A DNA stretch of 64,000 bases, taken from the IMG/VR virus record IMGVR_UViG_3300032240_001991, positions 124,001-188,000 of that record; one strand, 5' to 3'. Shown in pieces: positions 1-64,000 of the stretch. Positions within the stretch are counted from its first letter, which is position 1. Every line of letters begins with the position of its first letter. Below the pieces are notes generated by a model. It worked only from the letters and a program-made list of their open reading frames with translations. It searched no databases and was not told where the DNA came from. The translations under genes were made by a program, and so were the position numbers.

Positions 1-59
1 AGGCTGCTAAAAAGAAGACGGCTAAAAAGAAAGCCGCTAAAAAGAAAACCAAAAAATAA
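1..59 (+). CDS. 3' end of a gene with a Lys/Ala-rich histone H1-like tail (partial)
   Basis: Reads ...AAKKKTAKKKAAKKKTKK* from position 3, stop at 57-59, followed by a terminator. Confidence 0.6.
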   Translation, partial: AAKKKTAKKKAAKKKTKK

Positions 60-63
60 CTTT

Positions 64-86
64 AGGGCTCGTTTGGGCCCTTTTTT
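64..86 (+). terminator. Rho-independent terminator
   Basis: AGGGCTC-gttt-GGGCCCT stem then T-run. Confidence 0.75.
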
Positions 87-151
87 GGTTGCATCTTTTG
101 GTAAAACCTGTATAATAATACTTGTGATAAATATTCAAAAGGGTTAGACTT

Positions 152-373
152 ATGAAGTTAGGTGAAATTGTTAACTTTTATCAGACCGCGTCAGACGATG
201 CTCTCTTAGAACATGTTGAACAGAATAACGACACCGGTCTTTCTTCAACAGATGTAGTTAAGATTATTCGTACGGGCAATGATCCCGGTGCATGGAGCGA
301 GCCAATGACTGGAGATCAGTTATCAGAATATCTAGTTCAATTAGTAGGAACTCCAAAGAATGTCCAAAAATAA
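152..373 (+). CDS. small acidic protein, candidate antitoxin
   Basis: 73 aa, acidic, overlaps the start of the RelE/YafQ-like gene. Confidence 0.45.
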   Translation: MKLGEIVNFYQTASDDALLEHVEQNNDTGLSSTDVVKIIRTGNDPGAWSEPMTGDQLSEYLVQLVGTPKNVQK

Positions 374-785
374 AGGCAAACAACAACCTGTTGTTGCGCC
401 TCCTACTGCGGCAAAGGCAGTTTTTAAGATTTGTGATCTTTTTGCTTCAACATTCAAAGAAAAAACTCAAGTTGATAGTTCTTTATTAGAAAAATTTGAA
501 AACTTTAAAAAAACTAAAGAGAATGATCCGTTAGCTAGGTTTGGGGGCAGCGATAGATTATTTGTTTCTGGTGCTCCTTTAAGAAATGCTATACCTGGCG
601 AAAATTTAGGTCATGCTCATTTAACACAAGACCTTAGCGTTGTTTATTCAATATCCGGAAAAAATCCCACTATTGTTAAACTTTACGGAGTATTCACTCA
701 CGCAGAGTTAGGCACTGGCACACCGCCAAAGATTAAAACACAGCAGCAGATGGCTAAGACATTTTCTAACCAAAGATTCACTTAA
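360..785 (+). CDS. RelE/YafQ-like ribonuclease fold protein
   Basis: C-terminal GHAHLTQDLSVVYS...VKLYGVFTHAEL parallels YafQ-family ECHIxxDxLLIY...LxRxGTHSEL. Confidence 0.55.
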   Translation: MSKNKGKQQPVVAPPTAAKAVFKICDLFASTFKEKTQVDSSLLEKFENFKKTKENDPLARFGGSDRLFVSGAPLRNAIPGENLGHAHLTQDLSVVYSISGKNPTIVKLYGVFTHAELGTGTPPKIKTQQQMAKTFSNQRFT

Positions 786-790
786 CAGAA

Positions 791-819
791 TTGACTTCTA
801 CTAAATAGAACTGTATAAT
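791..819 (+). promoter_or_regulatory. sigma70-type promoter of the NAD operon
   Basis: TTGACT-17 nt-TATAAT. Confidence 0.8.
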
Positions 820-828
820 ATTATACAT

Positions 829-870
829 AGAGCAGGGTAGACCAGCTCTTACAACAACAGGAGTAGATCC
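829..870 (+). promoter_or_regulatory. twin GUAGA-loop hairpin leader, copy 1
   Basis: AGAGC-A-GG-GTAGA-CC-A-GCTCT, then GGA-GTAGA-TCC overlapping the SD; repeated at 1928-1974. Confidence 0.75.
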
Positions 871-872
871 AT

Positions 873-1928
873 ATGAAAAATAAATCCCAAGGGTGGACTG
901 ACCGCGGCATTGAACCAAGACAGTACGACTTAGCAGTCGTAATTGGTCGATTCCAACCTTTCCACAATGCCCACGAAAAACTAATTGAACATGCCAAACA
1001 GCATAGTAAAGATGTATTGGTTCTGATTGGTAGTTCGTTTATTGCCCGCAACATTAAGAACCCGTTTACCTATGACGAACGTGTTGCTATGTTGCCAGAT
1101 GATGTAGTAGCTGCGCCAATTGAAGACGAACTTTATAATGACCAGCACTGGGTTGCTCGAGTACAGCAGCAGATTGAAGAAGAGTTGCACAATGTTTATG
1201 GCAATGTCTCTGATCGAACTGTTTGTATTGTTGGGCATGAGAAAGACGACAGTAGCCAATACTTGCGGTGGTTCCCGCAATATGACTTTGTAGAAGTGCC
1301 TAGTTTTGCTACATTAGACAGCACTAAGATCCGAGACATTCTGTTTGGAAGTGAAATGATTCCAGCGGATGTTATGCCTGAGCGTGTACAGGCCTTTATC
1401 AAGGCTTGGTGTATCAGTAACGAAGAGATTTATTTTAATCTCTGCGCCGAGCACAAGTTTATTAAAGACTATAAGCAGATGTGGAGCGCAGCACCATTTC
1501 AGCCTGTGTTTGTTACAACCGATGCTGTAGTTATTTGCCAAGGACACATCCTGCTTATTAAGCGTCGTATGGCGCCAGGTAAGGGTCTGTGGGCATTGCC
1601 CGGCGGATTTCTTGGACCAAATGAAAAAATTGAAGATTCTATGATTCGTGAACTAGAAGAAGAAACTCGTATCCGTGTTAACCGAGACATGCTACTCGCA
1701 TGTACTAAAGGATCACATGTGTTTGACCATCCTCGCCGCAGCGAACGTGGCAGGACAATTACTCATGCTTATCTGGTCGTACTGCAAGAACGAACTCTTC
1801 CTAAAGTGCGCGGATCAGATGATGCTGAGAGGGCGAAGTGGGTCCCGCTTTCTGAGTTTTATGATATGACGGACCAAATGTATGAAGATCATTATTCAAT
1901 CGCCACATACATGATTAATCGAGCCTAA
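873..1928 (+). CDS. nadM: bifunctional NMN adenylyltransferase / Nudix ADP-ribose pyrophosphatase (NadM-Nudix)
   Basis: GRFQPFHNAH (HxGH-type) motif, NPFT, Nudix box GGFLGPNEKIEDSMIRELEEET. Confidence 0.93.
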   Translation: MKNKSQGWTDRGIEPRQYDLAVVIGRFQPFHNAHEKLIEHAKQHSKDVLVLIGSSFIARNIKNPFTYDERVAMLPDDVVAAPIEDELYNDQHWVARVQQQIEEELHNVYGNVSDRTVCIVGHEKDDSSQYLRWFPQYDFVEVPSFATLDSTKIRDILFGSEMIPADVMPERVQAFIKAWCISNEEIYFNLCAEHKFIKDYKQMWSAAPFQPVFVTTDAVVICQGHILLIKRRMAPGKGLWALPGGFLGPNEKIEDSMIRELEEETRIRVNRDMLLACTKGSHVFDHPRRSERGRTITHAYLVVLQERTLPKVRGSDDAERAKWVPLSEFYDMTDQMYEDHYSIATYMINRA

Positions 1929-1974
1929 GTGCAGGGTAGACCAGCACTATTTTTAACAATTAAGGAGTAGATCC
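1928..1974 (+). promoter_or_regulatory. twin GUAGA-loop hairpin leader, copy 2
   Basis: AGTGC-A-GG-GTAGA-CC-A-GCACT (compensatory change relative to copy 1), then GGA-GTAGA-TCC over the SD. Confidence 0.75.
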
Positions 1975-1976
1975 AA

Positions 1977-3350
1977 ATGAATATTATTTTAAACACCGAT
2001 AGTTACAAGACCAGCCACTTTGTTCAGTATCCAGAAGGTACTACCAACGTGTTCTCATACATTGAGTCACGCGGTGGCGAATACGATCATACACTGTTTT
2101 TTGGCCTGCAGGTATTTGTTAAGGAATACCTGCTCAAACCAATTACTATTGCAGACATTGATGAAGCTGAAGAAGTTTATCAACTTCACGGCGTGCCGTT
2201 CAATCGTGCGGGATGGGAGTACATCCTTTATCATCACGATGGGTATCTTCCACTACGGATTAAAGCAGTAAAGGAAGGTACTATTGTGCCAACGCACAAT
2301 GTTTTGGTCACTGTAGAAAATACTGATCCTAACCTGCCATGGTTGACTAGCTATGTAGAAACGGCATTGCTTCGCGCAGTGTGGTATCCTACTACTGTAG
2401 CAACTATTAGCCACAGCATCCGCAAGGTTATTGAAGAACGTCTTAAGATCAGCGCAGACACTACTGATGGATTAGACTTTAAACTGCATGACTTTGGTGC
2501 GCGTGGTGTTAGTAGCTTGGAAAGTGCTGCTCTTGGCGGACTTGCACACCTTGTGAACTTCAAAGGCACTGACAACGTGCCCGCATTGATGTATGCTCGT
2601 AAGTATTATGATGAGCGCATGGCAGGGTTCAGCATTCCAGCAGCAGAGCACAGCACTATCACTAGCTGGGGTCGCGAGCATGAAGTAGATGCTTATGCCA
2701 ATATGCTCAAGCAGTTTGCTAAACCTGGCGCACTGGTAGCAGTGGTCAGCGACAGCTACGATCTTTTTAATGCTGTAGAAAACATCTGGGGAGGAGAACT
2801 GCGTCAGCAAATTATTGACAGCGGCGCAACTGTTGTAATTCGTCCAGACTCGGGTAACCCTACAGACATTGTTGCACATACTGCGGTCTTGTTGGACAAG
2901 AAGTTTGGGCATACATTGACCAAGGATGGACATAAGCTGCTCAACAATGTTCGCATTATCCAAGGCGACGGCATCAACGAGCAGAGTATTAAGGATATCC
3001 TTGCTCGTTTGCAGGTTTTGGGTTATAGTGCAGACAACGTAGCGTTTGGTATGGGCGGTGCCTTGCTCCAGCACATGAATCGAGACACACAGAAGTTTGC
3101 TATGAAGGCTTCTGCTGCTAAGGTTAACGGTGAATGGAGAGACGTTTTCAAAGATCCCGTCACGGACTTTGGCAAGCGTAGCAAGAAGGGTCGGTTGGAT
3201 TTGTTTTACAATCATATGAACAATACCTACTCAACTGCTCGCGAAACTGAAGATCGTGTACACTTCCGCATGCTAGAAACAGTTTACGAGAATGGTCAGC
3301 TGGTTCGCGAACAGACGTTGACAGAGATTCGCGATATCGCTAAACTGTAA
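1977..3350 (+). CDS. nadV: nicotinamide phosphoribosyltransferase (NAMPT)
   Basis: TDSYKTSH, LHDFGARG, IPAAEHS, VSDSYD, IRPDSG, IQGDG, FGMGG motifs. Confidence 0.95.
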   Translation: MNIILNTDSYKTSHFVQYPEGTTNVFSYIESRGGEYDHTLFFGLQVFVKEYLLKPITIADIDEAEEVYQLHGVPFNRAGWEYILYHHDGYLPLRIKAVKEGTIVPTHNVLVTVENTDPNLPWLTSYVETALLRAVWYPTTVATISHSIRKVIEERLKISADTTDGLDFKLHDFGARGVSSLESAALGGLAHLVNFKGTDNVPALMYARKYYDERMAGFSIPAAEHSTITSWGREHEVDAYANMLKQFAKPGALVAVVSDSYDLFNAVENIWGGELRQQIIDSGATVVIRPDSGNPTDIVAHTAVLLDKKFGHTLTKDGHKLLNNVRIIQGDGINEQSIKDILARLQVLGYSADNVAFGMGGALLQHMNRDTQKFAMKASAAKVNGEWRDVFKDPVTDFGKRSKKGRLDLFYNHMNNTYSTARETEDRVHFRMLETVYENGQLVREQTLTEIRDIAKL

Positions 3351-3356
3351 ACAATT

Positions 3357-3392
3357 AAGTCGCATTGCACTATCACAATGCGACTTTCCTTT
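3357..3392 (+). terminator. hairpin/terminator after the NAD operon
   Basis: AAGTCGCATTG / CAATGCGACTT 11-bp inverted repeat then TCCTTT. Confidence 0.6.
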
Positions 3393-3401
3393 GAGGTGGT
3401 T

Positions 3402-3641
3402 ATGAAATTTACATATTCCCCTGTATTAGACCCTGTATTAGATGATATAGTTTGGCAAGATTATCTTTATATGATTGGTAAACGGTGTATGCCAGACGCG
3501 GCATATGCAGCAATGCAGGAAAAATACCCCGGCGATTACACGCTTCAGCAAAGATATGATAGCGAGAAGGGCGGATACTATTACACTATGGAATGGGGGA
3601 ACGAAGCAAGCAAAACTATGTGGTTATTGAAATTTTCATGA
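3402..3641 (+). CDS. small phage protein, L-x-[WF]-S C-terminal family
   Basis: GAGG SD before ATG 3402; ends MWLLKFS. Confidence 0.7.
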   Translation: MKFTYSPVLDPVLDDIVWQDYLYMIGKRCMPDAAYAAMQEKYPGDYTLQQRYDSEKGGYYYTMEWGNEASKTMWLLKFS

Positions 3642-3868
3642 CAGACCTTTTTAAAGATTGGAAAGAAAAACGATTTGTTGTTAATAGAGATAGCTTAATT
3701 GAAGAAGGCTATGAATTCTTTGTAGTATTGACTGATTTTTCATTTTGGATAAAGAATTCTGATAAGTTAACAGCGTGGTGCGATCGTAACCAATGTAAAT
3801 GGACAGGAATGGTAATAAGTATCCCCAACGAAACAACTATGTCATTGTTTATATTGAGTTGGTCATAA
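3638..3868 (+). CDS. small phage protein, L-x-[WF]-S C-terminal family
   Basis: ATGA overlap with the previous gene; central WC; ends LFILSWS. Confidence 0.7.
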   Translation: MTDLFKDWKEKRFVVNRDSLIEEGYEFFVVLTDFSFWIKNSDKLTAWCDRNQCKWTGMVISIPNETTMSLFILSWS

Positions 3869-3910
3869 TTTGTAATAAATCTTTAATCAAACGGCTATTA
3901 AATATGACGT

Positions 3911-4711
3911 ATGGAAAACAACAAATACAGAACTATTTTTATCAGCGACGTTCATCTTGGTTCCAAAGCCTGCAAAGCAGATTTACTTTGTGACTTTTTA
4001 AAACAAAATACTGCTGATACTTTATATCTAGTAGGCGATATCATCGACGGATGGAGACTAAGTCGCAAATTCTATTGGCCACAAAGTCATAGCAATGTTA
4101 TACGCCGTATACTAACCGCTAGCAAACGCGGAACTAAAGTTATCTATGTAATTGGAAATCACGACGAAGTTATACGCAGTGCACTCCCTTTTGCTCGAGC
4201 ATTTGGTAATATAGAGCTTACAAATCTGCATAAACATCAAGGAGTTGACGGTAAAACTTATCTGGTTATACACGGCGATTTATTTGATACTGTACTACAA
4301 ACAAGATTAAAATTTCTATACCATATTGGTGACTTCTTTTATGATCTGTTGGTCACAATCAATTCTGTTTTAGCTAAAATACGTGCTAAACTTCGCAAGC
4401 CTTATTGGAGTTTGAGTGCATATCTTAAACGCCGTACTAAAGAAGCTGTAAGCTACCTAAATAATTTTGAAGAACTGATTGTAGAATATTGCCACAATAA
4501 AAAAGCAGATGGCATCATTTGTGGACATATACATCACGCAGATATTAAACGGGTTAAAGATATTGTTTATATGAACGACGGCGACTGGGTTGAAAGTTGC
4601 ACAGCGTTAGTTGAACATCACGACGGCCGATGGGAAATTATTGATTGGATTAAGGAAACCTACGATGTGGTTGCTGATAATAATAGCGATAAACATTCAC
4701 AATCCCTATGA
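3911..4711 (+). CDS. PlcP/LpxH-like metallophosphoesterase (UDP-2,3-diacylglucosamine hydrolase family)
   Basis: SDVHLG, GDIIDGW, GNHDE, HGD, CGHIH, NDGDWVESC motifs. Confidence 0.88.
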   Translation: MENNKYRTIFISDVHLGSKACKADLLCDFLKQNTADTLYLVGDIIDGWRLSRKFYWPQSHSNVIRRILTASKRGTKVIYVIGNHDEVIRSALPFARAFGNIELTNLHKHQGVDGKTYLVIHGDLFDTVLQTRLKFLYHIGDFFYDLLVTINSVLAKIRAKLRKPYWSLSAYLKRRTKEAVSYLNNFEELIVEYCHNKKADGIICGHIHHADIKRVKDIVYMNDGDWVESCTALVEHHDGRWEIIDWIKETYDVVADNNSDKHSQSL

Positions 4712-4835
4712 TCAACCTGGTAAAGTTACAATTGAATTTCCAACACAGGAATCATGCGAGAAAGCAAAATCTACAATTAGAAGTTCACTAAAATTTAAAA
4801 ATTTCACAGTGACATCGCAATGCGTAAAATCCTAA
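4665..4835 (+). CDS. small secreted/membrane hypothetical protein
   Basis: AGGA SD, hydrophobic N-terminus, two Cys. Confidence 0.55.
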   Translation: MWLLIIIAINIHNPYDQPGKVTIEFPTQESCEKAKSTIRSSLKFKNFTVTSQCVKS

Positions 4836-5815
4836 TCATCACTGATAATTTGAAGGACCAAATAAATGGTGTTGTTACTACGTTTAAAAATATTGAAGCG
4901 TATGCTTCTATTGACCATTATTCTTTTGTTTATCTTGATCCCGGGCAGTTTAATTATATTAACTGTCCTGGCTACCCAGAAGTCAAACTTAGTTTCCCGT
5001 ATAAAATTGGTAAAAAGATTAAGGAGATCGATCCGGATTATATCCACATCGCTACAGAAGGGCCTTTGGGGTTCGCTGCTCGATGCTGGCTAGATAAGAA
5101 TAGATGGAAATATAATACAAGTTATCATACAAAATTCCCAGATTTCTTAAAACAGATATATGGTATTCCTAAATCAATTACTTACAATTATGTTCGTTGG
5201 TTTCATAAACATAGCGGAAAGGTTTTAACTACTACTCAAACGATGGTTAATGATCTTAGAGAAAACGGATTTCAAGATAATATTATTCCGTGGACAAGGG
5301 GAGTAGATCGTAAAGTTTTTAAAAGTTCTTTAAGGTTAAAAAATAATAAAACCGTACTACTAAGTGTAGGTCGCATTAGCAAAGAAAAAGGATTAGATGA
5401 TTTCTGCGAACTAAACTATCCTAATTCTGTAAAAATTATAGTTGGAGACGGTCCATACCGTAAAGATCTTGAAGAAAGATATCCTAACATACAATTTGTA
5501 GGAATTAAGCGGGGATTAGAATTATCTGAGTACTACGCACAGGCCGATGTATTTGTTTTTACAAGTCGCACAGATACGTTCGGCATAGTCATCATAGAAA
5601 GTCTAGCATGCGGCACTCCTGTTGCAGCATATTCTGTTCCGGGACCAATCGATATATTAGAAAATGGTATAACTGGATATATGGGAAATAATCTAGTAGA
5701 TTCAATAACTCGTTGCTTAGAGTTAGATAGAAAACAAGTAGAAATTAACAGCAATAAATGGTCTTGGAAAAATTGTTGGGAAATCTTTAGAGATAACCTA
5801 GTAAACAAAAATTAA
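4820..5815 (+). CDS. GT4 glycosyltransferase (Agt-like)
   Basis: QINGVV, HIATEGPLG, SYHTKFP, VGRISKEK, DTFGIVIIES. Confidence 0.9.
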   Translation: MRKILIITDNLKDQINGVVTTFKNIEAYASIDHYSFVYLDPGQFNYINCPGYPEVKLSFPYKIGKKIKEIDPDYIHIATEGPLGFAARCWLDKNRWKYNTSYHTKFPDFLKQIYGIPKSITYNYVRWFHKHSGKVLTTTQTMVNDLRENGFQDNIIPWTRGVDRKVFKSSLRLKNNKTVLLSVGRISKEKGLDDFCELNYPNSVKIIVGDGPYRKDLEERYPNIQFVGIKRGLELSEYYAQADVFVFTSRTDTFGIVIIESLACGTPVAAYSVPGPIDILENGITGYMGNNLVDSITRCLELDRKQVEINSNKWSWKNCWEIFRDNLVNKN

Positions 5816-5901
5816 AATCGGGCACAATATAGGGTGTCACTGGAGCCGTAACCAGACTTTGTAATCATTCCTTAACTAAATATTTTTCTAGGAATACTAC
5901 A

Positions 5902-6057
5902 ATGAAGCAAAAAAATCTTGTAAAAAAAATGTATCAGGCGTGTTTAGATCACAATGTTGACCTACAACGAGAATTGCGATTGAAAGAGTACGCTAAAATT
6001 TTCAAAAGAAAAGAATCAGGAAAACATTTTAACTCCAAATGGACCGTTCTTAGATAA
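5902..6057 (+). CDS. small basic hypothetical protein (51 aa, not in the ORF track)
   Basis: AGGA SD and TAAATA box upstream; MKQKNLVKKMYQAC...KWTVLR*. Confidence 0.55.
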   Translation: MKQKNLVKKMYQACLDHNVDLQRELRLKEYAKIFKRKESGKHFNSKWTVLR

Positions 6058-6072
6058 TTGGTAAAATCAGCG

Positions 6073-6101
6073 TTGACCTTAAACTATCTGTAAAGTATAA
6101 T
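6073..6101 (+). promoter_or_regulatory. sigma70-type promoter
   Basis: TTGACC-17-TATAAT followed by AAGGAGG SD. Confidence 0.75.
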
Positions 6102-6124
6102 ACATATACTTAAAAGGAGGATTT

Positions 6125-6457
6125 ATGTCAATTAATAATGCTGAAATTGTATTGCACGAAATGAACCATTACTGCATGAAATCTACCGGAGAACCTCAGG
6201 TTTGGACAGGAAAGAATGCCACCTATCATTGGACTCGCGGTAAGACTACTGATGACGGAATTGTTAACGGAGTTGTGCGAAAGCTAGCTGGGGTTAACGC
6301 TAATGGAGATAAAATCTGGGTAGTTGCAGGGTCTTTCAAGATCACTAGTAACGGAGAAATTCTTCGTTTTACTGGACTTCCTAAGGTTGCACAAAAGATG
6401 ATTGAAGTCGTTGTGCGCTCAGGGTTTAAATCTTTGGAAACTGCAGAGCTCGTTTAA
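6125..6457 (+). CDS. hypothetical phage protein
   Basis: strong SD and promoter; 110 aa. Confidence 0.75.
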   Translation: MSINNAEIVLHEMNHYCMKSTGEPQVWTGKNATYHWTRGKTTDDGIVNGVVRKLAGVNANGDKIWVVAGSFKITSNGEILRFTGLPKVAQKMIEVVVRSGFKSLETAELV

Positions 6458-6458
6458 T

Positions 6459-6848
6459 ATGACTATGCACCTAGTACACCCTGCCCTTACGACTACAGGT
6501 AAGAAAAAGGGTAAGAAAAAATGGGCGTCCGCTGAGCATAAACGCAAGGCTGAATTAGCCCGTGCAGCTCGTGAAGCTATGTTGAAAGAATACAACATTA
6601 AACCCACTAAGAAACGTCGTGATGATTTTACGGTAATAGATCATCGTCCTAAATATGACCATCCTCGATATGTTGATCATAACGAGATTGCTAGTTTAAA
6701 TACCACTTGGGAACCCTGTCTTAAGAAACAACCGTTGCGTTATACAGGAACCCTTATTAAAGGTATTGCTACTATGCATAAGTCAAATGCAGTTCCGGTT
6801 ATTAACGAAGAAGAGATGGTCTCTATCAGTCAAATGAGGAGAGGATAG
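6459..6848 (+). CDS. conserved T4-like phage hypothetical protein
   Basis: YTGTLIKGIATMHKSNAVPV motif recalled from aquatic myoviruses. Confidence 0.7.
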   Translation: MTMHLVHPALTTTGKKKGKKKWASAEHKRKAELARAAREAMLKEYNIKPTKKRRDDFTVIDHRPKYDHPRYVDHNEIASLNTTWEPCLKKQPLRYTGTLIKGIATMHKSNAVPVINEEEMVSISQMRRG

Positions 6849-6876
6849 TGCGCAATCTAACACAAGGAAATGTAAA

Positions 6877-7386
6877 ATGATTACAGTTAAAGAGTTTATG
6901 GAAGCAGTAGATTATCGCATCACTGAAGGCACTGAATACATGTGGGAATGCTGGGGATCTGATACATTTGTATTAGATAGCTACGATAGCAATGTAAACG
7001 GATATAATATCAGCATTATATTTGACACTAGAACACAAATTGTCTATCAGGCCGCTGCATACGATTACAAACGAAATCGTGCTTATCGTTTGATGAATCC
7101 ATTGTATGAAGAAGATTATAGGAAAGAAGCATTATCTAGGAAGGTAAATGCCAACGAGGCCCTCGAGGATCTTAATTTTATTGATCTAGAGGAAGACGAT
7201 GACTTCCTTAGAAAGGCTACAGCAATTGCAAAAGGCTTAGACTATGATGCAAGAATTTCTATTACTTTAGATCTAAGTGATAATACTATTTTTCAGTTAA
7301 TGAAGATGGCACATGATCAAGACGTGACACTTAATCATCTTGTAGAAGAAGTTCTTCGAGCTGAAATGGATAAGTTAGAAGAGTAA
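6877..7386 (+). CDS. hypothetical protein, possible C-terminal ribbon-helix-helix
   Basis: SD AAGGA; C-terminus ITLDLSD...AHDQDVTLNHLVEEVLR. Confidence 0.7.
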   Translation: MITVKEFMEAVDYRITEGTEYMWECWGSDTFVLDSYDSNVNGYNISIIFDTRTQIVYQAAAYDYKRNRAYRLMNPLYEEDYRKEALSRKVNANEALEDLNFIDLEEDDDFLRKATAIAKGLDYDARISITLDLSDNTIFQLMKMAHDQDVTLNHLVEEVLRAEMDKLEE

Positions 7387-7416
7387 TTACGGAAAGATTT
7401 CCTGGTAAATATAGAC

Positions 7417-8658
7417 ATGAATAACACTCTGACTAATAAATTTGTTGCATTTTTAACGCTTTTAAGTGGACTGAGCATTTCAGCAGTGGCCGTATATTAT
7501 TCAGTATCAGGTCTTACTGCTATTTTTGCTGCGGCGGTTATTCCCATCATTATTATGGGTATAGCTCTAGAAATTGGAAAACTTGTAGCTACAGTTTGGC
7601 TGAAGCAGAATTGGAATGTTGCTCCTTGGAGTATCAAGATTCTTTTAACTTTAGCAGTGGTGGTACTGATGCTAATTACCAGCATGGGTATCTTTGGCTT
7701 TTTAAGCAAAGCACACAGCGACCAAAGTCTAGTTAGCGGCGATGTTGCTGCTCGCATCGCAGTTTATGACGAAAAAATTAAAGTAGAAAAAGAAACAGTT
7801 GAAACTGATCGCAAGGCTCTACGCCAAATGGATGATGCTGTTGATCAATTAATGAGTCGTTCTACTACAGAAAACGGTGCAGATAAAGCAGTAGCACTAC
7901 GCCGTAGTCAACATAAAGAACGAGTTCGTTTGTTGGCAGAGATTAATGATTCTCAAAAAACCATTTCTAAGTTAAATGAAGAACGTGCTCCAATTGCTGC
8001 AGAATCTCGCAAGGTAGAAGCAGAAGTTGGCCCTATCAAATATATTGCTGCTTTTTTCTACGGTAACACCGATCAGGCTATTCTTGAACGTGCAGTTACT
8101 TGGGTAATCATCACATTGATTTTAGTGTTTGATCCACTAGCAGTAATTCTATTACTTGCAAGCCAGCATAGTTTCCAAAAGATGCGAGAAAAGGTAGAGG
8201 AAGAACCCGGAAAGGAAGAAGAGCTTCCTGTAAAAGAAGATTCACCTAAACCTAACGAAGATGACAAGATGAATCCTGTTGATCTTTGGAATACCATGAT
8301 CAAAGCCGTTGAAGTTGAATCGGCTGAAAATAAACCTGCTGCTGTTGAGCTGCCTCCAAAGCCTCACGTTTGGAAGACAACGGTATATCATCCACCTAGT
8401 GCTGATGAACAAAAAGGTACTACATCTTCTTCTTATGTTCAAAACGAAGAACAAGAAGAAAGTGGAAACTGGAAAAATCTCAATAAAGTTATTAGCGAAA
8501 AAGAGTATCTTACAGAAGCTGAAAAAAATATTGAAGAAATGATTAAACGAGTTCGTTCAGGCGTACTGCCGTTTTATAAAGTCCCACACGAAATTAAAGA
8601 AGAAGTAAAGAAAGGCTTAGATAGTGACAGCAAAAATAACACTAATAACCCCGCCTGA
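7417..8658 (+). CDS. membrane protein with coiled coil (conserved in large phages)
   Basis: three N-terminal TM segments, coiled coil, EVGPIKY...VFDPLAV TM. Confidence 0.8.
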   Translation: MNNTLTNKFVAFLTLLSGLSISAVAVYYSVSGLTAIFAAAVIPIIIMGIALEIGKLVATVWLKQNWNVAPWSIKILLTLAVVVLMLITSMGIFGFLSKAHSDQSLVSGDVAARIAVYDEKIKVEKETVETDRKALRQMDDAVDQLMSRSTTENGADKAVALRRSQHKERVRLLAEINDSQKTISKLNEERAPIAAESRKVEAEVGPIKYIAAFFYGNTDQAILERAVTWVIITLILVFDPLAVILLLASQHSFQKMREKVEEEPGKEEELPVKEDSPKPNEDDKMNPVDLWNTMIKAVEVESAENKPAAVELPPKPHVWKTTVYHPPSADEQKGTTSSSYVQNEEQEESGNWKNLNKVISEKEYLTEAEKNIEEMIKRVRSGVLPFYKVPHEIKEEVKKGLDSDSKNNTNNPA

Positions 8659-9013
8659 TATTTTTCAAAACGATCAAGAAAGTGTTTTATTTTTTGATCT
8701 TTCTAGTGAAGAACAAGATTCTGTTATCCAATGGTTAACAAAGAATGATTTGACTATTAACATATATTTTTATCAAGGGGAAGTTAACATTCCTTGGTTG
8801 CTACATTCTTTATCTTGTTCAACCTACAAATATGTTAACATTGACAATATGTCAGCAGTAACTAGTCACATGTCTAGTTATATATTGGCAAAAAATAATG
8901 TTTTTTATAGTACAAAAGATGTTAATATATCTGAACTATACAGTTACATTAATAATAACCGTGTTACTGATGCGGTTGATTTTTTAAAGAAGGTGTTCAG
9001 TGTCAGCCGATAA
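8624..9013 (+). CDS. hypothetical protein
   Basis: overlaps both neighbours, operon-like. Confidence 0.65.
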   Translation: MTAKITLITPPDIFQNDQESVLFFDLSSEEQDSVIQWLTKNDLTINIYFYQGEVNIPWLLHSLSCSTYKYVNIDNMSAVTSHMSSYILAKNNVFYSTKDVNISELYSYINNNRVTDAVDFLKKVFSVSR

Positions 9014-10235
9014 ACATACTTGCGACTTCTGCGGAAAAGAAAAACAAGACGTAGAAAAACTGATTGTTGGAGATACTTCAGCAATCTGCAATGATTGCGT
9101 TGACTTGTGTATTTCTATACTCAACGAAGACAAAATAAAGAAATTTCCCGTTGAAGATAACAAAGAAATCTTTAATCCTACTAAAATTAAAGAATATCTT
9201 GACCAATATGTTGTAGGGCAAGAGCAGGCTAAAATTGCATTGAGCGTTGCGGTTTGTCAGCATTTTAAAAGAACGTTTAAACCAAATAAACACATTGAGC
9301 TTGATAAAACCAATGTGCTTATTTTAGGACCTACTGGATGCGGTAAGACCATGCTAGCTCGTAAGTTAGCAGAATATCTAGAGGTTCCCTTTGCTATCTG
9401 TGATGCTACTGGACTAACAGAAGCCGGATACGTTGGTGATGACGTCGAAACAATCCTTGCTCGATTGATTTCAGTAGCTAACGGTGATATTGAAAAAGCA
9501 CAGCACGGAATCATCTATATTGACGAAATTGACAAACTAAGCAAGAAAGGTGAGAATGTTAGTACCACTCGAGATATTGGTGGAGAAGGTGTACAGCAAT
9601 CATTATTGAAGATGATTGAAGGTGCTGTTGTACGTGTTCCTGCTACTGATAAGCGGAAGCATCCTCGTGGAGAAATGCTTGAAATTGATACTAGTGGTAT
9701 ACTTTTTATCTGCGGCGGAGCATTTGTTGGTTTAGAAAAAATTATTGAGCGTCGTAATGATCCAAATACTTCTATTGGATTTAGTGCTACCATACAGTCT
9801 AAGACAGAAACTGCAATTAACTATCATAGTGTAACTACTAAGGATTTAATTAACTTTGGTTTGATTCCAGAGTTTGTTGGTCGTTTTGGACTTATAACCA
9901 GTGTTGAAGAATTGTCTACTAAAGACCTGGTTAAAATCCTTAAAGAGCCAAAAAATAGTCTGCTTGCCCAATACAAATATCTTTTTGAAATTGATGGAGT
10001 TGATTTAATTTTTGAAGATGAAGCATTGAGTAAAATTGCAGACGAAGCTAAGAAGCTTAAGACCAATGCAAGAGGATTAAAAAATATTTTAGAAAAGATT
10101 CTTTTACCATATCAGTTTGAATCTGTGGACCTTGTTAGTAGGGGCCTCGATAAAATTATGATAAGTAAAGAAGCTGTAGCAGGAAAGCCTGCAGAGCTTA
10201 TTTTTAGGAAAACCAAAACAGAAAAAAGCCTATGA
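9000..10235 (+). CDS. clpX: ATP-dependent Clp protease ATPase subunit ClpX
   Basis: CDFC..ICNDC zinc finger, [20 protein letters not shown] and IGF loops. Confidence 0.96.
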
Positions 10236-10438
10236 AAGTAATAGTAAAAGACGGAAATATTAATTTAGCCTTAAAGAAATTTAAGAAGAAGGTAGAAGAA
10301 AGCGGTCGTTTGGTAGAAGTACTTGATCGGCAGTATTACGAAAAGCCAACTTCTGAACGTAAGCGAAGAGCCGCAGCTGCCAAAGCACGTTGGAAGAGAA
10401 AGCAAAAAGAGCTAATGTCACCAAGAGCAAGCTATTGA
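10232..10438 (+). CDS. rpsU: 30S ribosomal protein S21 (phage-encoded)
   Basis: [11 protein letters not shown]...[11 protein letters not shown]. Confidence 0.9.
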
Positions 10439-10441
10439 TTC

Positions 10442-10969
10442 ATGAACATTCAACGAGTCTGTGAATCAAAGATCGTTCGTTTTTTTCATGAACGCTGTTC
10501 TTATCAAGAAAAGGTAAAATTTTTTAGAGAAGACAGAGACTTGCTTCAGAAAAAAGCAGAATGGCAGGCAAGGGTTGATTTCTATGAAGACATTAAAGCC
10601 AAAGCAGTTTTTTTAAGAGAAAACCTTGCAAGGGCATCAAGAAGAGAAAACCCGCAACCTATAGAAATTGATGTAGATTATCTTCTTTTAATTGGTGTCA
10701 AGCAAAAATGGGTTTGCAATTATACTGGAGTTCCTTTAGAATTTATTCGAGGAACACAGATTTGGCAGGGTAAACATTGCAATCCGCATAGTTGCACCAT
10801 AGATAGGATTGATAGCAGCAAAGGTTATGTACCCGGAAACGTTCAATTATTAATTTGGAAAGTCAATTCACTCAAACAAGACTTTTCTCAGTTGGAATTA
10901 TTTGAAATTTCAAGTAAAATAGTAGAACGTTTTAAGACAACGGGTACCTATGAAACGCACGAATATTAA
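10442..10969 (+). CDS. HNH-type (His-Me finger) endonuclease-like protein
   Basis: CNYTG...TIDRIDSSKGYVPGNVQ...VNSLK. Confidence 0.7.
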   Translation: MNIQRVCESKIVRFFHERCSYQEKVKFFREDRDLLQKKAEWQARVDFYEDIKAKAVFLRENLARASRRENPQPIEIDVDYLLLIGVKQKWVCNYTGVPLEFIRGTQIWQGKHCNPHSCTIDRIDSSKGYVPGNVQLLIWKVNSLKQDFSQLELFEISSKIVERFKTTGTYETHEY

Positions 10970-11807
10970 AGATGGATTTGGCGGGGAAGTTCTTTTTACT
11001 AAATTTATCGCTAGTGATCTAGAGACATCTCGACGATTGTTGAATAGTCTTGATCTTAGTTATGAAGATGGTTACTCTGTAACGCCAGAAGAACATACTA
11101 CTCACTCTAAACGTGTTGATCTAATTATTCGAGATCAATCTGGAGAAACTGTTCTAGTAGTAGAAAGTCAAGATGCATCTGGTTGGCTTGATAGCGTACA
11201 TGCTAGTAAGATTACTTATTACATGTACGATAAACAATGCGATGACGGTGTATTGATATGTGAAGATGCCGACGAGCATATCAAAGGTTTTGTTAAGTGG
11301 CTTAACGAGAATACTCCGTTACGCATCACTCTAATCAGTGTAGTAATTTTTGAGCATGAAGGGCAGAAGCATTGTGAATTTATTCCGTTAATTCGCCCTA
11401 GCAATCTTGATGATAAAAAGATTGTTCGTAAAGCCGCATCTACTTCTGAAACTGATCAGAATAAAGCTGATCATCTACAGCAGATTTTTAGTGACAACAT
11501 TGGATTGTTTACTAATGTTACTAGCAGGTATGTTAGTAAAAATAACGTAGGCAATTCTGGTATGAACGTAGGTATCTCGCCGTATAATACTGAAGGGTAC
11601 TTTGTTGATATTTGGCATGCAGGTAAAGCTGATACTGAGTCCTTTAAGAAAGGATTTTCAGAGCTATGCAAGAAGCATGACTTTGAAGCTAAGTTTCAGA
11701 AATCTCGTGCTTATGTGAATGGTGAAAAAGTACTACGTACTGCGGATGCAATTAATGCATTTAATATTTTTGTAAAGGCTTTGGAAAATAAGGAATTGGT
11801 GGCTTAA
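10950..11807 (+). CDS. PD-(D/E)xK nuclease-fold protein (DUF4268-like)
   Basis: RVDLII...VVESQ...LDSVHASKITYY. Confidence 0.55.
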   Translation: MKRTNIKDGFGGEVLFTKFIASDLETSRRLLNSLDLSYEDGYSVTPEEHTTHSKRVDLIIRDQSGETVLVVESQDASGWLDSVHASKITYYMYDKQCDDGVLICEDADEHIKGFVKWLNENTPLRITLISVVIFEHEGQKHCEFIPLIRPSNLDDKKIVRKAASTSETDQNKADHLQQIFSDNIGLFTNVTSRYVSKNNVGNSGMNVGISPYNTEGYFVDIWHAGKADTESFKKGFSELCKKHDFEAKFQKSRAYVNGEKVLRTADAINAFNIFVKALENKELVA

Positions 11808-11808
11808 C

Positions 11809-12342
11809 ATGGCAAAACATTTAATGGTTGATATGGAAACAATGGCAGTATCTCCTGATGCTGTTATTTTATCGTTAGGTGCAGTACACTTTGATCCGTT
11901 TGGTAACGGCGTTGGTGATACCTTGTACTTCAAACTAAACCTAGATGACCAAGATGCCCTTAAACGATCAATTGATCCTAATACTCTAAACTGGTGGTCA
12001 AAACAAGATCCAGTTATTATGGAAGAAGCATTTAGTTCTGACAACCGCATTGCTGTTGCTGATGCAGTAGATCAGTTCCATAAGTTTGCTTGGGGGTGCA
12101 ATTGTTTTTGGTCTCATGGCGCTACGTTTGACTTGGTTATTATTGAAAATCTTTATAACCAACTTAATCGTACTCCTCCTTGGAACTTTTGGCAATTGCG
12201 TGACACTCGAACAATTTTTGATCTAGGTCACGATCCGGATATGCCTAAGAACAGTAAGCATGATGCTTTGCAGGATGCTATTAGGCAGGCAGTAGGAGTA
12301 CAGAATGTTTATGCTAAACTAGGAATCAAACCTAAGCGATGA
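11809..12342 (+). CDS. DEDDh 3'-5' exoribonuclease (Rv2179c/DUF5051-like)
   Basis: MVDMET, HGATFD, RDTRT, HDALQDA. Confidence 0.88.
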   Translation: MAKHLMVDMETMAVSPDAVILSLGAVHFDPFGNGVGDTLYFKLNLDDQDALKRSIDPNTLNWWSKQDPVIMEEAFSSDNRIAVADAVDQFHKFAWGCNCFWSHGATFDLVIIENLYNQLNRTPPWNFWQLRDTRTIFDLGHDPDMPKNSKHDALQDAIRQAVGVQNVYAKLGIKPKR

Positions 12343-13088
12343 AGATAGATAAACTGTATTTTGTAGGATTAATGGACCTAGGTGATCATTTTGTTCATGC
12401 TGGAATCATTAACTATTTTGCCGATCGTTGTAATCAGTTGCACGTTCCGGTTAAACATCATAACTACGAAACAGTTTGTATGCTATTTCAAGAACATCCT
12501 AATGTTGTAGTTGTAGCGTTACATCCGCATGAGGAAGACGAGTATATTGCACAGCATAAAATGTCACGCATTTGCAATGGGTGGAACATGATGTTTGCTA
12601 ATATAGGCGGACACTCTGCTGCTTTACTTTGGGATGAACAAGTTTATACATATTACGAAGTTCCGTTTAGTTTTAGGTATAACAATTTTCGTTTACCCAG
12701 AAATATTACAGGTTCACAAGAACTATATGATAGACTTTATAAAGGTCGTCCGTATGTTTTGATACATCGTCGTACTGGACATATGCCAAATGGTATACCT
12801 ATAGATATTGAAAATTTTCGTATATCAGCAGGTTTACCGCAAGAAGTAGACATTATTGAAATTGAACCAAGTATCACTAGTAACCTGTTACATTATGTAA
12901 AGTTAATTGAAAATGCCAGTGAAATACACTGTGTAAACAGTAGTTTCTTTTGTTTGGTTGACAGTATTTTTAATAGAACGTATGCTCAGTTATTCTTCCA
13001 CGATGTAAGGGCATCTTCATTAATCCGAGTAAATTCTGATTATAATCGACATCGTTGGCGCATCATTAATTACGGTACAAGAGTTTAA
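12339..13088 (+). CDS. glycosyltransferase-like hypothetical protein
   Basis: LGDH near the N-terminus, ENASEIHCVNSSF. Confidence 0.5.
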   Translation: MKIDKLYFVGLMDLGDHFVHAGIINYFADRCNQLHVPVKHHNYETVCMLFQEHPNVVVVALHPHEEDEYIAQHKMSRICNGWNMMFANIGGHSAALLWDEQVYTYYEVPFSFRYNNFRLPRNITGSQELYDRLYKGRPYVLIHRRTGHMPNGIPIDIENFRISAGLPQEVDIIEIEPSITSNLLHYVKLIENASEIHCVNSSFFCLVDSIFNRTYAQLFFHDVRASSLIRVNSDYNRHRWRIINYGTRV

Positions 13089-13095
13089 AAAATAG

Positions 13096-13124
13096 TTGAC
13101 AGCTTGATAAAACTATTATATACT
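13096..13124 (+). promoter_or_regulatory. sigma70-type promoter
   Basis: TTGACA-17-TATACT. Confidence 0.8.
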
Positions 13125-13144
13125 ATTTGCATAGTTTGAAATTA

Positions 13145-13246
13145 AGGATAGGTTCAGCAAACTTCAATAATACTGAAGGACGGAGTTTACTCTGTCAAGG
13201 TGAGTTTCGATTTCTCACCCAAATCAAAAAGTAGGAAACTATCCTG
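13145..13246 (+). ncRNA. structured RNA 1 upstream of the TROVE-like gene (multi-arm, T-loop-like)
   Basis: closing stem AGGATAG/CTATCCT, GTTCAGCAA motif, three internal hairpins including GGTGAG-TTTCGATTT-CTCACC. Confidence 0.6.
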
Positions 13247-13259
13247 TTTTTAATTTTTT

Positions 13260-13320
13260 AGGTTAAGTTCCGCAATTAAACAAGGTTTGTCTGCTAGGAC
13301 GTTAAACTAGTTTTAACCTG
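13260..13320 (+). ncRNA. structured RNA 2, shorter paralogue
   Basis: closing stem AGGTTAA/TTAACCT, GTTCCGCAA motif, ends CCTG like copy 1. Confidence 0.55.
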
Positions 13321-13334
13321 TAAGGAGATTCAAG

Positions 13335-14735
13335 ATGAATATGTTTGTAGAAGCAGTCAAAGAAGTACAAATTGAAACTCGTACCGCAAACGGTATGAAG
13401 ACTTTTGACTCCAGCAAGAACAGTCTTGTTGACTTGTTCTTCTCAATTGGCGCTAGCCGTGGTAAGGACCTCAGTGCTGAGTTCCATCGTGCGCTAGCTG
13501 AAGATGAAACGCTAGCACTTCGCTTGCTCATGTGGGCTCGCGATGTTCGTGGTGGGGCAGGTGAGCGCGATGTTGTTCGCACTATCTTGCTCAGTCTTGA
13601 GAAGAAGGATCCGGATGTGTTGGTGCGAGTACTTCCGCATCTTGCAGAGTTTGGTCGCTGGGACGATCTGTTGATTTTTGAAAAGAACGCTGAGATTCGT
13701 ACTCAGGCCTACTCACTTATCGATGCAGCACTTAAAGCTGGTAACGGCTTGTGTGCTAAGTGGATGCCTCGTAAGGGCGAACAGGCTGCTCGTTTGCGTG
13801 TAGGTCTAGGCATGAGTCCTAAGACCTATCGTAAGACTCTGGTTAATTTGACCAAGGTTGTTGAGCAGAATATGTGCGCTAAAAACTGGACTAACATTAA
13901 CTACAACCATGTTCCAAGCTTGGCTGCTAGCCGTTACCAGAAGGCGTTTAAGAAGCACGATCCTGAGGGCTATGAAGAATATGCTTCTAAGCTTGGAAAG
14001 GGCGAGGCTAAGATTAACGCTGGTGCAGTATATCCATATGATATCATCAAGGCACACAATGCCGGTGGTGATAGCAAGGTTGTTACTGCGCAATGGGAAG
14101 CATTGCCTAACTACGTTGGCGATGAGTTAATCTTGCCGATGGTAGACGTGTCGGGCTCTATGAGTTCTCCAGTTGGCGGCAACAAGAACTTGACTTGCAT
14201 GGATGTTTCGGTTAGCTTGGGCTTGTACCTTGCTGATAAGAATACTGGTCCGTTTAAGGACATGTTCTTAACTTTCTCAACTACTCCCGAGCTGCAAGTT
14301 CTTAAGGGTAACCTCATTAAGAAAATTGCACAGCTTCAGAAGGCAGAGTGGGGAATGAGCACTAATCTTAATGAGGCATTTAAGTTAATTCTTGATTATG
14401 CCGTTAAGGGCAAAGTTGCACCTGAGGACATGCCTAAGTATGTGCTGATCTTGTCGGACATGGAGTTTAACCAGTGCGCTGAATTCAACGACTCTGCTAT
14501 GCAGATGATTGAGCGTAAGTATGATAAGGCTGGTTACGAAATTCCAAAGATTGTGTTTTGGAATCTGAATGCGAGAGCAGGGAATGTTCCGGTTAAGCAC
14601 AATGACAAAGGCGTTGCTCTAGTCTCAGGCTTTAGCCCGGCGATTATGACTTCGATCTTGGCTGCAGAGGACTTTACTCCGTCAGCAGTAATGTTGAAGA
14701 CTTTAAATAGTCCACGTTACGCAGTAATTGCGTAA
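13335..14735 (+). CDS. TROVE/Ro60-related DUF2828 protein with C-terminal vWA domain
   Basis: RDVRGGAGER, GRWDD, AKWMPR, vWA MIDAS DVSGSM, ILSDMEF, VFWN, SGFSP. Confidence 0.85.
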   Translation: MNMFVEAVKEVQIETRTANGMKTFDSSKNSLVDLFFSIGASRGKDLSAEFHRALAEDETLALRLLMWARDVRGGAGERDVVRTILLSLEKKDPDVLVRVLPHLAEFGRWDDLLIFEKNAEIRTQAYSLIDAALKAGNGLCAKWMPRKGEQAARLRVGLGMSPKTYRKTLVNLTKVVEQNMCAKNWTNINYNHVPSLAASRYQKAFKKHDPEGYEEYASKLGKGEAKINAGAVYPYDIIKAHNAGGDSKVVTAQWEALPNYVGDELILPMVDVSGSMSSPVGGNKNLTCMDVSVSLGLYLADKNTGPFKDMFLTFSTTPELQVLKGNLIKKIAQLQKAEWGMSTNLNEAFKLILDYAVKGKVAPEDMPKYVLILSDMEFNQCAEFNDSAMQMIERKYDKAGYEIPKIVFWNLNARAGNVPVKHNDKGVALVSGFSPAIMTSILAAEDFTPSAVMLKTLNSPRYAVIA

Positions 14736-14738
14736 AAC

Positions 14739-14768
14739 AAGAAAGGCCCTTAATTGGGCCTTTCTTTT
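14739..14768. terminator. bidirectional terminator
   Basis: AAGAAAGGCCC-ttaatt-GGGCCTTTCTT between convergent genes. Confidence 0.8.
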
Positions 14769-15192
14769 ATTTAAACCAGCCTATTTTTTCTCCAGCTTCT
14801 TTACGCCTCTTCCACTCTTCTAAACTGCCTGGATAACGGATTGCCCAAATCATCCAGAATGCCATGAATAAACTTACACCCAAAACTAATTTCCAATTAT
14901 GAGTAGTGAGCCAAAGTATAACCAAACTAATGTCCATGCAAATAAACATTATCCATTTGGCTTTACTGGGATAAACTCGTTTATCTCCCCAATTACGCAA
15001 AAACGGCCCAAACAGTTTATGGTTCAATAACCAATCGTGCCATTTCTTTGAACTTTTAGCAAAGCAGTAAGCAGCAACGATAGTTGGAGTACTCCAAGGA
15101 ATCCCGGGTGTAACTATTCCAATATACGCAATACCTAAGCAAATGAAGCCAGCTGCCAGCCACAATGCCTTTTTAATTTTTTCCATATTCAC
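14767..15192 (-). CDS. YbaN/DUF454 family membrane protein
   Basis: GIVTPGIP.....AAYCFAKSS.KWHDWLLNHKLFGP. Confidence 0.85.
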   Translation of the reverse strand: MNMEKIKKALWLAAGFICLGIAYIGIVTPGIPWSTPTIVAAYCFAKSSKKWHDWLLNHKLFGPFLRNWGDKRVYPSKAKWIMFICMDISLVILWLTTHNWKLVLGVSLFMAFWMIWAIRYPGSLEEWKRRKEAGEKIGWFK

Positions 15193-15222
15193 TCCAAGAG
15201 TTATTAAAATGGTATTTATTGG

Positions 15223-15251
15223 TTGACTTTTACCAAGAGATATTTTATAAT
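15223..15251 (+). promoter_or_regulatory. sigma70-type promoter
   Basis: TTGACT-17-TATAAT. Confidence 0.75.
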
Positions 15252-15282
15252 TCTTTCACGTTCAATAACTTATGAGGTTTAT

Positions 15283-15549
15283 GTGAAAATCTTCTCATTT
15301 ATCAAATGGATTTGGAAACAGGTTAGCATTTACCAAAAGATTTGGTTGTTAGGACTAATGGTGTTTATCTATGGGCTAGTAACTCATCAGTCAACGCAAT
15401 TTCTTGCAATCATATGGTATTCTTTGATGGGATCGTTCTTTGCTTCTAGCATCTTCCACATCATTAAATATTCGTACCGTTCCTTTATTAGGGAACAGCA
15501 GGATTTAATGGAAACCCTTCGTAATTCAGATAGTAAAGGTAAGGTATGA
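15283..15549 (+). CDS. small membrane protein
   Basis: GAGG SD before GTG 15283; two TM segments. Confidence 0.65.
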   Translation: MKIFSFIKWIWKQVSIYQKIWLLGLMVFIYGLVTHQSTQFLAIIWYSLMGSFFASSIFHIIKYSYRSFIREQQDLMETLRNSDSKGKV

Positions 15550-15977
15550 AAAAGTTTATTTTGTTTTTGTTTTTGTTTCTGTCATTGTACTCAGTAAGCG
15601 CACTGGCCCAAGAATGGGAACTTATGGGTAAAACTGATGCAATGACTTGGGAATACTTGAAAGGCAGTCTTTTGCTTAAGAAAGACCAAACTGGAGAGGT
15701 ATTTTGGACTGTACAGTTTAGGATTCATCCTAATGTTGCTAATCCTACTATTGAGTTTAAGAGGTTAGCAGTTAGTTTACGAGATTGTCTTCGTGGCGAG
15801 GGCAAGCTACTTTTTATCAATACCGAAGACACTGTAGATGGTAAGGTAGAATTTCTAGTTGGTGGCGGTACTGCTGCTAGTAATATTGCAGAGTCAATCT
15901 GTATAGCTGGCAAGATTTATATGGATAAATTGGATAAGCTAGATAAACACGACGAGACACCTAAGTATAAACTATGA
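15546..15977 (+). CDS. secreted hypothetical protein
   Basis: signal peptide ending ALA; two Cys. Confidence 0.7.
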   Translation: MKKFILFLFLFLSLYSVSALAQEWELMGKTDAMTWEYLKGSLLLKKDQTGEVFWTVQFRIHPNVANPTIEFKRLAVSLRDCLRGEGKLLFINTEDTVDGKVEFLVGGGTAASNIAESICIAGKIYMDKLDKLDKHDETPKYKL

Positions 15978-16792
15978 AGATCGCATTAGTAAGTGATTTG
16001 CACCTTGAGATGGGTTATCTAGAATTACCTGGTAACGCAGATGTACTCATCTTGGGTGGTGATATTGCTGAAGCGAGAAATGTTTCAAAGCACCATCATA
16101 GCACTAAGCTAGCGTCTGACAAACCCAATGATGAATTTTATTGTTCAGAGTTCTTTCGTTGGGAGTGTGCTAAGTATGAAAAAGTTTTCTATGTGATGGG
16201 CAATCACGAGCATTATCGTGGCAAATTCCATGAGACTCGTGATACACTAGCCTATATTATGCCTGATAACGTTACTATTTTAGAAAACGAAGTAGTTGAG
16301 TATAATGGTGTAATGTTTATGGGTGCTACTCTTTGGACTGATCTTAATAAGGGAGATCCTCTGACCTCTTGGGAAGTCAGACAGAAAATGACCGATTATC
16401 ATGTAATTACACATCGTAACGAGGCAAAAGGAATCTATCATAAATTAAATCCAGAATATACTAAAGCGATACACCACGAAACGCTTAGGTATTTTCAAAA
16501 AACTCTAGATGAGAATAAGGACAAGCCCTTTGTAATTGTGACCCATCATGCTCCTAGTCGGCAAAGTATTCACGAATACTATAAGAATGACTATCAAATG
16601 AATGGCGGGTATGTTAGTGACTTAGATGACTTTATTCTTCAACATCCTAACATCAAAGTATGGACGCACGGTCATGTGCATAATACTTTTGATTACATGA
16701 TAGGTGATACTCGTGTGTTATGTAATCCTCGTGGTTACGTTCCTTACGAAGAAGGCAATGGGTTTAATCCTGACCTTACATTTGAGATCTAA
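15974..16792 (+). CDS. calcineurin-like metallophosphoesterase
   Basis: SDLH, GGD, GNHE, THHAP, HGHVH, NPRGY. Confidence 0.9.
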   Translation: MKIALVSDLHLEMGYLELPGNADVLILGGDIAEARNVSKHHHSTKLASDKPNDEFYCSEFFRWECAKYEKVFYVMGNHEHYRGKFHETRDTLAYIMPDNVTILENEVVEYNGVMFMGATLWTDLNKGDPLTSWEVRQKMTDYHVITHRNEAKGIYHKLNPEYTKAIHHETLRYFQKTLDENKDKPFVIVTHHAPSRQSIHEYYKNDYQMNGGYVSDLDDFILQHPNIKVWTHGHVHNTFDYMIGDTRVLCNPRGYVPYEEGNGFNPDLTFEI

Positions 16793-16999
16793 ATGACTGA
16801 AGTAAAGTTTGGTAGAGAATACTATCATTTACTAGCAGATATGGAACGCTGGTGTACACAGCACATAGGAAAGGGCATGTGGGGCGATTTAAATCGCATG
16901 CCCGAGTGTGTGTGGTCTATAAGTTCAGTCCTTGGGGGTTCTAAATTTTATTTTAGAGACCCCAAGAACGCAACTATGTTTACATTAAAATGGTCATAA
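16793..16999 (+). CDS. small phage protein, L-x-[WF]-S C-terminal family
   Basis: WC...FYFRDPKNATMFTLKWS. Confidence 0.7.
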   Translation: MTEVKFGREYYHLLADMERWCTQHIGKGMWGDLNRMPECVWSISSVLGGSKFYFRDPKNATMFTLKWS

Positions 17000-17003
17000 T
17001 AAT

Positions 17004-17032
17004 TTGACAATAATGGCATTCAAGTGTACACT
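17004..17032 (+). promoter_or_regulatory. sigma70-type promoter
   Basis: TTGACA-17-TACACT. Confidence 0.65.
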
Positions 17033-17060
17033 AGGCAGATAGCCAACAAAAGGAAAAACT

Positions 17061-17276
17061 ATGGCCAAACGATTACTAGCAGAGCAAGTTGAATATGTAT
17101 GTGCACAGGGTAATCTAACCCGCGCAAAAAAAGTTCATATGAGTTTAAAACGGTCTGGAACTGCTACCAAAGAACAAATTGAACTCAGTGAAGTTAATCT
17201 AACTAAGCTTAAAGAAAAATTAGAAATTGCCGGTGCTGCTCTTAAAAGTATAGGACTAAACAAATCTTCAATATAA
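17061..17276 (+). CDS. hypothetical protein
   Basis: AAGGA SD, 71 aa. Confidence 0.65.
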   Translation: MAKRLLAEQVEYVCAQGNLTRAKKVHMSLKRSGTATKEQIELSEVNLTKLKEKLEIAGAALKSIGLNKSSI

Positions 17277-17280
17277 TGCT

Positions 17281-17505
17281 ATGAACGTTGATATTGAAGA
17301 AGACTGCCTGCATATAGTAGTACTTGACGATTCTGTTAGGTCAATACAGGGGTTAATACCTTGGCTAACTAAAAGATTTGGTCCGCCAATTGACTATGGA
17401 CTTGCCAAGCAGGATATGTCCGCACGATGGTTTTTTAGATACAGAACTCTTTTCTTTAGAAATAAGAATGATTACTTAATCTTTTTAATGAAATTTTCCT
17501 CATGA
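17281..17505 (+). CDS. small phage protein, L-x-[WF]-S C-terminal family
   Basis: WL..RFG...FFRNKNDYLIFLMKFS. Confidence 0.7.
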   Translation: MNVDIEEDCLHIVVLDDSVRSIQGLIPWLTKRFGPPIDYGLAKQDMSARWFFRYRTLFFRNKNDYLIFLMKFSS

Positions 17506-17654
17506 AAAATAAAATTGTAGATATTAAGCCTTACCAAAAAAAGCGTCTATTAGAAAAGTTAGCAAAAGAAAAAACCATTATAGTTTTTCCCAAACTTCAT
17601 CTTGTGGTCAAAGACGGGAAGCCGCAATGGGTTCCAAAACCATTTGACAAATAG
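17502..17654 (+). CDS. small basic hypothetical protein (50 aa, not in the ORF track)
   Basis: ATGA overlap with the previous gene; MKNKIVDIKPYQKK...PKPFDK*. Confidence 0.5.
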   Translation: MKNKIVDIKPYQKKRLLEKLAKEKTIIVFPKLHLVVKDGKPQWVPKPFDK

Positions 17655-17677
17655 TTAAATCTAGCTATAATAAATAC
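17644..17677 (+). promoter_or_regulatory. sigma70-type promoter overlapping a TAAATA late box
   Basis: TTGACA-16-TATAAT running into TAAATA. Confidence 0.6.
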
Positions 17678-17739
17678 TTACGTAAACGACCTAATGGCGT
17701 TTACGGGTTTGATTCATCTTACTTTATAAGGAGAATTTT

Positions 17740-18183
17740 ATGAATCAGTTAGTTCGCATTGATACAAATACGTTGAAAGCCCTTAACCGGGCATTTGTTG
17801 GGTTTGATCATTTTTTCTCTAACTTTGAGGAAAGATTCGCTAATCAAATTAATAGTAACTACCCGCCTTACAATCTTTTGAAGCGTGATATGGATACTTA
17901 CGAGATCCAGATCGCAGTTACAGGGTTTGATCCAAGCGAAGTATCTGTTGAGGTAGATCAGAATAATCTGATCGTCAAGGGTGAAATCCAGCGTGATGAA
18001 GAAGTTGAGGTTGAATATCTTCATCGTGGACTCGCTGGCCGCAATTTCACTAAGGTGATTCCTTTGGCAGAGCACATTGAAGTTGGGGATGCAACGATTA
18101 AGAATGGTGTTTTGAGCATTACGCTTAATCGTGTGCTTCCAGAGGCGCTAAAGCCTCGCATTTTGAAGATTAAAGCTCTTTAA
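17740..18183 (+). CDS. small heat-shock protein Hsp20 (IbpA-like)
   Basis: VGFD, NYPPYN, IAVTGF, YLHRGLA.RNF, NGVLSI. Confidence 0.95.
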   Translation: MNQLVRIDTNTLKALNRAFVGFDHFFSNFEERFANQINSNYPPYNLLKRDMDTYEIQIAVTGFDPSEVSVEVDQNNLIVKGEIQRDEEVEVEYLHRGLAGRNFTKVIPLAEHIEVGDATIKNGVLSITLNRVLPEALKPRILKIKAL

Positions 18184-18188
18184 TCACC

Positions 18189-18221
18189 GGGGGTGGGCGG
18201 GTTCCCCGCTCACCCTTTTTT
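18189..18221 (+). terminator. Rho-independent terminator
   Basis: GGGTGGGCGGG/CCCGCTCACCC stem plus T-run. Confidence 0.85.
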
Positions 18222-18240
18222 ATAATACACGAGGTAACAA

Positions 18241-18543
18241 ATGTCTGACGCTGAAGTAGTAAACAAGGAAACAACCAAGAGTAGAATTAAGGAACCTAAG
18301 AAATTTAAGGTTGTAATACTTAATGATGACTTTACTCCTATGGATTTCGTCATCGCTGTTCTTGTAACTATTTTTAAGCATCCTGAAGCGGATGCTCATC
18401 GCCTTACCCTACAAATCCATAATGAAGGTGCTGCTGTAGCAGGGATTTATAGTCACGAAATCGCAGAACAAAAGGGATTGGAAACTACAAACATTGCACG
18501 GGACAATGGTCATCCTTTACAAATTAAAATAGAGGCAGAGTGA
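18241..18543 (+). CDS. clpS: ATP-dependent Clp protease adaptor ClpS
   Basis: KVVILNDDFTPMDFV, IHNEG, EIAEQK, GHPL. Confidence 0.93.
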   Translation: MSDAEVVNKETTKSRIKEPKKFKVVILNDDFTPMDFVIAVLVTIFKHPEADAHRLTLQIHNEGAAVAGIYSHEIAEQKGLETTNIARDNGHPLQIKIEAE

Positions 18544-19082
18544 TGAGTCTGAAAGATCTGACTAAGGATAGTCATACTGCCGCAGAAAAAACTAAGTTTA
18601 TGAAAGCGGTATTTAAAAACCAAATGCCTGCTGAAATATGGACTGATTGGCTTTATCAAAAAAGCCTTTTCTATAATGCTATTGAGAGTTGTGCAGATTC
18701 AGCAGGATTGCTAATAGGAATGTCTGATCTAAAAAGAACTTTTGCTCTTTTAAGTGACTATCGTTCAATGTTTGACACATATACTAGACCTAGTTATAGA
18801 AAAACAACTCTCAATTATTACCAATACATTATGAATCTTTATCCAGATAGAGACCGCATAATGGCTCATTTATATGTTTGGCATATGGGCGACCTACACG
18901 GTGGACAAATGATCAAGAAGATTGTTGCTGGTAGTCATCGCAGTTTAGAGTTTGATCGTAGAGACACTCTTATTACCCTTGTTAGACAGCAACTAGACGA
19001 TAGTATGGCAGCAGAAGCGAATATCGCTTTTGATTGGGCTATACAGCTAATGAACGAATATGACACAGAACTTGGTACTTGA
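18543..19082 (+). CDS. heme oxygenase (biliverdin-producing)
   Basis: TKDSHTAAE proximal His; AHLYVWHMGDLHGGQMIK. Confidence 0.88.
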   Translation: MSLKDLTKDSHTAAEKTKFMKAVFKNQMPAEIWTDWLYQKSLFYNAIESCADSAGLLIGMSDLKRTFALLSDYRSMFDTYTRPSYRKTTLNYYQYIMNLYPDRDRIMAHLYVWHMGDLHGGQMIKKIVAGSHRSLEFDRRDTLITLVRQQLDDSMAAEANIAFDWAIQLMNEYDTELGT

Positions 19083-19749
19083 TAAAACAATTGAGCTGTC
19101 CCATAGTCTCCTAAGGAGATTAGATGTTGCCGGAACGCTTATCCCTAATAATGATTCTGAGTTCATGGATGAAGCTTCGCTTCCTTGGAAAGATTACGTT
19201 TATGCTAGCAACGCATTTCGTAGAGCTCATGTTAATATAGTTGATGCTCGAGAAAGCAGAAATATATGGATGATGCATTGTTGTGTTTTCCCACATATTA
19301 ACGACCCAAGTCCTATTTTTGGTCTAGATGTTATTGCCGGTCCTAGTCGTATAAGCGGAGCGTTCCACGATTTCTCAAAAACAGTAGCCTCAAATCATTA
19401 TATGATGAATTGGTTTACAGAACAAGTTTCTCAGCTTACATGGAAAAAGCCAAGAGAATTACCAGACTGGGCATTAGAAATTTTTAGTCCTTCGATAGTA
19501 GCCGTAGGAGCTGTAAACACAGAAGCAGAGATTCTACAACTTATTAATCTATTTGAACAAAATTTAGACTATTATATTAACAACGTAGGATCTTCAAAAG
19601 ATCTAGGTAAAGACTTTACTAGTGAACAAAATCGCTATTGTCATTATCAAAAGAAAAATCCACATAATGCTCGATTCATGCAGCTATTAGGTCTTAGCGA
19701 ACAAGAAGCGACCAATTACGTGGATTACGTAATGTTTCCTGAAATTTAA
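19060..19749 (+). CDS. ferredoxin-dependent bilin reductase (PcyX/PcyA family)
   Basis: FRRAH, MHCCVFP, PIFGLDVI, AFHDFS, RELPDW..IFS, QNRYC..QKKNPH. Confidence 0.85.
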   Translation: MTQNLVLDKTIELSHSLLRRLDVAGTLIPNNDSEFMDEASLPWKDYVYASNAFRRAHVNIVDARESRNIWMMHCCVFPHINDPSPIFGLDVIAGPSRISGAFHDFSKTVASNHYMMNWFTEQVSQLTWKKPRELPDWALEIFSPSIVAVGAVNTEAEILQLINLFEQNLDYYINNVGSSKDLGKDFTSEQNRYCHYQKKNPHNARFMQLLGLSEQEATNYVDYVMFPEI

Positions 19750-19967
19750 CTATAGGTTTCGATAGTTTCAATAGTGTGAGGGTTACGTCCTTCTTTATGG
19801 CTTTGACTTTCTACTAAACGACCATCATGGTCGTATCTTTTAGCCATATAGAACGTATTAGTATTCATGAATACTTCAGCTTCCTCTGTACTTTCAAAAA
19901 TGTATTCTCTTGTTTTAAGAATACCCTTTTCCCAGTTATGCACCTTTACCTTGTGACGCTTTTTCAT
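19746..19967 (-). CDS. hypothetical protein
   Basis: GGAG SD, last gene of the minus-strand operon. Confidence 0.6.
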   Translation of the reverse strand: MKKRHKVKVHNWEKGILKTREYIFESTEEAEVFMNTNTFYMAKRYDHDGRLVESQSHKEGRNPHTIETIETYS

Positions 19968-19968
19968 T

Positions 19969-21030
19969 TTACTCTCCGCTAAAATACTTTACCCAGATAG
20001 ACTGAGTTTTGTTTGTATACTTATCTAAATTTCTTTGATTAAGGTATACGTTTAGCTGAGGGAACTTGTAGGCAAGATAAATCTTTTCTGCGATCTTATC
20101 GCTGTTCGTAGGATCAGTGTTGAATAGCCAAGTTGACCATGGTATTTCTTTAGATCCTATAATAGGAACCCCTTGGCTGATTAAATCTGCAGACACTATG
20201 TTAAACGTTTCTGAAAAATTACATTGTAATCCAACATCCATAGTACTACATATTTCTAAAAATTCTTCTCTAGGCGCCCATTCATGAATTATTAACTGAT
20301 GTCCTGTTTCTTCAAGATGTTGGAATAGAGCTTTTAAATTATTCATAACAGGGTCGCCTTTCATCTCAACTCTGCCCCCGTTAATATGGAATCTTAATTT
20401 CTTGCCTATTTTGTTAGCAAATTTTAAACTAGCAAAAGCCTGTAGAAGATGATTCTTTAATGGACGAACAGCACCAAAGCAGGCTATGTCTACACAGTCT
20501 TTATACTCAAAATTAAAACTTTTAGTCTTATAGCCTTTTGTGTAAAAGTTAGGCATGTATACTACACGTTCGTTAATCTCAAACGCAGACATTTCTTTCT
20601 TAGTTGAAAGATATTCACGAACCTCATTAAGCATTCTAGGAGCATTTACTCCAATGTCTATATTTGGAAAGTCAATGTAGTCACCTAACCAATCCATAGC
20701 CATTCCTTCGCCGGCCATAAACGGCATTTCGCTATGCAGTCTGATGATCCATCTTACGTTAGGGTGTAATTTACTTAATATTGTAAACTTTGAAGGAACA
20801 ACCCATAGTGCTTCTATTATAACGTGAGTTGGTCGATGTTTGTTCACTAGTCTATCAATACAGTTGTTGTCAATTGCAACTTCAATAGCAGAATTAACTC
20901 CTGCTTGTTGTAACATTTCGTGCATAAAGTTTGCAGAATTAAACAGTCCTGTGCTTAATCCAAGCGGACTATGTTTAACAGGGTTATAATCTTCTCTTCT
21001 CTTGAGAATGAATAAGACTTTCTTAGACAT
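19969..21030 (-). CDS. GT-B fold glycosyltransferase-like protein
   Basis: FGAVRPLKN, SETFNIVSAD; likely start MSKKV at 21030. Confidence 0.7.
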   Translation of the reverse strand: MSKKVLFILKRREDYNPVKHSPLGLSTGLFNSANFMHEMLQQAGVNSAIEVAIDNNCIDRLVNKHRPTHVIIEALWVVPSKFTILSKLHPNVRWIIRLHSEMPFMAGEGMAMDWLGDYIDFPNIDIGVNAPRMLNEVREYLSTKKEMSAFEINERVVYMPNFYTKGYKTKSFNFEYKDCVDIACFGAVRPLKNHLLQAFASLKFANKIGKKLRFHINGGRVEMKGDPVMNNLKALFQHLEETGHQLIIHEWAPREEFLEICSTMDVGLQCNFSETFNIVSADLISQGVPIIGSKEIPWSTWLFNTDPTNSDKIAEKIYLAYKFPQLNVYLNQRNLDKYTNKTQSIWVKYFSGE

Positions 21031-21352
21031 GTTTAGGAATATCCACCTTATCGTTTTTACTTGGAACTTTGACACATATAACTTCACAGTCTTCTAAGAA
21101 AACCGGATTAGTTACTTCCCATGGTTCAATCACAAAGATATCGCCAGTATTTAGTTCTTTACCTTGCATGGTCATCTTCCCTCTGACTAAGAGGTTAATT
21201 TCCGTAACTTCAACATGATAATGATCGCCCCACTCCTGACCTGCAGGATGTAATCGATAATTAACTTCAAAGTCTTTAGTGTAATAAGCTGTTGGTTCAA
21301 ACCCACCAACAAACCACCCAGACTTCATATCACCTAATTTAAATATTTTCAT
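21023..21352 (-). CDS. cupin-domain protein
   Basis: GWFVGGF, HYH...E, GDIF. Confidence 0.75.
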   Translation of the reverse strand: MKIFKLGDMKSGWFVGGFEPTAYYTKDFEVNYRLHPAGQEWGDHYHVEVTEINLLVRGKMTMQGKELNTGDIFVIEPWEVTNPVFLEDCEVICVKVPSKNDKVDIPKHV

Positions 21353-22446
21353 AGCTTATACTTGCTCCAATCTATACTTTGAAATCCTTGATTTGTTATT
21401 ACGTTAACACCAATTGCTCTATCTTTATAAGAGTCATATAGTTTATCGTTAATTAACAATCTCTCACCTGCAGATGCGCCCATAATTAACATGTCCCATG
21501 CTAGGCCAAATTGCCTAAGCTGAGACTCCGTAATGTGTCTTGTACTTTCTTTGCGAGCTGTAACAAAAATTATTTTGTGACCTTGGCTATCCCATTCGTT
21601 AATTTTTTCAACAACTCCGGGCAATATTTCAGGTTCTGCATTTTGAGCATCGCTTATAGTATGCATATGCTTAAGTACTGTTCCGTCAATATCTATAAAC
21701 AATGTTTTGGGTTTTTCTGTATCAAATTCCTTAACCTGCCCAATATAGCGAGATACATCTTGAGGAGTACCTAAAGAAATATAGGCGTTATCATTTAAGT
21801 GATAGGCAAGTATATTTTTATCCTTAAGATGGTTAAAAGTTTCGCTTACATAGCACTCTTTCTTTCCTTGCGCTTTGAAATTCTCTAATAGATCTTTGGC
21901 ACTATTAACAAAGTCTTTTCCGTGCTGCCAATAATGAAAACCTATGAGTGCATGATCTGAGATTGCTTGTTTTTCAACTACACGAAGAACGGTATCTCCG
22001 TACAGATCAGCAAAGCTATTTTTAGGATCTTTACTTTTATAAAGAACTAACGCTGCTCTAGGTTTACTTTTTTTTACAAACTTTAAGAAATCTTCGCCGT
22101 TCCAGTTAATAATCTGATCGCAATTATAAACTACTAGTGGATCATTATTGTCTATATATTTTTCAGCAGCTAATACTGTTTCAGCTGCTCCATTAGTTAC
22201 CTTGTCAAGTTTAATTTCAATTGATTCTGGTCTAAGTTTTTTAAGTAAATGGGTAAGCTGTTTATTATGTTCAGCATCGTCAAACGTGCGTGTTATAAAA
22301 ATAAAACGACCAGGCACATTAAAACTGTTAACACTGTATTCTATTAACGTTTTGTTCAATACTTCAATCAACGGCTTTGGAGTAGTGATGCCGTTTTTAA
22401 AGAATCTGGATCCTGCTCCTGCCATTGGAATTATGATATTCAACAT
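21349..22446 (-). CDS. sugar nucleotidyltransferase-like domain fused to a HAD-like domain
   Basis: PMAGAGSRF, PKPLI, NCDQ, LGTP; C-terminal DIDGT, TAR. Confidence 0.8.
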   Translation of the reverse strand: MLNIIIPMAGAGSRFFKNGITTPKPLIEVLNKTLIEYSVNSFNVPGRFIFITRTFDDAEHNKQLTHLLKKLRPESIEIKLDKVTNGAAETVLAAEKYIDNNDPLVVYNCDQIINWNGEDFLKFVKKSKPRAALVLYKSKDPKNSFADLYGDTVLRVVEKQAISDHALIGFHYWQHGKDFVNSAKDLLENFKAQGKKECYVSETFNHLKDKNILAYHLNDNAYISLGTPQDVSRYIGQVKEFDTEKPKTLFIDIDGTVLKHMHTISDAQNAEPEILPGVVEKINEWDSQGHKIIFVTARKESTRHITESQLRQFGLAWDMLIMGASAGERLLINDKLYDSYKDRAIGVNVITNQGFQSIDWSKYKL

Positions 22447-22457
22447 TGTACTGCCTA

Positions 22458-22907
22458 TTATTTCTTGTTTAATTCTTGCTTATATTTTAACACAAAGTCT
22501 GTACAAATACCTTTACAGAAGTCCAAATTATCGTTATGTATTTCAGGCATAACTGCAATGCTATTCTTAATTGGTTGTTTTCCGGGATATGCCCAAAGGT
22601 CACAATGACTGGTAAGAACTACGGTATCATTTTCATGCCAGAAGAAATTAAAATAGTCTGGATCTAACTTACTCATTGCTTCAACGTTTTTGCAATGAAC
22701 CCATAAAGATTGACTCCGTCTTAACAGCCATTCTAATTTTACAGGATATTCAGGGCCATCGTGCCCTAAAAAATAGTTCCCGTCAATCAACCAAAGATCA
22801 ATTTCTACATCATACTTTTTTGATAATGCTTCTTCTATATACTCTGGTCTGTTTTCATATTCTGAATTTGGGCCTTCTAAATTCCCTCTGTGAGCTATTA
22901 GTATCAT
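22458..22907 (-). CDS. glycerophosphodiester phosphodiesterase-like protein
   Basis: IAHRGN, EN, VEID, GHD, HCKN, GICTD. Confidence 0.75.
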   Translation of the reverse strand: MILIAHRGNLEGPNSEYENRPEYIEEALSKKYDVEIDLWLIDGNYFLGHDGPEYPVKLEWLLRRSQSLWVHCKNVEAMSKLDPDYFNFFWHENDTVVLTSHCDLWAYPGKQPIKNSIAVMPEIHNDNLDFCKGICTDFVLKYKQELNKK

Positions 22908-23602
22908 GATTTGTAAACTACTCCTAGTCTAGAAGTAAAAGGCAGCGAAGGGTCGTTGAATAACACCGGCTGTACACCTGTTACTTTAGTAATTCTTTCT
23001 AATACTGGTACGTCATAAACATTTGGAAACATACCTTGAAATAAAATAATATATTTTTCATTTAAAAATGGTAAAAATGATTCAACATCTTTTACTACTT
23101 GTTCTGGAAACTCGCCACCGTCAAGGAAAACATAATCAAGTTTACAATCTGGTCCTAAGGTCTTTCTTAAAATTGTTGCGGTGTCTCGAGGACTCCACCC
23201 AATTTCTGGATAAACGGTATCATGTAATTGAAAATGATCTATTAGGTGTCTAACTGATTGATAGTTAGTAGATTCATGAAACAATGAAGGAAGTGCCCTG
23301 CGATATGATGTGTAACTATTTTGCTGTTCTTCTATGTAAGAATCAATAGTAACTAGCTTCCCATTAGTTTCTTTGAATCCGAGACCTGCTGCAATAGCAC
23401 TAATGCCAAACCCGGTTCCTATTTCTAATCCGCTTTTTAAATTACAAGAAGAAATGATACTCCTTAGTATATCAAATTCAAATTGATTAATTGACCAAGG
23501 AAAATCCTTAGTTGTCAATTTCATTACCTTTGCTAACGGATGAAGGTCATATCGAACTGGGCCGGTGTTTAAATTTAAAATTTCGTTGTAAGGGTGCTGC
23601 AT
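22904..23602 (-). CDS. class I SAM methyltransferase (Methyltransf_24-like)
   Basis: LEIGTGFGIS, DYVFLDG. Confidence 0.75.
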   Translation of the reverse strand: MQHPYNEILNLNTGPVRYDLHPLAKVMKLTTKDFPWSINQFEFDILRSIISSCNLKSGLEIGTGFGISAIAAGLGFKETNGKLVTIDSYIEEQQNSYTSYRRALPSLFHESTNYQSVRHLIDHFQLHDTVYPEIGWSPRDTATILRKTLGPDCKLDYVFLDGGEFPEQVVKDVESFLPFLNEKYIILFQGMFPNVYDVPVLERITKVTGVQPVLFNDPSLPFTSRLGVVYKS

Positions 23603-23638
23603 TAATGCCTCTTAATTTTATCTATTTAATTAATTAAA

Positions 23639-24412
23639 TCACTTACCTAAATGTTTTTTAGTAAACCAATTATACCAATCTATCTCGTCATATAAAGGAT
23701 AGGAAATTCTATCAGTTATTCTTCCATCTATCATAGTAGACGTACCCCACTTAGATACAAAGAGAGAGCTTGAATGTTGTAAAGGATAATTTATATCATT
23801 AGTTCGACTATTTTCTATTTGATGATGTTGATTTACATAACTGTCGTCAACACATCTACTGTTCCAGTCATCTGGAATAGTTTCAATTAATCCTACATCA
23901 TTATGTACAAATCCCCAAGGGTGTGATTCAGCAATTGAAAGACGATTGCGATCGTAGAATAGCCAACATCTTAGTAAGAAGTCTGCATCAGAGCAATAGG
24001 CTCCAAGAAATCTTTCATCCCACCATCCTATTTCACGCAGAACATTTTTTTTCATATAATAAAAACAATCTCCTTTAGGACCCCATATAAGGTCATACTT
24101 GTCTTTATTATTTTCTATAGCATCCTTAACGGCTGGCGGAAGAAAAGTATCATCTTGTACAAAGATGCATTCTTCTTCAGTTTTAAAACATTTTAAATAG
24201 ACGCTATTCCACGATCTTGCCATCCAAGCGTAACAATCAGGATCTGCCAAAGTATTAATTAAAATACCTTTAACGTATTTCTTATTATCTTCATCAACAA
24301 TAACTTCTGGATGATTTGAAAAAATATGTACATCGTACCCAAATCCTCCTAGAGAATTAATCTGTCGATTTAGTGCTCGAGGACGATTAAAGGTTAATAT
24401 CCATGCTTGCAT
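23639..24412 (-). CDS. GT2-like glycosyltransferase
   Basis: TFNRP, QDD, IGWWDERF..AYCSDAD. Confidence 0.7.
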   Translation of the reverse strand: MQAWILTFNRPRALNRQINSLGGFGYDVHIFSNHPEVIVDEDNKKYVKGILINTLADPDCYAWMARSWNSVYLKCFKTEEECIFVQDDTFLPPAVKDAIENNKDKYDLIWGPKGDCFYYMKKNVLREIGWWDERFLGAYCSDADFLLRCWLFYDRNRLSIAESHPWGFVHNDVGLIETIPDDWNSRCVDDSYVNQHHQIENSRTNDINYPLQHSSSLFVSKWGTSTMIDGRITDRISYPLYDEIDWYNWFTKKHLGK

Positions 24413-24423
24413 GTTCTTTCCTT

Positions 24424-25146
24424 TTATTTCTGTACTTGTACCCAGACCCAATTCTCGTGAGTATCATTTGGACCTGTTGGTCTAATGTAAGATTTAAAGT
24501 TACGGAAATTTAATTTATCAATGAGATCGTCCTTAAGGTCATTTACATTAGTAATTGTAACATCACATCCTCCGTTAGTACCGCCTAAATAATAATTATC
24601 GTAATATCCTACAGATTGATGTGTAAGTTTTCTACCATAGCCCATTTGAAAGCATAGATAACCGTTTGGTTTAAGTACTCGATATGCTTCTTCAAAAATA
24701 CCAAATCTAATATCATATACAGGGACATGCTGCAAACAAATGACACTATAAACAACATCATAAGATTCGTTATCTACTGGAAGATTAACTCCGTCAGTCT
24801 CATAGAGATTTGGATTACACCCTGATTCAGATCTTTCACAATAGATCCGTGCATTTAGTAAATTATTTGAAGAAATGTCTACACCGTCTATTCTTTTAAA
24901 ATCGTTTCTGTACTGAACAATAGATCTTCCTAGTCCACAACCAAAATCTAGAGCTACAAGATCGTCTGTTTCTATACCTTTAAATAGATACTTGTAATAA
25001 TCAGGCCAACAATTATGCTCTTGTATGTATCCTACAACTTTATCCGCATTAACGCCCCATTCCCATTGCGTAGCAGCCCAGTTAAAGTAACTTTTTACCC
25101 AGGCTAGATATGTTTTCATATCATTATTCATGTCTTCAAGTTTCAT
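24424..25146 (-). CDS. class I SAM methyltransferase
   Basis: LDFGCGLGR, GVDIS, YDVVYS, RVLKPNG. Confidence 0.85.
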   Translation of the reverse strand: MKLEDMNNDMKTYLAWVKSYFNWAATQWEWGVNADKVVGYIQEHNCWPDYYKYLFKGIETDDLVALDFGCGLGRSIVQYRNDFKRIDGVDISSNNLLNARIYCERSESGCNPNLYETDGVNLPVDNESYDVVYSVICLQHVPVYDIRFGIFEEAYRVLKPNGYLCFQMGYGRKLTHQSVGYYDNYYLGGTNGGCDVTITNVNDLKDDLIDKLNFRNFKSYIRPTGPNDTHENWVWVQVQK

Positions 25147-25154
25147 AATAACCT

Positions 25155-26534
25155 CTAAATGTCGTTGTGATTTTGTAAAAAATAATTTAAATCTTCGGGT
25201 GTGCCAATTCCCCACATCTCTTCAACTCGTTTGACTCTTATTTTCTTTCCGTCTACAATAGCTTCATTGTAAACTGGGCACACATAAAATTCATTGTTAA
25301 CGCGAACGTTCTTTTGAATCATTTGCTCAGCATACTTTACGTAATCGCTGCCGCATTTCCAATAATAGATTCCTACAGTAGCATCGTTACTAATAACTTT
25401 CTTTTCAGCTACTTCTGTTACAAATCCAGTATCGCCAATACTAGCATATGACCACTTTGGGTGATGGGAGTTAAATGTTAAAATACCTCCATCAATGTCG
25501 TCTGCAGAAAATGCATACATACATTCATTACTGTTCCATTTAATATATTGGTCACTGTTAGCAATTAACAAAGGTTCATTATTATTAATAATATCCTTAG
25601 CTAATAAGGTGGTACATGCTGCACCCTCTGTTATTCCATCAAGTTGTATTATATCGCAGTCCGGAGCTATCAAGTTTAATAGATATTTTAAATTATACTT
25701 TTCATAGTGTTCTTTCTGTACTAAAAAGACGTAGTGTGCTTCAATGTTAAGATTGTTTACTACAATTTCAATCATTGGGCGTCCACGTACTTCAATTAAA
25801 GGTTTAGGAAAAGTATATCCTGCATTAGCAAAACGACTTCCAGCACCTGCCATAGGTACTACTATATTCATCTTTTTATTTCGCCAAGGAATCTTCTTAT
25901 GTGAAACTCCGTTCAAAATATCTATCGATTCTTGAATTTTATCATCTGTGAGATCGTCAGTATCTTTGACAGGTACTAGATGTGCTCCGCTATCAAGCGC
26001 ACCTTGTCTGCCTATATGGCTATCTTCAATGATAACAGTGTTTTTAGGTAAAACATTAAGTGCTGTCATGCATTGCCAATACATCTCTGGAAAAGGTTTA
26101 GTACGTTTAACATCTTCGTTACTAACATAATAGTCAACAAATTCTAAAACGCCAATGCTCATTAAAGCTAGCTTGACTGTCTCTCTAATGCTGTTACTAG
26201 CTACCGCTATTTTAATTCCTTGATTTTTGATCTCAGCAAACATAGAGCAGAGTTTTGTATCTAAAGGAAATGCCTTAATAAGATCAAAGGTAGCTGTTTG
26301 TTTATCTTCCCAGATCTGTTGAAAATATTTTCTATCAAGGCCCTTCTTTTCAGAAAGCATTTCTAATTTCTTTGTAGTGTTTAACCCATCGTAAAGACTA
26401 AGATGCTCTTCATGAGATATTACGTACTTTGCATCTATTTTTTTAAGAGCAGAGTTTAATGCGTGGTAATGCAAATCTCTACTTTTGATCAGAACTCCAT
26501 CAAGATCAAAAATAACCAACTTGTTTTGATTCAT
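25155..26534 (-). CDS. HAD phosphatase fused to a sugar nucleotidyltransferase-like domain
   Basis: FDLDGVL, KPFPE, EDS; PMAGAGSRF, NSDQ, NNEFYV. Confidence 0.85.
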   Translation of the reverse strand: MNQNKLVIFDLDGVLIKSRDLHYHALNSALKKIDAKYVISHEEHLSLYDGLNTTKKLEMLSEKKGLDRKYFQQIWEDKQTATFDLIKAFPLDTKLCSMFAEIKNQGIKIAVASNSIRETVKLALMSIGVLEFVDYYVSNEDVKRTKPFPEMYWQCMTALNVLPKNTVIIEDSHIGRQGALDSGAHLVPVKDTDDLTDDKIQESIDILNGVSHKKIPWRNKKMNIVVPMAGAGSRFANAGYTFPKPLIEVRGRPMIEIVVNNLNIEAHYVFLVQKEHYEKYNLKYLLNLIAPDCDIIQLDGITEGAACTTLLAKDIINNNEPLLIANSDQYIKWNSNECMYAFSADDIDGGILTFNSHHPKWSYASIGDTGFVTEVAEKKVISNDATVGIYYWKCGSDYVKYAEQMIQKNVRVNNEFYVCPVYNEAIVDGKKIRVKRVEEMWGIGTPEDLNYFLQNHNDI

Positions 26535-26666
26535 TATCTACCTACAAAATGTTTTTGAATATTTATAAGTTAGCATACTAAGCAGTTTTAAAATTGGAGA
26601 CTGTTAATTTTTTTCTTGCATTATATACGCATATAAATATATAATAGCTATTTAAAGAGAGGCAAC

Positions 26667-27287
26667 ATGAACGAAACTTCTAAATCAATTATTCGAAGAA
26701 TGCATGACATTCGATTTGTAAACAAGTACTTTGTTGGAAAAGGTATTGACATTGGATGTGGACCAGATCCACTATCTAAATTTTCTCAGCAGTTTCCACT
26801 AATGACAGAACTAAAGCCCTGGGACATGCAGGACGGCGATGCTCAAACTATGGACGGGGTCCCCGATGACTCTTACGACTTTGTTCATAACAGTCATTGT
26901 TTAGAACACATGCGAGATCCTTACGAAGCTTTTGACAACTGGATTCGTATTTGTAAGCCTGGTGGCTACATTATTACAACTATTCCAGACGAAGATCTTT
27001 ATGAACAAGGTGTTTGGCCAAGCAACCATAACCCAGATCATAAAACGTCATGGACTATGGTCAAGGATGAAAGTTGGAGTCCAGTTAGTATTAACTTAAT
27101 TGAGTTCTTGTATCAATATAAGAGCAAGATTGAAGTGCTTAAAGCTGAACTTGTTAATACAACTTTTATCTATGATGTTCAGAGATTTGACCAAACATAT
27201 CATCATATCTCAGAATGTGCTATTGAGTTTATTGTTCGTAAACGTCCACAACTTGAAATTGACCGCAAGGGTCGATATCCTTTCTAA
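26667..27287 (+). CDS. class I SAM methyltransferase
   Basis: GIDIGCG, SHCLEH, KPGG. Confidence 0.85.
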   Translation: MNETSKSIIRRMHDIRFVNKYFVGKGIDIGCGPDPLSKFSQQFPLMTELKPWDMQDGDAQTMDGVPDDSYDFVHNSHCLEHMRDPYEAFDNWIRICKPGGYIITTIPDEDLYEQGVWPSNHNPDHKTSWTMVKDESWSPVSINLIEFLYQYKSKIEVLKAELVNTTFIYDVQRFDQTYHHISECAIEFIVRKRPQLEIDRKGRYPF

Positions 27288-28249
27288 TTTAATATAGAAT
27301 AATACGGATCCAATACATCAATAATAGCTGATCGAACAGCGGTTTCATAGTCTAGCTGTTCGATTAGCTTTAAGTATTCTACGCTATTAAAACAGTAATG
27401 ACCGGCAATTGCTACGTTAGTTAGGTCATTGCAATCAATACGCCACTTTTGCCATTTACCGCTGGTAAGCACAGCTTTTTCAAAATCAACTGTATTAATG
27501 CCTTGATCTTTTGCCAGTTGCAAAATTGTTTTAGTTTGTACAACCCCTAACTGAGGAGCAATATTTAAAGCATGTACACCTGCTGTCTTTCTAAGATTTA
27601 TCTGATCTAAAGTAAGATAATCAGCATTATGCTCTTTTAATTTCACTCCAGCGTCGTTAGCAAAGCCAACTAACTGACCAACAATCTCTGTATCAAAAGT
27701 ACCTACTTGCTGATCCTCCATTACTAAGCTACCAGTTTGGGCTACTACAAAATCCATATTTGGAAACTGCTTTGCAAAATTAACATCATCTTGATACTTT
27801 TGTATACCGGCTGCTACCCCTACATTTTCTTCAGTTCCAAACTCAAATCTAATATTAGGGTTAAGACTTAGGCTAAATCCAATAAGTTCTTCTGCAATCT
27901 GATACGGTGTATCGCATCGGCTTGTATCGATATGAATTAAATCAAAACCCTGTTCAACGTCAGCTGCTATTGTTTTTTTAGTAGCTTCTACCGCATCACG
28001 CAGACTCAGTCCTTTTTCTATATCTAAAAAGTAAGGACCGCAATGATCTCTACAAATTCTAAGATAAGGACTACGTAAAGGAAGCACTTGTTCAGCTAAT
28101 TCTTTAGTAGTCATTACATAACCGCTATCGGCATCTATTTGATTACGACTAGCAATGATCATTGTAGGACGTTGTTGATCTCTTGCATAAGTTGCTAAAA
28201 TATCAACAATAAGTTTGCTCATTGGGCCAAAACCTAATTTAAAATTCAT
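27284..28249 (-). CDS. GatZ/KbaZ-like class II tagatose-bisphosphate aldolase/epimerase family protein
   Basis: IASRNQID, RDHCGP, IHID, EFGTEE, KEHNADY, NIAPQLG. Confidence 0.7.
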   Translation of the reverse strand: MNFKLGFGPMSKLIVDILATYARDQQRPTMIIASRNQIDADSGYVMTTKELAEQVLPLRSPYLRICRDHCGPYFLDIEKGLSLRDAVEATKKTIAADVEQGFDLIHIDTSRCDTPYQIAEELIGFSLSLNPNIRFEFGTEENVGVAAGIQKYQDDVNFAKQFPNMDFVVAQTGSLVMEDQQVGTFDTEIVGQLVGFANDAGVKLKEHNADYLTLDQINLRKTAGVHALNIAPQLGVVQTKTILQLAKDQGINTVDFEKAVLTSGKWQKWRIDCNDLTNVAIAGHYCFNSVEYLKLIEQLDYETAVRSAIIDVLDPYYSILN

Positions 28250-28715
28250 AATCGATTCCTATATAATTCATTAGATAAATCGCAGCATCTAAATATGCAC
28301 CTTCTCCGCCTTTACTAGGTGTAACATAATTAGCACTCTTTATTGCTTCAATTCTTGCCTGGTTGGGAGCAATTCCTATAGCCGACTCACGAATAATCTT
28401 TGCATCGTAAACCCCGTCACCCATATAGGCAACCTGATCAAACCCAAAATTCTTTACGAAATCATATCGTTCAGCTTCCTTAACACAATGTAATTCACAC
28501 TTCATATGATCAACAATACGAGATGTTAAAATGTCCCAACCGTGTTTATCTGCACTTATAAAGATTAACTTAACGTGATCTCTTAGCAATTTAACACCGT
28601 CATGGTCGTGTGAACCAAACGCCTTGAAAGGTTTTTGTCCACTAGCATCCCAGTATATACGGCCGTCGTTTAAACACCCATCTACATCGCTAATAAAATA
28701 TTTTACCTGTTTCAT
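28239..28715 (-). CDS. KdsC-like HAD phosphatase
   Basis: SDVDGCLNDG, AYMGDGVYD, GGEGA. Confidence 0.8.
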   Translation of the reverse strand: MKQVKYFISDVDGCLNDGRIYWDASGQKPFKAFGSHDHDGVKLLRDHVKLIFISADKHGWDILTSRIVDHMKCELHCVKEAERYDFVKNFGFDQVAYMGDGVYDAKIIRESAIGIAPNQARIEAIKSANYVTPSKGGEGAYLDAAIYLMNYIGIDYEF

Positions 28716-29698
28716 AGATTGTCTAAGAAAACTTCTTTAAATTTTTTCATTACAACTTCTGGATTATGCTTATCGCTATAACAATCCCAGTTTTGACTAT
28801 CTACAAATTTATGATCCATACCCATTAAAATGTTAAAAAGTTGCTGGGGATCAGCATAGCCAATTAATTTGTTACCAAGTATCTCAATATGGCATCGATC
28901 TTCTACTGTAGTGCATGCTACAATAGGTCTGTTCAACATACTAAATTCGCCGCAACTAAGTCCAAATGTTTCGCCGTGATGTCTAGCATGTAACATTGCA
29001 TTACAAGTTTTAATAAACTGACTTTTACGTTCCATGTCTCCAGTACCAGGGAGAAATATTAATCTAGGATGATTAAAGTTAAGAGAAGTCCAACTCTGAT
29101 CTACATTCATTAGAACTATCCAAAGATTAGGACGCTGTTCTAGAGCTTGTTTAATAGGATTGCCTACCCACGGTATTCCAAAACAATCTTCTCCTCCGTG
29201 GTATCCAAATACAAATGCATCGGCAGGAATGTTTAGCTCTGCCCGTAAATCTGTATCTGTATCTTGAATATTAATCATCCAAGGGACACTATCTTTTTCT
29301 AAACCATATCTTTGTTTACAGAGGTTACTTAGCCAATCAGAAATAAAAGCAAATCTATCCCCATGGTAATGGGTAGTATCATTAATAAACAACATATGAA
29401 CAAGGTTAGGTACAATACGACTTTTAAACTCGCTGTAACACCCTTTCATTAGGTAAAAGGCGTCGACACTTTGTTCTTTAATAATAGTATCTGCTTGATC
29501 GATATTTCCGTGATCGTGTTCAAATACTTCAAATCTCTTACGAAACTTTTCAATTACACCTTCGTCATTCATTGGGTGCCTTGGTATTAATATAATACTT
29601 TTGTTACCAAGAATAGTTTCGTTGTAATGGGCAAAATCGTATAGAGCAACAGTGCTACCCCTGCGTGTCATAAAATTATCTGCAAATGCTATCTTCAT
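28712..29698 (-). CDS. GT-B glycosyltransferase-like protein
   Basis: RGSTVALYD, HARHHGETFGLSCGE. Confidence 0.7.
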   Translation of the reverse strand: MKIAFADNFMTRRGSTVALYDFAHYNETILGNKSIILIPRHPMNDEGVIEKFRKRFEVFEHDHGNIDQADTIIKEQSVDAFYLMKGCYSEFKSRIVPNLVHMLFINDTTHYHGDRFAFISDWLSNLCKQRYGLEKDSVPWMINIQDTDTDLRAELNIPADAFVFGYHGGEDCFGIPWVGNPIKQALEQRPNLWIVLMNVDQSWTSLNFNHPRLIFLPGTGDMERKSQFIKTCNAMLHARHHGETFGLSCGEFSMLNRPIVACTTVEDRCHIEILGNKLIGYADPQQLFNILMGMDHKFVDSQNWDCYSDKHNPEVVMKKFKEVFLDNL

Positions 29699-29700
29699 GT

Positions 29701-30837
29701 TTACTCCAAGAACTGTGTGGTAGGATTGATATTCTTTAATATGTCATTCTTAATTTCATTATTAAAAACACCACACCGTAAAATAACAATTGGGGATTCG
29801 TCATTAGATAGAATCTTAGGATCAGCTACAACTAGATCTGTTCCATACAATCTCTTACCTTGTTTACTCTTATTATTATCTAAAAGACACTCAATGCGAG
29901 ATCTATTCAATCCAAAAGATAAAAGGAACTGACTAAAAATATGAGCTCCAAACAAATATACTTTTTTTTCAGATTTATCTATCTGCTTATTAATCTCTTC
30001 AATTAAATCTAAGTGATGCCTGATGTAGGAGTCAAATAGGTCTTTTATTTCGCTATAAACATTTTTAAATTCTTGTAATTCTATGCCTCGACTAACTCTT
30101 TTAAACGCATAGAAAATACTATGTCCTTTGTCATAGCATTCTTTTTCTACAAGATCAAACCCGCAGCTAGTCATGCACCATTCAACAAATTCTGGCGTGC
30201 ATAGATAAGTATGTTCAAAATGTAAAATATGAGTAAACTTATTATATAGATGATCCTTTGCATCAGGAACTGAAAAACATACCATTGCATCATTAGGAAG
30301 TTCGTGCAATTTTTTAGCAAATTCGAGAGGATCGTAAATGTGTTCGTAAACATGACTATGTACAACAGAATCAATGCCTACAGGATAAACTGTAGAACTA
30401 TCAAAATAGCCTTGCTGTACCTTGGCTTGCAAATCTGGAATAGGAGTAGGATTTGGTTCTAAAATTGTCCAATTTACCTCTGGTACAATCTCGTTGTATA
30501 GTTTACTCAATATACCTGTAGCACCGCCAATTTCAAACACATTTTTTAGATTAAACTTTGAAAGAAATGCAGCAAACGATCTATGATGATTTAGCCAGCT
30601 TCCGCCAGTGGTTCCAGCAGAATGATCTGACTGATAAACAATGTCTAGAGGTAAAACTGGATTCACTTGCAACATTCCGCTACTTTTACTAATGTAAATG
30701 TTTAGATCGCTAACTAGGTCTAAAGAAGTATCTTGATCCGTACATCCCATAAAGACTGGAAAATTCTTAAATGAATATAGTAATTCTAGATCGTTATTAC
30801 CTAATACAATATCTTTATTTCTTTGAATAATGTTCAT
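29701..30837 (-). CDS. SAM methyltransferase resembling sugar C-methyltransferases
   Basis: FEIGGATG, SHVYEH, FEH, C-terminal FGA...DNNKSKQGK. Confidence 0.75.
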   Translation of the reverse strand: MNIIQRNKDIVLGNNDLELLYSFKNFPVFMGCTDQDTSLDLVSDLNIYISKSSGMLQVNPVLPLDIVYQSDHSAGTTGGSWLNHHRSFAAFLSKFNLKNVFEIGGATGILSKLYNEIVPEVNWTILEPNPTPIPDLQAKVQQGYFDSSTVYPVGIDSVVHSHVYEHIYDPLEFAKKLHELPNDAMVCFSVPDAKDHLYNKFTHILHFEHTYLCTPEFVEWCMTSCGFDLVEKECYDKGHSIFYAFKRVSRGIELQEFKNVYSEIKDLFDSYIRHHLDLIEEINKQIDKSEKKVYLFGAHIFSQFLLSFGLNRSRIECLLDNNKSKQGKRLYGTDLVVADPKILSNDESPIVILRCGVFNNEIKNDILKNINPTTQFLE

Positions 30838-30838
30838 T

Positions 30839-32419
30839 TTATTTTGTACCTAATTTAAATTGTAACTGTGATAATGCGATTAGAAATTTATCAAATGGAG
30901 CTTCATGTAATGGACTCATATTGAGATAAATTATAGGAACTAATAACTTAACTTTACTCCAACTTAATCCCTGAGCTATTACCCATTCCTTAAGAATTTC
31001 TTCATATAGGTGATAGTTGTCAACATGCGGTATGTTGATTTCAGCACGGTTATCTTTCTCAATATATTCTAAGTCGTTATCTTTAACCTTTCTATAATTT
31101 AAAATTATTCCGCCTAACATCTTAGCCAGATCGTAATAAATGTCACCATAGATTTTACCAGCAAAGTCTGTCCTCCAGTCTATTGCTGTGAATTTCTTTT
31201 GATTAGGGTCAAAGATTGTATTATCAAAATGAAGATCGCCGTGAATGAATCTCCATTCGTTAGTGGTACATAGCCAGTCCCAGTCAATACTGTCTAAGTA
31301 ACTGTTGATACTTTCTACTTCAACTCCGTTAACACTCTTGCACTCGCTCCAATCAGCATACTTTACTCTGAATTGATCAAGACGTTCGTATGTCTTATTT
31401 TTATAAAATTTTCTACATGTATCAATATTATCAAATGGAACGGAAACTGGAGCATTAACCCATAAATTAGATTCGCACCAGCTTAACATTTCTTTAAATA
31501 ATTCCGGAGTTGCTTGATTATATACAATATCACCTAGAGAATAATCATGCACTAGAAAATTACCTACCGCCTTAATATTACTAGGCATGCAAGACGGATT
31601 TGCTTCTGCCCGTTGCACTCGGCTAATAACATTATCTTTATTTGTAAAATACTTAATAATTTTATTATTGTCGTGATAAAATAATTCGTCAGGTTTTACA
31701 AAGCTATTTTCTACAACCTGAGAATTTAAAGTATACCACTTCTCGTAAGTTCCAAAATCTAGCCACTTACGAACAGTATATGCTTTGAGGTCCATCCCGC
31801 TGAACCCTTGGTAATTTTCTTTAGCATCTCTTTCTTCTAAATAATTTAAAAAGCTGTCGTCTTTATTGTACATTAATCCAATAAATGCATCAACGGCTGT
31901 ATCACTAGTTTTTTTATTATGTAGAGAAACGATGTCGTTACCATCTCTTTCTACCCAGTCGTAATCTTTTGCAATTACGCTGTCAACTGGATACACTCCT
32001 ATCCAGTTATGATCCGTATGATTTTGCCAATTGAATTCAAATAATGTATCGCATGCAACTAATACAAACCTACCTTTTATATGTTCAGTACAATATCGTA
32101 CTGTTGTAGCAGGACCCGTATTACTTTCTGAATAGTTTGGAATATCTACAAAAACAATTTGTTTATCATCATGCACAGAACTTACATAGTCTTTAACCTG
32201 CTGCCCCATATGACCGCATGCAATTACAAACTTTGTTGAGTTTTTAGGAAATTTATCTATAATATGACTAATTAGAGGTTTATCTTTATAAGGTATTAAA
32301 GACTTGTTTACCATTCTAGTAAACTGTCCCATTCTTCTACCGTATCCTGCGGCCAAAATCAAAACTGTTAAATTACTTGTGCTCACTGTCAATTCTGCCA
32401 TGTTGTCTATTTTTGTCAT
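30839..32419 (-). CDS. nucleotidyltransferase fused to an aminoglycoside/choline kinase-like domain
   Basis: ILAAGYGRRM; HGDLHFDN, IDWR, YYDLAK; start codon uncertain. Confidence 0.8.
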   Translation of the reverse strand: MTKIDNMAELTVSTSNLTVLILAAGYGRRMGQFTRMVNKSLIPYKDKPLISHIIDKFPKNSTKFVIACGHMGQQVKDYVSSVHDDKQIVFVDIPNYSESNTGPATTVRYCTEHIKGRFVLVACDTLFEFNWQNHTDHNWIGVYPVDSVIAKDYDWVERDGNDIVSLHNKKTSDTAVDAFIGLMYNKDDSFLNYLEERDAKENYQGFSGMDLKAYTVRKWLDFGTYEKWYTLNSQVVENSFVKPDELFYHDNNKIIKYFTNKDNVISRVQRAEANPSCMPSNIKAVGNFLVHDYSLGDIVYNQATPELFKEMLSWCESNLWVNAPVSVPFDNIDTCRKFYKNKTYERLDQFRVKYADWSECKSVNGVEVESINSYLDSIDWDWLCTTNEWRFIHGDLHFDNTIFDPNQKKFTAIDWRTDFAGKIYGDIYYDLAKMLGGIILNYRKVKDNDLEYIEKDNRAEINIPHVDNYHLYEEILKEWVIAQGLSWSKVKLLVPIIYLNMSPLHEAPFDKFLIALSQLQFKLGTK

Positions 32420-32840
32420 CTTGCAATCTTATTACATCGTCTAGATGACATGTGCTTGCTTCTACATATAATAAATCTGTAGTAGCAACCATTCTATGTA
32501 CTGTACCGGGAGGTGTATCAAATATAACACCTGGCGTAAGTTCAATTACTGTAAGATTGTTTATTATATAATCAATTTCTTCAACGGCGTATCCATTTGA
32601 TAGATATTTTTCGCAATCAAAGAAATCTTTATACGTTAATACTACACCTGTACCAGATAATATCATGATACTTTCGCTTTTAAATTGATGCACTTGTAGA
32701 CTAGTTCTATTTCCTTGTTTTAATAACAATTGCTTCAGAACAAAAGGATAAACGTCGTCACCAGGCTGTATCCATTTTTCCCATCCCCAGGGTTTTAATA
32801 CAACTTTTACTTCTTCAGGGGATTTCAACTTCATTGTCAT
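32373..32840 (-). CDS. mannose-6-phosphate isomerase-like cupin
   Basis: KPWG.E, RTSLQVH..KSE, HRM, DDVIRLQD. Confidence 0.8.
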   Translation of the reverse strand: MTMKLKSPEEVKVVLKPWGWEKWIQPGDDVYPFVLKQLLLKQGNRTSLQVHQFKSESIMILSGTGVVLTYKDFFDCEKYLSNGYAVEEIDYIINNLTVIELTPGVIFDTPPGTVHRMVATTDLLYVEASTCHLDDVIRLQDDKNRQHGRIDSEHK

Positions 32841-33597
32841 TAACGTACCTTTCTCTATGTAAGACGTAATTCTTAACCTGTCCCTGTCTTATAGCATCCC
32901 AAAGATGGTTATAACTTTCCATTTGCTCCATGTCTTTAATATGATTAGCATCATCGGGTCTTGGTTTTAGATATTGATATATACAATTTGGGTTCATTTT
33001 AATGTTGCAATTTGGAACTACTCGACGCGACCATTCAGCATCGTCTTCCATGCCCCACAGTATTTTTTCACTTATAGGATATTTCAACATAATATCTTTT
33101 TTTGCTATCCAATAGTTGCCTTGTAAAATCATATGCTTAACAAAACAATCAATATCATAAGGAATCATTAATGCGTATGGCAAACCAGGCCAAGATAGTA
33201 GTCTCCAGCCGTCACCCCTAGCACCGTTAAATAAAAGGCACTGGTGGTTACAAATATCCCAATCAAACCCAAACTTAAGAAGCTCTTCGTACCATCCCGG
33301 TAAAATTTTAATGTAATCGTGCATGGGTATTACTAAGTCATATTTCGCAGCTTGTATACCTAAATTCTTTTTACGAGTAGTCCATTTTCCTGGTTTTCCG
33401 TGTACCATTATGTGTGTCCATAGTGTCTCGTCAAACGGTATATGGCTAGTATTTTTACGGGTTACAGTAGTTGACTCGCCGCCAACTAATATAACTTCAT
33501 ATTCAGGCATATTTTCTGCTTCAATGCTATCAATAACCTGGTTAACCATTTCGTCGTTAGTTCCACCAGTTACAATAATAAAACTTATTCCAGGCAA
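32815..33597 (-). CDS. GT2-like glycosyltransferase
   Basis: YEVILVGG, KKNLG..AAKYD, HDY, WGMEDD. Confidence 0.7.
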   Translation of the reverse strand: MPGISFIIVTGGTNDEMVNQVIDSIEAENMPEYEVILVGGESTTVTRKNTSHIPFDETLWTHIMVHGKPGKWTTRKKNLGIQAAKYDLVIPMHDYIKILPGWYEELLKFGFDWDICNHQCLLFNGARGDGWRLLSWPGLPYALMIPYDIDCFVKHMILQGNYWIAKKDIMLKYPISEKILWGMEDDAEWSRRVVPNCNIKMNPNCIYQYLKPRPDDANHIKDMEQMESYNHLWDAIRQGQVKNYVLHRERYVNDNEVEIP

Positions 33598-34451
33598 GAT
33601 AATAGCTCCTTAGCAGATTTTGTAGCACCTTCTATTATATATTTTTTATATTTTTCTTGATTTTCTAAAATAGTTTTTGGAAAATAGTCATCTAACATTA
33701 CTGGTTCAAATCTATGGTTGGGCCCAATAGATGTTTTATTTTCTGCTATTAATGATTCAACATCAATAGAGTCTGCTTTCCACTCTAACTCACTATGTGC
33801 AAAACTTCTATATTTGTTTGCAACATCTTTAGAATCACCTAAGCTACTAAAATGCCAGCCGGCATGTTGCAGACACTTTTCTTGGTTGTCGCTGTATACT
33901 GTTGGTCGATTGGCCCAACATGTTCCGTATATTTCTCTAATATAAGAAAAGTTAGGAAAAGACACTGCTCTTTCTACGGTCATTCCTTGCGTCTGCACTT
34001 GATAGATTAAAGGAGTAGTCCACATATAATTAAATCGATAATTAAACATGGGCATACGGAATCCCCAAAAATTATGTTCAAAATCGTTTTTTAATTCTTC
34101 AATTGCACTAGGACGTATAAATTCATCTATATCCCCAAGAAGTATTATATCTTGATTATCAACATTTGTTAATCCGTTAACAAGGCAATTTCTCTGATGT
34201 CGTTCGTTGTGCCAGCAATTACCGTCAATAACTCCTGGCATATCTTCTACCTTGACATGTATGATTTTATCAAGCCATGGCTTAAAACGTTCAAGATTAT
34301 CTAAAAAAATAAATTCTTTAGGTCTTCCACTATGGGTAGTATTTGCTTCTGATATAACAAAATAATCTACTAGATTCCAAAGTTCCCTTAATCTAATTTC
34401 TAAAAGATCAAGTTCATTGTAGAAACTAAAACAATCATAAACTTTATTCAT
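33585..34451 (-). CDS. GT17-family (GnT-III-like) glycosyltransferase
   Basis: YDCFSFYNELDLLEIR, E..QR, DIDE, GWHFS. Confidence 0.85.
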   Translation of the reverse strand: MNKVYDCFSFYNELDLLEIRLRELWNLVDYFVISEANTTHSGRPKEFIFLDNLERFKPWLDKIIHVKVEDMPGVIDGNCWHNERHQRNCLVNGLTNVDNQDIILLGDIDEFIRPSAIEELKNDFEHNFWGFRMPMFNYRFNYMWTTPLIYQVQTQGMTVERAVSFPNFSYIREIYGTCWANRPTVYSDNQEKCLQHAGWHFSSLGDSKDVANKYRSFAHSELEWKADSIDVESLIAENKTSIGPNHRFEPVMLDDYFPKTILENQEKYKKYIIEGATKSAKELLSCLE

Positions 34452-34454
34452 GAG

Positions 34455-35396
34455 TTACCATATAAAATTGTTTTTATAATACTTAACGATCTGTTTAAGT
34501 TCTGCGTCAAAATTTGCCTTTGGAGTCCAACCTAATTTCTTTAACTTAGTATCATCAACAGCATATCGAACATCTTGTCCAGGACGCTTTACAGAAAGAT
34601 CTAAATGATGATCTCCTTTTAATCCCATAAATTTCATAATTTTTTGGGCCACTACAATATTTTGATCTTCATAGTTTCCGCTAATGTTATAAATTTCATT
34701 TTTAACACCTGCCTTAATAATAGCAATTATAGCATTAGCGGTGTCGCTGGCATGTAACCAAGTACGACGAGGGGTACCCAAATCATGCAAAGGAGCCGGC
34801 TTATCTAAGCTCAAGCACTTAATTGTATGTGGGATAAACTTTTCAGTATATTGTCCAATTCCGTAGTTATTAGTTGGACGTACAATTACATAAGGAATTT
34901 TATAAGTTCTTGCCCAAGCAGTTACCAGCATATCTGCTGCGGCCTTTGTTGCTGAATAAGGATTACTAGGCTTAAGAAGGTCTTGCTCAGTATGTGCCCC
35001 TTCAGACAAATCACCGTAGACTTCGTCTGTAGAGAAATGTAACAAGGTAGGCATGTAAAACTTGTACTTGTTTTGAATTAATTTTAACAAATGATGTACA
35101 CCGTCGATATTGCTACGAACAAACACATCACTGGACGCAATTGAATTATCAACGTGTGTTTCTGCTGCGGTGTTTATGATGTAATCACATTCGTATAATT
35201 CAACAAGATCGTTAATATCCTTATGTTCAAAGGTAAAAGTTGGATATTGTTTTAAATGATCTAATAAATTCCAGTTGGCCGCATACGTTCCTTTGTCAAT
35301 GCCTCGAACGTACCATCCGTTATCTAAACAGGCTTTAGTTACATGGTATCCCATGAACCCTAAACAGCCAGTAACATAAACAACTTTTTTACTCAT
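34455..35396 (-). CDS. NDP-glucose 4,6-dehydratase (RmlB/RfbB-like)
   Basis: TGCLGFMG, AAETHVDNS, STDEVYG, NPYSATK, RPGQD.RY. Confidence 0.9.
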   Translation of the reverse strand: MSKKVVYVTGCLGFMGYHVTKACLDNGWYVRGIDKGTYAANWNLLDHLKQYPTFTFEHKDINDLVELYECDYIINTAAETHVDNSIASSDVFVRSNIDGVHHLLKLIQNKYKFYMPTLLHFSTDEVYGDLSEGAHTEQDLLKPSNPYSATKAAADMLVTAWARTYKIPYVIVRPTNNYGIGQYTEKFIPHTIKCLSLDKPAPLHDLGTPRRTWLHASDTANAIIAIIKAGVKNEIYNISGNYEDQNIVVAQKIMKFMGLKGDHHLDLSVKRPGQDVRYAVDDTKLKKLGWTPKANFDAELKQIVKYYKNNFIW

Positions 35397-36205
35397 TTAT
35401 AATCCTTAAGACCTTTGTCTAAACCTTCTAAATCTAAATTTAATGTAGCTAAAAGACTTCCATCACCTGTATAATCTAACCCTCTGTTATTACTAATAAA
35501 AATTTGAGTTTTTAGGTTATGGTATCTTTTAAATCTTTCTAGTATATCTACAAGGTCGTGTTTATCTTGATAAACACAATTCATGTCCTTGTATCTGGGT
35601 TGATTATTTATATAGTACTTTAATACCTGAAAGAAATCTCTGCAACTAACATAGTCAAGGTATTTGTTTTCAACTTCTATAGTTTCTTGAAGTTGACATC
35701 TTTTTAGTAATCTAAAATCTGGCTCATCAGGCGTAAAACAACCAAATAATCTGAGATTGTAAAAATTATCTTTTTCTAAAACAAATCTGCTGATGACATT
35801 TTTACTAAACGCATAACTTCTTTCTGGGTACCTGTTTAAAATGTCTGACTCGCGAGCCATGCGAACATGTCTTGATGAATCAAATTCTGCTCCTGACGCA
35901 ACGTTAATAAATTTACCAAACAGATGACTGTTATTATAAAAATTTAAAAAAACTGTAAGGTTATTTCTCACGTCATCGTAAATGATATCATTTACTGTAA
36001 GCTTGCCGCCGGCTGTAGCACAGTTAATTACAACCTCAGGATTTATTGTAGTTAACCATGCCACAACCGCAGCGTTATCTCTAAGATCTAATTCTTTTCG
36101 TATAACTGGATATACATCATACCCTTCTTCTATTAAAGAGTTGGTAATATATTTTCCTAATGTTCCGGTTGACCCTAATACTGCTACTTTTTTCATATTA
36201 TGCAA
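35393..36205 (-). CDS. NAD-dependent epimerase/reductase (SDR)
   Basis: GSTGTLG, SGAEF, YAFSK, RLFG. Confidence 0.8.
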   Translation of the reverse strand: MHNMKKVAVLGSTGTLGKYITNSLIEEGYDVYPVIRKELDLRDNAAVVAWLTTINPEVVINCATAGGKLTVNDIIYDDVRNNLTVFLNFYNNSHLFGKFINVASGAEFDSSRHVRMARESDILNRYPERSYAFSKNVISRFVLEKDNFYNLRLFGCFTPDEPDFRLLKRCQLQETIEVENKYLDYVSCRDFFQVLKYYINNQPRYKDMNCVYQDKHDLVDILERFKRYHNLKTQIFISNNRGLDYTGDGSLLATLNLDLEGLDKGLKDYK

Positions 36206-37232
36206 AGTGTGATTGTTCGCCGCTCTGTCTCTGAGATAGTTCTTGTGCTACTTCAATTATAAGGCTTTCTTGTCCTGCAACTGCTTTTCTTTTACCCAAC
36301 TCAAAGAAAATATCTCTTGGATCAACTCCATAGTCTTTAGCAGCCGCAGAGACTGGTTTTGAAAAACCTGAAAATACTCCGCTTAATCCACTAACTACAG
36401 ATACCGGTGAAATATAAGGTGCAACCGGATTGAATTCTTTTTCTACAAGATCTGCAAGGTCAAGTAACTTGTATAAGTCAATTCCTGTATTCCATCCTAG
36501 TCGTTCAAATACAGCAACCATTACTTCAAGTTGAGTATTTCCTGCACCAGCTCCAAATCCTCTTACTGTTCCGTCAATCATTGTTGCACCCGCACGTACC
36601 GCAGCTATAGAATTAGCTACAGCTAGACCTAAGTTATTATGTCCGTGGAACCCTACACTAATCTTTAAATTGTTAACCAATGCAGAAATACGCTCTGTAA
36701 CATCTTCGGGAATATAGTTTCCCGAAGAATCCATAATGATTACAGTTTCTGCTCCGTAAGATTCCATTTTTTGTGCTTCTTCTATTAACTGAGTTACCGG
36801 AGCCATATGACTCATCATTAACACTCCGTATACAGTTCTATTTGCTTTACGGATATATTCAATGTGACGTTTAGTAATGTCTGCTTCAGTTACATGACTA
36901 GCAACACGGAATACATCAACACCTAAGTCAATCGCTCTGATTAAATCTTGTTTAATAGTACAAAACCCTGGAATTAAATGAATACCTAATTTAGAATTTT
37001 TAAGATTTTCTCGACTCGTAGTTAATATTTCTTCGTCACTGATTGCTGCTTGCCCAACTAACAAGGAAGATGCGCCTAGCCCGTTTCCGTGTCCTACTTC
37101 AACGATAGGAATTCCTGCAGCATCTGCTGCTTGACAATAAACGGCAAAATTTTCTTTAGTTAGCTGATGTCGAACTGCGTGATTACCATCTCTTAATGTT
37201 GGGTCACTGATTAAAATATTTGTCATGCTCAC
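36198..37232 (-). CDS. dmpG: 4-hydroxy-2-oxovalerate aldolase
   Basis: DPTLRDGNH, EVGHGNGLG, GFHGHNNLG, GAGAGN, GQE. Confidence 0.92.
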   Translation of the reverse strand: MSMTNILISDPTLRDGNHAVRHQLTKENFAVYCQAADAAGIPIVEVGHGNGLGASSLLVGQAAISDEEILTTSRENLKNSKLGIHLIPGFCTIKQDLIRAIDLGVDVFRVASHVTEADITKRHIEYIRKANRTVYGVLMMSHMAPVTQLIEEAQKMESYGAETVIIMDSSGNYIPEDVTERISALVNNLKISVGFHGHNNLGLAVANSIAAVRAGATMIDGTVRGFGAGAGNTQLEVMVAVFERLGWNTGIDLYKLLDLADLVEKEFNPVAPYISPVSVVSGLSGVFSGFSKPVSAAAKDYGVDPRDIFFELGKRKAVAGQESLIIEVAQELSQRQSGEQSHFA

Positions 37233-38101
37233 TCCTTATTGGTTTGCAATTTTTCTAGAACTGCAATAGCAGCACAATTGATTATATCTAAGTTTCCTGC
37301 ATATTGAGGAAGATAGTCGCCCGCTCCTAAAACTTTAACAGTTAGCATGACTACTCCTTCTCTAATCACCGGAGGAACTACAATCTGATATCCAGGCACA
37401 TACTTACGTACACTTTCTACCATGTCTTCAACAGAGTTCTTAATTTCTGTTAAATTAGGATTCTTAATCTTAGCGTATATAGTAGTGATCATATCAATAG
37501 GAGGAGTTGCAGGATTTAGAATTAAAATTGCTTTAGCTGCTTTAGCCCCTGAAAAAGATTTAATAGCGGACTGTGTCGTTTCAACATACTCATCGAGATT
37601 TTGACGAGTAGCAGGTCCTGCACTTAAAGATGCAATGTTTGAAGAGACTTCAATATAGTCGATATCTTTATGAACTCTACTAAGAGCAAACGCAATTGGA
37701 ATACTGGTCTGCCCTCCACAAGTTATCATATTAATATTTCGAGCTGTTGTGGAAGACCAGTTGTCATTTGAAATTGCAGGTACGCAAAAATTACCAAGTT
37801 TAGCCGGAGTTAGGTCAATAATTGTTTTACCTAAATCTTTACAAATCTGCCAATGATGCGGGTGAGCTTGAGCTGACGTACAATCAACTACTACGTCGAT
37901 AGATTCCGAGTCACTTATAACCGCACCAATTCCTTTATCAGAAATCTTAACCCCTAGTTCTTTAGCCCTACGCATGCCGTTAGAATCAAGTGTTCTTCCG
38001 GCAAATACCGTACAAGTAAGATATTCAGACCTCATTATCTTAATTAAAAGGTCTGTTCCAATGTTACCTGATCCTATGATCGCGATTCGTAACTTGCTCA
38101 T
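37229..38101 (-). CDS. dmpF: acetaldehyde dehydrogenase (acylating)
   Basis: IGSGNIGTDL, DLTPA, NMITCGGQ, SAGPATR, YAGNLDI. Confidence 0.93.
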   Translation of the reverse strand: MSKLRIAIIGSGNIGTDLLIKIMRSEYLTCTVFAGRTLDSNGMRRAKELGVKISDKGIGAVISDSESIDVVVDCTSAQAHPHHWQICKDLGKTIIDLTPAKLGNFCVPAISNDNWSSTTARNINMITCGGQTSIPIAFALSRVHKDIDYIEVSSNIASLSAGPATRQNLDEYVETTQSAIKSFSGAKAAKAILILNPATPPIDMITTIYAKIKNPNLTEIKNSVEDMVESVRKYVPGYQIVVPPVIREGVVMLTVKVLGAGDYLPQYAGNLDIINCAAIAVLEKLQTNKE

Positions 38102-39933
38102 ATAGCATCCTTAGCCTGTCCTTGTGTCCTGCTGTTGACACCGATGACCATTGCCTCTTTCAACACATCTCTAGGAATAAGAGGTGAAAGGTCTTCTAAT
38201 GGAGACGAAACTAACGATCCATCATCTCGCATCTGCATGCCTAGCTTTGGAGAGAACAGTTGCTTTGGATGCATGAATACTTCGCAAATAACTGGTCCTG
38301 TTGCATTTTGAACCTCAGGAAGAAACTTATCGCAATCTTCCCAAGTTCTAATTTGATACGAAGGAATATCAAACGCAGCAGCTATCTTACTAAAGTCTGG
38401 GCATGATACTCCGTTTGATTTGTCAACACCTACTCGATTGTTTTTAAACAATGCATTTTGAGTATGCTTGATCATTAAGTATCCATCGTTGTTAAAAATA
38501 AACAACTTGATAGGAAGTTTATGATGTACCATAGTTTGCAATTCCTGCAGATTCATCATCATGCCGCCATCGCAGTTTAAACACATGACTTCACCGTTAC
38601 CTACTGCAACGCTTGCTCCAATTGCACCAGGAAGTCCGTAACCCATCTCTCCTAGTCCAGTTGACGTCATTAGACGCTGGCCAGTCTTTAATGAAAGTAC
38701 CTGATGTCCTGATAGCAGTGCAGTTCCCATGTCTGTCACCACAATTTGATCAGGCTTAAAGTATTCGTTGAGCTTCTTCATAAACGGATAAGAGTTAATG
38801 AATCCGTCCTTATCTTCGTGTTCTGCATCAACCCAAGGAAACTTTTTAAGGTACCCGCTGCAAGTATTAATCCATTCAAGATTTAATGGTAACTCAACAT
38901 CTTTTAGCTTCTCAGTTAATTGATCAATAAACACGCCAGCATCGCAAACAACTGCTTCGTTAATACGAGGTTTAAGTTTAGTAGCTTCGACCGGATCAAT
39001 GTCTACAACGTCAATTACCGCTTCTCGAGCAAGTTCAGTTAAGTTATAACCAATTTGAGGAATTGCTAGTCTTGTACCGATAGCAAGAACATAATCACTG
39101 TTTTGCAATACAAAATTAGCACACCGTTGTCCGTATACACCTGCACGCCCGTAAACTAACGGATGATCAGAATCAATAATGTCTATACCTGCCCATGAAA
39201 CAAGCGCAGGATATCCTAAACGATTTAGAAATCCAGGAAGCTTATAATGCGCCTCTGCTAGTCTAATACCATGCCCTAACCAAAGTACAGGACGCTTAGA
39301 TTTCATTAATGATTCAACAACTGAATCAACCTGCGTCTTTAACTGTTCAGTAACATAGTCTTTGTTTGGAGGAGGAACATAATGGCTGCAATTCTTTTCT
39401 TCAACAAAGCTGCTTTGAATGTCCATTGGAATTTCAATCCAAACTGGGCCGGGTCGTTGATCTAAAGTAATATGTGCAGCCTTTTCAAGTTCATAAACTG
39501 TCTTTTCTGGACTAATAACGCGATTAGCATATTTGGTCATCTTCTTGACCATATCAACAGAATCAAATCCCTGAACTCCCCACATCCTATTTGGACTGTA
39601 GGGCAATGTATGCTTAGAATTCTCGTTACCTGCAATTACGATACCAGGAATAGAATCTGCCCATGCAGACAATACACCAGTTACACCGTTACTAGAGCCT
39701 CCTCCAGTTGTCATCAACGCCGCGGCCAATTTTCCACTAGTTCGATAATATGTTTGCATAGCCATTGCTGCGGCCTGTTCATGATGCACACAAATAATCT
39801 CTGTGTATCCTCGCTTGGCTATAGCTTCAAACAAATGAACATTACCTGCACCAATGATGCCAAAGGCGTGTTTGATTTCTAACCGTTCTAGTGTTTCTGC
39901 TACTAGATCGGCAACTTTAACTTTTTCTGTCAT
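38098..39933 (-). CDS. thiamine-diphosphate-dependent carboligase (acetolactate synthase/YerE-like)
   Basis: HHEQAA, RPGPVW, MGYGLPGA, DGG..MNLQEL, NNDGY. Confidence 0.88.
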   Translation of the reverse strand: MTEKVKVADLVAETLERLEIKHAFGIIGAGNVHLFEAIAKRGYTEIICVHHEQAAAMAMQTYYRTSGKLAAALMTTGGGSSNGVTGVLSAWADSIPGIVIAGNENSKHTLPYSPNRMWGVQGFDSVDMVKKMTKYANRVISPEKTVYELEKAAHITLDQRPGPVWIEIPMDIQSSFVEEKNCSHYVPPPNKDYVTEQLKTQVDSVVESLMKSKRPVLWLGHGIRLAEAHYKLPGFLNRLGYPALVSWAGIDIIDSDHPLVYGRAGVYGQRCANFVLQNSDYVLAIGTRLAIPQIGYNLTELAREAVIDVVDIDPVEATKLKPRINEAVVCDAGVFIDQLTEKLKDVELPLNLEWINTCSGYLKKFPWVDAEHEDKDGFINSYPFMKKLNEYFKPDQIVVTDMGTALLSGHQVLSLKTGQRLMTSTGLGEMGYGLPGAIGASVAVGNGEVMCLNCDGGMMMNLQELQTMVHHKLPIKLFIFNNDGYLMIKHTQNALFKNNRVGVDKSNGVSCPDFSKIAAAFDIPSYQIRTWEDCDKFLPEVQNATGPVICEVFMHPKQLFSPKLGMQMRDDGSLVSSPLEDLSPLIPRDVLKEAMVIGVNSRTQGQAKDAI

Positions 39934-39937
39934 GTGT

Positions 39938-41257
39938 TTATCCTATAAATTTTGACATAAATTCGTCAACTTTTTCACCAATATAAGAAATTTGTTCTGG
40001 GGTGATTACTGGACTAGTTCCATGGAAAAAAGTATTTTTCATCACAAATGTAGACACTGGGTAATCCAGCTTGGCTTTGAGAGGATCCATTAAGTGACTA
40101 TATGCTGGTTGTAACATTATGTTACCTGCAAAATATGGCCGTGTCTGAATTAAATTATCTTCAAGAAAATTAACCAACTGGCTTCGGTTGAACGGAGCAT
40201 CCTTACGTATAGTAAGCGGAAAGGCAAACCAGCTGACATCCGCTTTATCTCGCGGGCGCGGCAGATGGAAAAATTCTTCGTACTTACTATAAATGTTGAA
40301 TAACAAATTGTAGTTACGCTGCCTCAGTTGATGTATAGTTGCTAACTTATCTATCTGAGCTAATCCAATCGCTCCTTGCAACTCAATTGGCTTAAGATTG
40401 TACCCAATTTCGTCATAAACATACTTGTGATCAAAGATTTCACCAGGCATAGTTGGAATCCATTCCTTAAACCGTTCCTTACATGTTCCGCATTTTAACT
40501 TATTGGCCTTTGGGCCAGCGCAATAACATCCACGACCCCATTCACGGAAACTGCGAAGAATGTCTTCTGTGTTCTTATCGTTGCATGCTACAAATCCACC
40601 TTCGCCCATAGTCATATGATGAGCAGGATAAAAACTACAAGATGCCATTTCTCCAAAACTTCCTAGCGGTTTACCGTCGTAGGTTGTTCCTAGTCCGTCA
40701 CAGCAGTCTTCAAGAAGCACAAGGTTATACTTCTTAACTAGGTCCATGACCTGATCCATGTTAGGACAATTTGCTAGCACATGGGCAAATGTAATGACCT
40801 TAACATCATGCTGCTTAATTAGTTCCTCTGCACGGGTAAGATCTAAGTTTAAAGTGTCAATTTCTATATCTACAAATACTGGCTCAAATCCTACCTGTAA
40901 CATAGGATTAAGTGTTGTAGGGAATCCTGCAATAGGTGTTAGTACCTTTGTACCTTTTGGAAAATGGTGCCCTCGTTTGCTGGTCAATGCGCTCATCATA
41001 ATTAGATTTGCGCTGCTTCCGCTATTAGTAAGAACTCCGTATTCTTTTCCAAACTGTTCTGGAAATTTCTTCTCAAATCTAAGACACCGGTCTCCCATCA
41101 CGAGCCATCCGTTGAGCAATACTTCAACAGCGTCTACGTATTCGTCTGCGCTAAAATAAGGACCTGCATAATTTACAAAGTCTTTGCCCGCTGTCCATTG
41201 CTGTGCAGCTTGCTTGTTTTCAATATATTGTTTAATTTGGTTTAAGATTTCTTTCAT
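39938..41257 (-). CDS. rfbH: NDP-4-keto-6-deoxyglucose 3-dehydrase E1 (DdhC/RfbH)
   Basis: NSGSSAN; SFYPAHHMTMGEGG with His in place of the PLP Lys; Cys cluster GCYC...CGTC; DHKY; start MKEIL. Confidence 0.9.
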   Translation of the reverse strand: MKEILNQIKQYIENKQAAQQWTAGKDFVNYAGPYFSADEYVDAVEVLLNGWLVMGDRCLRFEKKFPEQFGKEYGVLTNSGSSANLIMMSALTSKRGHHFPKGTKVLTPIAGFPTTLNPMLQVGFEPVFVDIEIDTLNLDLTRAEELIKQHDVKVITFAHVLANCPNMDQVMDLVKKYNLVLLEDCCDGLGTTYDGKPLGSFGEMASCSFYPAHHMTMGEGGFVACNDKNTEDILRSFREWGRGCYCAGPKANKLKCGTCKERFKEWIPTMPGEIFDHKYVYDEIGYNLKPIELQGAIGLAQIDKLATIHQLRQRNYNLLFNIYSKYEEFFHLPRPRDKADVSWFAFPLTIRKDAPFNRSQLVNFLEDNLIQTRPYFAGNIMLQPAYSHLMDPLKAKLDYPVSTFVMKNTFFHGTSPVITPEQISYIGEKVDEFMSKFIG

Positions 41258-41913
41258 TAGAGTACTATCTGTTGCATGTAATGTTGGGCCAAGTGTATGC
41301 GATGTGGCAAAGAAGTGCCCGGCCAATGTATTAATAGATCGCCCGGTTTCCAATTTCCATCAACGCCTAATTTATCGAGCTGCTTTTCTGGTTCAGCACA
41401 TTCCTGATAAAGTTGATAATTATAGGCATTAATTTCTCGTTGAGGAACAATTTTAATAAGGGCTTTATTATCTTCTAAAGTGTCAATAATAACTTGCTGT
41501 TCCATCCACCCATGATCTTTGTACTCTGGTTGTTTACTCATGATCATTTTAATGTAGTACTTTCCTTCAGGACTATTACGGATCAAGAAACTATCTGCAT
41601 TGATTCCATTACAATCAGTTGAAATAACAAAGTGATAATTGTTATCAGCTTTGGTTTCTAAACCAACTGTCATGTTCGTAACAAGCGTGTCACACCCGGT
41701 CCACCAAAACCAGTCTATCTCTGGATAGGCTTCCATCATATCGTTGATAAACCAAATTTTTTCAAAACCTAAACCTACACCGTAAAATTGATCTGTCTTA
41801 CAGGCATATCCGTACCCTCTTCGTTCGGCATAAAGTACTTTATTTCTATTCCATGTAAGATCAGCAAGGGGCTGAAAGTTGGGTGTATGTAAGCTAACTA
41901 TTGCAAAATCCAT
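41257..41913 (-). CDS. GT34/MNN10-like glycosyltransferase
   Basis: K..YA...GY, WFWWTGCD, GINA, EQ, GDLLIHWPG. Confidence 0.75.
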   Translation of the reverse strand: MDFAIVSLHTPNFQPLADLTWNRNKVLYAERRGYGYACKTDQFYGVGLGFEKIWFINDMMEAYPEIDWFWWTGCDTLVTNMTVGLETKADNNYHFVISTDCNGINADSFLIRNSPEGKYYIKMIMSKQPEYKDHGWMEQQVIIDTLEDNKALIKIVPQREINAYNYQLYQECAEPEKQLDKLGVDGNWKPGDLLIHWPGTSLPHRIHLAQHYMQQIVL

Positions 41914-42070
41914 ATTGTATCCTGAGTAAAATTATAGTTATATTTAATTGCTACTCTTGTTTCAAGAATAATTTATGATCTTAATACTACACTCAATCTT
42001 GTCAAATTGCAAGTCTTTGAGATCTTAAAGTTCTACGATCATAAATTTAGTTTACTACATAACCTAGGTC

Positions 42071-42078
42071 TATAAATA
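42071..42078 (+). promoter_or_regulatory. T4-type late promoter box TATAAATA (example of a recurring element)
   Basis: exact T4 late consensus 5 nt before ATG 42084; TAAATA recurs before many genes. Confidence 0.7.
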
Positions 42079-42083
42079 CCTCT

Positions 42084-42920
42084 ATGAAAATATACGATTG
42101 TTTTACTTTTTATAACGAGTACGATCTACTAGAAATAAGACTAGAAGAATTGTGGAATACAGTTGATTATTTTGTAATTGGAGAAGCTTCTACTACTTTT
42201 AGAGGGAACCCAAAAAGATTCAACCTAGAAGACAATTGGAGTAGATTTGAAAAATATGCTAGTAAAATTCGATATGTAAGAATAACAGACATGCCAACCG
42301 GGGACAGCAATTGGGCAAGAGAATTCCATCAAAGAGCTGCTCTTGGACGAGGATTGTTTGATATGCAACCTGATGATTTAATTATTGTTAGTGATTGCGA
42401 CGAAATACCTCGAGCAACTGCTGTAGAATATGTCAAAAATGGTCTTGGTGACCACGATCGATATATCATGGCTGTTCCAATTTTTTATTTTAAATTGAAT
42501 AATATAATGACGCATCCGTTGTCTCGACAAATTAATATTAAAATAACAAGAGGAAGAGCATTTACAGATGCTCATCGAGAAAGAGACAGTTGGAATTATA
42601 TTCCAGGAACGATTGAAATTGAACACGGCGGTTGGCACTTTTGTTACTTTGGGGATACTGAATTTGCCCGCACCAAAATACAAAGTTTTTCACATAGCGA
42701 AACAGATGTACCTTGGATAGTAGATAACCTAGATGTAGAAGGCATGGTTGCGGCAGGAAAAGGAATTGGGTGGGATAAAGGAGCAGAAAGATTTGAGCGT
42801 GTTCAAGTTGACGAATACTTCCCAAAGAGTATAACATCCAATATCAACAAATATAAAAACGCCATTGCAGAAGGCGCTACAAGAACAGTTTACGATTTTT
42901 ATCCCAAAGGAAGCAAATAA
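42084..42920 (+). CDS. GT17-family glycosyltransferase
   Basis: YDCFTFYNE, SDCDEIP, GGWHF. Confidence 0.85.
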   Translation: MKIYDCFTFYNEYDLLEIRLEELWNTVDYFVIGEASTTFRGNPKRFNLEDNWSRFEKYASKIRYVRITDMPTGDSNWAREFHQRAALGRGLFDMQPDDLIIVSDCDEIPRATAVEYVKNGLGDHDRYIMAVPIFYFKLNNIMTHPLSRQINIKITRGRAFTDAHRERDSWNYIPGTIEIEHGGWHFCYFGDTEFARTKIQSFSHSETDVPWIVDNLDVEGMVAAGKGIGWDKGAERFERVQVDEYFPKSITSNINKYKNAIAEGATRTVYDFYPKGSK

Positions 42921-43633
42921 TGAGCGATGTAACCTTTTTCCTTACTAGTTGTAAGAGACATGATTTATTAAAGATTTGTTTAGAAAGTTTTGAAGAGTAC
43001 AACACTTATCCAATTGATAGAGCTATTATTATCGAAGATAGTCCGCAAGACATTAGCTGGTGCAAGGATATCCTTAAAAGTATACCTAATGTAGAATTAT
43101 TAAACACAGGCGGCAGACAAGGGCAACTACGCAACATTGACCGATGTTATGCTATGATAGATACTCCTTACGTGTTTCATTGCGAAGATGATTTTCAATT
43201 TACACAAAGTGGGTTTATTGAAGGTAGTAAAACGATTTTGGAAGCTGAACCAACGTGTGTTAATGTATGGTTGCATCCATACGATGCATGTCCAGCTGAG
43301 CACACTTACAAAGAAAAGTTAGAAGTTAACGGAGTAGAATACTACGGGGTTCTTAGCTTAGTTGAGGGAGAAGGGGGGTTGGGATTTACATTCCAACCTA
43401 GCTTACATCGAATAGCAGACTGGAGTCGATGGGGCAACTACAATAGCTTAATAGATCGTATTGCACCTTGGTGTAATAAATTTGATGGTGGACAAGTAGA
43501 GCGCAATATTGCTAGAAATTTTATTATGGAAGGCTATCATTCACGTATCCTTTCTCATCCTGGTAAAATTGGATATTTTGTAAGCACAGGGCATACTAGA
43601 CATGTACCGTTACCTACGCAAGGAGAAATGTAA
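42920..43633 (+). CDS. GT2-like glycosyltransferase
   Basis: TSCKRHDLL, FHCEDD. Confidence 0.7.
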   Translation: MSDVTFFLTSCKRHDLLKICLESFEEYNTYPIDRAIIIEDSPQDISWCKDILKSIPNVELLNTGGRQGQLRNIDRCYAMIDTPYVFHCEDDFQFTQSGFIEGSKTILEAEPTCVNVWLHPYDACPAEHTYKEKLEVNGVEYYGVLSLVEGEGGLGFTFQPSLHRIADWSRWGNYNSLIDRIAPWCNKFDGGQVERNIARNFIMEGYHSRILSHPGKIGYFVSTGHTRHVPLPTQGEM

Positions 43634-44493
43634 TGGCTGGCCGAATTTTTGATTGTTTTCCTTTTTATAATGAATTTGATATTTTAGAAATAAGATTAGA
43701 AGAACTATGGGATACCGTAGACTATTTTGTAATCTCAGAAGCAAATACTACACATCAAAGCAATCCTAAAAACTTTTACCTTAAAGACAATTGGAGTCGT
43801 TTTGAAAAGTATGCCAGTAAAATACGGCATGTTATGGTAGAGGATATGCCTAAGCATTCAGACACCTGGGTAAATGAACGTTTCCAACGGCATGCAATTG
43901 CTAGAGGGCTAACTGATCTTCAGCCAGATGACATCGTGTGTGTTAGCGACTGCGACGAAGTGCCACGCGCAGCGGCACTAGCTGCTATAAGAGACGACAA
44001 TAATGACTATGATCGCTACATCTTAGCAATTCCTCTGCATTACTTTCGATTGAATTACGTAATGACGACTCCTGTGTTCAAACAGAATAACATTATAGTT
44101 ACTAGAGGTAGGGTTTTCACCAATCCTCAAGACGAACGCGCTATTACTTTTAGTACAGGTAATTTACCAATGCATTTTGCTAACGACCAAATTTGTGTCA
44201 TCGAACACGGCGGATGGCATTGGACTTATTTTGGCGATACTGAACACGCAAAAAATAAGATCAGAAACTTTGCGCATGCAGAAACTAATGTACCATGGAT
44301 AATGGACAATCTAGATGTAGACGGAATTGTTAAAGGAAAATACGGTATAGGTTGGGATAAGGGCAATGAACGTTTCGAATATGTTACACTAGACGATTAC
44401 TATCCGCAGTACATCTTAGATAATTTAGAGAAGTATAAGCATATGATAGTAGACGATGCTACTCAATCTGTTTACGACTTTTATCCGGAATAA
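43633..44493 (+). CDS. GT17-family glycosyltransferase
   Basis: FDCFPFYNE, SDCDEVP, GGWHW; close paralogue of 42084. Confidence 0.85.
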   Translation: MAGRIFDCFPFYNEFDILEIRLEELWDTVDYFVISEANTTHQSNPKNFYLKDNWSRFEKYASKIRHVMVEDMPKHSDTWVNERFQRHAIARGLTDLQPDDIVCVSDCDEVPRAAALAAIRDDNNDYDRYILAIPLHYFRLNYVMTTPVFKQNNIIVTRGRVFTNPQDERAITFSTGNLPMHFANDQICVIEHGGWHWTYFGDTEHAKNKIRNFAHAETNVPWIMDNLDVDGIVKGKYGIGWDKGNERFEYVTLDDYYPQYILDNLEKYKHMIVDDATQSVYDFYPE

Positions 44494-44495
44494 TT

Positions 44496-45275
44496 ATGCC
44501 ATCATTTACACATTCCGGCAGTACCGGTGATACATTTAGTAGTTTAGCAGTAGTTAAATGCTTGGGTGGCGGCGACTTTTATCTAAGACTAAATTTTATG
44601 GATAAAGTTGCTCAGCTGATTGGCTGGGGTGGAGCAGGACGACATAGCGGTCGTATGACTCAACAAGACTTTGACTTTTTAGTTCCATTAATGGAAAAGC
44701 AAAGTTATCTAACAAAGTTTGATATCTGGCAAGGTGAACAAGTAGACTACGAACTAGAGAAAGCAGTATTTCATCATAATATCCCTGCATGGCCACGCAA
44801 CTTTGCTAATCAATACGCTACAGCACTAGATTTAGATTTAGAAAAACATTTTAGAACTTTACAAATTGATCCGTATGTTGAAGTAGACAATCCAATATCT
44901 ATACCTGGAAGACCTATTTGTATTTCTAGAAACCAATTCTATCACGAAGGTGAAGAAAATGTTGCTGAAGTTCCTGAGTGGGTTAACTGGATAGAACGTA
45001 ACTTATTAGATCAGGCATTCTTTGTAGGATTACCCGAGGACCGCGATTGGTTTGAAAATACTATGAAAGTTAAGGTACACTATGTTCCAACTAGTGATGC
45101 ACTTGAGCTAGCAAGATTAATTGCAGGATCTAAGATGATGATTGCTAATCAAAGCATGCCGGGCACACTTGCATTGGGAATTGGAACCACATTATGGATT
45201 GAGACTAGAAAAAATACTCCGTTGGATAACAACGAGATTCTTTATCCTTATCGTTCCAACGTGACGTATTTTTAA
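44496..45275 (+). CDS. GT9-like (GT-B) hypothetical protein
   Basis: HSGSTGD, LELARLIAGS...ANQS. Confidence 0.55.
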   Translation: MPSFTHSGSTGDTFSSLAVVKCLGGGDFYLRLNFMDKVAQLIGWGGAGRHSGRMTQQDFDFLVPLMEKQSYLTKFDIWQGEQVDYELEKAVFHHNIPAWPRNFANQYATALDLDLEKHFRTLQIDPYVEVDNPISIPGRPICISRNQFYHEGEENVAEVPEWVNWIERNLLDQAFFVGLPEDRDWFENTMKVKVHYVPTSDALELARLIAGSKMMIANQSMPGTLALGIGTTLWIETRKNTPLDNNEILYPYRSNVTYF

Positions 45276-45323
45276 TATAAAAATTCATCAATGGTGTTTA
45301 TTTGACCAATAAATACCAACATT

Positions 45324-46052
45324 ATGTCAAAACCTAATATTCTTATACCTATGGCAGGATTAGGATCCAGATTCCTGATGAAGGGATTTAGTATCCCAAA
45401 ACCCTTGATTGATATCAATGGTACTCCTATGATTATTAAAGCCATTAGGAGCCTTGGGATAGAAAATGCAACTTACCTATTTGTAATATCAAAAAATGCT
45501 TATACTGAACATATTAAAAAAGAAATATCGGATTCAGTAAATTCTCAATTTATAGAAATTGACTATTTGACAGAAGGCCCTGCTTGTTCAGCTCTTCTTT
45601 TTGAATCACAGATTGATAATGACCAAGAACTTATTGTTGCTAATTGCGATCAGATTATGGAATGGAACGCAGAATCATTTTTGCTTAATGTTCGGCAATA
45701 TGACGGTGCAGTTGTTACATATCATGAAACTACCGATAAAAATAGCTATGCTAGAATTGATGATAGAGGATATGTAGTTAGTATTAAAGAAAAACAGGTA
45801 ATAAGCAACATATCATTAAATGGTGTCCACTATTGGAAAAAAGGTCGCTATTTCGTAGAAAGTGTTAAAAAAATGATTGAGATGGACGATCGAGCACCCA
45901 ACGGCGAATTTTACGTAGGCCCTACTTACAACTACATGATACAAGAAGGTAAAAAGGTAGGAATTTATCATATCCCAAATCAGATGCATCATGCCGTGGG
46001 TGTTCCCGAAGATCTTCAAAAGTATATTAATCACGAGAGAAATAAAAAATGA
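45324..46052 (+). CDS. sugar nucleotidyltransferase-like protein
   Basis: PMAGLGSRF, PKPLI, NCDQ, NGEFYV. Confidence 0.8.
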   Translation: MSKPNILIPMAGLGSRFLMKGFSIPKPLIDINGTPMIIKAIRSLGIENATYLFVISKNAYTEHIKKEISDSVNSQFIEIDYLTEGPACSALLFESQIDNDQELIVANCDQIMEWNAESFLLNVRQYDGAVVTYHETTDKNSYARIDDRGYVVSIKEKQVISNISLNGVHYWKKGRYFVESVKKMIEMDDRAPNGEFYVGPTYNYMIQEGKKVGIYHIPNQMHHAVGVPEDLQKYINHERNKK

Positions 46053-47242
46053 AATTTTTTAGAGATAGATCAGAGATAAAAACTGATCAATATTTTATTG
46101 CTACTTTTCAAATGTCAAGCTCTAAATCACTTAAAGCAGCTGCATGGGATTTAGCTATAGGACAAAGTGTAGGAAATCCTCATGTGAGAAATCGCTGGGA
46201 AAATGATGAGTTGTTTGAAAAGCATAGTTGTATTATTTTAGGTGATGAAAACTATTTAGAAACACTTAAAGCGGGTCTAGTGGAAATTGCGTATCCTGTA
46301 GAAAATACTGATTGGGACACTGACGGTATTTCTCATTTGCTTTGCCAGGTTATGGGAGGTCATGTTGATATTGACATTATTACTAGTTGTCGTTTAGTTA
46401 AACTTGAACTTCCTAGTACTGTTACAAACCATTTCTTTGGCCCTAAATACGGATTTTCTGGAATACGTAAATTAACTGGACAATATAATAAACCACTGTT
46501 TGGCGCAATCATTAAACCTAAAACTGGAATGAGGCCCGAAGTTTTACTAGAAATGGTTAAAGAATTAGTAGACGGCGGTGTTGATTTTATTAAAGAGGAC
46601 GAAATTATGAGTAGTCCTTCTTTTTGTCCATTATATCGTAGAGTAGACTTAATTTCAAATTATCTAGCAAAACAGAGTCGTAAGATCGTATTCTGTCATA
46701 CTATTAATTGCGATCCTCATATACTTATGGATCGTGTAAAAATAATACATCAGCTAGGCGGAACAGGTGTGCATATTAATGTATGGAGCGGATTAGGTTC
46801 TTATAATAGTATTAGAAAATTAGACTTACCTTTATTCCTACATTTTCAAAAGAGTGGTGATAGAACATTTACTGACGCCAGTCATAGATTTAGCATCGCA
46901 TGGCCAGTTATCTGCCAGTTAGCTACACTTATGGGTGTAGACACAATTCAAGCAGGTATGATTGGAGGGTACAGCAACGACGACGAAGTTGAACTAAGGC
47001 AGTCATTGGAAATTTTAAGGAAAGGAAATACCGTTCCTGCATTAAGTTGCGGAATGCATCCTGGGCTAGTTAACCATGTGTCTGATCTTGTTGGTGTAGA
47101 TTTTATGGCCAATGTTGGCGGAGCTGTTCACGGACACCCTGGCGGAACTATTGCAGGGGCACGCGCAATGAGACAGGCAATTGACAAAACTTTTGAATCA
47201 GAGTATCACGAAGCAATTAACAAATGGGGACTAATAAAATGA
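46049..47242 (+). CDS. RuBisCO-like protein (form IV-type)
   Basis: GPKYG..GIR, IIKPKTG, GGVDFIKEDE, SCGMHPG, GGAVHGHPGG..AGARAMRQA. Confidence 0.9.
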   Translation: MKFFRDRSEIKTDQYFIATFQMSSSKSLKAAAWDLAIGQSVGNPHVRNRWENDELFEKHSCIILGDENYLETLKAGLVEIAYPVENTDWDTDGISHLLCQVMGGHVDIDIITSCRLVKLELPSTVTNHFFGPKYGFSGIRKLTGQYNKPLFGAIIKPKTGMRPEVLLEMVKELVDGGVDFIKEDEIMSSPSFCPLYRRVDLISNYLAKQSRKIVFCHTINCDPHILMDRVKIIHQLGGTGVHINVWSGLGSYNSIRKLDLPLFLHFQKSGDRTFTDASHRFSIAWPVICQLATLMGVDTIQAGMIGGYSNDDEVELRQSLEILRKGNTVPALSCGMHPGLVNHVSDLVGVDFMANVGGAVHGHPGGTIAGARAMRQAIDKTFESEYHEAINKWGLIK

Positions 47243-47922
47243 ATCGTATAGAAGACTTACCTTTTAAATTTAATTTTAGAGGAGACTCGCCAACCATTTA
47301 TCAAATGGATGTTAACCAGATGAAATGGAGAGAGGACCTATCCTTTGAAATAAGATTTCACGACGAGAGGGATGATCGAGATTTTCCTTTTCAATGGCCT
47401 GCAAATCCTACAGCTGAAGTTACCGAATGTAACCGATCTGCATTATTAACCAAATTTCTTAAAGTTCGAGATAATGCTAAAGCAATTTTAGAAATAGGTA
47501 TTTGTAGAAATGCAGGAGATTCTTTTACCCATGTTTTTTTAAAGAATAAAAAGCCTGAAACTATATACGTAGGTATTGATTTAGATGATAAAAGTTTTCT
47601 AAATGATCAAAGTAAAAACATACATACAATTCGAGGAACTAGTTCAAGTGTTTTAAAAAACATGAGAACTTGTTACGACCTAGGTATTAAAGAATTTGAT
47701 TTTATTTTTATTGATGGGTGGCATAGCGTAAATCAGGTTTTAATTGATTGGGAATATACTCGTTGGCTATCTAAAGACGGAATAGTTGGATTTCATGACA
47801 CTTCTATGCATCCCGGTCCTCAAAGATTTGTAGCAGCATTAAATCATAATAAATGGAATGTTGAACAAAACGCCTGTTACGAAGATTTTGGAATTGGGTT
47901 TGCTTGGAAAAAATCTAATTAA
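47239..47922 (+). CDS. class I SAM methyltransferase (Methyltransf_24-like)
   Basis: ILEIG, FIDGWHS, GFHDT. Confidence 0.8.
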   Translation: MNRIEDLPFKFNFRGDSPTIYQMDVNQMKWREDLSFEIRFHDERDDRDFPFQWPANPTAEVTECNRSALLTKFLKVRDNAKAILEIGICRNAGDSFTHVFLKNKKPETIYVGIDLDDKSFLNDQSKNIHTIRGTSSSVLKNMRTCYDLGIKEFDFIFIDGWHSVNQVLIDWEYTRWLSKDGIVGFHDTSMHPGPQRFVAALNHNKWNVEQNACYEDFGIGFAWKKSN

Positions 47923-47930
47923 ATAAAAGA

Positions 47931-48671
47931 ATGAAAACTGCAATGCTACTTTCTGGAATGCCAAGATTTAGTGTAGAATTTGATTCTACACTAGAGTATC
48001 TCGTAAACAGCGATATTGATGTTTATATTGCATTTTGGAAAGAGAACTCTATTAAAGATCCAAAAGTTTCTCCTAATTGGCAGGAAGTAGAAACTGAACA
48101 AGACGTCCGTGATCTAATGGAACCTTATCTGCCAGAAAGATATAAAATTAAGCACGTTGAATTGGTAGATCCTTTTGATTTTTGGGCTACCCCTCAAGAC
48201 TACACTCCAATGAATAGTAGTCCCTTTAATACATGGCAGCAATATAATATTTTAAAAATCTGCGATCAACGTCGTAAAGAAAGTGGTATTATATATGACC
48301 TAGTGATACGAGGTCGGCCCGATGTAGGTATTGACCATTATCTTGATTTATCTTTGATTTTAGATATTTTAAAAAAGAACCCAACAACAATTATTACTCC
48401 GGATAATTATAGATGCGGATATCCTCCAGAGGGATTTTGTGATCAGTTTGCTATTGGATTGCCTCTCACTATGACTACGTATTGCGAAGCTGTATACTAT
48501 TACGATGAATTGTATAATCAAGGAATTTTTTATAATCCTGAATGTTTATTACAATCAGTACTTGATAGGCATGGAATTATATATCCTAAAGCTAGCTTTG
48601 AAGTTAAAAGAGGCGGATACTGGCAACCTATAGAACACGGAAGATGGGCTGAATTAAAAATAAAAAGGTAA
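47931..48671 (+). CDS. putative glycosyltransferase-like protein, SGxPR family
   Basis: MKTAMLLSGMPRF...YDLVIRGRPD...DQFAIG...PE. Confidence 0.6.
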   Translation: MKTAMLLSGMPRFSVEFDSTLEYLVNSDIDVYIAFWKENSIKDPKVSPNWQEVETEQDVRDLMEPYLPERYKIKHVELVDPFDFWATPQDYTPMNSSPFNTWQQYNILKICDQRRKESGIIYDLVIRGRPDVGIDHYLDLSLILDILKKNPTTIITPDNYRCGYPPEGFCDQFAIGLPLTMTTYCEAVYYYDELYNQGIFYNPECLLQSVLDRHGIIYPKASFEVKRGGYWQPIEHGRWAELKIKR

Positions 48672-48680
48672 AAATAAAAA

Positions 48681-49493
48681 ATGAAAACTGCAATGATACT
48701 TTCGGGATTTCCTCGATTTAATGAATACTTTGATCTTAATTTTCAAAGTTTGCTAAACAGCGACTTTGAGTGGTACATAGTTTTATGGAAGGGCGACTAT
48801 TCTAATGACGTTAAAATTCCAGCTAACTGGTCAGCTGTTAGAGATGAGCAAGATGCCCGAGATCTTTTAGAACCAAATTTTCCTGCTAACCATAAAATAA
48901 AACATTTAGAATTAGTAGATATAGAAACTTGCCCTCCTATGCCAAGAGAAAAGTATGAAAATGTCTGCTACCATCCTATATCTGCGGTATGGGGACAACA
49001 TGTGTTATTAAAAAAATGTGGTGAAGCTTTAGAAAGATCTGATACAGAATACGATCTAGTTATAAGAACAAGAAGCGATATTGGCATCGATAAAACTTTA
49101 AATCTAGAGATGGTAGTAAAATATTTAAAAGATTACTCAAATGTGTTATTGACCCCCGACACTCATAGATACGGCCATTGGTGGAATCCAGATGCTCCGT
49201 TTCCTTTCTGTGATCAATTTGCGATGGGACTTTACAACGTTATGTTAAAATATTGTAAACAGGTAGACCTTTACGAAAGTTTATACGACAAAGGAGTTCC
49301 GTATGGCCCAGAAATGATGGCGGCGTCGGCTATGCGAGAATATGGATTTGCATGGCCGTATACCGGATTTAATTTAATGAGAAATCACGAATGGTGGGAC
49401 GACGGACTTCGTGTTGACGATGCCAGGTACGCTCCTTTTGGTAAATGGGCTGAAACAACAGTTAAAAGATTAGTTGACAACGAAGATAAATAA
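48681..49493 (+). CDS. putative glycosyltransferase-like protein, SGxPR family
   Basis: tandem paralogue: SGFPRF, YDLVIRTRSD, DQFAMG. Confidence 0.6.
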   Translation: MKTAMILSGFPRFNEYFDLNFQSLLNSDFEWYIVLWKGDYSNDVKIPANWSAVRDEQDARDLLEPNFPANHKIKHLELVDIETCPPMPREKYENVCYHPISAVWGQHVLLKKCGEALERSDTEYDLVIRTRSDIGIDKTLNLEMVVKYLKDYSNVLLTPDTHRYGHWWNPDAPFPFCDQFAMGLYNVMLKYCKQVDLYESLYDKGVPYGPEMMAASAMREYGFAWPYTGFNLMRNHEWWDDGLRVDDARYAPFGKWAETTVKRLVDNEDK

Positions 49494-49502
49494 ACATATA
49501 AT
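49474..49502 (+). promoter_or_regulatory. perfect consensus sigma70 promoter for the tRNA region
   Basis: TTGACA-17-TATAAT. Confidence 0.85.
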
Positions 49503-49534
49503 ACAACCATACTTAAGGAGTATTAGATTACATC

Positions 49535-49666
49535 ATGTCTAAGTCGTATAAACAACATTATTGCACACCAGCCAAGATGGGCATGCCCACCTTTTGGTTT
49601 GCAATTAATAGTCTGTCGTATGATCGCGGACAGGAACCTAAGGGGTCTACTAAGCGGGAAAGTTAA
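49535..49666 (+). CDS. putative attenuator leader peptide (43 aa, not in the ORF track)
   Basis: MSKSYKQHYCTPAKMGMPTFWFAINSLSYDRGQEPKGSTKRES*; AAGGAG 14 nt upstream; lies between promoter and terminator. Confidence 0.6.
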   Translation: MSKSYKQHYCTPAKMGMPTFWFAINSLSYDRGQEPKGSTKRES

Positions 49667-49693
49667 TTAACATAACATACCCAAAAAGCTTTT

Positions 49694-49732
49694 AAGACCC
49701 TAGGATTAAAAACCCTGGGGTTTTTTGTTTTT
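49694..49732 (+). terminator. attenuator-type intrinsic terminator
   Basis: AAGACCCTAGG/CCTGGGGTTTT stem plus T-rich tail; 5' arm also complementary to 49637-49648. Confidence 0.75.
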
Positions 49733-49734
49733 AA

Positions 49735-49846
49735 CAGTGTGAAAATGAGGTAACGAGGACCTCGCGGTGCACTATAAACATGCCGCAAACGGGCGGAACC
49801 GGGGAATAAAATCTGTGGTGAAAACACAGAGAGTCAGAACCGACAG
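49735..49846 (+). ncRNA. unidentified structured RNA
   Basis: GC-rich non-coding segment with hairpins GAGGT/ACCTC, GCGGTG/TGCCGC, TCTGTG/CACAGA. Confidence 0.4.
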
Positions 49847-49874
49847 TTAATAAATATAGGAACAGGAAATTAAA

Positions 49875-50189
49875 ATGCCAGCAACATACACTTGGTCTGT
49901 AATAAAAATAGAAGCAAACCGTGATTACAACGGATATGAAAATGTAGTAAGAAGTGTTAACTGGATGTTAATAGCAGACTTAGACGGAAATAAAAAACCC
50001 CTTGCAGGACAAACAATATTAAGTGATCCGTCAGATCCTTTTATTGAATTTTCGTTATTAACCGAGCAAGATGTGTTAAATTGGGTATTTCAGACAATAG
50101 GGCCAGATAAAAAAAATAAATTAGAAACAATGTTGTCTGAATCTATAGTAGCTTCTCCTACGATAAATCTTCCTCTTCCTTGGATTTAA
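49875..50189 (+). CDS. conserved phage hypothetical protein
   Basis: TYTWSV...FIEFSLLTEQDVLNWV...LPW, a pattern often seen near tail-fibre genes. Confidence 0.7.
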   Translation: MPATYTWSVIKIEANRDYNGYENVVRSVNWMLIADLDGNKKPLAGQTILSDPSDPFIEFSLLTEQDVLNWVFQTIGPDKKNKLETMLSESIVASPTINLPLPWI

Positions 50190-50194
50190 TTTTT

Positions 50195-50278
50195 GGGTAG
50201 CGAGTAGCATTGGCGACTACAGCTGATTGTAAATCAGCCGCTTTGGCATACGGGGTTCGACTCCCTGGCTACCCACCA
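50195..50278 (+). tRNA. tRNA-Tyr(GTA)
   Basis: GGGTAGC/GCTACCC acceptor, GCTGA-TTGTAAA-TCAGC, long variable arm, TTCGA, CCA. Confidence 0.9.
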
Positions 50279-50363
50279 GTCACGTGAACTGTGATGTGTA
50301 ACACAGTATAATCAAACACGGCAGGATTGGCAATGACCTGCTAAAATAAGCATGCTAGATGGT

Positions 50364-50438
50364 AGACATATGGTGTAACGGTAGCACGCACCCAATTTTT
50401 GGGCGCGCCGAGGTGAAGGTTCAACTCCTTCTATGTCG
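50364..50438 (+). ncRNA. tRNA-like element or degenerate tRNA
   Basis: GACATA/TATGTC acceptor, D-arm GTGT..GCAC, T-arm GAAGG-TTCAACT-CCTTC, abnormal anticodon arm, no CCA. Confidence 0.6.
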
Positions 50439-50473
50439 TGCGGATAACCATCAAATAAAAAACCGCACTTTTT
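50438..50473 (+). terminator. putative terminator
   Basis: GTGCGG/CCGCAC stem with a large loop then TTTTT. Confidence 0.5.
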
Positions 50474-50493
50474 AAAAAATAAATATAGAAATT

Positions 50494-51600
50494 ATGATAC
50501 TATTATCTAACGTTAAAATTACTAATATTCCACTTTATCCTTCTCCTAATAGACATTTACTTCGAGGTAAACTTTTTACTAATCCAGACAGAATGGATAT
50601 TTGGAAATATACGTTAGCAAGTTACGTTCCTTTAATGCCCCTCATAAGCAAAGTTATACTTTATATTGATCTAGCCACAACTGAATATGCAGGTCAGGAG
50701 CCCTTATTAGAGACTTATATAAGATCATTATTTCCAGAAGATAAATTGATTCTTCGCTGGTATAGAAACAACAGTACCGCAGATTGGCGTAGATCGTGTG
50801 AAGAAGATGTTTTTCCAATAGACGATGACTTAATCTTCAATCTAACAAACGATGATCATGTTTTTATTGATAAAAATTTAGATATCTTAAATGCGACTAT
50901 AAACCATTTGACTAGGTGTGAAGATCCTTATGCGCAAATTATCTATAGCCATTGGCCAGAAGTTATACGACACGCAGCTAATAACGGATTTCAAATTTCA
51001 GAAGATTTAACATGTGTTTATGGCAGGTTTCGTTCTATTGAAAGTTTTGATATAGTTAAAAAAGAAAGATGGCGACACTACTGGTTTGACCATGACTTTG
51101 GAGAGGCTAATAATGTTTTTCGACCAGATGAACATTTATGTGTTGCCGGAACTTTGCCACATGGTTCAACAGTTTTTTTTCCAATACGTGAATTGTCTAG
51201 GCACTTTGACGGATACGAATATGCTGGTGCTTTTATGAATTTAGCACCTCCATTAGATATTCCTCAAGGTTTCTTTGAAAAAAATATCAAAATAGCATAC
51301 GGCTATTCTGATCTTAAAGAAGGTTATACCAATATAAATCCATCATATCCTTACTTTAAAGCATCTACTGGAATTGGAATGGATTATAGATTTTCTTTAG
51401 AAGATATTCCTGCTGCATGGTTTGATAGAATTAGCGAAATAAGTATAAACCCTAACGCCGACTTAGAATATTTAAAAAAGTGTCGTGATCAACTTTATTA
51501 CGATATGGCGTGCGCCGATGCGCGAGGTCCGCATGTACAAGCAGTGACACATCCTTTCCCAAAAGAAATATTTAAAAATCAATTTTTATCAAAACAATAG
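50494..51600 (+). CDS. hypothetical protein (possible GT-A fold)
   Basis: 368 aa ORF, NDDH motif, TAAATA box upstream. Confidence 0.7.
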   Translation: MILLSNVKITNIPLYPSPNRHLLRGKLFTNPDRMDIWKYTLASYVPLMPLISKVILYIDLATTEYAGQEPLLETYIRSLFPEDKLILRWYRNNSTADWRRSCEEDVFPIDDDLIFNLTNDDHVFIDKNLDILNATINHLTRCEDPYAQIIYSHWPEVIRHAANNGFQISEDLTCVYGRFRSIESFDIVKKERWRHYWFDHDFGEANNVFRPDEHLCVAGTLPHGSTVFFPIRELSRHFDGYEYAGAFMNLAPPLDIPQGFFEKNIKIAYGYSDLKEGYTNINPSYPYFKASTGIGMDYRFSLEDIPAAWFDRISEISINPNADLEYLKKCRDQLYYDMACADARGPHVQAVTHPFPKEIFKNQFLSKQ

Positions 51601-51605
51601 TTTAT

Positions 51606-51681
<76 letters not shown>

Positions 51682-51685
51682 ATTT

Positions 51686-51759
51686 GCCCAATTAGCTCAA
51701 AAGTAGAGCGCACGACTGATAATCGTAAGACGGAGGAGCGTTACCTCCATTGGGCACCA
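51686..51759 (+). tRNA. tRNA-Ile(GAT)
   Basis: ACGA-CTGATAA-TCGT, atypical T-loop AGCGTTA, CCA. Confidence 0.85.
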
Positions 51760-51765
51760 ATTTAT

Positions 51766-51840
51766 GGGTCTGTAACTCAGAGGCAGAGTAGCCGCCTCTT
51801 AAGCGGTAAGTCGAGATTTCAAAATTCTCCAGACCCACCA
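51766..51840 (+). tRNA. tRNA-Lys(CTT)
   Basis: GCCGC-CTCTTAA-GCGGT, CCA. Confidence 0.9.
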
Positions 51841-51843
51841 ATT

Positions 51844-52575
51844 TTACCAATTGCCAAAATTACCAATACCTATGTTGTAGTTAAATTGACTATCTGGTGT
51901 TTGAATGTTGTTTTTTAATAAGTGCCATCCTAGCATACTTTCAGCGGTAATAGGGATTCCTTCTAGAGTATATTGATCAATGTAATCAAACACACTAGCA
52001 TATTTGCTCATTGTATGGCTTTCGCCAATAGCAAAATTATCGTTCACCGGATTTAAAGTTTGTCCTATGGGTACAAATCCTAATCTGCCATTTGACGGCA
52101 TAATTAAAGATTCCATAGACTGTTGCTGTAGCCATTCTTTTGCTCGATCTAAATAAATGTCTCGATCAATGGTACCGTCGGCTCTGCTGCGTATTACTAA
52201 ATCATATGCTCCAAAGATAGATTCGTATTTTTCTCTTATTTGATTTACAGATTTAATTCCATTATACATGGTCCAAACATTCTTTGGATTAGCAATGTCC
52301 ATTACATGATAGCATTTGTTACTATCAAACACTGGCATATTGACTATATCTAGGCTAGCTATAAAATGATTGTTTGGTAAACAGGATACTAACATTTGAT
52401 ATAGAGTTGATCGATCATTATTCCATTTTGGAGAAATTCTATTGTCGTGCTGGTGACTAGAACTCCATAAATAGAAGAACCAATCTACCTGATTATAATT
52501 TTTTAAATGACCTATTAAAGAATTAAAATTTTCTGTAAATCGAGGAAGTCCAGAAACTATGATTGCAACTTTCAT
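51844..52575 (-). CDS. putative glycosyltransferase-like protein, SGxPR family
   Basis: MKVAIIVSGLPRF, YDLVIRSRAD, NDNFAIG. Confidence 0.6.
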   Translation of the reverse strand: MKVAIIVSGLPRFTENFNSLIGHLKNYNQVDWFFYLWSSSHQHDNRISPKWNNDRSTLYQMLVSCLPNNHFIASLDIVNMPVFDSNKCYHVMDIANPKNVWTMYNGIKSVNQIREKYESIFGAYDLVIRSRADGTIDRDIYLDRAKEWLQQQSMESLIMPSNGRLGFVPIGQTLNPVNDNFAIGESHTMSKYASVFDYIDQYTLEGIPITAESMLGWHLLKNNIQTPDSQFNYNIGIGNFGNW

Positions 52576-53107
52576 GAATCTATTTAATGGCTATACAAAT
52601 AGTGTTGTAAAAAAATTCCAAGATAAGTTTGTTCAACCTATGGACTTACATTTTGATCCCAGTTTATTATTAGCAGAATATCTTAGAAGTAGACACATAG
52701 ATAATGTACCAGACTATTACGATACTTGGGAAGCGTATAATCAAGGATTCCATAATCATCATATCGAGTATAATGCTCCTTACCTACAAGTAGTTTGCAA
52801 ATTATTACAGCCTAAATTGAAATTTAATTATGTTTTATACAGAACTATTCCTCCCCGTACAACCCTATCATGGCACACAGACCAAGATTGTGCCACATGG
52901 TCGTATCATATTCCTCTTATGACCAATTCAGGGTGTTACTTTGCTACCGAAGTAAGCAATTACTCTTTAAGAAATTGTGGACAAATGTATAAAGTAAACA
53001 CACAAATTTTACATACGTTTTTTAATGCTGGGAATGAACCCAGAGTTCACTTGCATTTTATCTATGATTTACAAGGTAGATACACTAGCGGGAAATTTCG
53101 TAGATAA
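52559..53107 (+). CDS. 2OG-Fe(II)/aspartyl-asparaginyl beta-hydroxylase-like protein
   Basis: WHTD, HIPLMTN, HTFFNAG..PRVHL; start codon uncertain. Confidence 0.7.
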   Translation: MIATFMNLFNGYTNSVVKKFQDKFVQPMDLHFDPSLLLAEYLRSRHIDNVPDYYDTWEAYNQGFHNHHIEYNAPYLQVVCKLLQPKLKFNYVLYRTIPPRTTLSWHTDQDCATWSYHIPLMTNSGCYFATEVSNYSLRNCGQMYKVNTQILHTFFNAGNEPRVHLHFIYDLQGRYTSGKFRR

Positions 53108-53110
53108 TTT

Positions 53111-53184
53111 GCTCTCATAGTATAAAGGTATTACACCGCTTTGGTAAAGCGGAAACACAGGATCGATACCTGTTGAGAGCACCA
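53111..53184 (+). tRNA. tRNA-Thr(GGT)
   Basis: CCGCT-TTGGTAA-AGCGG, T-loop ATCGATA, CCA. Confidence 0.88.
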
Positions 53185-53193
53185 AACATCAAT

Positions 53194-53269
53194 GGTGACA
53201 GTAGATCAATGGTAGATCCCCGGATTGTGATTCCGGTCGTTGTGGGTTCAAATCCCATCTGTCACCCCA
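53194..53269 (+). tRNA. tRNA-His(GTG)
   Basis: encoded G-1, CCGGA-TTGTGAT-TCCGG, CCA. Confidence 0.92.
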
Positions 53270-53277
53270 AAAATAAA

Positions 53278-53353
53278 GCCCTTGTAGTGAAATGGATTAT
53301 CACGCTACTCTACGAAAGTTGTATTCTAGGTTCAAATCCTAGCAAGGGCGCCA
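53278..53353 (+). tRNA. tRNA-Arg(ACG)
   Basis: loop CTACGAA, TTCAAAT T-loop, GCCA end. Confidence 0.88.
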
Positions 53354-53359
53354 AATAAC

Positions 53360-53388
53360 TTGACATAGTAATTTATTGGTGCTATATT
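53360..53388 (+). promoter_or_regulatory. sigma70-type promoter for tRNA-Ser
   Basis: TTGACA-17-TATATT. Confidence 0.65.
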
Positions 53389-53412
53389 CATTTGTATAAT
53401 TATAAGATTAAC

Positions 53413-53502
53413 GGAAGCGTGGTCGAGAGGTTTATGGCTCTAGTCTTGAAAACTAGCGAAGGTTAATGCCTTCCGTAGGTTCAAATCCTACCGCTTCCGC
53501 CA
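53413..53502 (+). tRNA. tRNA-Ser(TGA)
   Basis: CTAGT-CTTGAAA-ACTAG, long variable arm, GCCA. Confidence 0.93.
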
Positions 53503-53548
53503 TAATTTTATTTTATCTTAAAAATAAAAGGTATTAAATACTCTTATT

Positions 53549-53914
53549 ATGAACCTGTTAATACTACTGTTTATGTTACAACTCAAGCATTATTATGCTG
53601 ATTTTGTAATACAAACTTACGAACAAACTATCAAAAAAGGTATCTACGGAAACAAATGTGGTATTAGCCATAGCTTTGATCACATTTGGTATTCCTGGGT
53701 TGTGTTGTTGATCTATAGTCTATTTTTTCACGTTAGTTACTGGATTGTTTTAATACTTCCTTTAATTGAAGGAATTATACATTACCACATTGATTACTGT
53801 AAAGTACACTATGGAACAAAGGATATGAAGAATCCGTTGTTCTGGAATCAATTTGGGCTGGATCAATTAGGCCATCAATTAACCTACATAGGTATGGTTT
53901 GGTATCTATTATAA
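53549..53914 (+). CDS. DUF3307-like membrane protein
   Basis: KHYYADF, HYHIDYCK, FW..FGLDQ..H. Confidence 0.8.
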   Translation: MNLLILLFMLQLKHYYADFVIQTYEQTIKKGIYGNKCGISHSFDHIWYSWVVLLIYSLFFHVSYWIVLILPLIEGIIHYHIDYCKVHYGTKDMKNPLFWNQFGLDQLGHQLTYIGMVWYLL

Positions 53915-53976
53915 CCCAAGAGATCTTGCTATAAAATATCATTAAATATTGGTGATACGGGGAGAGTATCACTGAT

Positions 53977-54456
53977 ATGAAAAAGGTATTAACTTTACTT
54001 CTAGTCTCATTGCCACTTAGTGCAATGTCCGCAGAACTTATATACGAGTTCAAAGATCCTGCCTTTAACGGTATAGGATGGAGCAGCCACGCTCTAACGA
54101 TTGAGAGTATTGAAAAAAGTCGCCGTGATTCTATCAAGGCAGAAAAACAGGCAGAGATAGATAAGCTAGCAGCAGAAGCAGCTAATACTCCGTTAAACAG
54201 ATTTATGGCTTTATTTCAAAGTCAAGTTTACGCACAATTAGCTACACAACTATCAAACAATTTATTTAAAAATAACTGTAACGCTAGTGATGGAACTGCT
54301 ATTCCAGGTTGTGTAAATCCAGTAACCGGTACGTTTCAACTTGATGGCAACACAGTGACTTGGCTCAAAGGTGTTGATAGTGTTACATTAACTGTAGTTG
54401 ATAGTAACGGTACTATTACTAAGATTGAAGTACCAATTGCTAGTTTTGCCTTTTAA
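53977..54456 (+). CDS. csgF: curli assembly protein CsgF-like
   Basis: signal peptide then ELIYEFKDPAFNG; adjacent to csgG. Confidence 0.75.
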   Translation: MKKVLTLLLVSLPLSAMSAELIYEFKDPAFNGIGWSSHALTIESIEKSRRDSIKAEKQAEIDKLAAEAANTPLNRFMALFQSQVYAQLATQLSNNLFKNNCNASDGTAIPGCVNPVTGTFQLDGNTVTWLKGVDSVTLTVVDSNGTITKIEVPIASFAF

Positions 54457-54459
54457 CTT

Positions 54460-55290
54460 ATGAATATACTACAAAAAATATTAATAGTTATCATGGCTGT
54501 AGGACTAACTGCATGTAATACCTTTAGGCCTTTGCAGAACCCTAACCACGGAAGCCAGGCTCGACCAGTAAGTGTAGCCGCTAAGGCATTTAGTAAGGTA
54601 CCAGCTCCAGCTGGTCCTCCAGTGATAGTAGCCGTATACGGATTTAAAGATTTAACTGGACAAAGAAAAAGCAGTAGCACAGTTAGCAGTTTTAGTACCG
54701 CAGTAACACAAGGTGCTGATGCTTACCTAGTTAAGACCATGATGGATGTTGGAAACAGTCAATGGTTTACTGTAGTTGAGCGTGTAGGTTTAGATAATTT
54801 ATTAAAAGAACGTCAAATGATCAAGCAGACACGCGAAATCTACGAAGGTGATAAAGCGCGTATGCTACCGCCTATGAGCCTCGCTGGTGTAATAGTAGAA
54901 GGTGGAATCGTTGATTATAACAGTAATATCTTAACAGGTGGCACAGGTGCACGTATGTTAGGTATTGGACCTTACACCAAGTACAGCCAAGACGTTGTAG
55001 TAATTAATTTACGATTAGTTAGCGTAAGTAACGGTGAAGTATTACTAAGCGTAACTATCGAAAAGAACTTATTGAGTACTAACGATAGTATCACTGCATT
55101 AAAGTTCTTTAATCAAAGCACAGAAGCTTTTGAATTTGATTCTGGACAGGCTTATAACGAGCCTGCCAATTATGCATTAAGATCTGCAATTGAACAAGGA
55201 GTTGTAGAGCTTATAAAACAAGGTGAGAAAAAAGGTTTGTGGAAATACAAATCAAAAGATAGTCCAATAACAGGAGAGGTTAAGAAATGA
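54460..55290 (+). CDS. csgG: curli secretion channel CsgG-like lipoprotein
   Basis: lipobox LTAC, VAVYGFKDLTGQRK, STAVTQG, WFTVVER.GL.NLLKERQ. Confidence 0.9.
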   Translation: MNILQKILIVIMAVGLTACNTFRPLQNPNHGSQARPVSVAAKAFSKVPAPAGPPVIVAVYGFKDLTGQRKSSSTVSSFSTAVTQGADAYLVKTMMDVGNSQWFTVVERVGLDNLLKERQMIKQTREIYEGDKARMLPPMSLAGVIVEGGIVDYNSNILTGGTGARMLGIGPYTKYSQDVVVINLRLVSVSNGEVLLSVTIEKNLLSTNDSITALKFFNQSTEAFEFDSGQAYNEPANYALRSAIEQGVVELIKQGEKKGLWKYKSKDSPITGEVKK

Positions 55291-56078
55291 GACAGTATAT
55301 CGCAGCAGCACTGATGATTGCTAGCCTGCCAGCGTTAGCAGATGTTACTCCAGTAACTCCGCCTGCAGCACCAACGATTCCCGTAACTGCTACGGTCAGT
55401 CCAAATGCTACAGCAGCTTTAGCTGAAGGTTCAACAAACAGTGTTTTTATTAATCAGTCAGGCGAAAATCCTAATGTTAATATTGAACAGACCGGTGCAG
55501 GTAACAAATTAGGAACTCAGGGTTCCCCAGTACTACTAAATGGTCGTGATCAAGTAGTCATTACTAAACAGGTTGGTAGCAACAACTCAGTTGCGCTATC
55601 TGTAACAAATGACACCACTGGTAACAATGTAGGTGCTACTACCGTAATTCAACAGATTGGAAACATGAACACTGTTGATGCAGCATGTGGCAACGGTACA
55701 ACCAGCGGCGGAGTTGGTCTAACCAACTGCCGTAACGCTAACTTAAACTGGAAATTTACAGGAAATTCAAACAGCCTGCAATTTCGCGGAACAGGTAATA
55801 ATGTTGATAGTGCCATTACAGTAAGTGGTAGCAGTAACAGCTTTGGTATTGATGCAGTTGGAAATAATCACAGCGAAACACTTATGGTTAGCGGTGATCA
55901 AAACTCCTTTAACATCAGTCAGAAGAGCACAGGTGCTGCAGGAAGCAGTGTATTGTTTGATCTAACAGGTACAGCTAACTCTGTAACTGTCAGCCAAGGC
56001 GGCAGTGTTGACAACGTGCTAAATGTTAGAAGCACAGCCAACACCGGCGTATGGAATATCAAACAAGGAAATCAATGA
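55287..56078 (+). CDS. curlin-repeat protein (CsgA/B-like)
   Basis: signal peptide, repeated Q.G..N and G.SN motifs. Confidence 0.75.
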   Translation: MRQYIAAALMIASLPALADVTPVTPPAAPTIPVTATVSPNATAALAEGSTNSVFINQSGENPNVNIEQTGAGNKLGTQGSPVLLNGRDQVVITKQVGSNNSVALSVTNDTTGNNVGATTVIQQIGNMNTVDAACGNGTTSGGVGLTNCRNANLNWKFTGNSNSLQFRGTGNNVDSAITVSGSSNSFGIDAVGNNHSETLMVSGDQNSFNISQKSTGAAGSSVLFDLTGTANSVTVSQGGSVDNVLNVRSTANTGVWNIKQGNQ

Positions 56079-57151
56079 AGTGGATAGCAGCAATTGCTAT
56101 TCTTTTTTCAGTATCGGCTCAAGCAAGTATTGGGTCAATAACTGATCTAAATGGTGCTGCCACGATTAAACGTGGCAGTGCTATTTTTACTGCTGCCAAA
56201 GGTGCAGCAATAGAACAAAATGATCGCGTTGAAACTAAAAACGGTAAAGTAAAAATTACCTTCAACGACGATACTACTGTAAGCGTAGCAGAGCATAGCA
56301 GCTTAATAATAGACGACTTTGTTTATGATCCTAAGTCTGGGGCCGGCAAATTAGGTCTTAAAGCAGCTGGCGGAACTGTTAGATATGTCAGTGGCGCTAT
56401 AGCTCACAAAAATCCAAACGCGGTTAATATTACTACACCAACTGCTGCTATTGCTGTTCGAGGAACAGACTTCGTAATGAGCGTAAATGAGATTGGTAGT
56501 AGTATGGTTATTCTTATGCCTAGCTGCGAGAATGGAGGATTAGGCGAAGTATGCACTAGCGGAGCAATTGATGTTGAAAGTGGTCCTAATACTGTTAGCA
56601 TGAATCGTCCTTATCAGGCAACGCTAGTAGAGTCAACTGGACAACCTCCAACTCCACCTATTACTGTAAATTTATTTGCTACACCTGTAGGAAATAATCT
56701 TCAAATAAGCCCACCAAAAACTGAATCAGGTCAGAACGTAGTTGCTGCCGCAAGAGCTGCTGCACAAGCATCTGGTGTTACAAAAAATAGCAATACTAAA
56801 GATCCTTCCCCCGAACAACAAGCTGTAGCAACTGCTGCTCCTGTAACTCCCACAGCAGAAGTACAAACAAATACCAAGGTGCAAACAACTGCACAACAAG
56901 AGATTGTGGTAACAGCGACTAAATCTAATAAGGATCCCTACCTATTAATAAAATGGGGAGATTCTGCGCAAACACAGCAGATTGGTTGGATATATGAAAG
57001 TATTAGTCCTAGCGGATTACATTACGAAAATGTTGATCTGCCAACTGATACTAATATTACTATCTGGGTTAGCCAAGACGGTGAAGGACACGGATATGCG
57101 TTTAGTCCATCGCCACAGGGAAGAATCAACATTATTCAAAGGTCAAACTAA
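56075..57151 (+). CDS. FecR-domain secreted protein
   Basis: signal peptide, F.DDT, IDDFVYDP, TPTAAIAVRGTDF. Confidence 0.85.
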   Translation: MKWIAAIAILFSVSAQASIGSITDLNGAATIKRGSAIFTAAKGAAIEQNDRVETKNGKVKITFNDDTTVSVAEHSSLIIDDFVYDPKSGAGKLGLKAAGGTVRYVSGAIAHKNPNAVNITTPTAAIAVRGTDFVMSVNEIGSSMVILMPSCENGGLGEVCTSGAIDVESGPNTVSMNRPYQATLVESTGQPPTPPITVNLFATPVGNNLQISPPKTESGQNVVAAARAAAQASGVTKNSNTKDPSPEQQAVATAAPVTPTAEVQTNTKVQTTAQQEIVVTATKSNKDPYLLIKWGDSAQTQQIGWIYESISPSGLHYENVDLPTDTNITIWVSQDGEGHGYAFSPSPQGRINIIQRSN

Positions 57152-57810
57152 TGAAAACTTTAATTTTTTTTATTTTTTTATTTTTTTGCTCTTATAGCTG
57201 GGCAGACGTTAATTCTATTAATGTTAACCAAACCGCTGGAAATAATAACTTAGTTACTATTAAGCAAAGTACAAAAAATAGTGCCAGTTCAAATTCAATA
57301 GACATAACACTACAAGGAGATTCAAATAATCTCAATATTTCTCAAAGTGATATGAACGTTAACGATAACGGAGGTCATGTTGCTGTACTTGATGTGCAAG
57401 GTAATTCTAATAACATAACTGTACAACAAAACAATCGTGGCGGATCAAATAGTGGTCATTCTACTGATAACACAGTAACAGGCAACGGTAATCAAGTGTC
57501 AATTACACAATCAGGAAATTTAGAAAAAAGTTTAGTTGAAAATATTCTTGGTGACAATAATATTACATCGGTTGAACAACATGGCGCAGGAATACATTAT
57601 GCTGATATCACATTAACTGGGAACGGCCACTCTGTAACTGTGTCTCAAAGAGACGAAGGAACACATAACGCTACCATCAACTTAACTAATGTAGGAGGAT
57701 CTAGTACAGCAACCTTAGTACAGACTGGAAATACTCCTCAAACTATAAGTATAGAACAACAATGTGCAAATTTATCAGGTTGTTCAGTAAACGTAACTCA
57801 GAGTCATTAA
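57151..57810 (+). CDS. curlin-repeat protein (CsgA/B-like)
   Basis: signal peptide, G..N...I.Q repeats. Confidence 0.75.
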   Translation: MKTLIFFIFLFFCSYSWADVNSINVNQTAGNNNLVTIKQSTKNSASSNSIDITLQGDSNNLNISQSDMNVNDNGGHVAVLDVQGNSNNITVQQNNRGGSNSGHSTDNTVTGNGNQVSITQSGNLEKSLVENILGDNNITSVEQHGAGIHYADITLTGNGHSVTVSQRDEGTHNATINLTNVGGSSTATLVQTGNTPQTISIEQQCANLSGCSVNVTQSH

Positions 57811-57811
57811 C

Positions 57812-59854
57812 ATGAAGAAAATATTACTTAATCCGTGGTGGTCACTTTTAACATTAGTAGCCATTGTGCTGGTTAGAATTTGGGATCCTAGTTTTGTTGA
57901 AAGCGTAAGATTAAGATATTTTGATCAATTAGTTACAAGTCGTCCTACTACAGAAATTCCGGTCAATGTTGTAAATGTAGACGAAGCTGCATTAGACAAA
58001 TATGGTCAATGGCCGTTTAGTAGAGATGTGTATGCTGATATAATTAAGGAGCTTTACGCTAGGAACGCAGGTCTAGTAGTTTTTAACGTACTGATGCCCG
58101 AGGCCGATCGTTTTAAGCAAGATGCCGTCCTCAGCAAAACCATGCAGGAATATCCTGTGGTACTACCCACACTAGGCAACAATAAGCAGAAAAATACTAG
58201 CGTAATAGCTCCAGCTACTGTAATAGGCGCTGATCCAAAAGGATTAGTTGCAGAATATCCTGGATTGATCGCTAATGTTCCTGAACTAGAACAGGCTGCT
58301 GTGGGTGTAGGAGTGGTTAATACTTTTCCTGAAATTGACGGCGTTGTTCGTCGTACTCCGTTAGTAATTTATAGTCAAGAGCATTTGAGACCAAGCCTTG
58401 CCCTAGAGGTGTTGCGTGTAGCAGCAGGGGATGCGGCTTTTCAAATCAAGCTAGACGAGAACGGCGTTAATGCTTTACGTATTCCTCAATTTGGTAAAAT
58501 AACCACAGACAATATAAGTAGAGTCTGGATTGATTGGAGTCAACGCCCAAAGAGTTATAGTCTCGCTAATCTTCCTAAAGATTTTAATAAACAGATTGTT
58601 ATAGTGGGTGCCAGTGCGGCAGGTATTGCTAATCCTGTAGCGACTAGTCGAGGTGAAATTTGGCCTCAAGATTTACAAGCATCAGTTATTGGAACTATGC
58701 TAGCCGGTTCTACCATTCAACGACCTGCATACGCTGACGCTTTAGAATTAGGCGTTCTAATTACGGCTGGCATTATATTAATTGTATTAGCAAGGTGGTT
58801 ATATGTAGGTATTGTGGCTACAGTAATTTTTGCTGTTGGCGGTGTATTAGGTAGTATGTATGTTTATCAACACTATCTATTTTTATTTGATGCTACTACT
58901 TTTACCGCAGGCATAATCTTAATTGCATTACACGCTTACATGGTAAAATTTCTAGATGAGTTTTTTCAGAAGCAAATGATTAGAAAACAATTCCAAAGTT
59001 ATCTAAGTCCAGACCTAGTCGCTAAACTAATTAAAGATCCAAGCCTACTAAGATTAGGTGGTGAAGAAAAAGAATTGAGTATTATGTTTACTGATGTTCG
59101 TGGGTTTACTGCAATTAGCGAACACTACGGTAAGAATGTACAAGGGCTAACGTCTATTATGAATCGCTATATGACTGCAATGACTAAAAGAATACTAGAG
59201 AATGACGGAACTCTAGACAAATATATTGGCGATGCTCAAATGGCATTTTGGAACGCTCCGCTTGATGAATCTAAGCACTGCAAAGATGCTGTTAAAAGTG
59301 CCTTAGATATGTTAGGAGACCTAGAGAAATTTAACAAGGAAGTTGAACTAGAAGGTGTTCCTCCTTTTGGTATGGGTATTGGAATTAATACCGGTGTAGT
59401 TGTAGTAGGTAATATGGGGTCTGAACAAAGGTTTGATTATACCTGCTTAGGTGACGCAGTAAATCTTGCTAGTAGACTTGAAGGACAAAGCAAAAACTAC
59501 GGTGTCCTAATTGTATTAGGCCCGGTTACTGCTGATCGTGTTAAAGACGAATACCAAGTTATAGAACTTGATTGCATTGCAGTCAAAGGAAAAACACAGG
59601 GTGTAAACATATTTACTGTGTTAGGTCCAATAGGTTGCGTAAGTCAAGAAGATGTAGACTTGCATAATCAAATGCTGTCTTATTATAGGGCAACAGATTT
59701 TAATACTGCAATAATATTATGTAATTCGTTAAAAGGAAAACTTAACGGATTAATGGATCAGTATTACGACATGTGGATGCAACGTTGCGAAGATATGAAG
59801 TGGACTACCTTATCAGAAGACTGGGACGGAGTATATCGAGCTACTTCAAAATAA
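57812..59854 (+). CDS. CHASE2-domain class III adenylate/guanylate cyclase
   Basis: GQWPFSR CHASE2, TM helices, FTDVRGFT, DKYIGDA, GDAVNLASRLE. Confidence 0.93.
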   Translation: MKKILLNPWWSLLTLVAIVLVRIWDPSFVESVRLRYFDQLVTSRPTTEIPVNVVNVDEAALDKYGQWPFSRDVYADIIKELYARNAGLVVFNVLMPEADRFKQDAVLSKTMQEYPVVLPTLGNNKQKNTSVIAPATVIGADPKGLVAEYPGLIANVPELEQAAVGVGVVNTFPEIDGVVRRTPLVIYSQEHLRPSLALEVLRVAAGDAAFQIKLDENGVNALRIPQFGKITTDNISRVWIDWSQRPKSYSLANLPKDFNKQIVIVGASAAGIANPVATSRGEIWPQDLQASVIGTMLAGSTIQRPAYADALELGVLITAGIILIVLARWLYVGIVATVIFAVGGVLGSMYVYQHYLFLFDATTFTAGIILIALHAYMVKFLDEFFQKQMIRKQFQSYLSPDLVAKLIKDPSLLRLGGEEKELSIMFTDVRGFTAISEHYGKNVQGLTSIMNRYMTAMTKRILENDGTLDKYIGDAQMAFWNAPLDESKHCKDAVKSALDMLGDLEKFNKEVELEGVPPFGMGIGINTGVVVVGNMGSEQRFDYTCLGDAVNLASRLEGQSKNYGVLIVLGPVTADRVKDEYQVIELDCIAVKGKTQGVNIFTVLGPIGCVSQEDVDLHNQMLSYYRATDFNTAIILCNSLKGKLNGLMDQYYDMWMQRCEDMKWTTLSEDWDGVYRATSK

Positions 59855-59855
59855 A

Positions 59856-60152
59856 TTACTTATTATCTTCTCGGTTAATGCGCATTTCAGCTTGAATACG
59901 TTCTTTCTCAATGCGTTCGCCTCGCAATTGCAAAGCTGTTTCTACTTTTTGATTAAGTCTTATCATATCGTTATCTAGCATACGAATACGATCAATAAGA
60001 GCAATAAGTGTTCCCATAGCTTGATCAACAACAGGAGCAATTTCGCTAGTAGCCCAGGTCCAGACATAATAAACAAAGTATCCCATACCGCCTGCTGCAA
60101 TAATAGGAAATCCGTATTGATTAATTGCTTTTACTAAAGATGTTCCGTCCAT
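59856..60152 (-). CDS. small membrane/coiled-coil protein
   Basis: YGFPIIAA TM; LIDRIRMLDND. Confidence 0.7.
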   Translation of the reverse strand: MDGTSLVKAINQYGFPIIAAGGMGYFVYYVWTWATSEIAPVVDQAMGTLIALIDRIRMLDNDMIRLNQKVETALQLRGERIEKERIQAEMRINREDNK

Positions 60153-60157
60153 TTTAA

Positions 60158-60436
60158 TTAATCCTTACGTTGGTCTGCTTGATCTGCTCGAGCAATACGA
60201 TTAAAATCTGGCTGTAACCCTAATGCATGACTAACCTTTACATCAATACGATGTAGATCATTATTCATTGTATCTACTCGAGTATCTAACCCTTTAATAA
60301 TATTACCCATGCTGCTAACACTAGACGTTACTCCGGCTAGAATAAATTTAAGAGTAAGGAATACAAAATAGCCTGCTGCTAGAGCCGCAGCAATTGGAAA
60401 CCCAACATCAGTTACTATACTTAAAAATTCATCCAT
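60158..60436 (-). CDS. small membrane/coiled-coil protein, paralogue of 59856
   Basis: VGFPIAAA TM; LDTRVDTMNND. Confidence 0.7.
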   Translation of the reverse strand: MDEFLSIVTDVGFPIAAALAAGYFVFLTLKFILAGVTSSVSSMGNIIKGLDTRVDTMNNDLHRIDVKVSHALGLQPDFNRIARADQADQRKD

Positions 60437-60565
60437 TTTTTATTTCCTCTAAATATTTACCAAGGTTTGAAAGGTTTAAAAATTGGTATAAAATAGATTG
60501 CAATTTAAATTGAAATAAATTAAACTTGGTATATATTCATAAATATTTACAAATAGGAAACATTT

Positions 60566-61153
60566 ATGAGCATGTTAGACATTTTCAAAAAAGATAAAGT
60601 TGCAGAACAGGTTAAAAAAGTAGAAACCGTAATTGAAAAAGACGTCAAGAAAGCAGAAAACTTTGTTCAGACGGAAGTTAAGAAAGTAGAAAACTTTGTT
60701 CAAGCTGAAGTTAAAAAAGCAGAAACTGAAGTTAAGAAGGTAGAAATGGTAGTTAAAGAAGCTGTGTTAGACTTTGAAAAATTGCTTAGTGAAGCAGAAG
60801 TAATTGCTGAGAAAGCGATGAAAGACGTTCACATGGCTAGAGCACTTTACGAAAAAGCATTAACCCGTGCATCAACTGCTGCACAAAAAGTAAAGGAAGT
60901 GGCAGAAGCACATGCCAAGTATGCACAAGAACAGGCAGACAAAGCACTACTTCGAGTTGAACGTGCTAGTAAAATGGCACTAACTGTTAGTGGTGGCATT
61001 CCTGAAATTCCAAAGTTAAATTCTGAGGATATTGTATATTCACCTACTCCTGCGGTTGAGTCCTCTGCTCCGCAGCCGGCAACTGTACCAGTTAGTACAC
61101 AAACACCAATGGTACTAAAACTCGATAATTCTACACTTACTATTAAAGCATAG
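60566..61153 (+). CDS. amphipathic helical repeat protein
   Basis: VKK(A/V)ENFVQ(T/A)E 11-aa repeats, Ala-rich helix. Confidence 0.7.
   Translation: MSMLDIFKKDKVAEQVKKVETVIEKDVKKAENFVQTEVKKVENFVQAEVKKAETEVKKVEMVVKEAVLDFEKLLSEAEVIAEKAMKDVHMARALYEKALTRASTAAQKVKEVAEAHAKYAQEQADKALLRVERASKMALTVSGGIPEIPKLNSEDIVYSPTPAVESSAPQPATVPVSTQTPMVLKLDNSTLTIKA
60644..60745 (+). repeat. 33-nt coding tandem repeat
   Basis: gt.aagaaag.agaaaactttgttca twice plus partial copies. Confidence 0.65.
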
Positions 61154-61177
61154 CATTATCAATTACTAAATATCGAT

Positions 61178-61699
61178 ATGAAGAGATTACTAGTTTCTGT
61201 TGTATTGTCCTTAATTCTAGTTAGTTGTGGAAAACCTCCTCCGCCACCTGCTGCTACTGTAGATTTAACCGTTCCCTATTCTAGTGCAGACGACGCAGCC
61301 GTTGCTATGCTGCAAATTGCTATGAGTGAAACTAAATCTAGTGATTACGAATACGGCGGATTTGTTGTCGTTAACGGTGACAAGTATTATGCATCTCTTC
61401 CGGTAACAGATAAAGATACAGATAGAGTTGATTACATTGCAAAAGTTCCGGCAGACTATAAAATTGTAGCAATTTATCATACTCACCCTAAGGGATTTAA
61501 ATCTGAACAGTATTCAGGTGTTGATGTACAGACTTCTAAAAATTTACAAGTTAACAGCTATCTTGGTGTAATAGCTGACAGATCTATTAGAATCTTTATT
61601 CCCGGATTTACATCAACCTTTGCTGACGACCCTGCCGCTAATGGGGGCGTTGGACTTGGTTCTTACGGAACGATCATAGCCTCATATATTAAGAAATGA
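61178..61699 (+). CDS. lipoprotein with a JAB/DUF4329-like domain
   Basis: lipobox LVSC; EYGG, YHTHP, S..D. Confidence 0.7.
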   Translation: MKRLLVSVVLSLILVSCGKPPPPPAATVDLTVPYSSADDAAVAMLQIAMSETKSSDYEYGGFVVVNGDKYYASLPVTDKDTDRVDYIAKVPADYKIVAIYHTHPKGFKSEQYSGVDVQTSKNLQVNSYLGVIADRSIRIFIPGFTSTFADDPAANGGVGLGSYGTIIASYIKK

Positions 61700-62172
61700 C
61701 CAGGACTGAAAAGAAGGTGGCGGCCTTCGCTGGAGTTTTAACAGTAGTTGGTTATTTCTTACCGCTTCACCTTTATCTTACTCCTAAAAAAGATTTAGGT
61801 TACGCTCTAGGATGGGCCGGAGCTATTATGATGACTTTACTATTTTTATATAGCATTAAGAAACGTGCAACTTGGGGATGGTTAGAGCGTACACCAATAC
61901 TAAGAAAATGGTTTGATATACATATGCTTTTTGGTATTTTTGGACCAATTAGCATTCTATATCATTGTGGTTACCAATTAGGAGCAACCAACAGCAATAT
62001 GGCCCTTTGGTCTATGATTATAGTTGCAATAAGCGGATTTATAGGCAGATTCCTTTATCATCGAACAGGCTGGGAAATTCTATTTAAGTGGTGGCACATA
62101 GTGCATTTACCTTTTGTAGGGATGCTAGTTTTAACAGCAATCATACATATTTTCTCAACATTCTATTATTAA
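61696..62172 (+). CDS. inner-membrane protein with His-bearing TM helices (porin-cytochrome cluster type)
   Basis: GYALGWAG..MM.LLFLYS.KKR, WFDIHMLFGIFGP..ILYH, WWHIVHLP. Confidence 0.7.
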   Translation: MTRTEKKVAAFAGVLTVVGYFLPLHLYLTPKKDLGYALGWAGAIMMTLLFLYSIKKRATWGWLERTPILRKWFDIHMLFGIFGPISILYHCGYQLGATNSNMALWSMIIVAISGFIGRFLYHRTGWEILFKWWHIVHLPFVGMLVLTAIIHIFSTFYY

Positions 62173-62225
62173 TGTACATATATTATCCTATAAATAGATA
62201 AAAATCTGTCTATAGAGGGAATATT

Positions 62226-64000
62226 GTGACGCCACAGGCTGTAATAGATTCTACAAATTTTAATGATCTATTTGATGATTTAAATTTTACATCTACTCTG
62301 AACAGCCTATTGGATAGTGATCTTGGTGTTCAAGATACGCTTAATAAATTAAAAACTCAAAAAGTATTACCTAAAGAAAATCTTAATTCTTTATTAGAAG
62401 AAAATAAAGTTATAACAGATAAAACAGTATTTGTTACAAAAAAACCGCAAAAGAAAAGTAAGACTTTATCTAGGTCAATTGCAGTTATATTAGGGTTAAC
62501 ATCTTACGCCGGATATTTTAATTTTAATAATACAGAGCTAGTATCTATACCTGTACCTACTCCAGCAGAACAAAAAAAAACTAATCAAATACCTTTTAAG
62601 TTTACTAAACCAATTGTAGAAAATACTCGTACAACAACTCATATTGGTCCTAAAGATATTACTTCTATAGAAACAACAGATAATACTCCAGAACTAGTTC
62701 AGCCTACGGTCCAAGAAACTCAAGAAGATCAACAACCAAAAATTTTTTTAGATACTCGAGATCCTCAAATATTAATAGACGAAGCTAGAGCATTATTAAT
62801 TAGTGGACCTGAAAATTACGAACAAGCAATAACCAATTTACGAAGTGTTATTTTAAGTCAACCGTTAAAAAGTGATTACGCAAAAACTGCACACGAAATG
62901 TTAGGATACGCCTACGAAAAATCAAAAAAGTGGGATAAAGCAATGGGAGAGTATTCTAAGTATCTTGCACTTTATCCAGAAGATAACGAAGATAGAACTA
63001 GAGTCAAACAAAGACTAATGGCGCTAGAAATTTTTAAAACTCCTGAAGGGTTTGATATTAATAAAAGCGCAATAAAACAAAAACCAAGAGAAGGCGATAA
63101 ACAGGAACTAAGTGGTTCAATTTCAGAGTATCTTTACTCAGATTCAAACTCAGATGAATTGAAATTCCTGCAATGGAACAATAAACAGATTAATTCGATT
63201 ACTGGAATTAATCTATTATATCAATGGCAACATAATCAATATTCTCTTACATCTAAAATAAGATTAACAGAAGTAAGAGATTTAACCGGTAAGAAAGGAA
63301 ATAGGAATAATTTAGGATTAGCTTATGTTGATTTTGACGATTCTTGGAAAGAGTATAATATAAGAGCAGGAAGACAATCTCCCGAAGCAGGTGCAATAAG
63401 TAAATTTGATGGTCTTTCTACAACAATTTCTTTAAACGATAAAATTAAAATTAAAGCTGCTGCTGGATCCCCTTACGTTGGCCCAGGAAACAACACAAAT
63501 AGAAAATTTATAGGAACAGAAATATCATACGAACGAGGACCATCTTTAACTCTAGGTGGATATTTAAATAGAGGAACTGCAGATGGATTTTTAGAACGAA
63601 TGGCAATTGGCACCGAAGTATGGTATCATAAAGGAGCAAATACAGGAATTCTAAGAACTGAATACGATACCTTATACCACTCATGGAATTCTATAACTTT
63701 TCAAGGAAGTACAGGAGTTAAAGGATATCGTTTATTTGGTGTTTATGAAAAAAGAAGAAGCCCAATGCCATTTGGAGACGTTGGATTAGGAATAGGATTA
63801 TTAAGTCCTGATAAACAGGTATATAATTCAGTAGGAAGTTTGGTCAGTGAATCAGGATTAAGTTCTTCAGAGATCTATCATTACATTTCTGATACAACCC
63901 CAACTGCTTCAGCTTTGGTATTAGGTATTAGTAAGCCTTTAAATGAAGATTGGACCGCTACTTTTAATTGGCAGAAAACAAATTTATCAACTACACCAGG
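62226..64000 (+). CDS. large TPR plus beta-barrel porin-like protein (partial, not in the ORF track)
   Basis: open from GTG 62226; AHEMLGYAYEK...EYSKYLALYPE...RVKQRL TPR; SGSISEYLY, AGRQS...KFDG, EYDTLY. Confidence 0.65.
   Translation, partial: MTPQAVIDSTNFNDLFDDLNFTSTLNSLLDSDLGVQDTLNKLKTQKVLPKENLNSLLEENKVITDKTVFVTKKPQKKSKTLSRSIAVILGLTSYAGYFNFNNTELVSIPVPTPAEQKKTNQIPFKFTKPIVENTRTTTHIGPKDITSIETTDNTPELVQPTVQETQEDQQPKIFLDTRDPQILIDEARALLISGPENYEQAITNLRSVILSQPLKSDYAKTAHEMLGYAYEKSKKWDKAMGEYSKYLALYPEDNEDRTRVKQRLMALEIFKTPEGFDINKSAIKQKPREGDKQELSGSISEYLYSDSNSDELKFLQWNNKQINSITGINLLYQWQHNQYSLTSKIRLTEVRDLTGKKGNRNNLGLAYVDFDDSWKEYNIRAGRQSPEAGAISKFDGLSTTISLNDKIKIKAAAGSPYVGPGNNTNRKFIGTEISYERGPSLTLGGYLNRGTADGFLERMAIGTEVWYHKGANTGILRTEYDTLYHSWNSITFQGSTGVKGYRLFGVYEKRRSPMPFGDVGLGIGLLSPDKQVYNSVGSLVSESGLSSSEIYHYISDTTPTASALVLGISKPLNEDWTATFNWQKTNLSTTP

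What the first reader, a model, noticed from the sequence alone, without database searches (positions are those of the whole stretch)
49474..49732. Near-all-amino-acid leader peptide attenuator in front of the phage tRNA region
Seen: a perfect TTGACA-17-TATAAT promoter, an AAGGAG, and a 43-codon ORF (49535-49666). Its first 34 codons contain 19 of the 20 amino acids (only Val is missing), and the ORF uses 31 different codons. An intrinsic terminator follows at 49694-49732. Codons 35-38 (CCTAAGGGGTCT, 49637-49648) can pair with the terminator 5' arm AGACCCTAGG, with a 2-nt bulge, giving an antiterminator. A possible pause hairpin CTGTC/GACAG lies just before it. Known: classical attenuators (trp, his) use runs of one amino acid. 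Inference: this leader samples nearly the whole tRNA pool. A stall at any depleted or cleaved tRNA (starvation, host anticodon nuclease) would free the antiterminator and switch on the downstream phage tRNAs. All eight amino acids served by those tRNAs occur in the leader. Caveats: the SD spacing is long (14 nt), and a 43-mer can be diverse by chance.
Basis: partly seen in the sequence, partly recalled or inferred. Interest (0 to 1): 0.92.

Follow-up and report, generated by a model that had tools for sequence, protein, structure and literature searches.

The report
Phage leader-ORF transcription attenuator candidate
A jumbo phage carries a strong promoter, a short open reading frame and a terminator with a conserved competing hairpin, which looks like a translation-sensing switch placed ahead of a small gene and several phage tRNA genes; the claim that it samples all amino acids is not supported.

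Summary
These are a 12/12 sigma-70 promoter, AAGGAG 14 nt before the ATG, a 43-codon ORF, an intrinsic terminator, and a segment inside the ORF that pairs with the terminator's 5' arm.

Only one homologous leader could be found, L003, on a 1.5-kb Logan contig. It keeps the promoter -35, the ORF (in-frame ATG, 3-nt indels, same stop position), the terminator and the antiterminator. Compensatory changes link all three strands.

The antiterminator is far beyond chance: 0/500 and 1/500 shuffles, 6/1000 in an evolutionary null, and z = -5 against 30 other terminator-like hairpins.

The peptide sequence itself is not under protein-level selection. Substitutions fall 15/15/17 over codon positions, and codon usage is atypical.

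The headline claim fails. Finding 19 amino acids in 43 residues has P about 0.10, and the homolog has 18 of 44 (P about 0.3).

The leader is followed by a 142-nt spacer and a DUF7936 gene before tRNA-Tyr. tRNA-Ser has its own promoter.

Best reading: a ribosome-mediated attenuator that senses general translation capacity. It is a new variant of a known kind, supported by only two sequences and no experiment.

The parts
49474..49502 (+). Sigma-70 type promoter TTGACA-17-TATAAT. The -35 lies in the last codons of the upstream gene; the expected transcript start is about 49509.
   Evidence: In L003 the -35 block is 30 of 31 nt identical, including all synonymous sites of 8 codons, while the gene-wide synonymous difference is 0.72. 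The L003 -10 is weaker: TAACAT at 17 nt.
49515..49520 (+). Shine-Dalgarno-like AAGGAG, 14 nt before the ATG (AAGGA at 13 nt in L003)
   Evidence: Strong SD motifs of this phage's genes mostly sit 4-10 nt from the start codon, so this spacing is atypical, although it is conserved.
49535..49666 (+). Leader ORF, 43 codons plus stop. It appears translated but is not constrained as a protein.
   Evidence: The frame is open in both homologs (null P = 0.049), the ATG is shifted by 3 nt in frame and both internal indels are 3 nt. Substitutions fall 15/15/17 by codon position, 16 of 42 residues are identical, and the codon-usage score is 5.8 against 20.5 +/- 6 for real genes. No homolog was found among 1.8 billion representative proteins or in phage genomes.
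49546..49621 (+). Conserved long hairpin inside the ORF (codons 4-29). The 12-nt block TCGTATAAACAA at its 5' base is invariant.
   Evidence: Both RNAs fold better than shuffles (z = -2.9 and -4.4). Two adjacent pairs changed on both sides (A-U to G-C and U-A to C-G).
49637..49655 (+). Antiterminator 5' strand, codons 35-41: 49637-39, helix A 49642-48, helix B 49652-55
49688..49704 (+). Antiterminator 3' strand: helix B 49688-91 and helix A plus extension 49695-49704. It takes 10 of the 11 nt of the terminator 5' arm.
   Evidence: Pair probabilities in the nascent RNA are 0.9-1.0, except 0.57 for the terminal G-U pair of helix A.
49694..49732 (+). Intrinsic terminator: stem 49694-49704/49714-49724, 9-nt loop, T-run to 49732
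   Evidence: It is conserved in L003 with two pairs changed on both sides and one on one side.
49733..49874 (+). Spacer of 142 nt, relatively G+C-rich and moderately structured. No promoter-like site of 10/12 or better.
   Evidence: z = -2.3
49875..50189 (+). First gene downstream (DUF7936, 104 aa), the candidate regulated gene
50195..50439 (+). tRNA-Tyr(GUA), 5 nt after the DUF7936 stop, and tRNA-Lys(UUU). These are candidate regulated genes.

Best explanation
The element is a ribosome-mediated (leader-ORF) transcription attenuator.

Proposed sequence of events:
1. Host RNA polymerase starts at the consensus promoter, near 49509. Polymerases arriving from the upstream operon cross the same leader.
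2. As the RNA emerges, the ORF segment 49637-49655 pairs with 49688-49704. This sequesters the terminator's 5' arm, so the default is read-through into DUF7936, tRNA-Tyr, tRNA-Lys(UUU) and possibly on to 51840.
3. If a ribosome translates the 43-codon ORF on time, it occupies codons 31-43 and the stop at 49664. It then covers or unwinds the antiterminator 5' strand while the polymerase makes the 3' arm. The terminator forms and a roughly 225-nt RNA is released.
4. Anything that delays or prevents translation of the leader raises read-through. Examples are poor initiation, stalling at any codon, tRNA loss or ribosome inhibition.

Shown in silico: the promoter, the two mutually exclusive folds, their conservation, and maintenance of the ORF without protein-level constraint.

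Inferred: that the ORF is translated, that the ribosome is the factor that decides between the folds, and that the downstream genes depend on read-through.
For: - Homolog L003 aligns through the whole leader at about 63% identity, although synonymous sites of the neighbouring gene are saturated (pS = 0.72). The leader is therefore under constraint.
- The nascent RNA folds into the antiterminator in both sequences, with the same three-tier design. Pair probabilities for helices A and B are 0.93-1.0, apart from 0.57 for the terminal G-U pair of helix A in the window.
- The energy gained when the 5' arm is added is -12.1 kcal/mol in the window (0/500 shuffles) and -10.8 in L003 (1/500).
- Only 6 of 1000 simulated divergences of the window leader keep such pairing with the real L003 arm.
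- Among 31 terminator-like hairpins in the window, this one has the strongest such upstream complement (z = -5.0). The next is -3.6, inside a gene, and clear gene-end terminators score z >= +0.5.
- Three-way covariation: one alignment column of the ORF strand, its partner in the 5' arm and that partner's partner in the 3' arm read G/C/G in the window and U/A/U in L003. Helix B changes A-U to G-C.
- ORF: the frame stays open (null P = 0.049), the ATG is displaced by exactly 3 nt, and both internal indels are 3 nt. The stop lies 8 nt after helix B's 5' strand in both sequences.
- No promoter-like site of 10/12 or better lies between the terminator and 51086 on the + strand.
- No Rfam family explains the RNA.
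Against: - Only two sequences exist, so covariation cannot be tested formally.
- The SD-to-ATG distance (14 and 13 nt) is outside the 4-10 nt mostly seen for strong SDs in this phage.
- Frame 2 is also stop-free in both sequences, although that is not unlikely by chance (P = 0.26).
- Substitutions are spread evenly over codon positions, and codon usage is as poor as in a non-coding frame. This is what an untranslated structured RNA would also show.
- No anti-antiterminator was found, and no conserved pause hairpin.
- The antiterminator strand ends 16 nt before the stop codon. A ribosome parked at the stop covers helix B but only the edge of helix A. The folding model, which ignores sterics, still lets helix A form.
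- Gene callers in three assemblies never called the ORF.
- This phage also has ordinary 'perfect promoter, one gene, terminator' units, such as 17644-18217.
Confidence: 0.5

Rival explanations
1. It is an autonomous small gene. The roughly 225-nt RNA made from the consensus promoter and ended constitutively by the terminator is itself the product. That product would be a structured small regulatory RNA, possibly also encoding the 43-aa peptide. The alternative pairing would serve folding or stability, or be tolerated, and the downstream genes would be transcribed by other means, for example phage-specific promoters not recognisable here.
For: - The RNA is significantly structured in both homologs (z = -2.9 and -4.4), with compensatory pairs in the long hairpin.
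- Constraint is even over codon positions and codon usage is non-genic.
- An invariant 12-nt block could be a seed.
- An A/U-rich stretch precedes a strong terminator.
- The phage has other monocistronic promoter-to-terminator units and another promoter-driven structured non-coding RNA at 13131-13262.
- At equilibrium the terminator fold is favoured: by 8.8 kcal/mol in L003 and 0.4 in the window.
Against: - ORF maintenance with an in-frame ATG shift and 3-nt indels is unlikely for a pure non-coding RNA.
- The antiterminator complementarity is conserved by selection and is unique among the window's terminators. A constitutive terminator has no need for it.
- The complement of the 12-mer is not enriched in the window: 13 matches against 11.5 expected.
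- No peptide homologs exist.
Confidence: 0.3
2. It is a terminator/antiterminator switch set by a trans-acting factor other than the ribosome. A protein, a small RNA, a tRNA or a metabolite would bind the conserved hairpin domain or the G-run. The ORF would be incidental or secondary.
For: - There is a conserved structured domain upstream of the expression platform, with invariant loop and linker blocks.
- The atypical SD spacing weakens the case for efficient translation.
- The alternative folds are real.
Against: - The upstream hairpin (49546-49621) does not overlap or compete with the antiterminator strand, so ligand binding there has no obvious route to the switch.
- No T-box, riboswitch or other Rfam match was found, even at E <= 10.
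- ORF maintenance and the fixed stop-codon position are left unexplained.
Confidence: 0.12
3. The leader has been selected to contain nearly every amino acid, so that depletion or cleavage of any single tRNA is sensed.
For: - The window peptide has 19 of 20 amino acids and the homolog 18 of 20. Both are in the upper part of the chance distribution.
- The leader is rich in codons that are rare in phage genes: TCG twice, CGG, CCC, CTG, CGC.
- A switch without an anti-antiterminator would indeed respond to a stall at most positions.
Against: - P = 0.10 for 19 amino acids in 43 residues and P = 0.31-0.35 for 18 in 44. The P = 0.02 for the first 34 codons rests on a cut chosen after seeing the sequence.
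- The two peptides share descent, so they are not independent.
- Asp is lost in the homolog and Val is absent from both.
- Only 16 of 42 positions are conserved, and nothing suggests that composition rather than RNA structure is maintained.
Confidence: 0.08

Closest known systems
Classical leader-peptide attenuators of enterobacterial amino-acid operons (trpL, hisL, pheL, thrL, leuL, ilvL; Rfam Trp_leader, His_leader and related families). The comparison rests on established knowledge.
   Same: Both have a promoter-proximal short ORF, an intrinsic terminator before the regulated genes, and an antiterminator that shares a strand with the terminator. In both, the ribosome's position on the ORF is thought to choose the fold, and full translation favours termination.
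   Different: - There is no run of codons for one amino acid.
- No region 1:2 anti-antiterminator or pause hairpin was found, so absence of translation should give read-through rather than superattenuation.
- The ORF is 43 codons with a long internal hairpin.
- The stop codon lies downstream of the antiterminator strand instead of just before it.
- The genes downstream are a DUF7936 gene and tRNA genes, in a phage.
- No Rfam match was found.
Ribosome-mediated attenuators and sensory uORFs that report general translation stress: bmrB-bmrCD of Bacillus subtilis (PMC4191407), the vmlR leader (PMC9226507), and toiL of E. coli (PMC12121999)
   Same: A short ORF with no amino-acid-specific control codons has its translation status coupled to alternative RNA structures. 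The response is to many kinds of ribosome stalling. In bmrB, rare codons influence the decision (PMC4191407); the leader here is also rich in rare codons.
   Different: - Those systems control antibiotic-resistance or toxin-antitoxin genes in bacteria and were shown by experiment.
- toiL acts through RBS occlusion and Rho rather than an intrinsic terminator.
- Here the candidate output is phage tRNA genes, there is no sequence similarity, and nothing has been tested.
Small stable RNAs encoded in the phage T4 tRNA gene region (species 1 and 2, RNA C and D). Recalled from general knowledge and not checked here.
   Same: Both are small structured RNAs of unknown function encoded next to phage tRNA genes.
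   Different: The T4 RNAs are processed from the tRNA precursor transcripts. They are not known to have their own consensus promoter, an ORF or a terminator/antiterminator pair. No sequence comparison was made.
Strong dedicated promoters of phage tRNA genes used against tRNA-cleaving defences (T5-like tRNA-Tyr against retron-Eco7 PtuAB; phage tRNA-Lys against PrrC; PMC11555353)
   Same: A very strong host-type promoter lies ahead of phage tRNA-Tyr and tRNA-Lys genes.
   Different: In those phages high constitutive expression is the point and no attenuator is described. Here a terminator with a conserved antiterminator intervenes.

Membership tests
Leader-peptide (ribosome-mediated) transcription attenuator | Short ORF with start codon and ribosome-binding site close to the transcript start | tested here: inconclusive
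   An ATG and an AAGGAG/AAGGA motif are present in both homologs, but 14 and 13 nt apart. Strong SDs of the phage's genes mostly sit 4-10 nt from the start. The frame is maintained.
Leader-peptide (ribosome-mediated) transcription attenuator | Intrinsic terminator between the leader ORF and the regulated genes | tested here: met
   Stem of 11 pairs plus T-run at 49694-49732, conserved with compensatory changes in L003.
Leader-peptide (ribosome-mediated) transcription attenuator | Antiterminator mutually exclusive with the terminator | tested here: met
   49637-49655 pairs with 49688-49704. Supported by 0/500 and 1/500 shuffles, 6/1000 in the divergence null, and z = -5 against the other terminators.
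Leader-peptide (ribosome-mediated) transcription attenuator | ORF overlaps the switching strand, so that ribosome position selects the fold | tested here: met
   The antiterminator 5' strand is codons 35-41. The stop codon lies 8 nt after helix B's 5' strand in both homologs. Whether a ribosome at the stop blocks helix A is inferred from footprint size, not computed.
Leader-peptide (ribosome-mediated) transcription attenuator | Read-through depends on translation of the leader | not testable with these tools
   This needs reporter fusions, coupled in vitro transcription-translation, or Ribo-seq and Term-seq.
Amino-acid-specific attenuator (trp/his type) | Cluster of control codons for the amino acid related to the regulated genes | tested here: not met
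   No codon runs are present. The only hint is the invariant TCG TAT AAA CAA block (single Tyr and Lys codons) ahead of tRNA-Tyr and tRNA-Lys(UUU).
Amino-acid-specific attenuator (trp/his type) | Anti-antiterminator (1:2) hairpin that also acts as pause signal | tested here: not met
No conserved partner for 49637-49655 exists upstream. Only a 3-bp CGC/GCG helix is conserved.
Described RNA families (Rfam 15, including T-box, riboswitches and the Trp/His/Leu/Thr leaders) | Match to a covariance model at or near the gathering score | tested here: not met
   No hit at the gathering threshold. The best hits at E <= 10 score 21 bits against thresholds of 59-60.
Trans-acting small RNA gene | Own promoter and terminator, and conserved structure, without a maintained ORF | tested here: inconclusive
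   Promoter, terminator and structure are met. The ORF is nevertheless maintained. No target enrichment was seen in the window, and host targets are not testable.
Conserved small protein gene | Purifying selection on the amino-acid sequence, genic codon usage, and homologs | tested here: not met
   Substitutions fall 15/15/17 by codon position, against 78/51/137 in the neighbouring gene. The codon score lies below 99.6% of genic windows. There are no Pfam, PHROG or protein homologs.

The most novel reading that the evidence does not exclude
The invariant codon block Ser-Tyr-Lys-Gln (TCG TAT AAA CAA, codons 4-7) may be the control point of a feedback attenuator matched to the two tRNA genes that come first downstream, tRNA-Tyr(GUA) and tRNA-Lys(UUU). 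Host tRNA-Tyr and tRNA-Lys are the substrates of known anti-phage nucleases: retron-Eco7 PtuAB and PrrC (PMC11555353). Their loss would stall ribosomes early in the leader and leave the antiterminator intact. Read-through would then switch on the phage's replacement tRNAs, which in turn would restore termination. That would be a phage counter-defence circuit that senses tRNA cleavage through translation.
Probability: 0.1. Interest if true: 0.9.

Novelty: new variant of a known kind. Interest (0 to 1): 0.55.

Why it matters
Phage tRNA genes are now linked to escape from tRNA-cleaving defences, and to compensation for host tRNA loss. How phages regulate these genes is almost unstudied. A phage-borne attenuator that reads the cell's translation capacity and feeds into tRNA genes would be the first regulatory link between translation failure and phage tRNA supply. 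It would extend leader-ORF attenuation from bacterial biosynthetic and resistance operons to viruses. It is directly testable with laboratory E. coli components, because the promoter and terminator are of the standard host type. If it is only a small RNA gene, it is still a conserved, structured phage RNA of unknown function beside a tRNA cluster.

Tried and rejected
- **Search for more homologs.** These gave only the source contig itself, chance hits, or one real relative:
  - blastn of 48600-50300 against 50,697 phage records found only tRNA-Tyr matches.
  - tblastn with the peptide and with DUF7936 found nothing useful.
  - phmmer of the peptide against 1.8 billion representatives returned five long, unrelated proteins.
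  - Protein searches with both neighbouring genes found self plus P0003.
  - Five IMG/VR scans returned only self or unrelated loci. L006 and L008 are chance matches.
  - Two metagenome scans found nothing.
  - One genome scan gave five chance matches.
  - nhmmer with the two-sequence profile found no paralog in the window.
  - P0009 is a distant paralog with no leader.
  - L015 starts inside the terminator and is identical.
- **T-box or riboswitch idea.** Rejected: no Rfam match and no suitable bulge.
- **Pause hairpin CTGTC/GACAG.** Rejected: not conserved.
- **Alternative start codons nearer the SD.** None is in frame in both sequences (read).
- **Small RNA seed targets in the window.** Not enriched.
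- **Enrichment of codons read by the phage tRNAs.** Marginal.
- **Failed scripts.** A dinucleotide-shuffle script and a slow simulation timed out and were rerun in simpler form.
- **L003 terminator probabilities.** The values printed used pair indices off by one and are not used.
Full report
**Source and context**

The window is part of IMGVR_UViG_3300032240_001991, a 326,658-bp uncultivated viral contig. Window position equals contig position minus 124,000.

The neighbourhood is a long run of + strand genes from 42084 to 49493. It includes a RuBisCO-like protein, a methyltransferase and three paralogs of PHROG 13607. Next come the element under study, a 104-aa DUF7936 gene (49875-50189), and tRNA genes interspersed with protein genes.

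**The observation**

Reading the sequence confirms each listed item:
- TTGACA at 49474-79, 17 nt, TATAAT at 49497-502.
- AAGGAG at 49515-20.
- ATG at 49535 and stop at 49664-66.
- A terminator whose stem is 49694-49704/49714-49724, with a 9-nt loop and a T-run to 49732.

The consensus scanner lists the promoter as the only 12/12 site in 44-56 kb. It misses the terminator only because its loop limit is 8 nt; RNAfold predicts the terminator.

A window-wide scan shows that the phage uses several near-consensus host-type promoters in intergenic positions: 791, 6073, 13096, 15223, 17644, 49474 and 53360. The promoter is therefore credible and belongs to a family.

The peptide has 19 amino acids in its first 34 residues and uses 31 different codons.

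**A homolog**

No relative of the 43-aa peptide exists in phage genomes or among 1.8 billion representative proteins. Gene callers never called the ORF.

The upstream 270-aa gene has one relative, 66% identical, on a 1,469-bp Logan contig (L003). The 280 nt after that gene align with the window leader from the -35 to beyond the terminator.

Synonymous sites of the neighbouring gene are saturated (pS = 0.72), whereas the leader differs at only about 37% of positions. The leader as a whole is therefore under selection. The -35 block is 30 of 31 nt identical, including every synonymous site of the last eight codons of the upstream gene. This argues for a DNA-level constraint, namely the promoter.

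All further attempts to find homologs failed. Everything comparative below rests on two sequences.

**Is the ORF real?**

For translation:
- L003 has a 44-codon ORF in the same frame.
- Its ATG is displaced by exactly 3 nt, and the two internal indels are both 3 nt.
- The stop is at the equivalent place.
- If the variable columns are kept but the replacement bases randomised, the frame stays open in only 4.9% of trials.

Against a protein-coding function:
- Differences are spread 15/15/17 over codon positions, against 78/51/137 in the neighbouring gene.
- Only 16 of 42 residues are identical.
- The codon-usage log-odds is 5.8 (4.6 in L003), against 20.5 +/- 6 for real 43-codon windows of this phage.

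Two further points weaken the case for translation. Frame 2 is also stop-free in both sequences, although that happens by chance 26% of the time and frame 2 has no start codon. The SD-like motif lies 14 and 13 nt from the ATG, whereas strong SDs of the phage's genes mostly sit 4-10 nt away.

Taken together, the frame appears to be kept open and initiable while the peptide sequence is free. That is the signature expected of a regulatory leader ORF. It is not what a small protein gene would show.

**RNA structure**

Both leaders fold better than shuffled controls (z = -2.9 and -4.4).

The consensus fold has a long hairpin inside the ORF, at window 49546-49621. Two adjacent pairs in it changed on both sides. 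The terminator has two more such pairs.

**The antiterminator**

Folding growing transcripts shows the same event in both homologs. As soon as the terminator's 5' arm is out but the 3' arm is not, the minimum-energy structure pairs that arm with the end of the ORF.

The design has three tiers in both sequences:

| Tier | Window | L003 |
|---|---|---|
| Extension | 49637-39 : 49702-04 | 1334-36 : 1397-99 |
| Helix A | 49642-48 : 49695-49701 | 1338-44 : 1390-96 |
| Helix B | 49652-55 : 49688-91 | 1349-52 : 1383-86 |

Pair probabilities for helices A and B in the nascent RNA are 0.93-1.0, apart from 0.57 for the terminal G-U pair of helix A in the window.

Statistical support:
- The energy gain on adding the arm is -12.1 kcal/mol in the window (0 of 500 shuffles reach it) and -10.8 in L003 (1 of 500).
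- The window's upstream 60 nt were given the observed number of random substitutions and joined to the real L003 arm. Only 6 of 1000 reach the observed gain.
- Among 31 terminator-like hairpins in the window, this one has the strongest such upstream complement (z = -5.0). Recognisable gene-end terminators score z >= +0.5.
- One column of the ORF strand, its partner in the 5' arm and that partner's partner in the 3' arm read G/C/G in the window and U/A/U in L003. Helix B changes A-U to G-C.

At full length the two folds are nearly isoenergetic in the window: -58.6 against -59.0 kcal/mol, with ensemble shares of about 0.3 and 0.67. In L003 the terminator is favoured by 8.8 kcal/mol.

I regard the terminator/antiterminator alternative as the best-established part of the finding.

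**Amino-acid diversity**

| Case | Real proteins of the window | Random codons |
|---|---|---|
| 34-residue windows reaching 19 amino acids | 1.9% | 1.7% |
| 43-residue windows reaching 19 amino acids | 10% | 10% |
| 44-residue windows reaching 18 amino acids | 31% | 35% |

The 34-codon boundary was chosen after seeing the sequence. For the whole peptide the figure is 10%. The homolog has 18 amino acids in 44 residues and lacks Asp and Val, which 31-35% of windows match.

Codons readable by the nine phage tRNAs make up 44% of the leader, against 31.5% of phage genes. That gives P = 0.05 in the window and P = 0.16 in L003.

The headline idea is thus not supported as a selected property. What can be said is that the leader contains many codons that are rare in this phage. 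These include TCG (1.8 per thousand) twice, one of them inside the invariant 12-nt block.

**Mechanism**

No conserved partner competes for the antiterminator's 5' strand; only a 3-bp CGC/GCG helix is shared. In the absence of a ribosome the RNA should therefore read through.

The strand is codons 35-41, and the stop codon lies 8 nt beyond helix B in both homologs. A ribosome with the stop in its A site protects roughly 49648-49679. This inference comes from the usual footprint size, and the folding program cannot model the sterics. Such a ribosome would cover helix B and the edge of helix A. A ribosome on codons 31-40 covers all of it.

Timely translation would therefore prevent the antiterminator and allow termination. 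Late, stalled or absent translation would give read-through.

The output unit would be DUF7936, tRNA-Tyr (5 nt after its stop), tRNA-Lys(UUU), a 368-aa gene, tRNA-Phe, a probable tRNA-Ile and tRNA-Lys(CUU), ending before the convergent gene at 51844. No promoter-like site of 10/12 or better lies on the + strand between the terminator and 51086. tRNA-Ser has its own promoter at 53360, so the switch cannot govern all the tRNAs.

**Rivals**

- An autonomous small RNA or small gene remains a serious alternative. The phage has ordinary units of perfect promoter, one gene and terminator (17644 to 18217, Hsp20). It also has another promoter-driven structured RNA (13131-13262), and the even codon-position pattern fits an RNA.
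- A switch set by a protein, RNA or ligand is possible. However, the conserved hairpin does not touch the switching strand, and no Rfam model matches.

**Comparison with known systems**

In logic the element resembles classical leader-peptide attenuation. It lacks control-codon runs and the 1:2 hairpin.

It is closer to the ribosome-mediated attenuators and sensory uORFs that report general translation stress: bmrB-bmrCD (PMC4191407), vmlR (PMC9226507) and toiL (PMC12121999). A 'multipurpose' stall sensor is therefore an existing concept.

My literature searches found no description of such an element in a phage or ahead of tRNA genes. Phage tRNA-Tyr and tRNA-Lys are known to counter retron-Eco7 PtuAB and PrrC when driven by a strong promoter (PMC11555353). 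This makes the Tyr-Lys codons in the invariant block, and the order of the first two tRNA genes, an intriguing but untested coincidence.

**Verdict**

The features are real. The terminator/antiterminator pair and a maintained but unconstrained ORF are supported beyond chance. The all-amino-acid interpretation is not.

I put 0.5 on a ribosome-mediated attenuator. It would be a new variant of a known kind. The main weaknesses are that only two sequences are available, the SD spacing is atypical, and there are no experiments.

Noticed in passing
window 13096-13334: A TTGACA-17-TATACT promoter is followed by a roughly 130-nt non-coding RNA candidate (13131-13262). It has a long closing stem, four internal hairpins including a T-arm-like one, and a T-run (z = -4.0). 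It lies just upstream of a DUF2828/DUF7788 gene, annotated 'RNA-binding protein' as PHROG 850. The layout recalls Ro-type protein plus Y-RNA pairs. No Rfam hit.
   Followed up: partly
window 51686-51756 (+): Rfam's tRNA model scores 57 bits here, but ARAGORN reports nothing. The anticodon loop reads CUGAUAA, suggesting tRNA-Ile(GAU) with an unusual T-loop. The window would then hold nine tRNA genes, not eight.
   Followed up: partly
window 53360-53388: A TTGACA-17-TATATT promoter with a TG extension lies directly in front of tRNA-Ser (53413). At least one phage tRNA therefore has its own host-type promoter.
   Followed up: no
window 17644-18217: This is the second perfect 12/12 promoter in the window (TTGACA-16-TATAAT). 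It is followed by a roughly 60-nt leader with a hairpin, an Hsp20-family gene (17740-18183) and a very strong terminator (18189-18217, -23.9 kcal/mol). Together they form a monocistronic unit.
   Followed up: no
window 6073-6127 and 49474-49520: The two promoters share an extended module after the -10 (TATAATACA ... ATACTTAA..GGAG). In the first, the ATG follows the SD by 4 nt; in the leader, by 14 nt.
   Followed up: no
window 1977-3350, 46049-47242, 57812-59854: Unusual auxiliary genes for a phage: nicotinamide phosphoribosyltransferase, a RuBisCO large-subunit-like protein, and a CHASE2-adenylate/guanylate cyclase.
   Followed up: no
window 49733-49874: The spacer between the terminator and the DUF7936 gene is relatively G+C-rich and forms three or four hairpins (z = -2.3). 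One of them also reads as a terminator-like site on the minus strand (49830-49812). Its function is unknown, and L003 ends too early to test conservation.
   Followed up: partly

What the first reader, a model, noticed from the sequence alone, without database searches (positions are those of the whole stretch)
53977..59854. Complete curli-like secretion and signalling cassette: csgF-csgG-curlin-FecR-curlin-CHASE2 cyclase
Seen: six tightly coupled genes behind a TAAATA box. Known: csgF/csgG-like genes have been reported in some aquatic myoviruses. Inference: coupling a CsgG pore and curlin-repeat proteins to a FecR protein and a CHASE2 cyclase suggests a trans-envelope sensor that sets cAMP/cGMP in the infected cell, not just amyloid export.
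Basis: partly seen in the sequence, partly recalled or inferred. Interest (0 to 1): 0.62.

Follow-up and report, generated by a model that had tools for sequence, protein, structure and literature searches.

The report
Phage curli operon with cAMP cyclase
A giant phage carries a compact operon for a curli (amyloid-fibre) secretion pore, two fibre subunits, a periplasmic FecR-domain protein and a membrane sensor adenylate cyclase; this cassette is already published for marine SAR11 phages, so this is a new carrier lineage, not a new system.

Summary
Six co-directional, translationally coupled genes (53977-59854) encode CsgF, the lipoprotein CsgG, a curlin-repeat protein, a secreted FecR-domain protein, a second curlin, and a CHASE2 class III cyclase.

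The cyclase keeps every catalytic residue. Its specificity residues (Lys470, Thr527) predict cAMP, not cGMP.

The TAAATA box is a real, conserved, oriented promoter-like motif.

Two paralogous small membrane-protein genes (59856-60436, minus strand) belong to the same module in nearly all relatives.

The cassette is not new. The same gene order is annotated in Pelagibacter phage HTVC008M and Methylophilales phage Melnitz. Zaragoza-Solas et al. 2022 (PMC9599517) described the viral T8SS with FecR and the cyclase.

Three things are new here:
- The carrier is a ~330-kb jumbo phage whose capsid protein resembles those of the GAP32 and CBB jumbo phages. It is not a pelagimyophage.
- The cassette joins two bacterial modules that lie apart in Alphaproteobacteria: csgF-csgG-curlin operons, and a giant RTX adhesin with an N-terminal FecR domain followed by a CHASE2 cyclase.
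- The TAAATA motif marks the starts of the transcription units.

A trans-envelope link between fibre and cAMP is plausible but untested. The one complex prediction gave no verdict.

The parts
53943..53948 (+). TAAATA promoter-like box, 34 nt upstream of the csgF start codon
   Evidence: Read directly. It is enriched and oriented upstream of genes genome-wide (88 versus 17 genes). Its position is conserved upstream of csgF in 33/56 viral relatives and absent before csgG and curlin 2, rare before curlin 1 and FecR. Temporal class is unknown; the capsid gene has no such box.
53946..53978 (+). 13-bp RNA hairpin with the GGGGAGA Shine-Dalgarno sequence in its loop; it pairs the first two bases of the csgF AUG
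   Evidence: strand folding gave -19 kcal/mol, z -3.46, 1 of 200 shuffles as good. This form is not conserved in relatives, where hairpins more often enclose the TAAATA box.
53977..54456 (+). csgF: secreted CsgF-like T8SS component (159 aa)
   Evidence: PF10614 E 7e-11 and phrog_35372 E 9e-35. N-terminal hydrophobic signal segment at residues 4-23. No PDB sequence match.
54460..55290 (+). csgG: outer-membrane lipoprotein pore of the curli (type VIII) secretion system (276 aa)
   Evidence: PF03783 E 5.7e-48. Full-length alignment to E. coli CsgG 3x2r at E 1.4e-44, with the lipobox Cys and the FSTAV constriction motif aligned.
55287..56078 (+). Curlin-repeat subunit 1 (263 aa, signal peptide, N/G/S/T-rich, about eight strands ending in Q)
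   Evidence: Pfam Curlin_rpt only at E 0.073. Profile match to the curlin 2 family at 99.4%. AF2 pLDDT 79.7 with a regular beta-solenoid. Best PDB match is CsgA 8c50, Z 19.0. Strand motifs.
56051..57151 (+). Secreted FecR-domain protein (likely true start 56075): signal peptide, FecR/PupR-like beta domain (residues ~27-205), ~110-residue disordered linker, small C-terminal beta domain
   Evidence: PF04773 E 1.9e-10. AF2 model. PupR C-terminal signalling domain 6ovk Z 15.1; adhesin anchoring domain 5ix9 Z 7.0, 27% identity over 73 residues. Alignment A2 shows the N-domain is conserved and the linker is variable.
57151..57810 (+). Curlin-repeat subunit 2 (219 aa, signal peptide, about ten strands ending in Q, C-terminal Cys pair)
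   Evidence: PF07012 22.8 bits, above the 20.7 cut-off, six stretches. Alignment A5. Strand motifs.
57812..59854 (+). Inner-membrane receptor adenylate cyclase: TM1, periplasmic CHASE2, three TM helices, class IIIb cyclase domain, ~80-residue C-terminal tail
   Evidence: PF05226 E 9e-39 and PF00211 E 2.3e-20. Hydrophobic segments at 3-29 and 306-381. D428, K470, D474, T527 and R555 are invariant and N551 nearly so in 29 viral homologues. Best PDB relatives are adenylate cyclases 6fht, CyaB 3r5g and CyaC 1wc0.
59856..60152 (-). dn98: small membrane protein (98 aa), paralogue of dn92; N-terminal hydrophobic GFPI...GY segment followed by a charged helix
   Evidence: phrog_18771 E 1.3e-31. Next to the cassette in 68 of 82 viral loci; the rest are truncated contigs. 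Alignment A7. Its stop codon lies 1 nt from the cyclase stop codon, convergent.
60158..60436 (-). dn92: small membrane protein (92 aa), first gene of the dn92-dn98 pair
   Evidence: phrog_18771 E 9.5e-32. Among isolated phages it occurs only in Melnitz and HTVC008M. 2581 metagenomic homologues, all unnamed. Weak YvrJ resemblance, 6 of 30 members, best E 0.004.
60454..60459 (-). Second TAAATA box, 23 nt upstream of the dn92 start codon
   Evidence: read in the window, and present upstream of dn92 in 36/60 relatives.
53549..53914 (+). DUF3307 membrane protein gene directly upstream, with its own TAAATA box; linked to the cassette only in the closest relatives
   Evidence: PF11750 E 6.3e-7 and phrog_2470. 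Adjacent to csgF in L007-L009, L015 and L085 only. Box reported.

Best explanation
This is a virus-specific envelope module that the phage expresses in its Gram-negative host.

Shown from sequence:
- CsgG (a lipoprotein) and CsgF are the parts of a type VIII secretion pore in the outer membrane.
- Two Sec-dependent curlin-repeat beta-solenoid proteins are its likely cargo.
- A soluble periplasmic FecR-domain protein and a four-helix inner-membrane CHASE2 class IIIb adenylate cyclase are encoded in the same translationally coupled unit.
- A conserved pair of small membrane proteins always lies next to the unit.

Inferred:
- The infected cell exports curlin fibres to its surface.
- The FecR-domain protein acts as a periplasmic adaptor. 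The solved FecR/PupR domain couples an outer-membrane protein to an inner-membrane transducer in the same way. Here it would report the state of the pore or fibre to the CHASE2 domain.
- The cyclase turns that cue into cAMP, which host cAMP receptors read.

Origin: the FecR-cyclase pair comes from alphaproteobacterial operons in which the FecR domain sits at the N-terminus of a giant type I secreted RTX/cadherin adhesin. That is the position of the periplasm-retained end in LapA-type adhesins. The pair therefore looks like a surface-fibre-coupled cAMP unit that phages moved from a type I adhesin onto curli.
For: - Gene identities and intact motifs.
- Translational coupling.
- A conserved promoter-like box only at the heads of the units.
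- At least 594 viral stretches encode relatives of the cyclase.
- The order csgF-csgG-curlin-FecR-(curlin)-cyclase is kept at 25-68% protein identity in 61 of 80 loci. The four tested exceptions hold csgG on the same contig.
- All viral cyclases form one clade apart from Alphaproteobacteria (SH-aLRT 99-100).
- About 30 of 79 bacterial homologue loci have a FecR-domain ORF nearby, 26 of them upstream on the same strand. Four of five larger ones scanned (900-2500 aa) have N-terminal FecR plus RTX, three also cadherin/Big_9, one BapA_N; a sixth, 653 aa, only FecR.
- The FecR fold matches the PupR signalling domain (Z 15.1) and the MpIBP/LapA-type anchoring domain 5ix9 (Z 7.0, 27% identity). The role of 5ix9 is taken from bioRxiv 10.1101/198937.
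- Precedent for an outer-membrane protein acting upstream of CHASE2 cyclases: NsrA with CyaK/CyaD1/D2 in S. meliloti (PMC7529298).
- The published view treats FecR and the cyclase as selected parts of the viral T8SS region, with transcripts detected (PMC9599517).
Against: - No experiment exists for any viral copy.
- The FecR/CHASE2 complex prediction gave no verdict (score 0.00).
- In bacteria the two modules are never adjacent, so the cyclase works without CsgG there.
- In S. meliloti the FecR-domain gene smc02177 beside cyaD1 was not required for signal perception. It is a target of cAMP-Clr, so FecR could be an output rather than an input.
- No CsgE or CsgC is present, so secretion competence is assumed, not shown.
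- No RNA run holds the locus.
- Buchholz et al. saw no clumping of Melnitz-infected cells.
Confidence: 0.55

Rival explanations
1. Two independent host-takeover modules share one transcription unit. The curli genes change the cell surface. Separately, the FecR-CHASE2 cyclase pair raises cAMP in response to some unrelated periplasmic cue, to reprogramme host metabolism. On this view there is no signalling between the fibre or pore and the cyclase.
For: - The modules are separate in bacteria.
- FecR directly precedes the cyclase in many viral loci, as it does in bacteria.
- A TAAATA box lies before the cyclase in 26/67 relatives, which suggests it can be transcribed on its own.
- In four records the cyclase is 13-18 kb from csgG.
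- The complex prediction gave no support.
Against: - Every informative viral record that has the cyclase also has csgG nearby.
- In this lineage a curlin gene lies between the FecR gene and the cyclase gene, with 1-nt junctions.
- The whole block moved between unrelated virus families as a unit (PMC9599517).
Confidence: 0.25
2. The CsgG/CsgF complex is a repurposed pore, acting as a pinholin, a secretin or an uptake channel that times lysis or imports molecules. On this view the curlin-like genes are not fibre subunits. This is the proposal of Buchholz et al. 2022 and of Zaragoza-Solas et al. 2020.
For: - No CsgE gate is present.
- No clumping was seen in Melnitz cultures.
- The always-adjacent dn92/dn98 pair has a holin-like layout: an N-terminal membrane segment and then a charged helix.
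Against: - Two curlin-repeat genes with signal peptides are conserved inside the operon. The earlier papers had not recognised them.
- An outer-membrane pore cannot depolarise the inner membrane.
- The dn92/dn98 family has no significant match to any holin family.
Confidence: 0.12
3. FecR acts as in the ferric citrate system, as an iron-responsive regulator that ties the cassette to iron or siderophore uptake. PMC9599517 suggested this.
For: The Pfam name, and the fold match to the PupR/FecR periplasmic domains.
Against: - The protein has a cleavable signal peptide. It has no transmembrane or cytoplasmic anti-sigma part.
- The record encodes no STN signalling domain or TonB-receptor plug.
- The bacterial counterparts are adhesin N-termini and LysM-FecR proteins paired with CHASE2 sensors, not iron systems.
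Confidence: 0.05

Closest known systems
Viral T8SS (curli) region with FecR and adenylate cyclase of Pelagibacter/OM43 phages: HTVC008M gp014-019, Melnitz genes 99-104, and HTVC023P-type podoviruses (PMC9599517, PMC7029224, PMC9004378)
   Same: The gene order csgF-csgG-curlin-FecR-curlin-cyclase is identical. The two small phrog_18771 genes are adjacent. CsgE is absent. The cyclase falls in the same viral clade.
   Different: Protein identity to the isolates is only 34-47%. The carrier is a ~330-kb jumbo phage whose capsid protein is 68-71% identical to GAP32, CBB, XaC1, Phosso and Vibrio 2.275.O phages, not Kyanoviridae. The small-gene pair is convergent downstream here, not upstream. There is no histidine kinase.
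Bacterial curli / type VIII secretion operons (E. coli csgBAC-csgDEFG; alphaproteobacterial csgF-csgG-curlin loci)
   Same: CsgG, CsgF and curlin-repeat subunits are present. CsgG is 40-48% identical to alphaproteobacterial CsgG, and those loci have the same csgF-csgG adjacency.
   Different: There is no CsgE, CsgC or CsgD. The bacterial loci have no FecR or CHASE2 cyclase within 10 kb.
Alphaproteobacterial operons of a giant FecR-domain RTX adhesin followed by a CHASE2 adenylate cyclase (Bradyrhizobium, Afipia, Methylobacterium, Curvivirga and others)
   Same: These hold the nearest cellular homologues of the cyclase (35-37% identity, full length). A FecR-domain gene lies immediately upstream on the same strand.
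   Different: There the FecR domain is the N-terminal part of a 900-3065 aa cadherin/Big/RTX protein that is type I secreted by its architecture. Those genomes have no CsgG. In the phage, FecR is a 360-aa Sec-exported protein beside curlin genes.
S. meliloti clr-cyaD1-smc02177-smc02178 locus and the NsrA to CyaK/CyaD1/D2 cAMP cascade
   Same: CHASE2 receptor adenylate cyclases lie beside a FecR-domain extracytoplasmic protein. An outer-membrane protein is required upstream of the cyclases.
   Different: It uses a plant-derived signal and has a dedicated Crp-type receptor (Clr) next door. smc02177 was not needed for perception. No curli genes are involved.
LapA/MpIBP retention module with LapD/LapG (c-di-GMP-controlled adhesin anchoring)
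   Same: A folded N-terminal domain stays in the periplasm while the fibre is outside. The system is coupled to a cyclic nucleotide. FecR residues 24-118 superpose on the anchoring domain 5ix9 (Z 7.0, 27% identity).
   Different: Signalling in Lap is inside-out through proteolysis. No LapG or LapD was looked for here. The similarity is modest, and the phage protein is not a type I substrate.

Membership tests
Type VIII (curli) secretion system | CsgG outer-membrane lipoprotein channel | tested here: met
   PF03783 at 163.5 bits against a 20.8 cut-off. Full-length match to E. coli CsgG at E 1.4e-44, with the lipobox Cys and the FSTAV loop aligned.
Type VIII (curli) secretion system | CsgF accessory protein encoded beside CsgG | tested here: met
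   PF10614 at 42.8 bits against a 25.8 cut-off. The gene ends 3 nt before csgG.
Type VIII (curli) secretion system | Secreted curlin-repeat subunits (CsgA/CsgB type) | tested here: met
   Subunit 2 passes the Pfam Curlin_rpt cut-off (22.8 versus 20.7). Subunit 1 matches subunit 2's family at 99.4%, and its model's best PDB match is CsgA 8c50 at Z 19.0. Which one nucleates and which is the major subunit was not resolved.
Type VIII (curli) secretion system | Periplasmic accessory factors CsgE and CsgC (enterobacterial type) | tested here: not met
   PF10627 and PF10610 were not found in the 327-kb record, while the E. coli control was positive.
Type VIII (curli) secretion system | Amyloid fibre formation on the cell surface | not testable with these tools
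   Needs Congo red or ThT binding, or electron microscopy, of expressing or infected cells.
Viral T8SS-FecR-cyclase cassette (Zaragoza-Solas et al. 2022) | Gene order csgF-csgG-csgA/B-FecR-(csgA/B)-adenylate cyclase on a phage genome | tested here: met
.
Viral T8SS-FecR-cyclase cassette (Zaragoza-Solas et al. 2022) | Components fall in the viral clade, apart from cellular homologues | tested here: met
   Cyclase tree: all viral rows lie on one side of a branch with SH-aLRT 100, apart from 25 of the 26 alphaproteobacterial rows. The 26th row, L122, a 2.2-kb MAG contig, falls on the viral side. Only the cyclase was tested.
Viral T8SS-FecR-cyclase cassette (Zaragoza-Solas et al. 2022) | Carrier is a pelagimyophage (Kyanoviridae-like) or an HTVC023P-type podovirus | tested here: not met
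   The capsid protein is closest (68-71% identity) to 288-470-kb jumbo phages such as GAP32, CBB, XaC1, Phosso and Vibrio 2.275.O. Four related cassette-bearing records are 250-344 kb.
Class III adenylate cyclase, subclass IIIb | Two metal-binding Asp, transition-state Asn and Arg | tested here: met
   D428, D474 and R555 are invariant and N551 nearly so in 29 viral homologues. They align with CyaB 3r5g and the cyclase of 6fht. Assigning roles to these residues rests on established knowledge of class III cyclases.
Class III adenylate cyclase, subclass IIIb | Adenine-specifying Lys plus Thr (instead of Asp) | tested here: met
   K470 in the DKYIGD motif and T527 in the GINTG motif are invariant. 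The same motifs are present in the aligned adenylate cyclases. Enzyme activity is not testable here.
FecR/FecA/FecI cell-surface signalling | FecR-type periplasmic beta domain | tested here: met
   PF04773 E 1.9e-10. PupR C-terminal signalling domain 6ovk at Z 15.1, 133 residues, rmsd 2.6.
FecR/FecA/FecI cell-surface signalling | N-terminal cytoplasmic anti-sigma domain and a membrane anchor | tested here: not met
   The only hydrophobic segment is the N-terminal signal peptide (residues 12-30), and the folded domain follows directly. Pfam finds no other domain.
FecR/FecA/FecI cell-surface signalling | Partner TonB-dependent transducer with an STN signalling domain | tested here: not met
   No STN (PF07660) or Plug (PF07715) domain in the record. 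A host-encoded partner cannot be excluded.
LapA-type adhesin retention module | Fold of the N-terminal anchoring domain | tested here: inconclusive
   5ix9 at Z 7.0, 73 of 76 residues aligned, 27% identity, rmsd 2.3. This Z is within the range the tool flags as possibly a common arrangement.
LapA-type adhesin retention module | Part of a type I secreted RTX adhesin | tested here: not met
   The phage protein has a Sec signal peptide and no RTX repeats. The feature is met only by the bacterial neighbours of the cyclase homologues.

The most novel reading that the evidence does not exclude
The FecR-domain protein is the periplasmic end of a surface fibre, equivalent to the retention module of LapA-type adhesins. 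Its folded N-domain would stay under the CsgG pore while its long disordered linker and small C-terminal domain reach the curlin fibre. The CHASE2 cyclase would read the position or load of that domain. The phage would then give its host a contact or aggregation sensor that converts fibre engagement with neighbouring cells or particles into cAMP. The same logic would operate in the giant FecR-RTX adhesin/CHASE2 cyclase operons of Alphaproteobacteria. No paper in the searched library describes that pairing.
Probability: 0.15. Interest if true: 0.75.

Novelty: new member of a known kind. Interest (0 to 1): 0.4.

Why it matters
No viral curli cassette has been tested experimentally. It is abundant in aquatic viromes: at least 594 viral contigs hold relatives of the cyclase here, and a published estimate puts phage curli proteins at about 0.1% of assembled viral proteins. 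It gives hosts a function they otherwise lack.

This copy shows that the block also lives in ~330-kb jumbo phages with GAP32-type capsids. That is a third viral lineage and points to strong selection on the whole block.

The split origin gives a concrete, testable model. It joins a curli operon with an adhesin-FecR/CHASE2 cyclase pair, which suggests how a surface fibre could be wired to cAMP. It also points to a little-studied bacterial signalling pair that can be tested genetically in culturable Bradyrhizobium, Afipia or Methylobacterium.

Tried and rejected
- **FecR/CHASE2 complex prediction.** FecR residues 26-230 were folded with CHASE2 residues 25-330, using 29-row alignments. The result was no verdict (score 0.00; controls not run). 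It counts neither for nor against binding.
- **FecR C-terminus as a curlin repeat.** All homologues end in an I-x-I-x-Q strand, as the curlins do. Profile comparison gave only 6-12% probability, so this is not supported.
- **TAAATA box as a chance hexamer.** I first judged it so from raw counts. I rejected that view after the orientation, intergenic and cross-locus tests.
- **TAAATA box as a T4-type late promoter.** Not established. The full TATAAATA motif is rare, and the capsid gene has no box.
- **Near-identical DNA in isolated phages.** None found.
- **Sigma-70 promoter and terminator scan.** Nothing decisive.
- **Function of dn92/dn98.** Pfam, PDB and the large protein search gave only a sub-threshold YvrJ resemblance, coiled-coil noise and unnamed metagenomic homologues.
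- **Expression.** No RNA run holds the locus. Read laying was not run, because only DNA contigs were on offer.
- **Foldseek on the curlin 1 model.** No significant match. The exhaustive aligner was needed.
- **CsgF in the PDB.** No sequence match.

Full report
**What is there.**
The window is bases 124001-188000 of a 326,658-bp IMG/VR virus record. Pfam gives:
- CsgF, E 7e-11.
- CsgG, E 5.7e-48.
- Nothing for the third ORF.
- FecR, E 1.9e-10.
- Curlin_rpt, 22.8 bits against a 20.7 cut-off.
- CHASE2 (E 9e-39) plus Guanylate_cyc (E 2.3e-20) for the last ORF.

The third ORF is also a curlin. Its family profile matches the family of the fifth ORF with 99.4% probability (E 4.7e-22). Its AF2 model (pLDDT 79.7) is a regular beta-solenoid. 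An exhaustive comparison with 48,161 PDB chains ranks Pontibacter CsgA first (8c50, Z 19.0, 200 residues, rmsd 8.7). Generic beta-helices follow at Z 17.6 or less, and the E. coli CsgA fibril scores Z 11.7.

CsgG aligns over its full length with E. coli CsgG (E 1.4e-44), including the lipobox cysteine and the FSTAV constriction motif. CsgF, both curlins and the FecR protein have N-terminal signal-type hydrophobic segments.

The gene junctions are a 3-nt gap, two ATGA overlaps, a 1-nt overlap and a 1-nt gap. The second ATGA overlap implies that the FecR gene starts at 56075 rather than 56051.

**The cyclase.**
The protein has one N-terminal hydrophobic helix, a ~300-residue CHASE2 domain and a hydrophobic block at 306-381, read as three helices. 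The cyclase domain and an ~80-residue tail follow. By this topology CHASE2 is periplasmic and the catalytic domain is cytoplasmic.

In 29 viral homologues D428, K470, D474, T527 and R555 are invariant and N551 nearly so. They lie in the FTDVRGFT, DKYIGD, GINTG and NLASRLE motifs, which also occur in the closest solved adenylate cyclases (6fht, P. aeruginosa CyaB 3r5g, Spirulina CyaC 1wc0). From established knowledge of class III cyclases, these are the two metal-binding Asp, the adenine-specifying Lys/Thr pair of subclass IIIb, and the transition-state Asn/Arg.

The predicted product is therefore cAMP, not cGMP. The record has no second cyclase or CHASE2 protein and no cNMP-binding protein.

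**The FecR protein.**
The AF2 model has three parts:
- a confident N-terminal beta domain, residues ~27-205, pLDDT above 90;
- a disordered stretch at about 210-321;
- a small C-terminal beta domain, pLDDT about 72.

The N-domain matches the periplasmic C-terminal signalling domain of the anti-sigma regulator PupR (6ovk, Z 15.1) and a Bacteroidales FecR homologue (4m0n, Z 13.9). Residues 24-118 also superpose on 5ix9 (Z 7.0, 73 of 76 residues, 27% identity). That entry is the cell-surface anchoring domain of the Marinomonas ice-binding adhesin, and it was the template for the LapA retention module.

The phage protein has no anti-sigma or membrane part. The record encodes no STN or TonB-plug domain. 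It is therefore not a FecR/FecA/FecI system, and the iron-regulator reading offered in the literature is unlikely.

**Already known.**
PHROGs holds families for CsgF, CsgG, FecR and the full-length cyclase. tblastn finds the same proteins only in Pelagibacter phage HTVC008M and the Methylophilales phage Melnitz strains, at 34-47% identity. Both are annotated with the same six-gene order.
- Zaragoza-Solas et al. 2020 reported the curli cluster in pelagimyophages.
- Buchholz et al. 2022 proposed that CsgGF is a lysis-timing pore.
- Zaragoza-Solas et al. 2022 described the full viral T8SS with CsgA/B, FecR and an adenylate cyclase. They noted that the second curlin and the cyclase are more frequent in myoviruses. 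They also reported that FecR and the cyclase are not in bacterial T8SS operons, that transcripts exist, and that the block moved between virus families.

The finding as written is thus a rediscovery.

**Synteny, tested independently.**
A scan of viral contigs found at least 594 stretches that encode relatives of the cyclase.
- Among the best 80 loci, 61 hold csgG in the fetched stretch, almost always as csgF-csgG-(curlin)-FecR-(curlin)-cyclase.
- In four records with no csg gene within 10 kb of the cyclase, csgG lies 13-18 kb away on the same contig.
- Most of the other loci that lack csgG are short or cut contigs; a few with long flanks (L063, L076-L078) were not followed up.

The reverse holds in bacteria.
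- The nearest cellular cyclase homologues (35-37% identity) are alphaproteobacterial. None of 79 such loci has csgG, csgF or a curlin within 10 kb.
- Five of those genomes have no CsgG anywhere.
- In a sample of 401 alphaproteobacterial genomes, seven carry CsgG at 40-48% identity to the phage protein, with csgF and curlins beside it. None of them has FecR, a CHASE2 cyclase or the small membrane genes within 10 kb.

**Where the FecR-cyclase pair comes from.**
About 30 of the 79 bacterial loci have a FecR-domain ORF near the cyclase, 26 of them upstream on the same strand and many ending within about 200 nt of the cyclase start. Most of these ORFs are 900-3065 aa with the FecR domain near residues 100-240. 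Four of five larger ones scanned also have C-terminal RTX repeats, three cadherin-like or Big_9 repeats, and one a BapA prefix-like domain; a sixth, 653 aa, showed only FecR.

That is the architecture of type I secreted giant adhesins, with FecR at the position of the periplasm-retained end.
- A search of the paper library found no paper that combines these terms.
- LysM-FecR proteins paired with CHASE2 histidine kinases are described in Burkholderia.
- In S. meliloti the CHASE2 cyclase gene cyaD1 (SMc02176) and the FecR-domain gene smc02177 carry consecutive locus numbers, so they are taken here to be adjacent. There smc02177 is a cAMP-Clr target that is not needed for perception. The outer-membrane protein NsrA is needed upstream of the cyclases.

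The viral cassette thus looks like a fusion of a curli operon with an adhesin-coupled cAMP pair.

**Extra parts.**
Two paralogous genes for ~95-aa membrane proteins lie next to the cassette in 68 of 82 viral loci (both match phrog_18771). In this window they are 59856-60152 and 60158-60436 on the minus strand. They are either upstream of csgF on the same strand or, as here, convergent just after the cyclase. Among isolated phages they occur only in Melnitz and HTVC008M.

Their function stays open. The evidence is a sub-threshold YvrJ resemblance and 2581 unnamed metagenomic homologues.

**The TAAATA box.**
I first took the box at 53943-53948 for chance. It is not.
- In this genome TAAATA lies within 60 nt upstream of 88 of 379 called genes, against 17 for the reverse motif. 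115 of its 252 copies sit in the 8.4% of the DNA that is intergenic.
- Across the viral loci it precedes csgF in 33/56 and dn92 in 36/60 distinct upstream regions. It almost never precedes the internal genes. It also precedes the cyclase gene in 26/67 relatives, though not here.
- A second copy lies 23 nt before dn92 in the window.

The capsid gene lacks the box, so its temporal class is undetermined. A 13-bp hairpin (53946-53978) presents the ribosome-binding site in its loop.

**The carrier.**
- The record encodes a T4-type capsid protein. It is 68-71% identical to those of jumbo phages of 288-470 kb (Vibrio 2.275.O, Sinorhizobium Phosso, Xanthomonas XaC1, Cronobacter GAP32, Pectobacterium CBB). 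It is not closest to Kyanoviridae.
- None of those isolates has the cassette.
- Four other cassette-bearing IMG/VR records of 250-344 kb have capsid proteins 74-94% identical to this one. One has terminal repeats and is rated 100% complete.
- In a cyclase tree all viral sequences form one clade (SH-aLRT 99-100), apart from 25 of the 26 alphaproteobacterial rows; the 26th, a 2.2-kb MAG contig, falls on the viral side. The capsid-confirmed jumbo records are scattered through that clade, and Melnitz and HTVC008M sit at its base.

The cassette is thus long established in a jumbo-phage lineage. A library search found no paper that links jumbo phages with curli genes.

**Mechanism and verdict.**
Shown:
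- the gene identities and intact catalytic and secretion motifs;
- tight coupling and a conserved promoter-like element;
- strong viral synteny and the split bacterial origin.

Inferred:
- fibre export;
- FecR as a periplasmic adaptor between pore or fibre and CHASE2;
- cAMP as the output, read by host receptors.

The single complex prediction gave no verdict, and no RNA data hold the locus.

My estimates for the readings are:
- integrated fibre-plus-cAMP module: about 0.55;
- two independent co-located modules: about 0.25;
- a repurposed pore: about 0.12;
- iron sensing: about 0.05.

Overall this is a new member, in a new carrier lineage, of a published kind of viral cassette.

Noticed in passing
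window 50364-53499 (tRNAs); whole record G000:C1: A cluster of tRNA genes lies directly upstream of the cassette. ARAGORN finds 31 tRNAs in the record. Several ORFs listed in this stretch overlap tRNA genes and are probably not genes.
   Followed up: partly
G000:C1:121241-121629 (L187:735-1116), just upstream of the window: A two-piece (permuted) tmRNA gene. It scores best as the betaproteobacterial type (RF01850, 130.6 bits; RF04321, 148.1 bits). Melnitz also carries a two-piece tmRNA. This may hint at the host group.
   Followed up: partly
G000:C1 both ends (bases 1-60 and 326599-326658): Both contig ends are collagen-like Gly-X-Y coding repeats, so the assembly probably broke inside one repeat gene. 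CheckV's 36% completeness looks too low, because relatives of 328-344 kb are rated 92-100% complete.
   Followed up: partly
L017, L070, L052, L038, L056, L014, L008 (upstream of csgF): In many relatives the TAAATA box sits in the loop of a strong GC-rich hairpin (-14 to -25 kcal/mol over the fragment). This may be a combined terminator and promoter, or a regulatory element.
   Followed up: no
window 59852-59858: The cyclase stop codon and the stop codon of the convergent small gene dn98 are 1 nt apart. With no room for terminators, the transcripts from the two strands must overlap.
   Followed up: no
window 873-3350: NAD salvage genes: a cytidylyltransferase-like/NUDIX fusion (873-1928) and a nicotinamide phosphoribosyltransferase (1977-3350).
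   Followed up: no
window 9000-10235 and 13335-14735: A ClpX-like AAA+ unfoldase with its zinc finger, and a DUF2828/DUF7788 protein.
   Followed up: no
window ~21349-41913, minus strand: A long run of co-directional genes. Three were scanned: an HAD-nucleotidyltransferase fusion, a nucleotidyltransferase-kinase fusion and a thiamine-pyrophosphate enzyme. It looks like a sugar or surface-polysaccharide modification cluster. GC skew changes sign at its borders.
   Followed up: no
L014, L016, L017, L021, L022, L070 (beside the cassette): Some relatives have a second, distant (22-28% identity) match to the cyclase protein next to csgF. It is probably the CHASE2 histidine kinase reported for podovirus cassettes. 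This record has none.
   Followed up: no
L086 (RGCF01000015.1, 'Bacteroidetes' MAG) and L122 (2.2-kb 'Rhizobiaceae' MAG contig): These two contigs are filed under bacterial MAGs. L086 carries the full eight-gene viral cassette, and the L122 cyclase falls on the viral side of the tree. Both are probably phage contigs binned with bacteria.
   Followed up: partly

Follow-up and report, generated by a model that had tools for sequence, protein, structure and literature searches.

A 327-kb freshwater jumbo phage carries a reduced version of the bacterial PCC3 gene set, consisting of an inner-membrane protein predicted to bind two haems, a predicted outer-membrane barrel and two small multi-haem cytochromes. 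Because this set is thought to carry electrons across the cell envelope, phages may rewire how infected cells exchange electrons with iron or other outside substances. Electron transfer is inferred rather than shown, and no function has been demonstrated experimentally for PCC3 in any organism (He et al. 2017, PMC5566968).

Genomic setting and gene content

The stretch of DNA analysed (the window) comprises 64,000 nt, positions 124,001 to 188,000 of the 326,658-bp IMG/VR virus record IMGVR_UViG_3300032240_001991. The original prediction, made from sequence alone, placed possible PCC3-like porin-cytochrome components at the end of this window, in a phage. The phage origin was confirmed by a large terminase, a T4-type portal (E 3e-108) that is ~50% identical to those of the jumbo phages PA5oct, Phosso and Erwinia SNUABM, 31 tRNAs, a tmRNA and many PHROG matches. 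A search for the tail sheath (PF04984) found none, and among deposited phages the only near-identical DNA was a tRNA-Ser. The marker amoC was sought, to see whether this is one of the recently described amoC-phages, and was not found, but the control genomes gave no signal either, making this result uninformative. The features of the locus are as follows, where L001 denotes the locus extract and G000 the whole record.

60467..60537 (+): two promoter-like sigma-70 sites (L001 467-494 and 510-537; 10 of 12 matches each) ahead of the first + strand gene of the block, a possible operon start; these are consensus matches only, and the region does not hold clearly more such sites than shuffled sequence.
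60566..61153 (+): 195-aa coiled-coil or repeat protein (VKKVE repeats), first gene of the co-oriented block; a homologue (47% identity to L020 2562-3017) lies about 600 bp from the inner-membrane protein gene in a related 328-kb phage (L020), although whether it belongs to the module is uncertain.
61178..61699 (+): 173-aa DUF4329 lipoprotein (PF14220, E 2e-10; lipobox LVSC) of unknown role, whose stop overlaps the next start by 4 nt; a DUF4329 gene lies 4 kb upstream of the inner-membrane protein homologue in another phage contig.
61696..62172 (+): inner-membrane protein (IMP), 158 aa, five helices, with WFDIH-x13-H (aa 72-90), SGFIG (aa 113-117) and WHIVH-x13-H (aa 133-151); a predicted di-haem b-type cytochrome and PCC3-type IMP lacking a ~125-aa loop.
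62226..62753 (+): N-terminal extension of the barrel protein, with a ~80-aa conserved N-terminal segment, a hydrophobic helix at aa 80-98 (nt 62463-62519) that probably acts as a signal-anchor, and a Pro/Thr/Gln-rich disordered linker up to aa 176.
62754..63041 (+): TPR domain of the barrel protein (aa 177-272, five helices), similar to BamD/YfiO (BamD Z 12.4-12.9).
63096..64000 (+): first part of the predicted 22-strand outer-membrane beta-barrel (aa 291-729), cut by the window end; the gene continues to G000 188415 (L001 4415).
Beyond the window, L001 4406-4935 (G000 188406-188935): 5-haem cytochrome, 176 aa from the ATG, with a signal peptide, four CxxCH motifs and one Cx4CH motif; its start overlaps the barrel stop.
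Beyond the window, L001 5001-5807 (G000 189001-189807): 7-haem cytochrome, 268 aa from the GTG behind a GGAG site, with a signal peptide and seven CxxCH motifs.
Beyond the window, L001 5821-5844: terminator-like hairpin with 9 pairs (7 G-C) and a T-rich tail.

The observation itself proved correct, with two amendments. The membrane protein does contain WFDIHM, ILYH, WHIVH and IHIF, but hydropathy and the AlphaFold2 model give five helices (3-21, 34-55, 69-90, 98-122 and 127-157) instead of the four described. The statement that no CxxCH protein lies in the window is true, as no ORF of 60 aa or more in the window has the motif; however, two multi-haem genes begin about 0.4 and 1.0 kb beyond its end. 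The long ORF described next to the membrane protein starts at GTG 62226, with a GAGGG Shine-Dalgarno 6 nt upstream, and runs 415 nt past the window, with 591 aa inside it and 729 aa in full. Its TPR helices (aa ~177-272) are followed by 22 predicted beta-strands (aa 291-728), mostly at pLDDT >90. The atypically long N-terminal extension is also real, residues 1-171 being disordered except for the helix at 80-98. Homologues of the barrel protein occur in a short form with a classical signal peptide and a long form with this extension, some with a zinc ribbon.

These features exceed chance. The four haem-ligand His and the SGxxG serine and glycines of the IMP are invariant in 14 aligned homologues, and all seven CxxCH motifs and six further His are invariant in nine aligned 7-haem homologues. 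The genes are under purifying selection (dN/dS 0.07-0.23), and there are no internal stops. Barrel and 7-haem genes are adjacent, with different flanks, in all 16 other phage-type loci read, comprising 13 IMG/VR loci (several near-identical), two ENA contigs (not searched over their whole records) and one locus read without DNA. The IMP gene is adjacent in a different gene order (barrel, 7-haem cytochrome, IMP) in two of the related loci (L015/L016) and is present elsewhere in two further records, but one 95%-complete relative has no IMP, and candidate IMPs near the module in two other loci (L003 and L004) proved on alignment to be unrelated proteins. In trees the phage copies form separate clades on long stems (support 100 for the barrel and 84 for the IMP); the nearest bacterial neighbours are unresolved, and no donor or host can be named from these trees. 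None of 50,697 deposited phage genomes encodes a homologue of the barrel, the 7-haem cytochrome or the membrane protein, whereas the module is not rare in lake metagenomes, where at least 35 distinct barrel variants were found, and it occurs in phage contigs of 178-330 kb.

Relationship to bacterial PCC3 and other porin-cytochrome systems

The interpretation of the locus as PCC3-like was supported, with corrections. Three outcomes had been named in advance as grounds for rejecting it, namely homologues unrelated to cytochrome clusters, absence of a predicted barrel and host misassembly, and none of them materialized. The best non-phage homologues of the barrel, the membrane protein and both cytochromes sit in bacterial clusters ordered IMP, 21-haem multi-haem cytochrome (MHC), 11-89-haem MHC and porin, which is the PCC3 arrangement of He et al. 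2017 (PMC5566968). The 22-strand barrel is predicted with high confidence. An independently assembled 8,184-bp contig covers 6 kb across all junctions with no differences at even depth, and a second sample holds pieces of all four genes. The multi-haem cytochromes, which were to be looked for in the adjoining sequence, were found directly after the window.

PCC3 as defined by He et al. 2017 (PMC5566968), and surveyed in Gallionellaceae (PMC10734462), includes an IMP of about 300 aa with five helices, SGXXG on helix 4 and WX3HX13H on helices 3 and 5. The phage IMP has exactly these motifs and this helix order, but its length falls outside the definition (158 aa against ~290) through loss of the ~125-residue loop between helices 4 and 5. 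It is 42-43% identical over 92-106 aa to IMPs of two bacterial-looking metagenome contigs with PCC3-type clusters (E 8e-23 and 5e-21), and tblastn gave 42-57% identity to the 80 best of 162 bacterial relatives, which were found with one peptide pattern. The original prediction had tied the family to iron-oxidising Betaproteobacteria, but it is not specific to them, the closest bacterial copies retrieved being mostly in Steroidobacteraceae and other Gammaproteobacteria MAGs. Membership was judged through bacterial clusters, including those of MAGs, that fit the published description, and the reference cluster of Sideroxydans lithotrophicus ES-1 was not aligned directly.

The barrel belongs with PCC3 porins, with which it is collinear (TPR plus barrel) and 22-27% identical over 400-557 aa (E down to 2e-24), the alignment beginning at the TPR domain. 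The signal peptide plus N-terminal domain of the bacterial porins are replaced by the extension with its internal hydrophobic helix. Both phage cytochromes resemble one repeat unit of the extracellular PCC3 cytochrome; the 7-haem protein matches the N-terminal unit and repeats of the bacterial second MHC at 27-42% identity and E down to 5e-26. The extracellular PCC3 cytochrome, however, has many haems (10-89, median 34; 10-35 in Gallionellaceae), while each phage protein has a single unit and its cellular location was not examined, so that the comparison does not decide whether either fills this role. The periplasmic cytochrome of about 21-27 haems is lacking, which departs from one defining feature of PCC3. 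The whole phage genome has only two multi-haem ORFs, these match the 21-haem proteins only weakly (E ~1e-4), and the 21-haem protein of a bacterial-type cluster (L026) found nothing in five related viral records, a search that had no positive control. A bacterial counterpart of this minimal set exists in a Methylococcales MAG (L073), which carries IMP, 7-haem MHC and porin without a 21-haem gene nearby.

The proposed working principle, a multi-haem cytochrome threaded through a large beta-barrel, is that of the MtrCAB, MtoAB and PioAB complexes (structure 6R2Q). Structural matches of the barrel are to 22-24-strand lumen-filled barrels and to MtrB (6r2q_B, Z 13.9), a generic barrel similarity. 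Pfam and NCBIfam searches gave no hit to MtrB/PioB or to decahaem MtrA/DmsE families, so that membership in this group is not indicated; the barrel has 22 strands rather than 26, the cytochrome 7 haems rather than 10, and the inner-membrane partner is a b-type protein, not a CymA/NapC-type tetrahaem c protein. The barrel is not a Cyc2-type fused cytochrome-porin, as its ORF has no CxxCH motif.

The IMP was compared with di-haem transmembrane cytochromes b, as was also done by He et al. Two helices each carry two His with 13-residue spacing, the geometry that holds two stacked b haems, and the top Foldseek matches are FdnI of formate dehydrogenase-N (1kqf_C), cytochrome b561 and the ferric reductase/NOX domain. 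These matches point in the right direction but are not significant (E 0.3 or higher, none reaching E 0.001), Pfam and NCBIfam leave the IMP unassigned, and a PDB search with the IMP profile found no sequence relative, leaving its placement in any of these families undecided.

Other mobile elements considered were the Borg and jumbo extrachromosomal elements of Methanoperedens (PMC12660748; PMC13444090) and the group C amoC-phages, with a NapC/NirT-family cytochrome (bioRxiv 10.64898/2026.06.18.733297). Borgs carry MHC genes. In each case a large mobile genome carries respiratory multi-haem cytochrome genes as auxiliary cargo, but those are archaeal elements, or single host-like genes nearly identical to the host copy. 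Here a bacteriophage carries a set of membrane protein, barrel and cytochromes that has diverged far from any bacterial copy.

Proposed function and alternative readings

The explanation favored, with a probability of roughly 0.6, is that the locus is a phage-borne, miniaturised PCC3-type porin-cytochrome module, which would be transcribed as one + strand unit ending at the terminator just past the window. The analysis establishes that four genes homologous to bacterial PCC3 component genes lie in a genuine jumbo phage, form phage-specific clades and are under purifying selection with every haem ligand conserved; the mechanism that follows is inference, resting on analogy with MtrCAB-type complexes. 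In this view, the IMP binds two b-type haems between helices 3 and 5 through His76/His90 and His137/His151 and exchanges electrons with the quinone pool of the infected Gram-negative host. The 5-haem cytochrome would be exported by Sec, matured by the host's cytochrome c maturation system and act as a periplasmic carrier, while the 7-haem cytochrome would be sheathed by the barrel and carry electrons through the outer membrane, with the TPR domain and tethered N-terminal extension helping to dock or assemble it. Transfer between the quinone pool and extracellular partners was not assayed here and its direction was not established, nor was the host identified. With the 21-haem subunit missing, how electrons would cross the periplasm is open. 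No RNA run holding the locus was found, leaving expression untested, and a predicted complex of the barrel (aa 285-729) with the 7-haem protein (aa 47-273), modelled without haems or controls, gave an ipSAE of 0.01, which is evidence neither for nor against binding. The result might be a cheap, quickly built path between host respiration and extracellular iron, humic or other redox partners that sustains energy supply during a long jumbo-phage infection, and where the host has its own PCC3, the phage parts may also work together with its 21-haem subunit.

A less likely alternative is that the phage proteins are add-on or replacement parts that dock onto the host's own PCC3 machinery; for example, a single-unit mimic of the host extracellular cytochrome could, with a phage barrel, redirect, boost or block the host's electron flow. 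Both phage cytochromes correspond to the N-terminal unit of the host-type extracellular MHC, which is probably the part next to the porin, the 21-haem subunit is missing, and some relatives lack the IMP or the 5-haem protein. However, the phage supplies its own barrel and, here, its own IMP, so that three of the four component kinds are present, the free-living Methylococcales MAG has the same minimal set, and it is not known whether the host has PCC3.

It is unlikely, though possible, that the module changes the envelope for a purpose other than respiration-linked electron transfer, such as superinfection exclusion or receptor masking by a new surface complex, periplasmic redox buffering or detoxification, or haem or iron handling. 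The genes sit in a block of envelope genes (CsgG/CsgF curli-type secretion, a curlin-repeat protein, a FecR-domain protein, a CHASE2 cyclase and a lipoprotein), and phage morons often alter the cell surface. Such roles, however, would not need strict conservation of all seven c-haem sites, the four b-haem ligands and the quinone-side membrane protein, and all homology found is to electron-transfer clusters.

An exopolysaccharide or protein export channel of the PgaA/BcsC/PelB/AlgE type, incidentally placed beside the cytochromes and serving the phage's many glycosyltransferases, is very unlikely. Although the TPR plus barrel architecture is similar and AlgE is among the Foldseek matches, these have TM scores of 0.4 or less, which is generic, Pfam and NCBIfam gave only TPR hits and none to these exporter families (PgaA, BcsC, PelB, AlgK/AlgE), sequence homology is to PCC3 porins, and the barrel is adjacent to the 7-haem gene in every locus read. 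An assembly chimera, host contamination or decaying cargo, suggested by an odd CheckV completeness of 36% and a drop in GC to 0.32 in the last 2 kb of the window, is the least likely, given the independent contig, the recurrence of the module in other phage contigs, the long-stemmed phage clades and the purifying selection described above.

Implications for phage and PCC3 biology

Phage auxiliary genes are known for photosynthesis, sulfur, nitrogen and methane metabolism, but full-text literature searches found no report of a phage-borne porin-cytochrome module. PCC3 is widespread in bacteria and has never been characterised because its cytochromes are huge. The phage version (158-aa IMP, about 445-aa barrel domain, 5 and 7 haems) is a natural minimal form, small enough for heterologous expression and structure determination, so that the long-open question of what PCC3 does becomes testable.

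A further reading, which is tentative, is that a lineage of freshwater jumbo phages installs its own complete, minimal trans-envelope electron conduit in the infected cell, consisting of a di-haem b membrane protein, a 5-haem periplasmic carrier and a 7-haem cytochrome in a 22-strand barrel. This would give or boost extracellular electron transfer (iron or humic reduction, or Fe(II) oxidation) during infection, making extracellular respiration a virus-encoded trait and providing the smallest natural porin-cytochrome system known. If the module is functional, viruses would directly take part in iron and humic redox cycling in stratified waters.

Phage context of the locus

The window corresponds to bases 124001-188000 of a single contig of 326,658 bp that is held in IMG/VR as a virus record (here G000). 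This contig encodes a large terminase (PF03237, E 2.7e-19) and a T4-type portal (PF07230, E 3e-108), the nearest cultured relatives of which are found in jumbo phages of Pseudomonas (PA5oct), Sinorhizobium (Phosso) and Erwinia, at about 50% identity. It also carries 31 tRNA genes and a tmRNA, and many ORFs of the window match PHROG families. The contig is therefore a jumbo phage, and the original prediction was right to place the genes in a phage. Both contig ends (G000 1-100 and 326559-326658) lie in collagen-like GPx-coding repeats, which probably broke the assembly; CheckV rates the record 36% complete, while a 328-kb relative with the same module is rated 92%. The tmRNA gene is permuted (two-piece), with tag ANDDVYAMELAA, and matches Rfam beta_tmRNA at 130.6 bits (gathering score 84) and tmRNA_permuted at 148 bits, which is a weak hint that the host is a betaproteobacterium.

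Because the second ORF of interest runs off the window, the next 16 kb were also read (L001, in which coordinates equal window coordinates minus 60000). The module and its surroundings are as follows.

G000 121241-121629 (about 2.4 kb before the window start; L105 434-815 in a separately read stretch): permuted tmRNA gene
Window 1977-3350: nicotinamide phosphoribosyltransferase (PHROG 448, E 2e-166), NAD-salvage cargo typical of jumbo phages
Window 46049-47242: 397-aa protein matching the RuBisCO large-chain catalytic domain (PF00016, E 1.4e-35), among glycosyltransferase and methyltransferase genes; it may be a RuBisCO-like protein
Window 50195-53502: array of eight tRNAs, about 8-11 kb upstream of the module
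Window 53977-54456: CsgF (E 7e-11)
Window 54460-55290: CsgG (E 6e-48), followed in the list of neighbours by an unassigned 263-aa protein
Window 56051-57151: FecR-domain protein
Window 57151-57810: protein with a weak curlin repeat
Window 57812-59854: CHASE2 adenylate/guanylate cyclase
Window 59856-60436 (- strand): two small paralogous proteins (98 and 92 aa), each with one hydrophobic helix and a coiled-coil tail; they have no family match and may be holin- or spanin-like
Window 61696-62172: membrane protein (IMP), 158 aa
Window 62226 onward: barrel protein, 729 aa, starting at a GTG behind a GAGGG site
L001 4406 onward: first cytochrome, its ATG inside the last codons of the barrel gene, with four CxxCH motifs and one Cx4CH motif
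L001 4936-4985: AT-rich inverted repeat (TGTAGATTTT / AAAATCTACA), recognized by eye in the 50-65-nt gap between the two cytochrome genes, possibly an RNA processing or attenuation site
L001 5001 onward: second cytochrome, most likely starting at this GTG behind a GGAG site, with seven CxxCH motifs
14 nt after the second cytochrome gene: strong terminator-like hairpin
L001 5920-17404 (G000 189920-201404): array of 20 tRNAs beginning 113 nt after the 7-haem gene, the first of which is a 95-nt tRNA-Ile(tat) call
L001 6073-10288 (G000 190073-194288): two 2OG-Fe(II) oxygenases, an S-adenosylhomocysteine hydrolase (E 2e-130) and a sulfotransferase

The curli-type secretion genes and their neighbours lie directly upstream of the module and, together with the porin-cytochrome genes, make up a roughly 12-kb island of envelope genes, while the two tRNA arrays bracket the module.

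Components of the module

The observation on which the original prediction rested held: the ORF at 61696-62172 contains the histidine-bearing strings that it described, and the long ORF follows. It had also claimed that no CxxCH protein is present in the window, which was correct, as no ORF of the window has this motif, and it had named the adjoining DNA as the place where multi-haem cytochromes should be sought. That search gave the answer, since the barrel gene is followed directly by the two cytochrome genes, the only two multi-haem ORFs in the whole phage genome. Pfam places both proteins among c7/c3-type cytochromes, and the closest solved relative is a Geobacter cytochrome c family protein, 3ouq_A.

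The PCC3 inner-membrane protein was defined by five helices, an SGXXG motif on helix 4 and WX3HX13H motifs on helices 3 and 5, at a length of about 300 aa (He et al., 2017; PMC5566968). The phage protein has WFDIH-x13-H at 72-90, SGFIG at 113-117 and WHIVH-x13-H at 133-151, and its AlphaFold2 model has five helices in the matching order, so that the four membrane helices originally predicted were one too few. Two distant barrel homologues led by chance to two bacterial-looking metagenome contigs, L023 and L024, in which proteins of 298 and 318 aa with the same motifs sit next to cytochromes of 21-28 haems and a porin. The phage protein is 42-43% identical to these over helices 1-4 (E 8e-23 and 5e-21) and 30-40% identical over the last helix. 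Alignment showed that all 12 phage copies lack a block of about 125 residues between helices 4 and 5, whereas the four His, the serine and glycines of SGxxG and several other residues are invariant. Fold matches point to di-haem b cytochromes (FdnI, cytochrome b561, NOX) but are not significant. In both contigs the porin gene is followed by a ferredoxin/FAD-type oxidoreductase (L023 10689-12849 and L024 10244-11602), and in L023 a separate membrane-anchored TPR protein (a TPR_CcmH_CycH match) lies between the two; these are possible further components that the phage lacks.

Whether a beta-barrel is predicted at all had been named in advance as a point on which the prediction could fail. The AlphaFold2 model of the long ORF, built on 41 homologues, shows a disordered N-terminal region of 171 residues containing one hydrophobic helix (80-98), five TPR helices (180-270) and 22 beta-strands (291-728), mostly above pLDDT 90, with a conserved helical insert at 517-557. 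Its structural neighbours are 22-strand TonB-dependent transporter barrels (Z 16-17), 24-strand ushers (Z 16.5) and MtrB (Z 13.9), while the TPR part resembles BamD. Foldseek agrees that this is a large outer-membrane barrel of no specific solved family. Bacterial PCC3 porins align with the phage protein from the start of its TPR domain onward, so TPR plus barrel is a family trait, but they begin with a signal peptide and a domain of 130-250 aa. The phage family has either a short form with a classical signal peptide or a long form, as here, with an N-terminal segment of 80-110 aa (a zinc ribbon in some) followed by an internal hydrophobic helix. The long N-terminal extension that had been flagged as atypical is therefore real and is conserved in a subfamily.

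Bacterial counterparts, conservation and assembly

A scan of 185,579 species genomes with one peptide pattern from the IMP alignment found 162 relatives, of which the best 80 were examined. They are mostly MAGs of Steroidobacteraceae and other Gammaproteobacteria, although Emcibacteraceae, Methylococcales, Omnitrophota, Nitrospira and Planctomycetes also appear. Their gene order is strikingly uniform: IMP (~290 aa), a 21-haem cytochrome (~520 aa), a second cytochrome with 11-89 haems, and a porin of 700-880 aa, which is the PCC3 layout (He et al., 2017). The phage barrel matches these porins at 22-27% identity. Both phage cytochromes match the second, "extracellular" cytochrome at 27-42% identity, the match being to its first 200-240 residues and its internal repeats, and each phage cytochrome therefore corresponds to one repeat unit. 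Nothing in the phage corresponds to the 21-haem protein. One Methylococcales MAG (L073 9836-14489) has just an IMP of 316 aa, a 7-haem cytochrome of 218 aa and a porin of 718 aa, with no 21-haem gene in the 20 kb read, so a minimal set also exists in bacteria. The proposal that these are PCC3-like components in a phage, which would have been undermined by best homologues unrelated to cytochrome clusters, was thus supported.

Among phages, a word search found 35 distinct barrel clusters at 42-53% identity, on contigs of up to 330 kb. The barrel and 7-haem genes are adjacent in all 16 other phage-type loci read (13 IMG/VR loci, several of them near-identical, two ENA contigs and one locus read without DNA); a 4-5-haem gene usually lies between them, and the flanking genes differ from locus to locus. 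The IMP gene is adjacent in a different order (barrel, 7-haem, IMP) in two of the phage-type loci, L015/L016, lies about 68 kb away in the 92%-complete 328-kb relative, is present in another fragment, and is absent from a 95%-complete 178-kb relative. Phage barrels form one clade with full support on a long stem, and phage IMPs form one group (support 84), all of 149-165 aa against 244-413 aa in bacteria; no donor lineage is resolved in these trees. Pairwise dN/dS is 0.07-0.21 for the 7-haem gene, 0.08-0.23 for the IMP and 0.15-0.46 for the barrel, and all seven CxxCH motifs and six further His are invariant in the 7-haem family.

The possibility of a chimeric contig, also raised beforehand, was examined in the probable source sample, where one independently built contig of 8,184 bp covers L001 1-6000 without a difference and at even depth. 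A second sample of the same study holds near-identical fragments of the IMP, barrel and both cytochrome genes. Together with the recurrence in other phages, this excludes a chimera.

Proposed role in electron transfer

Literature searches of full texts found no report of a phage-borne porin-cytochrome cluster, and none of 50,697 deposited phage genomes encodes a homologue of the three proteins tested (barrel, 7-haem cytochrome and membrane protein). The nearest case is a host-like NapC/NirT cytochrome in amoC-phages; the present phage gave no amoC match, in a search that had no working control. What is new is the occurrence in a phage, with a shortened IMP, two small cytochromes and no 21-haem protein, of a cluster type that is already described from bacteria but is itself still hypothetical.

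The analysis itself demonstrates the homology, the phage context, the selection and the operon-like arrangement, whereas the role in electron transfer is deduced from the published PCC3 hypothesis and from the principle of MtrCAB. PCC3 has never been tested experimentally, no RNA data were found for the locus, and a structure prediction of the complex gave no verdict. In structure 6R2Q, a chain of 10 haems spans about 80 Å through a 26-strand barrel, and seven haems could therefore span an outer membrane. With the 21-haem subunit missing, the periplasmic step may be accomplished in one of two ways: either the 5-haem protein shuttles electrons, or the host's own parts are used.
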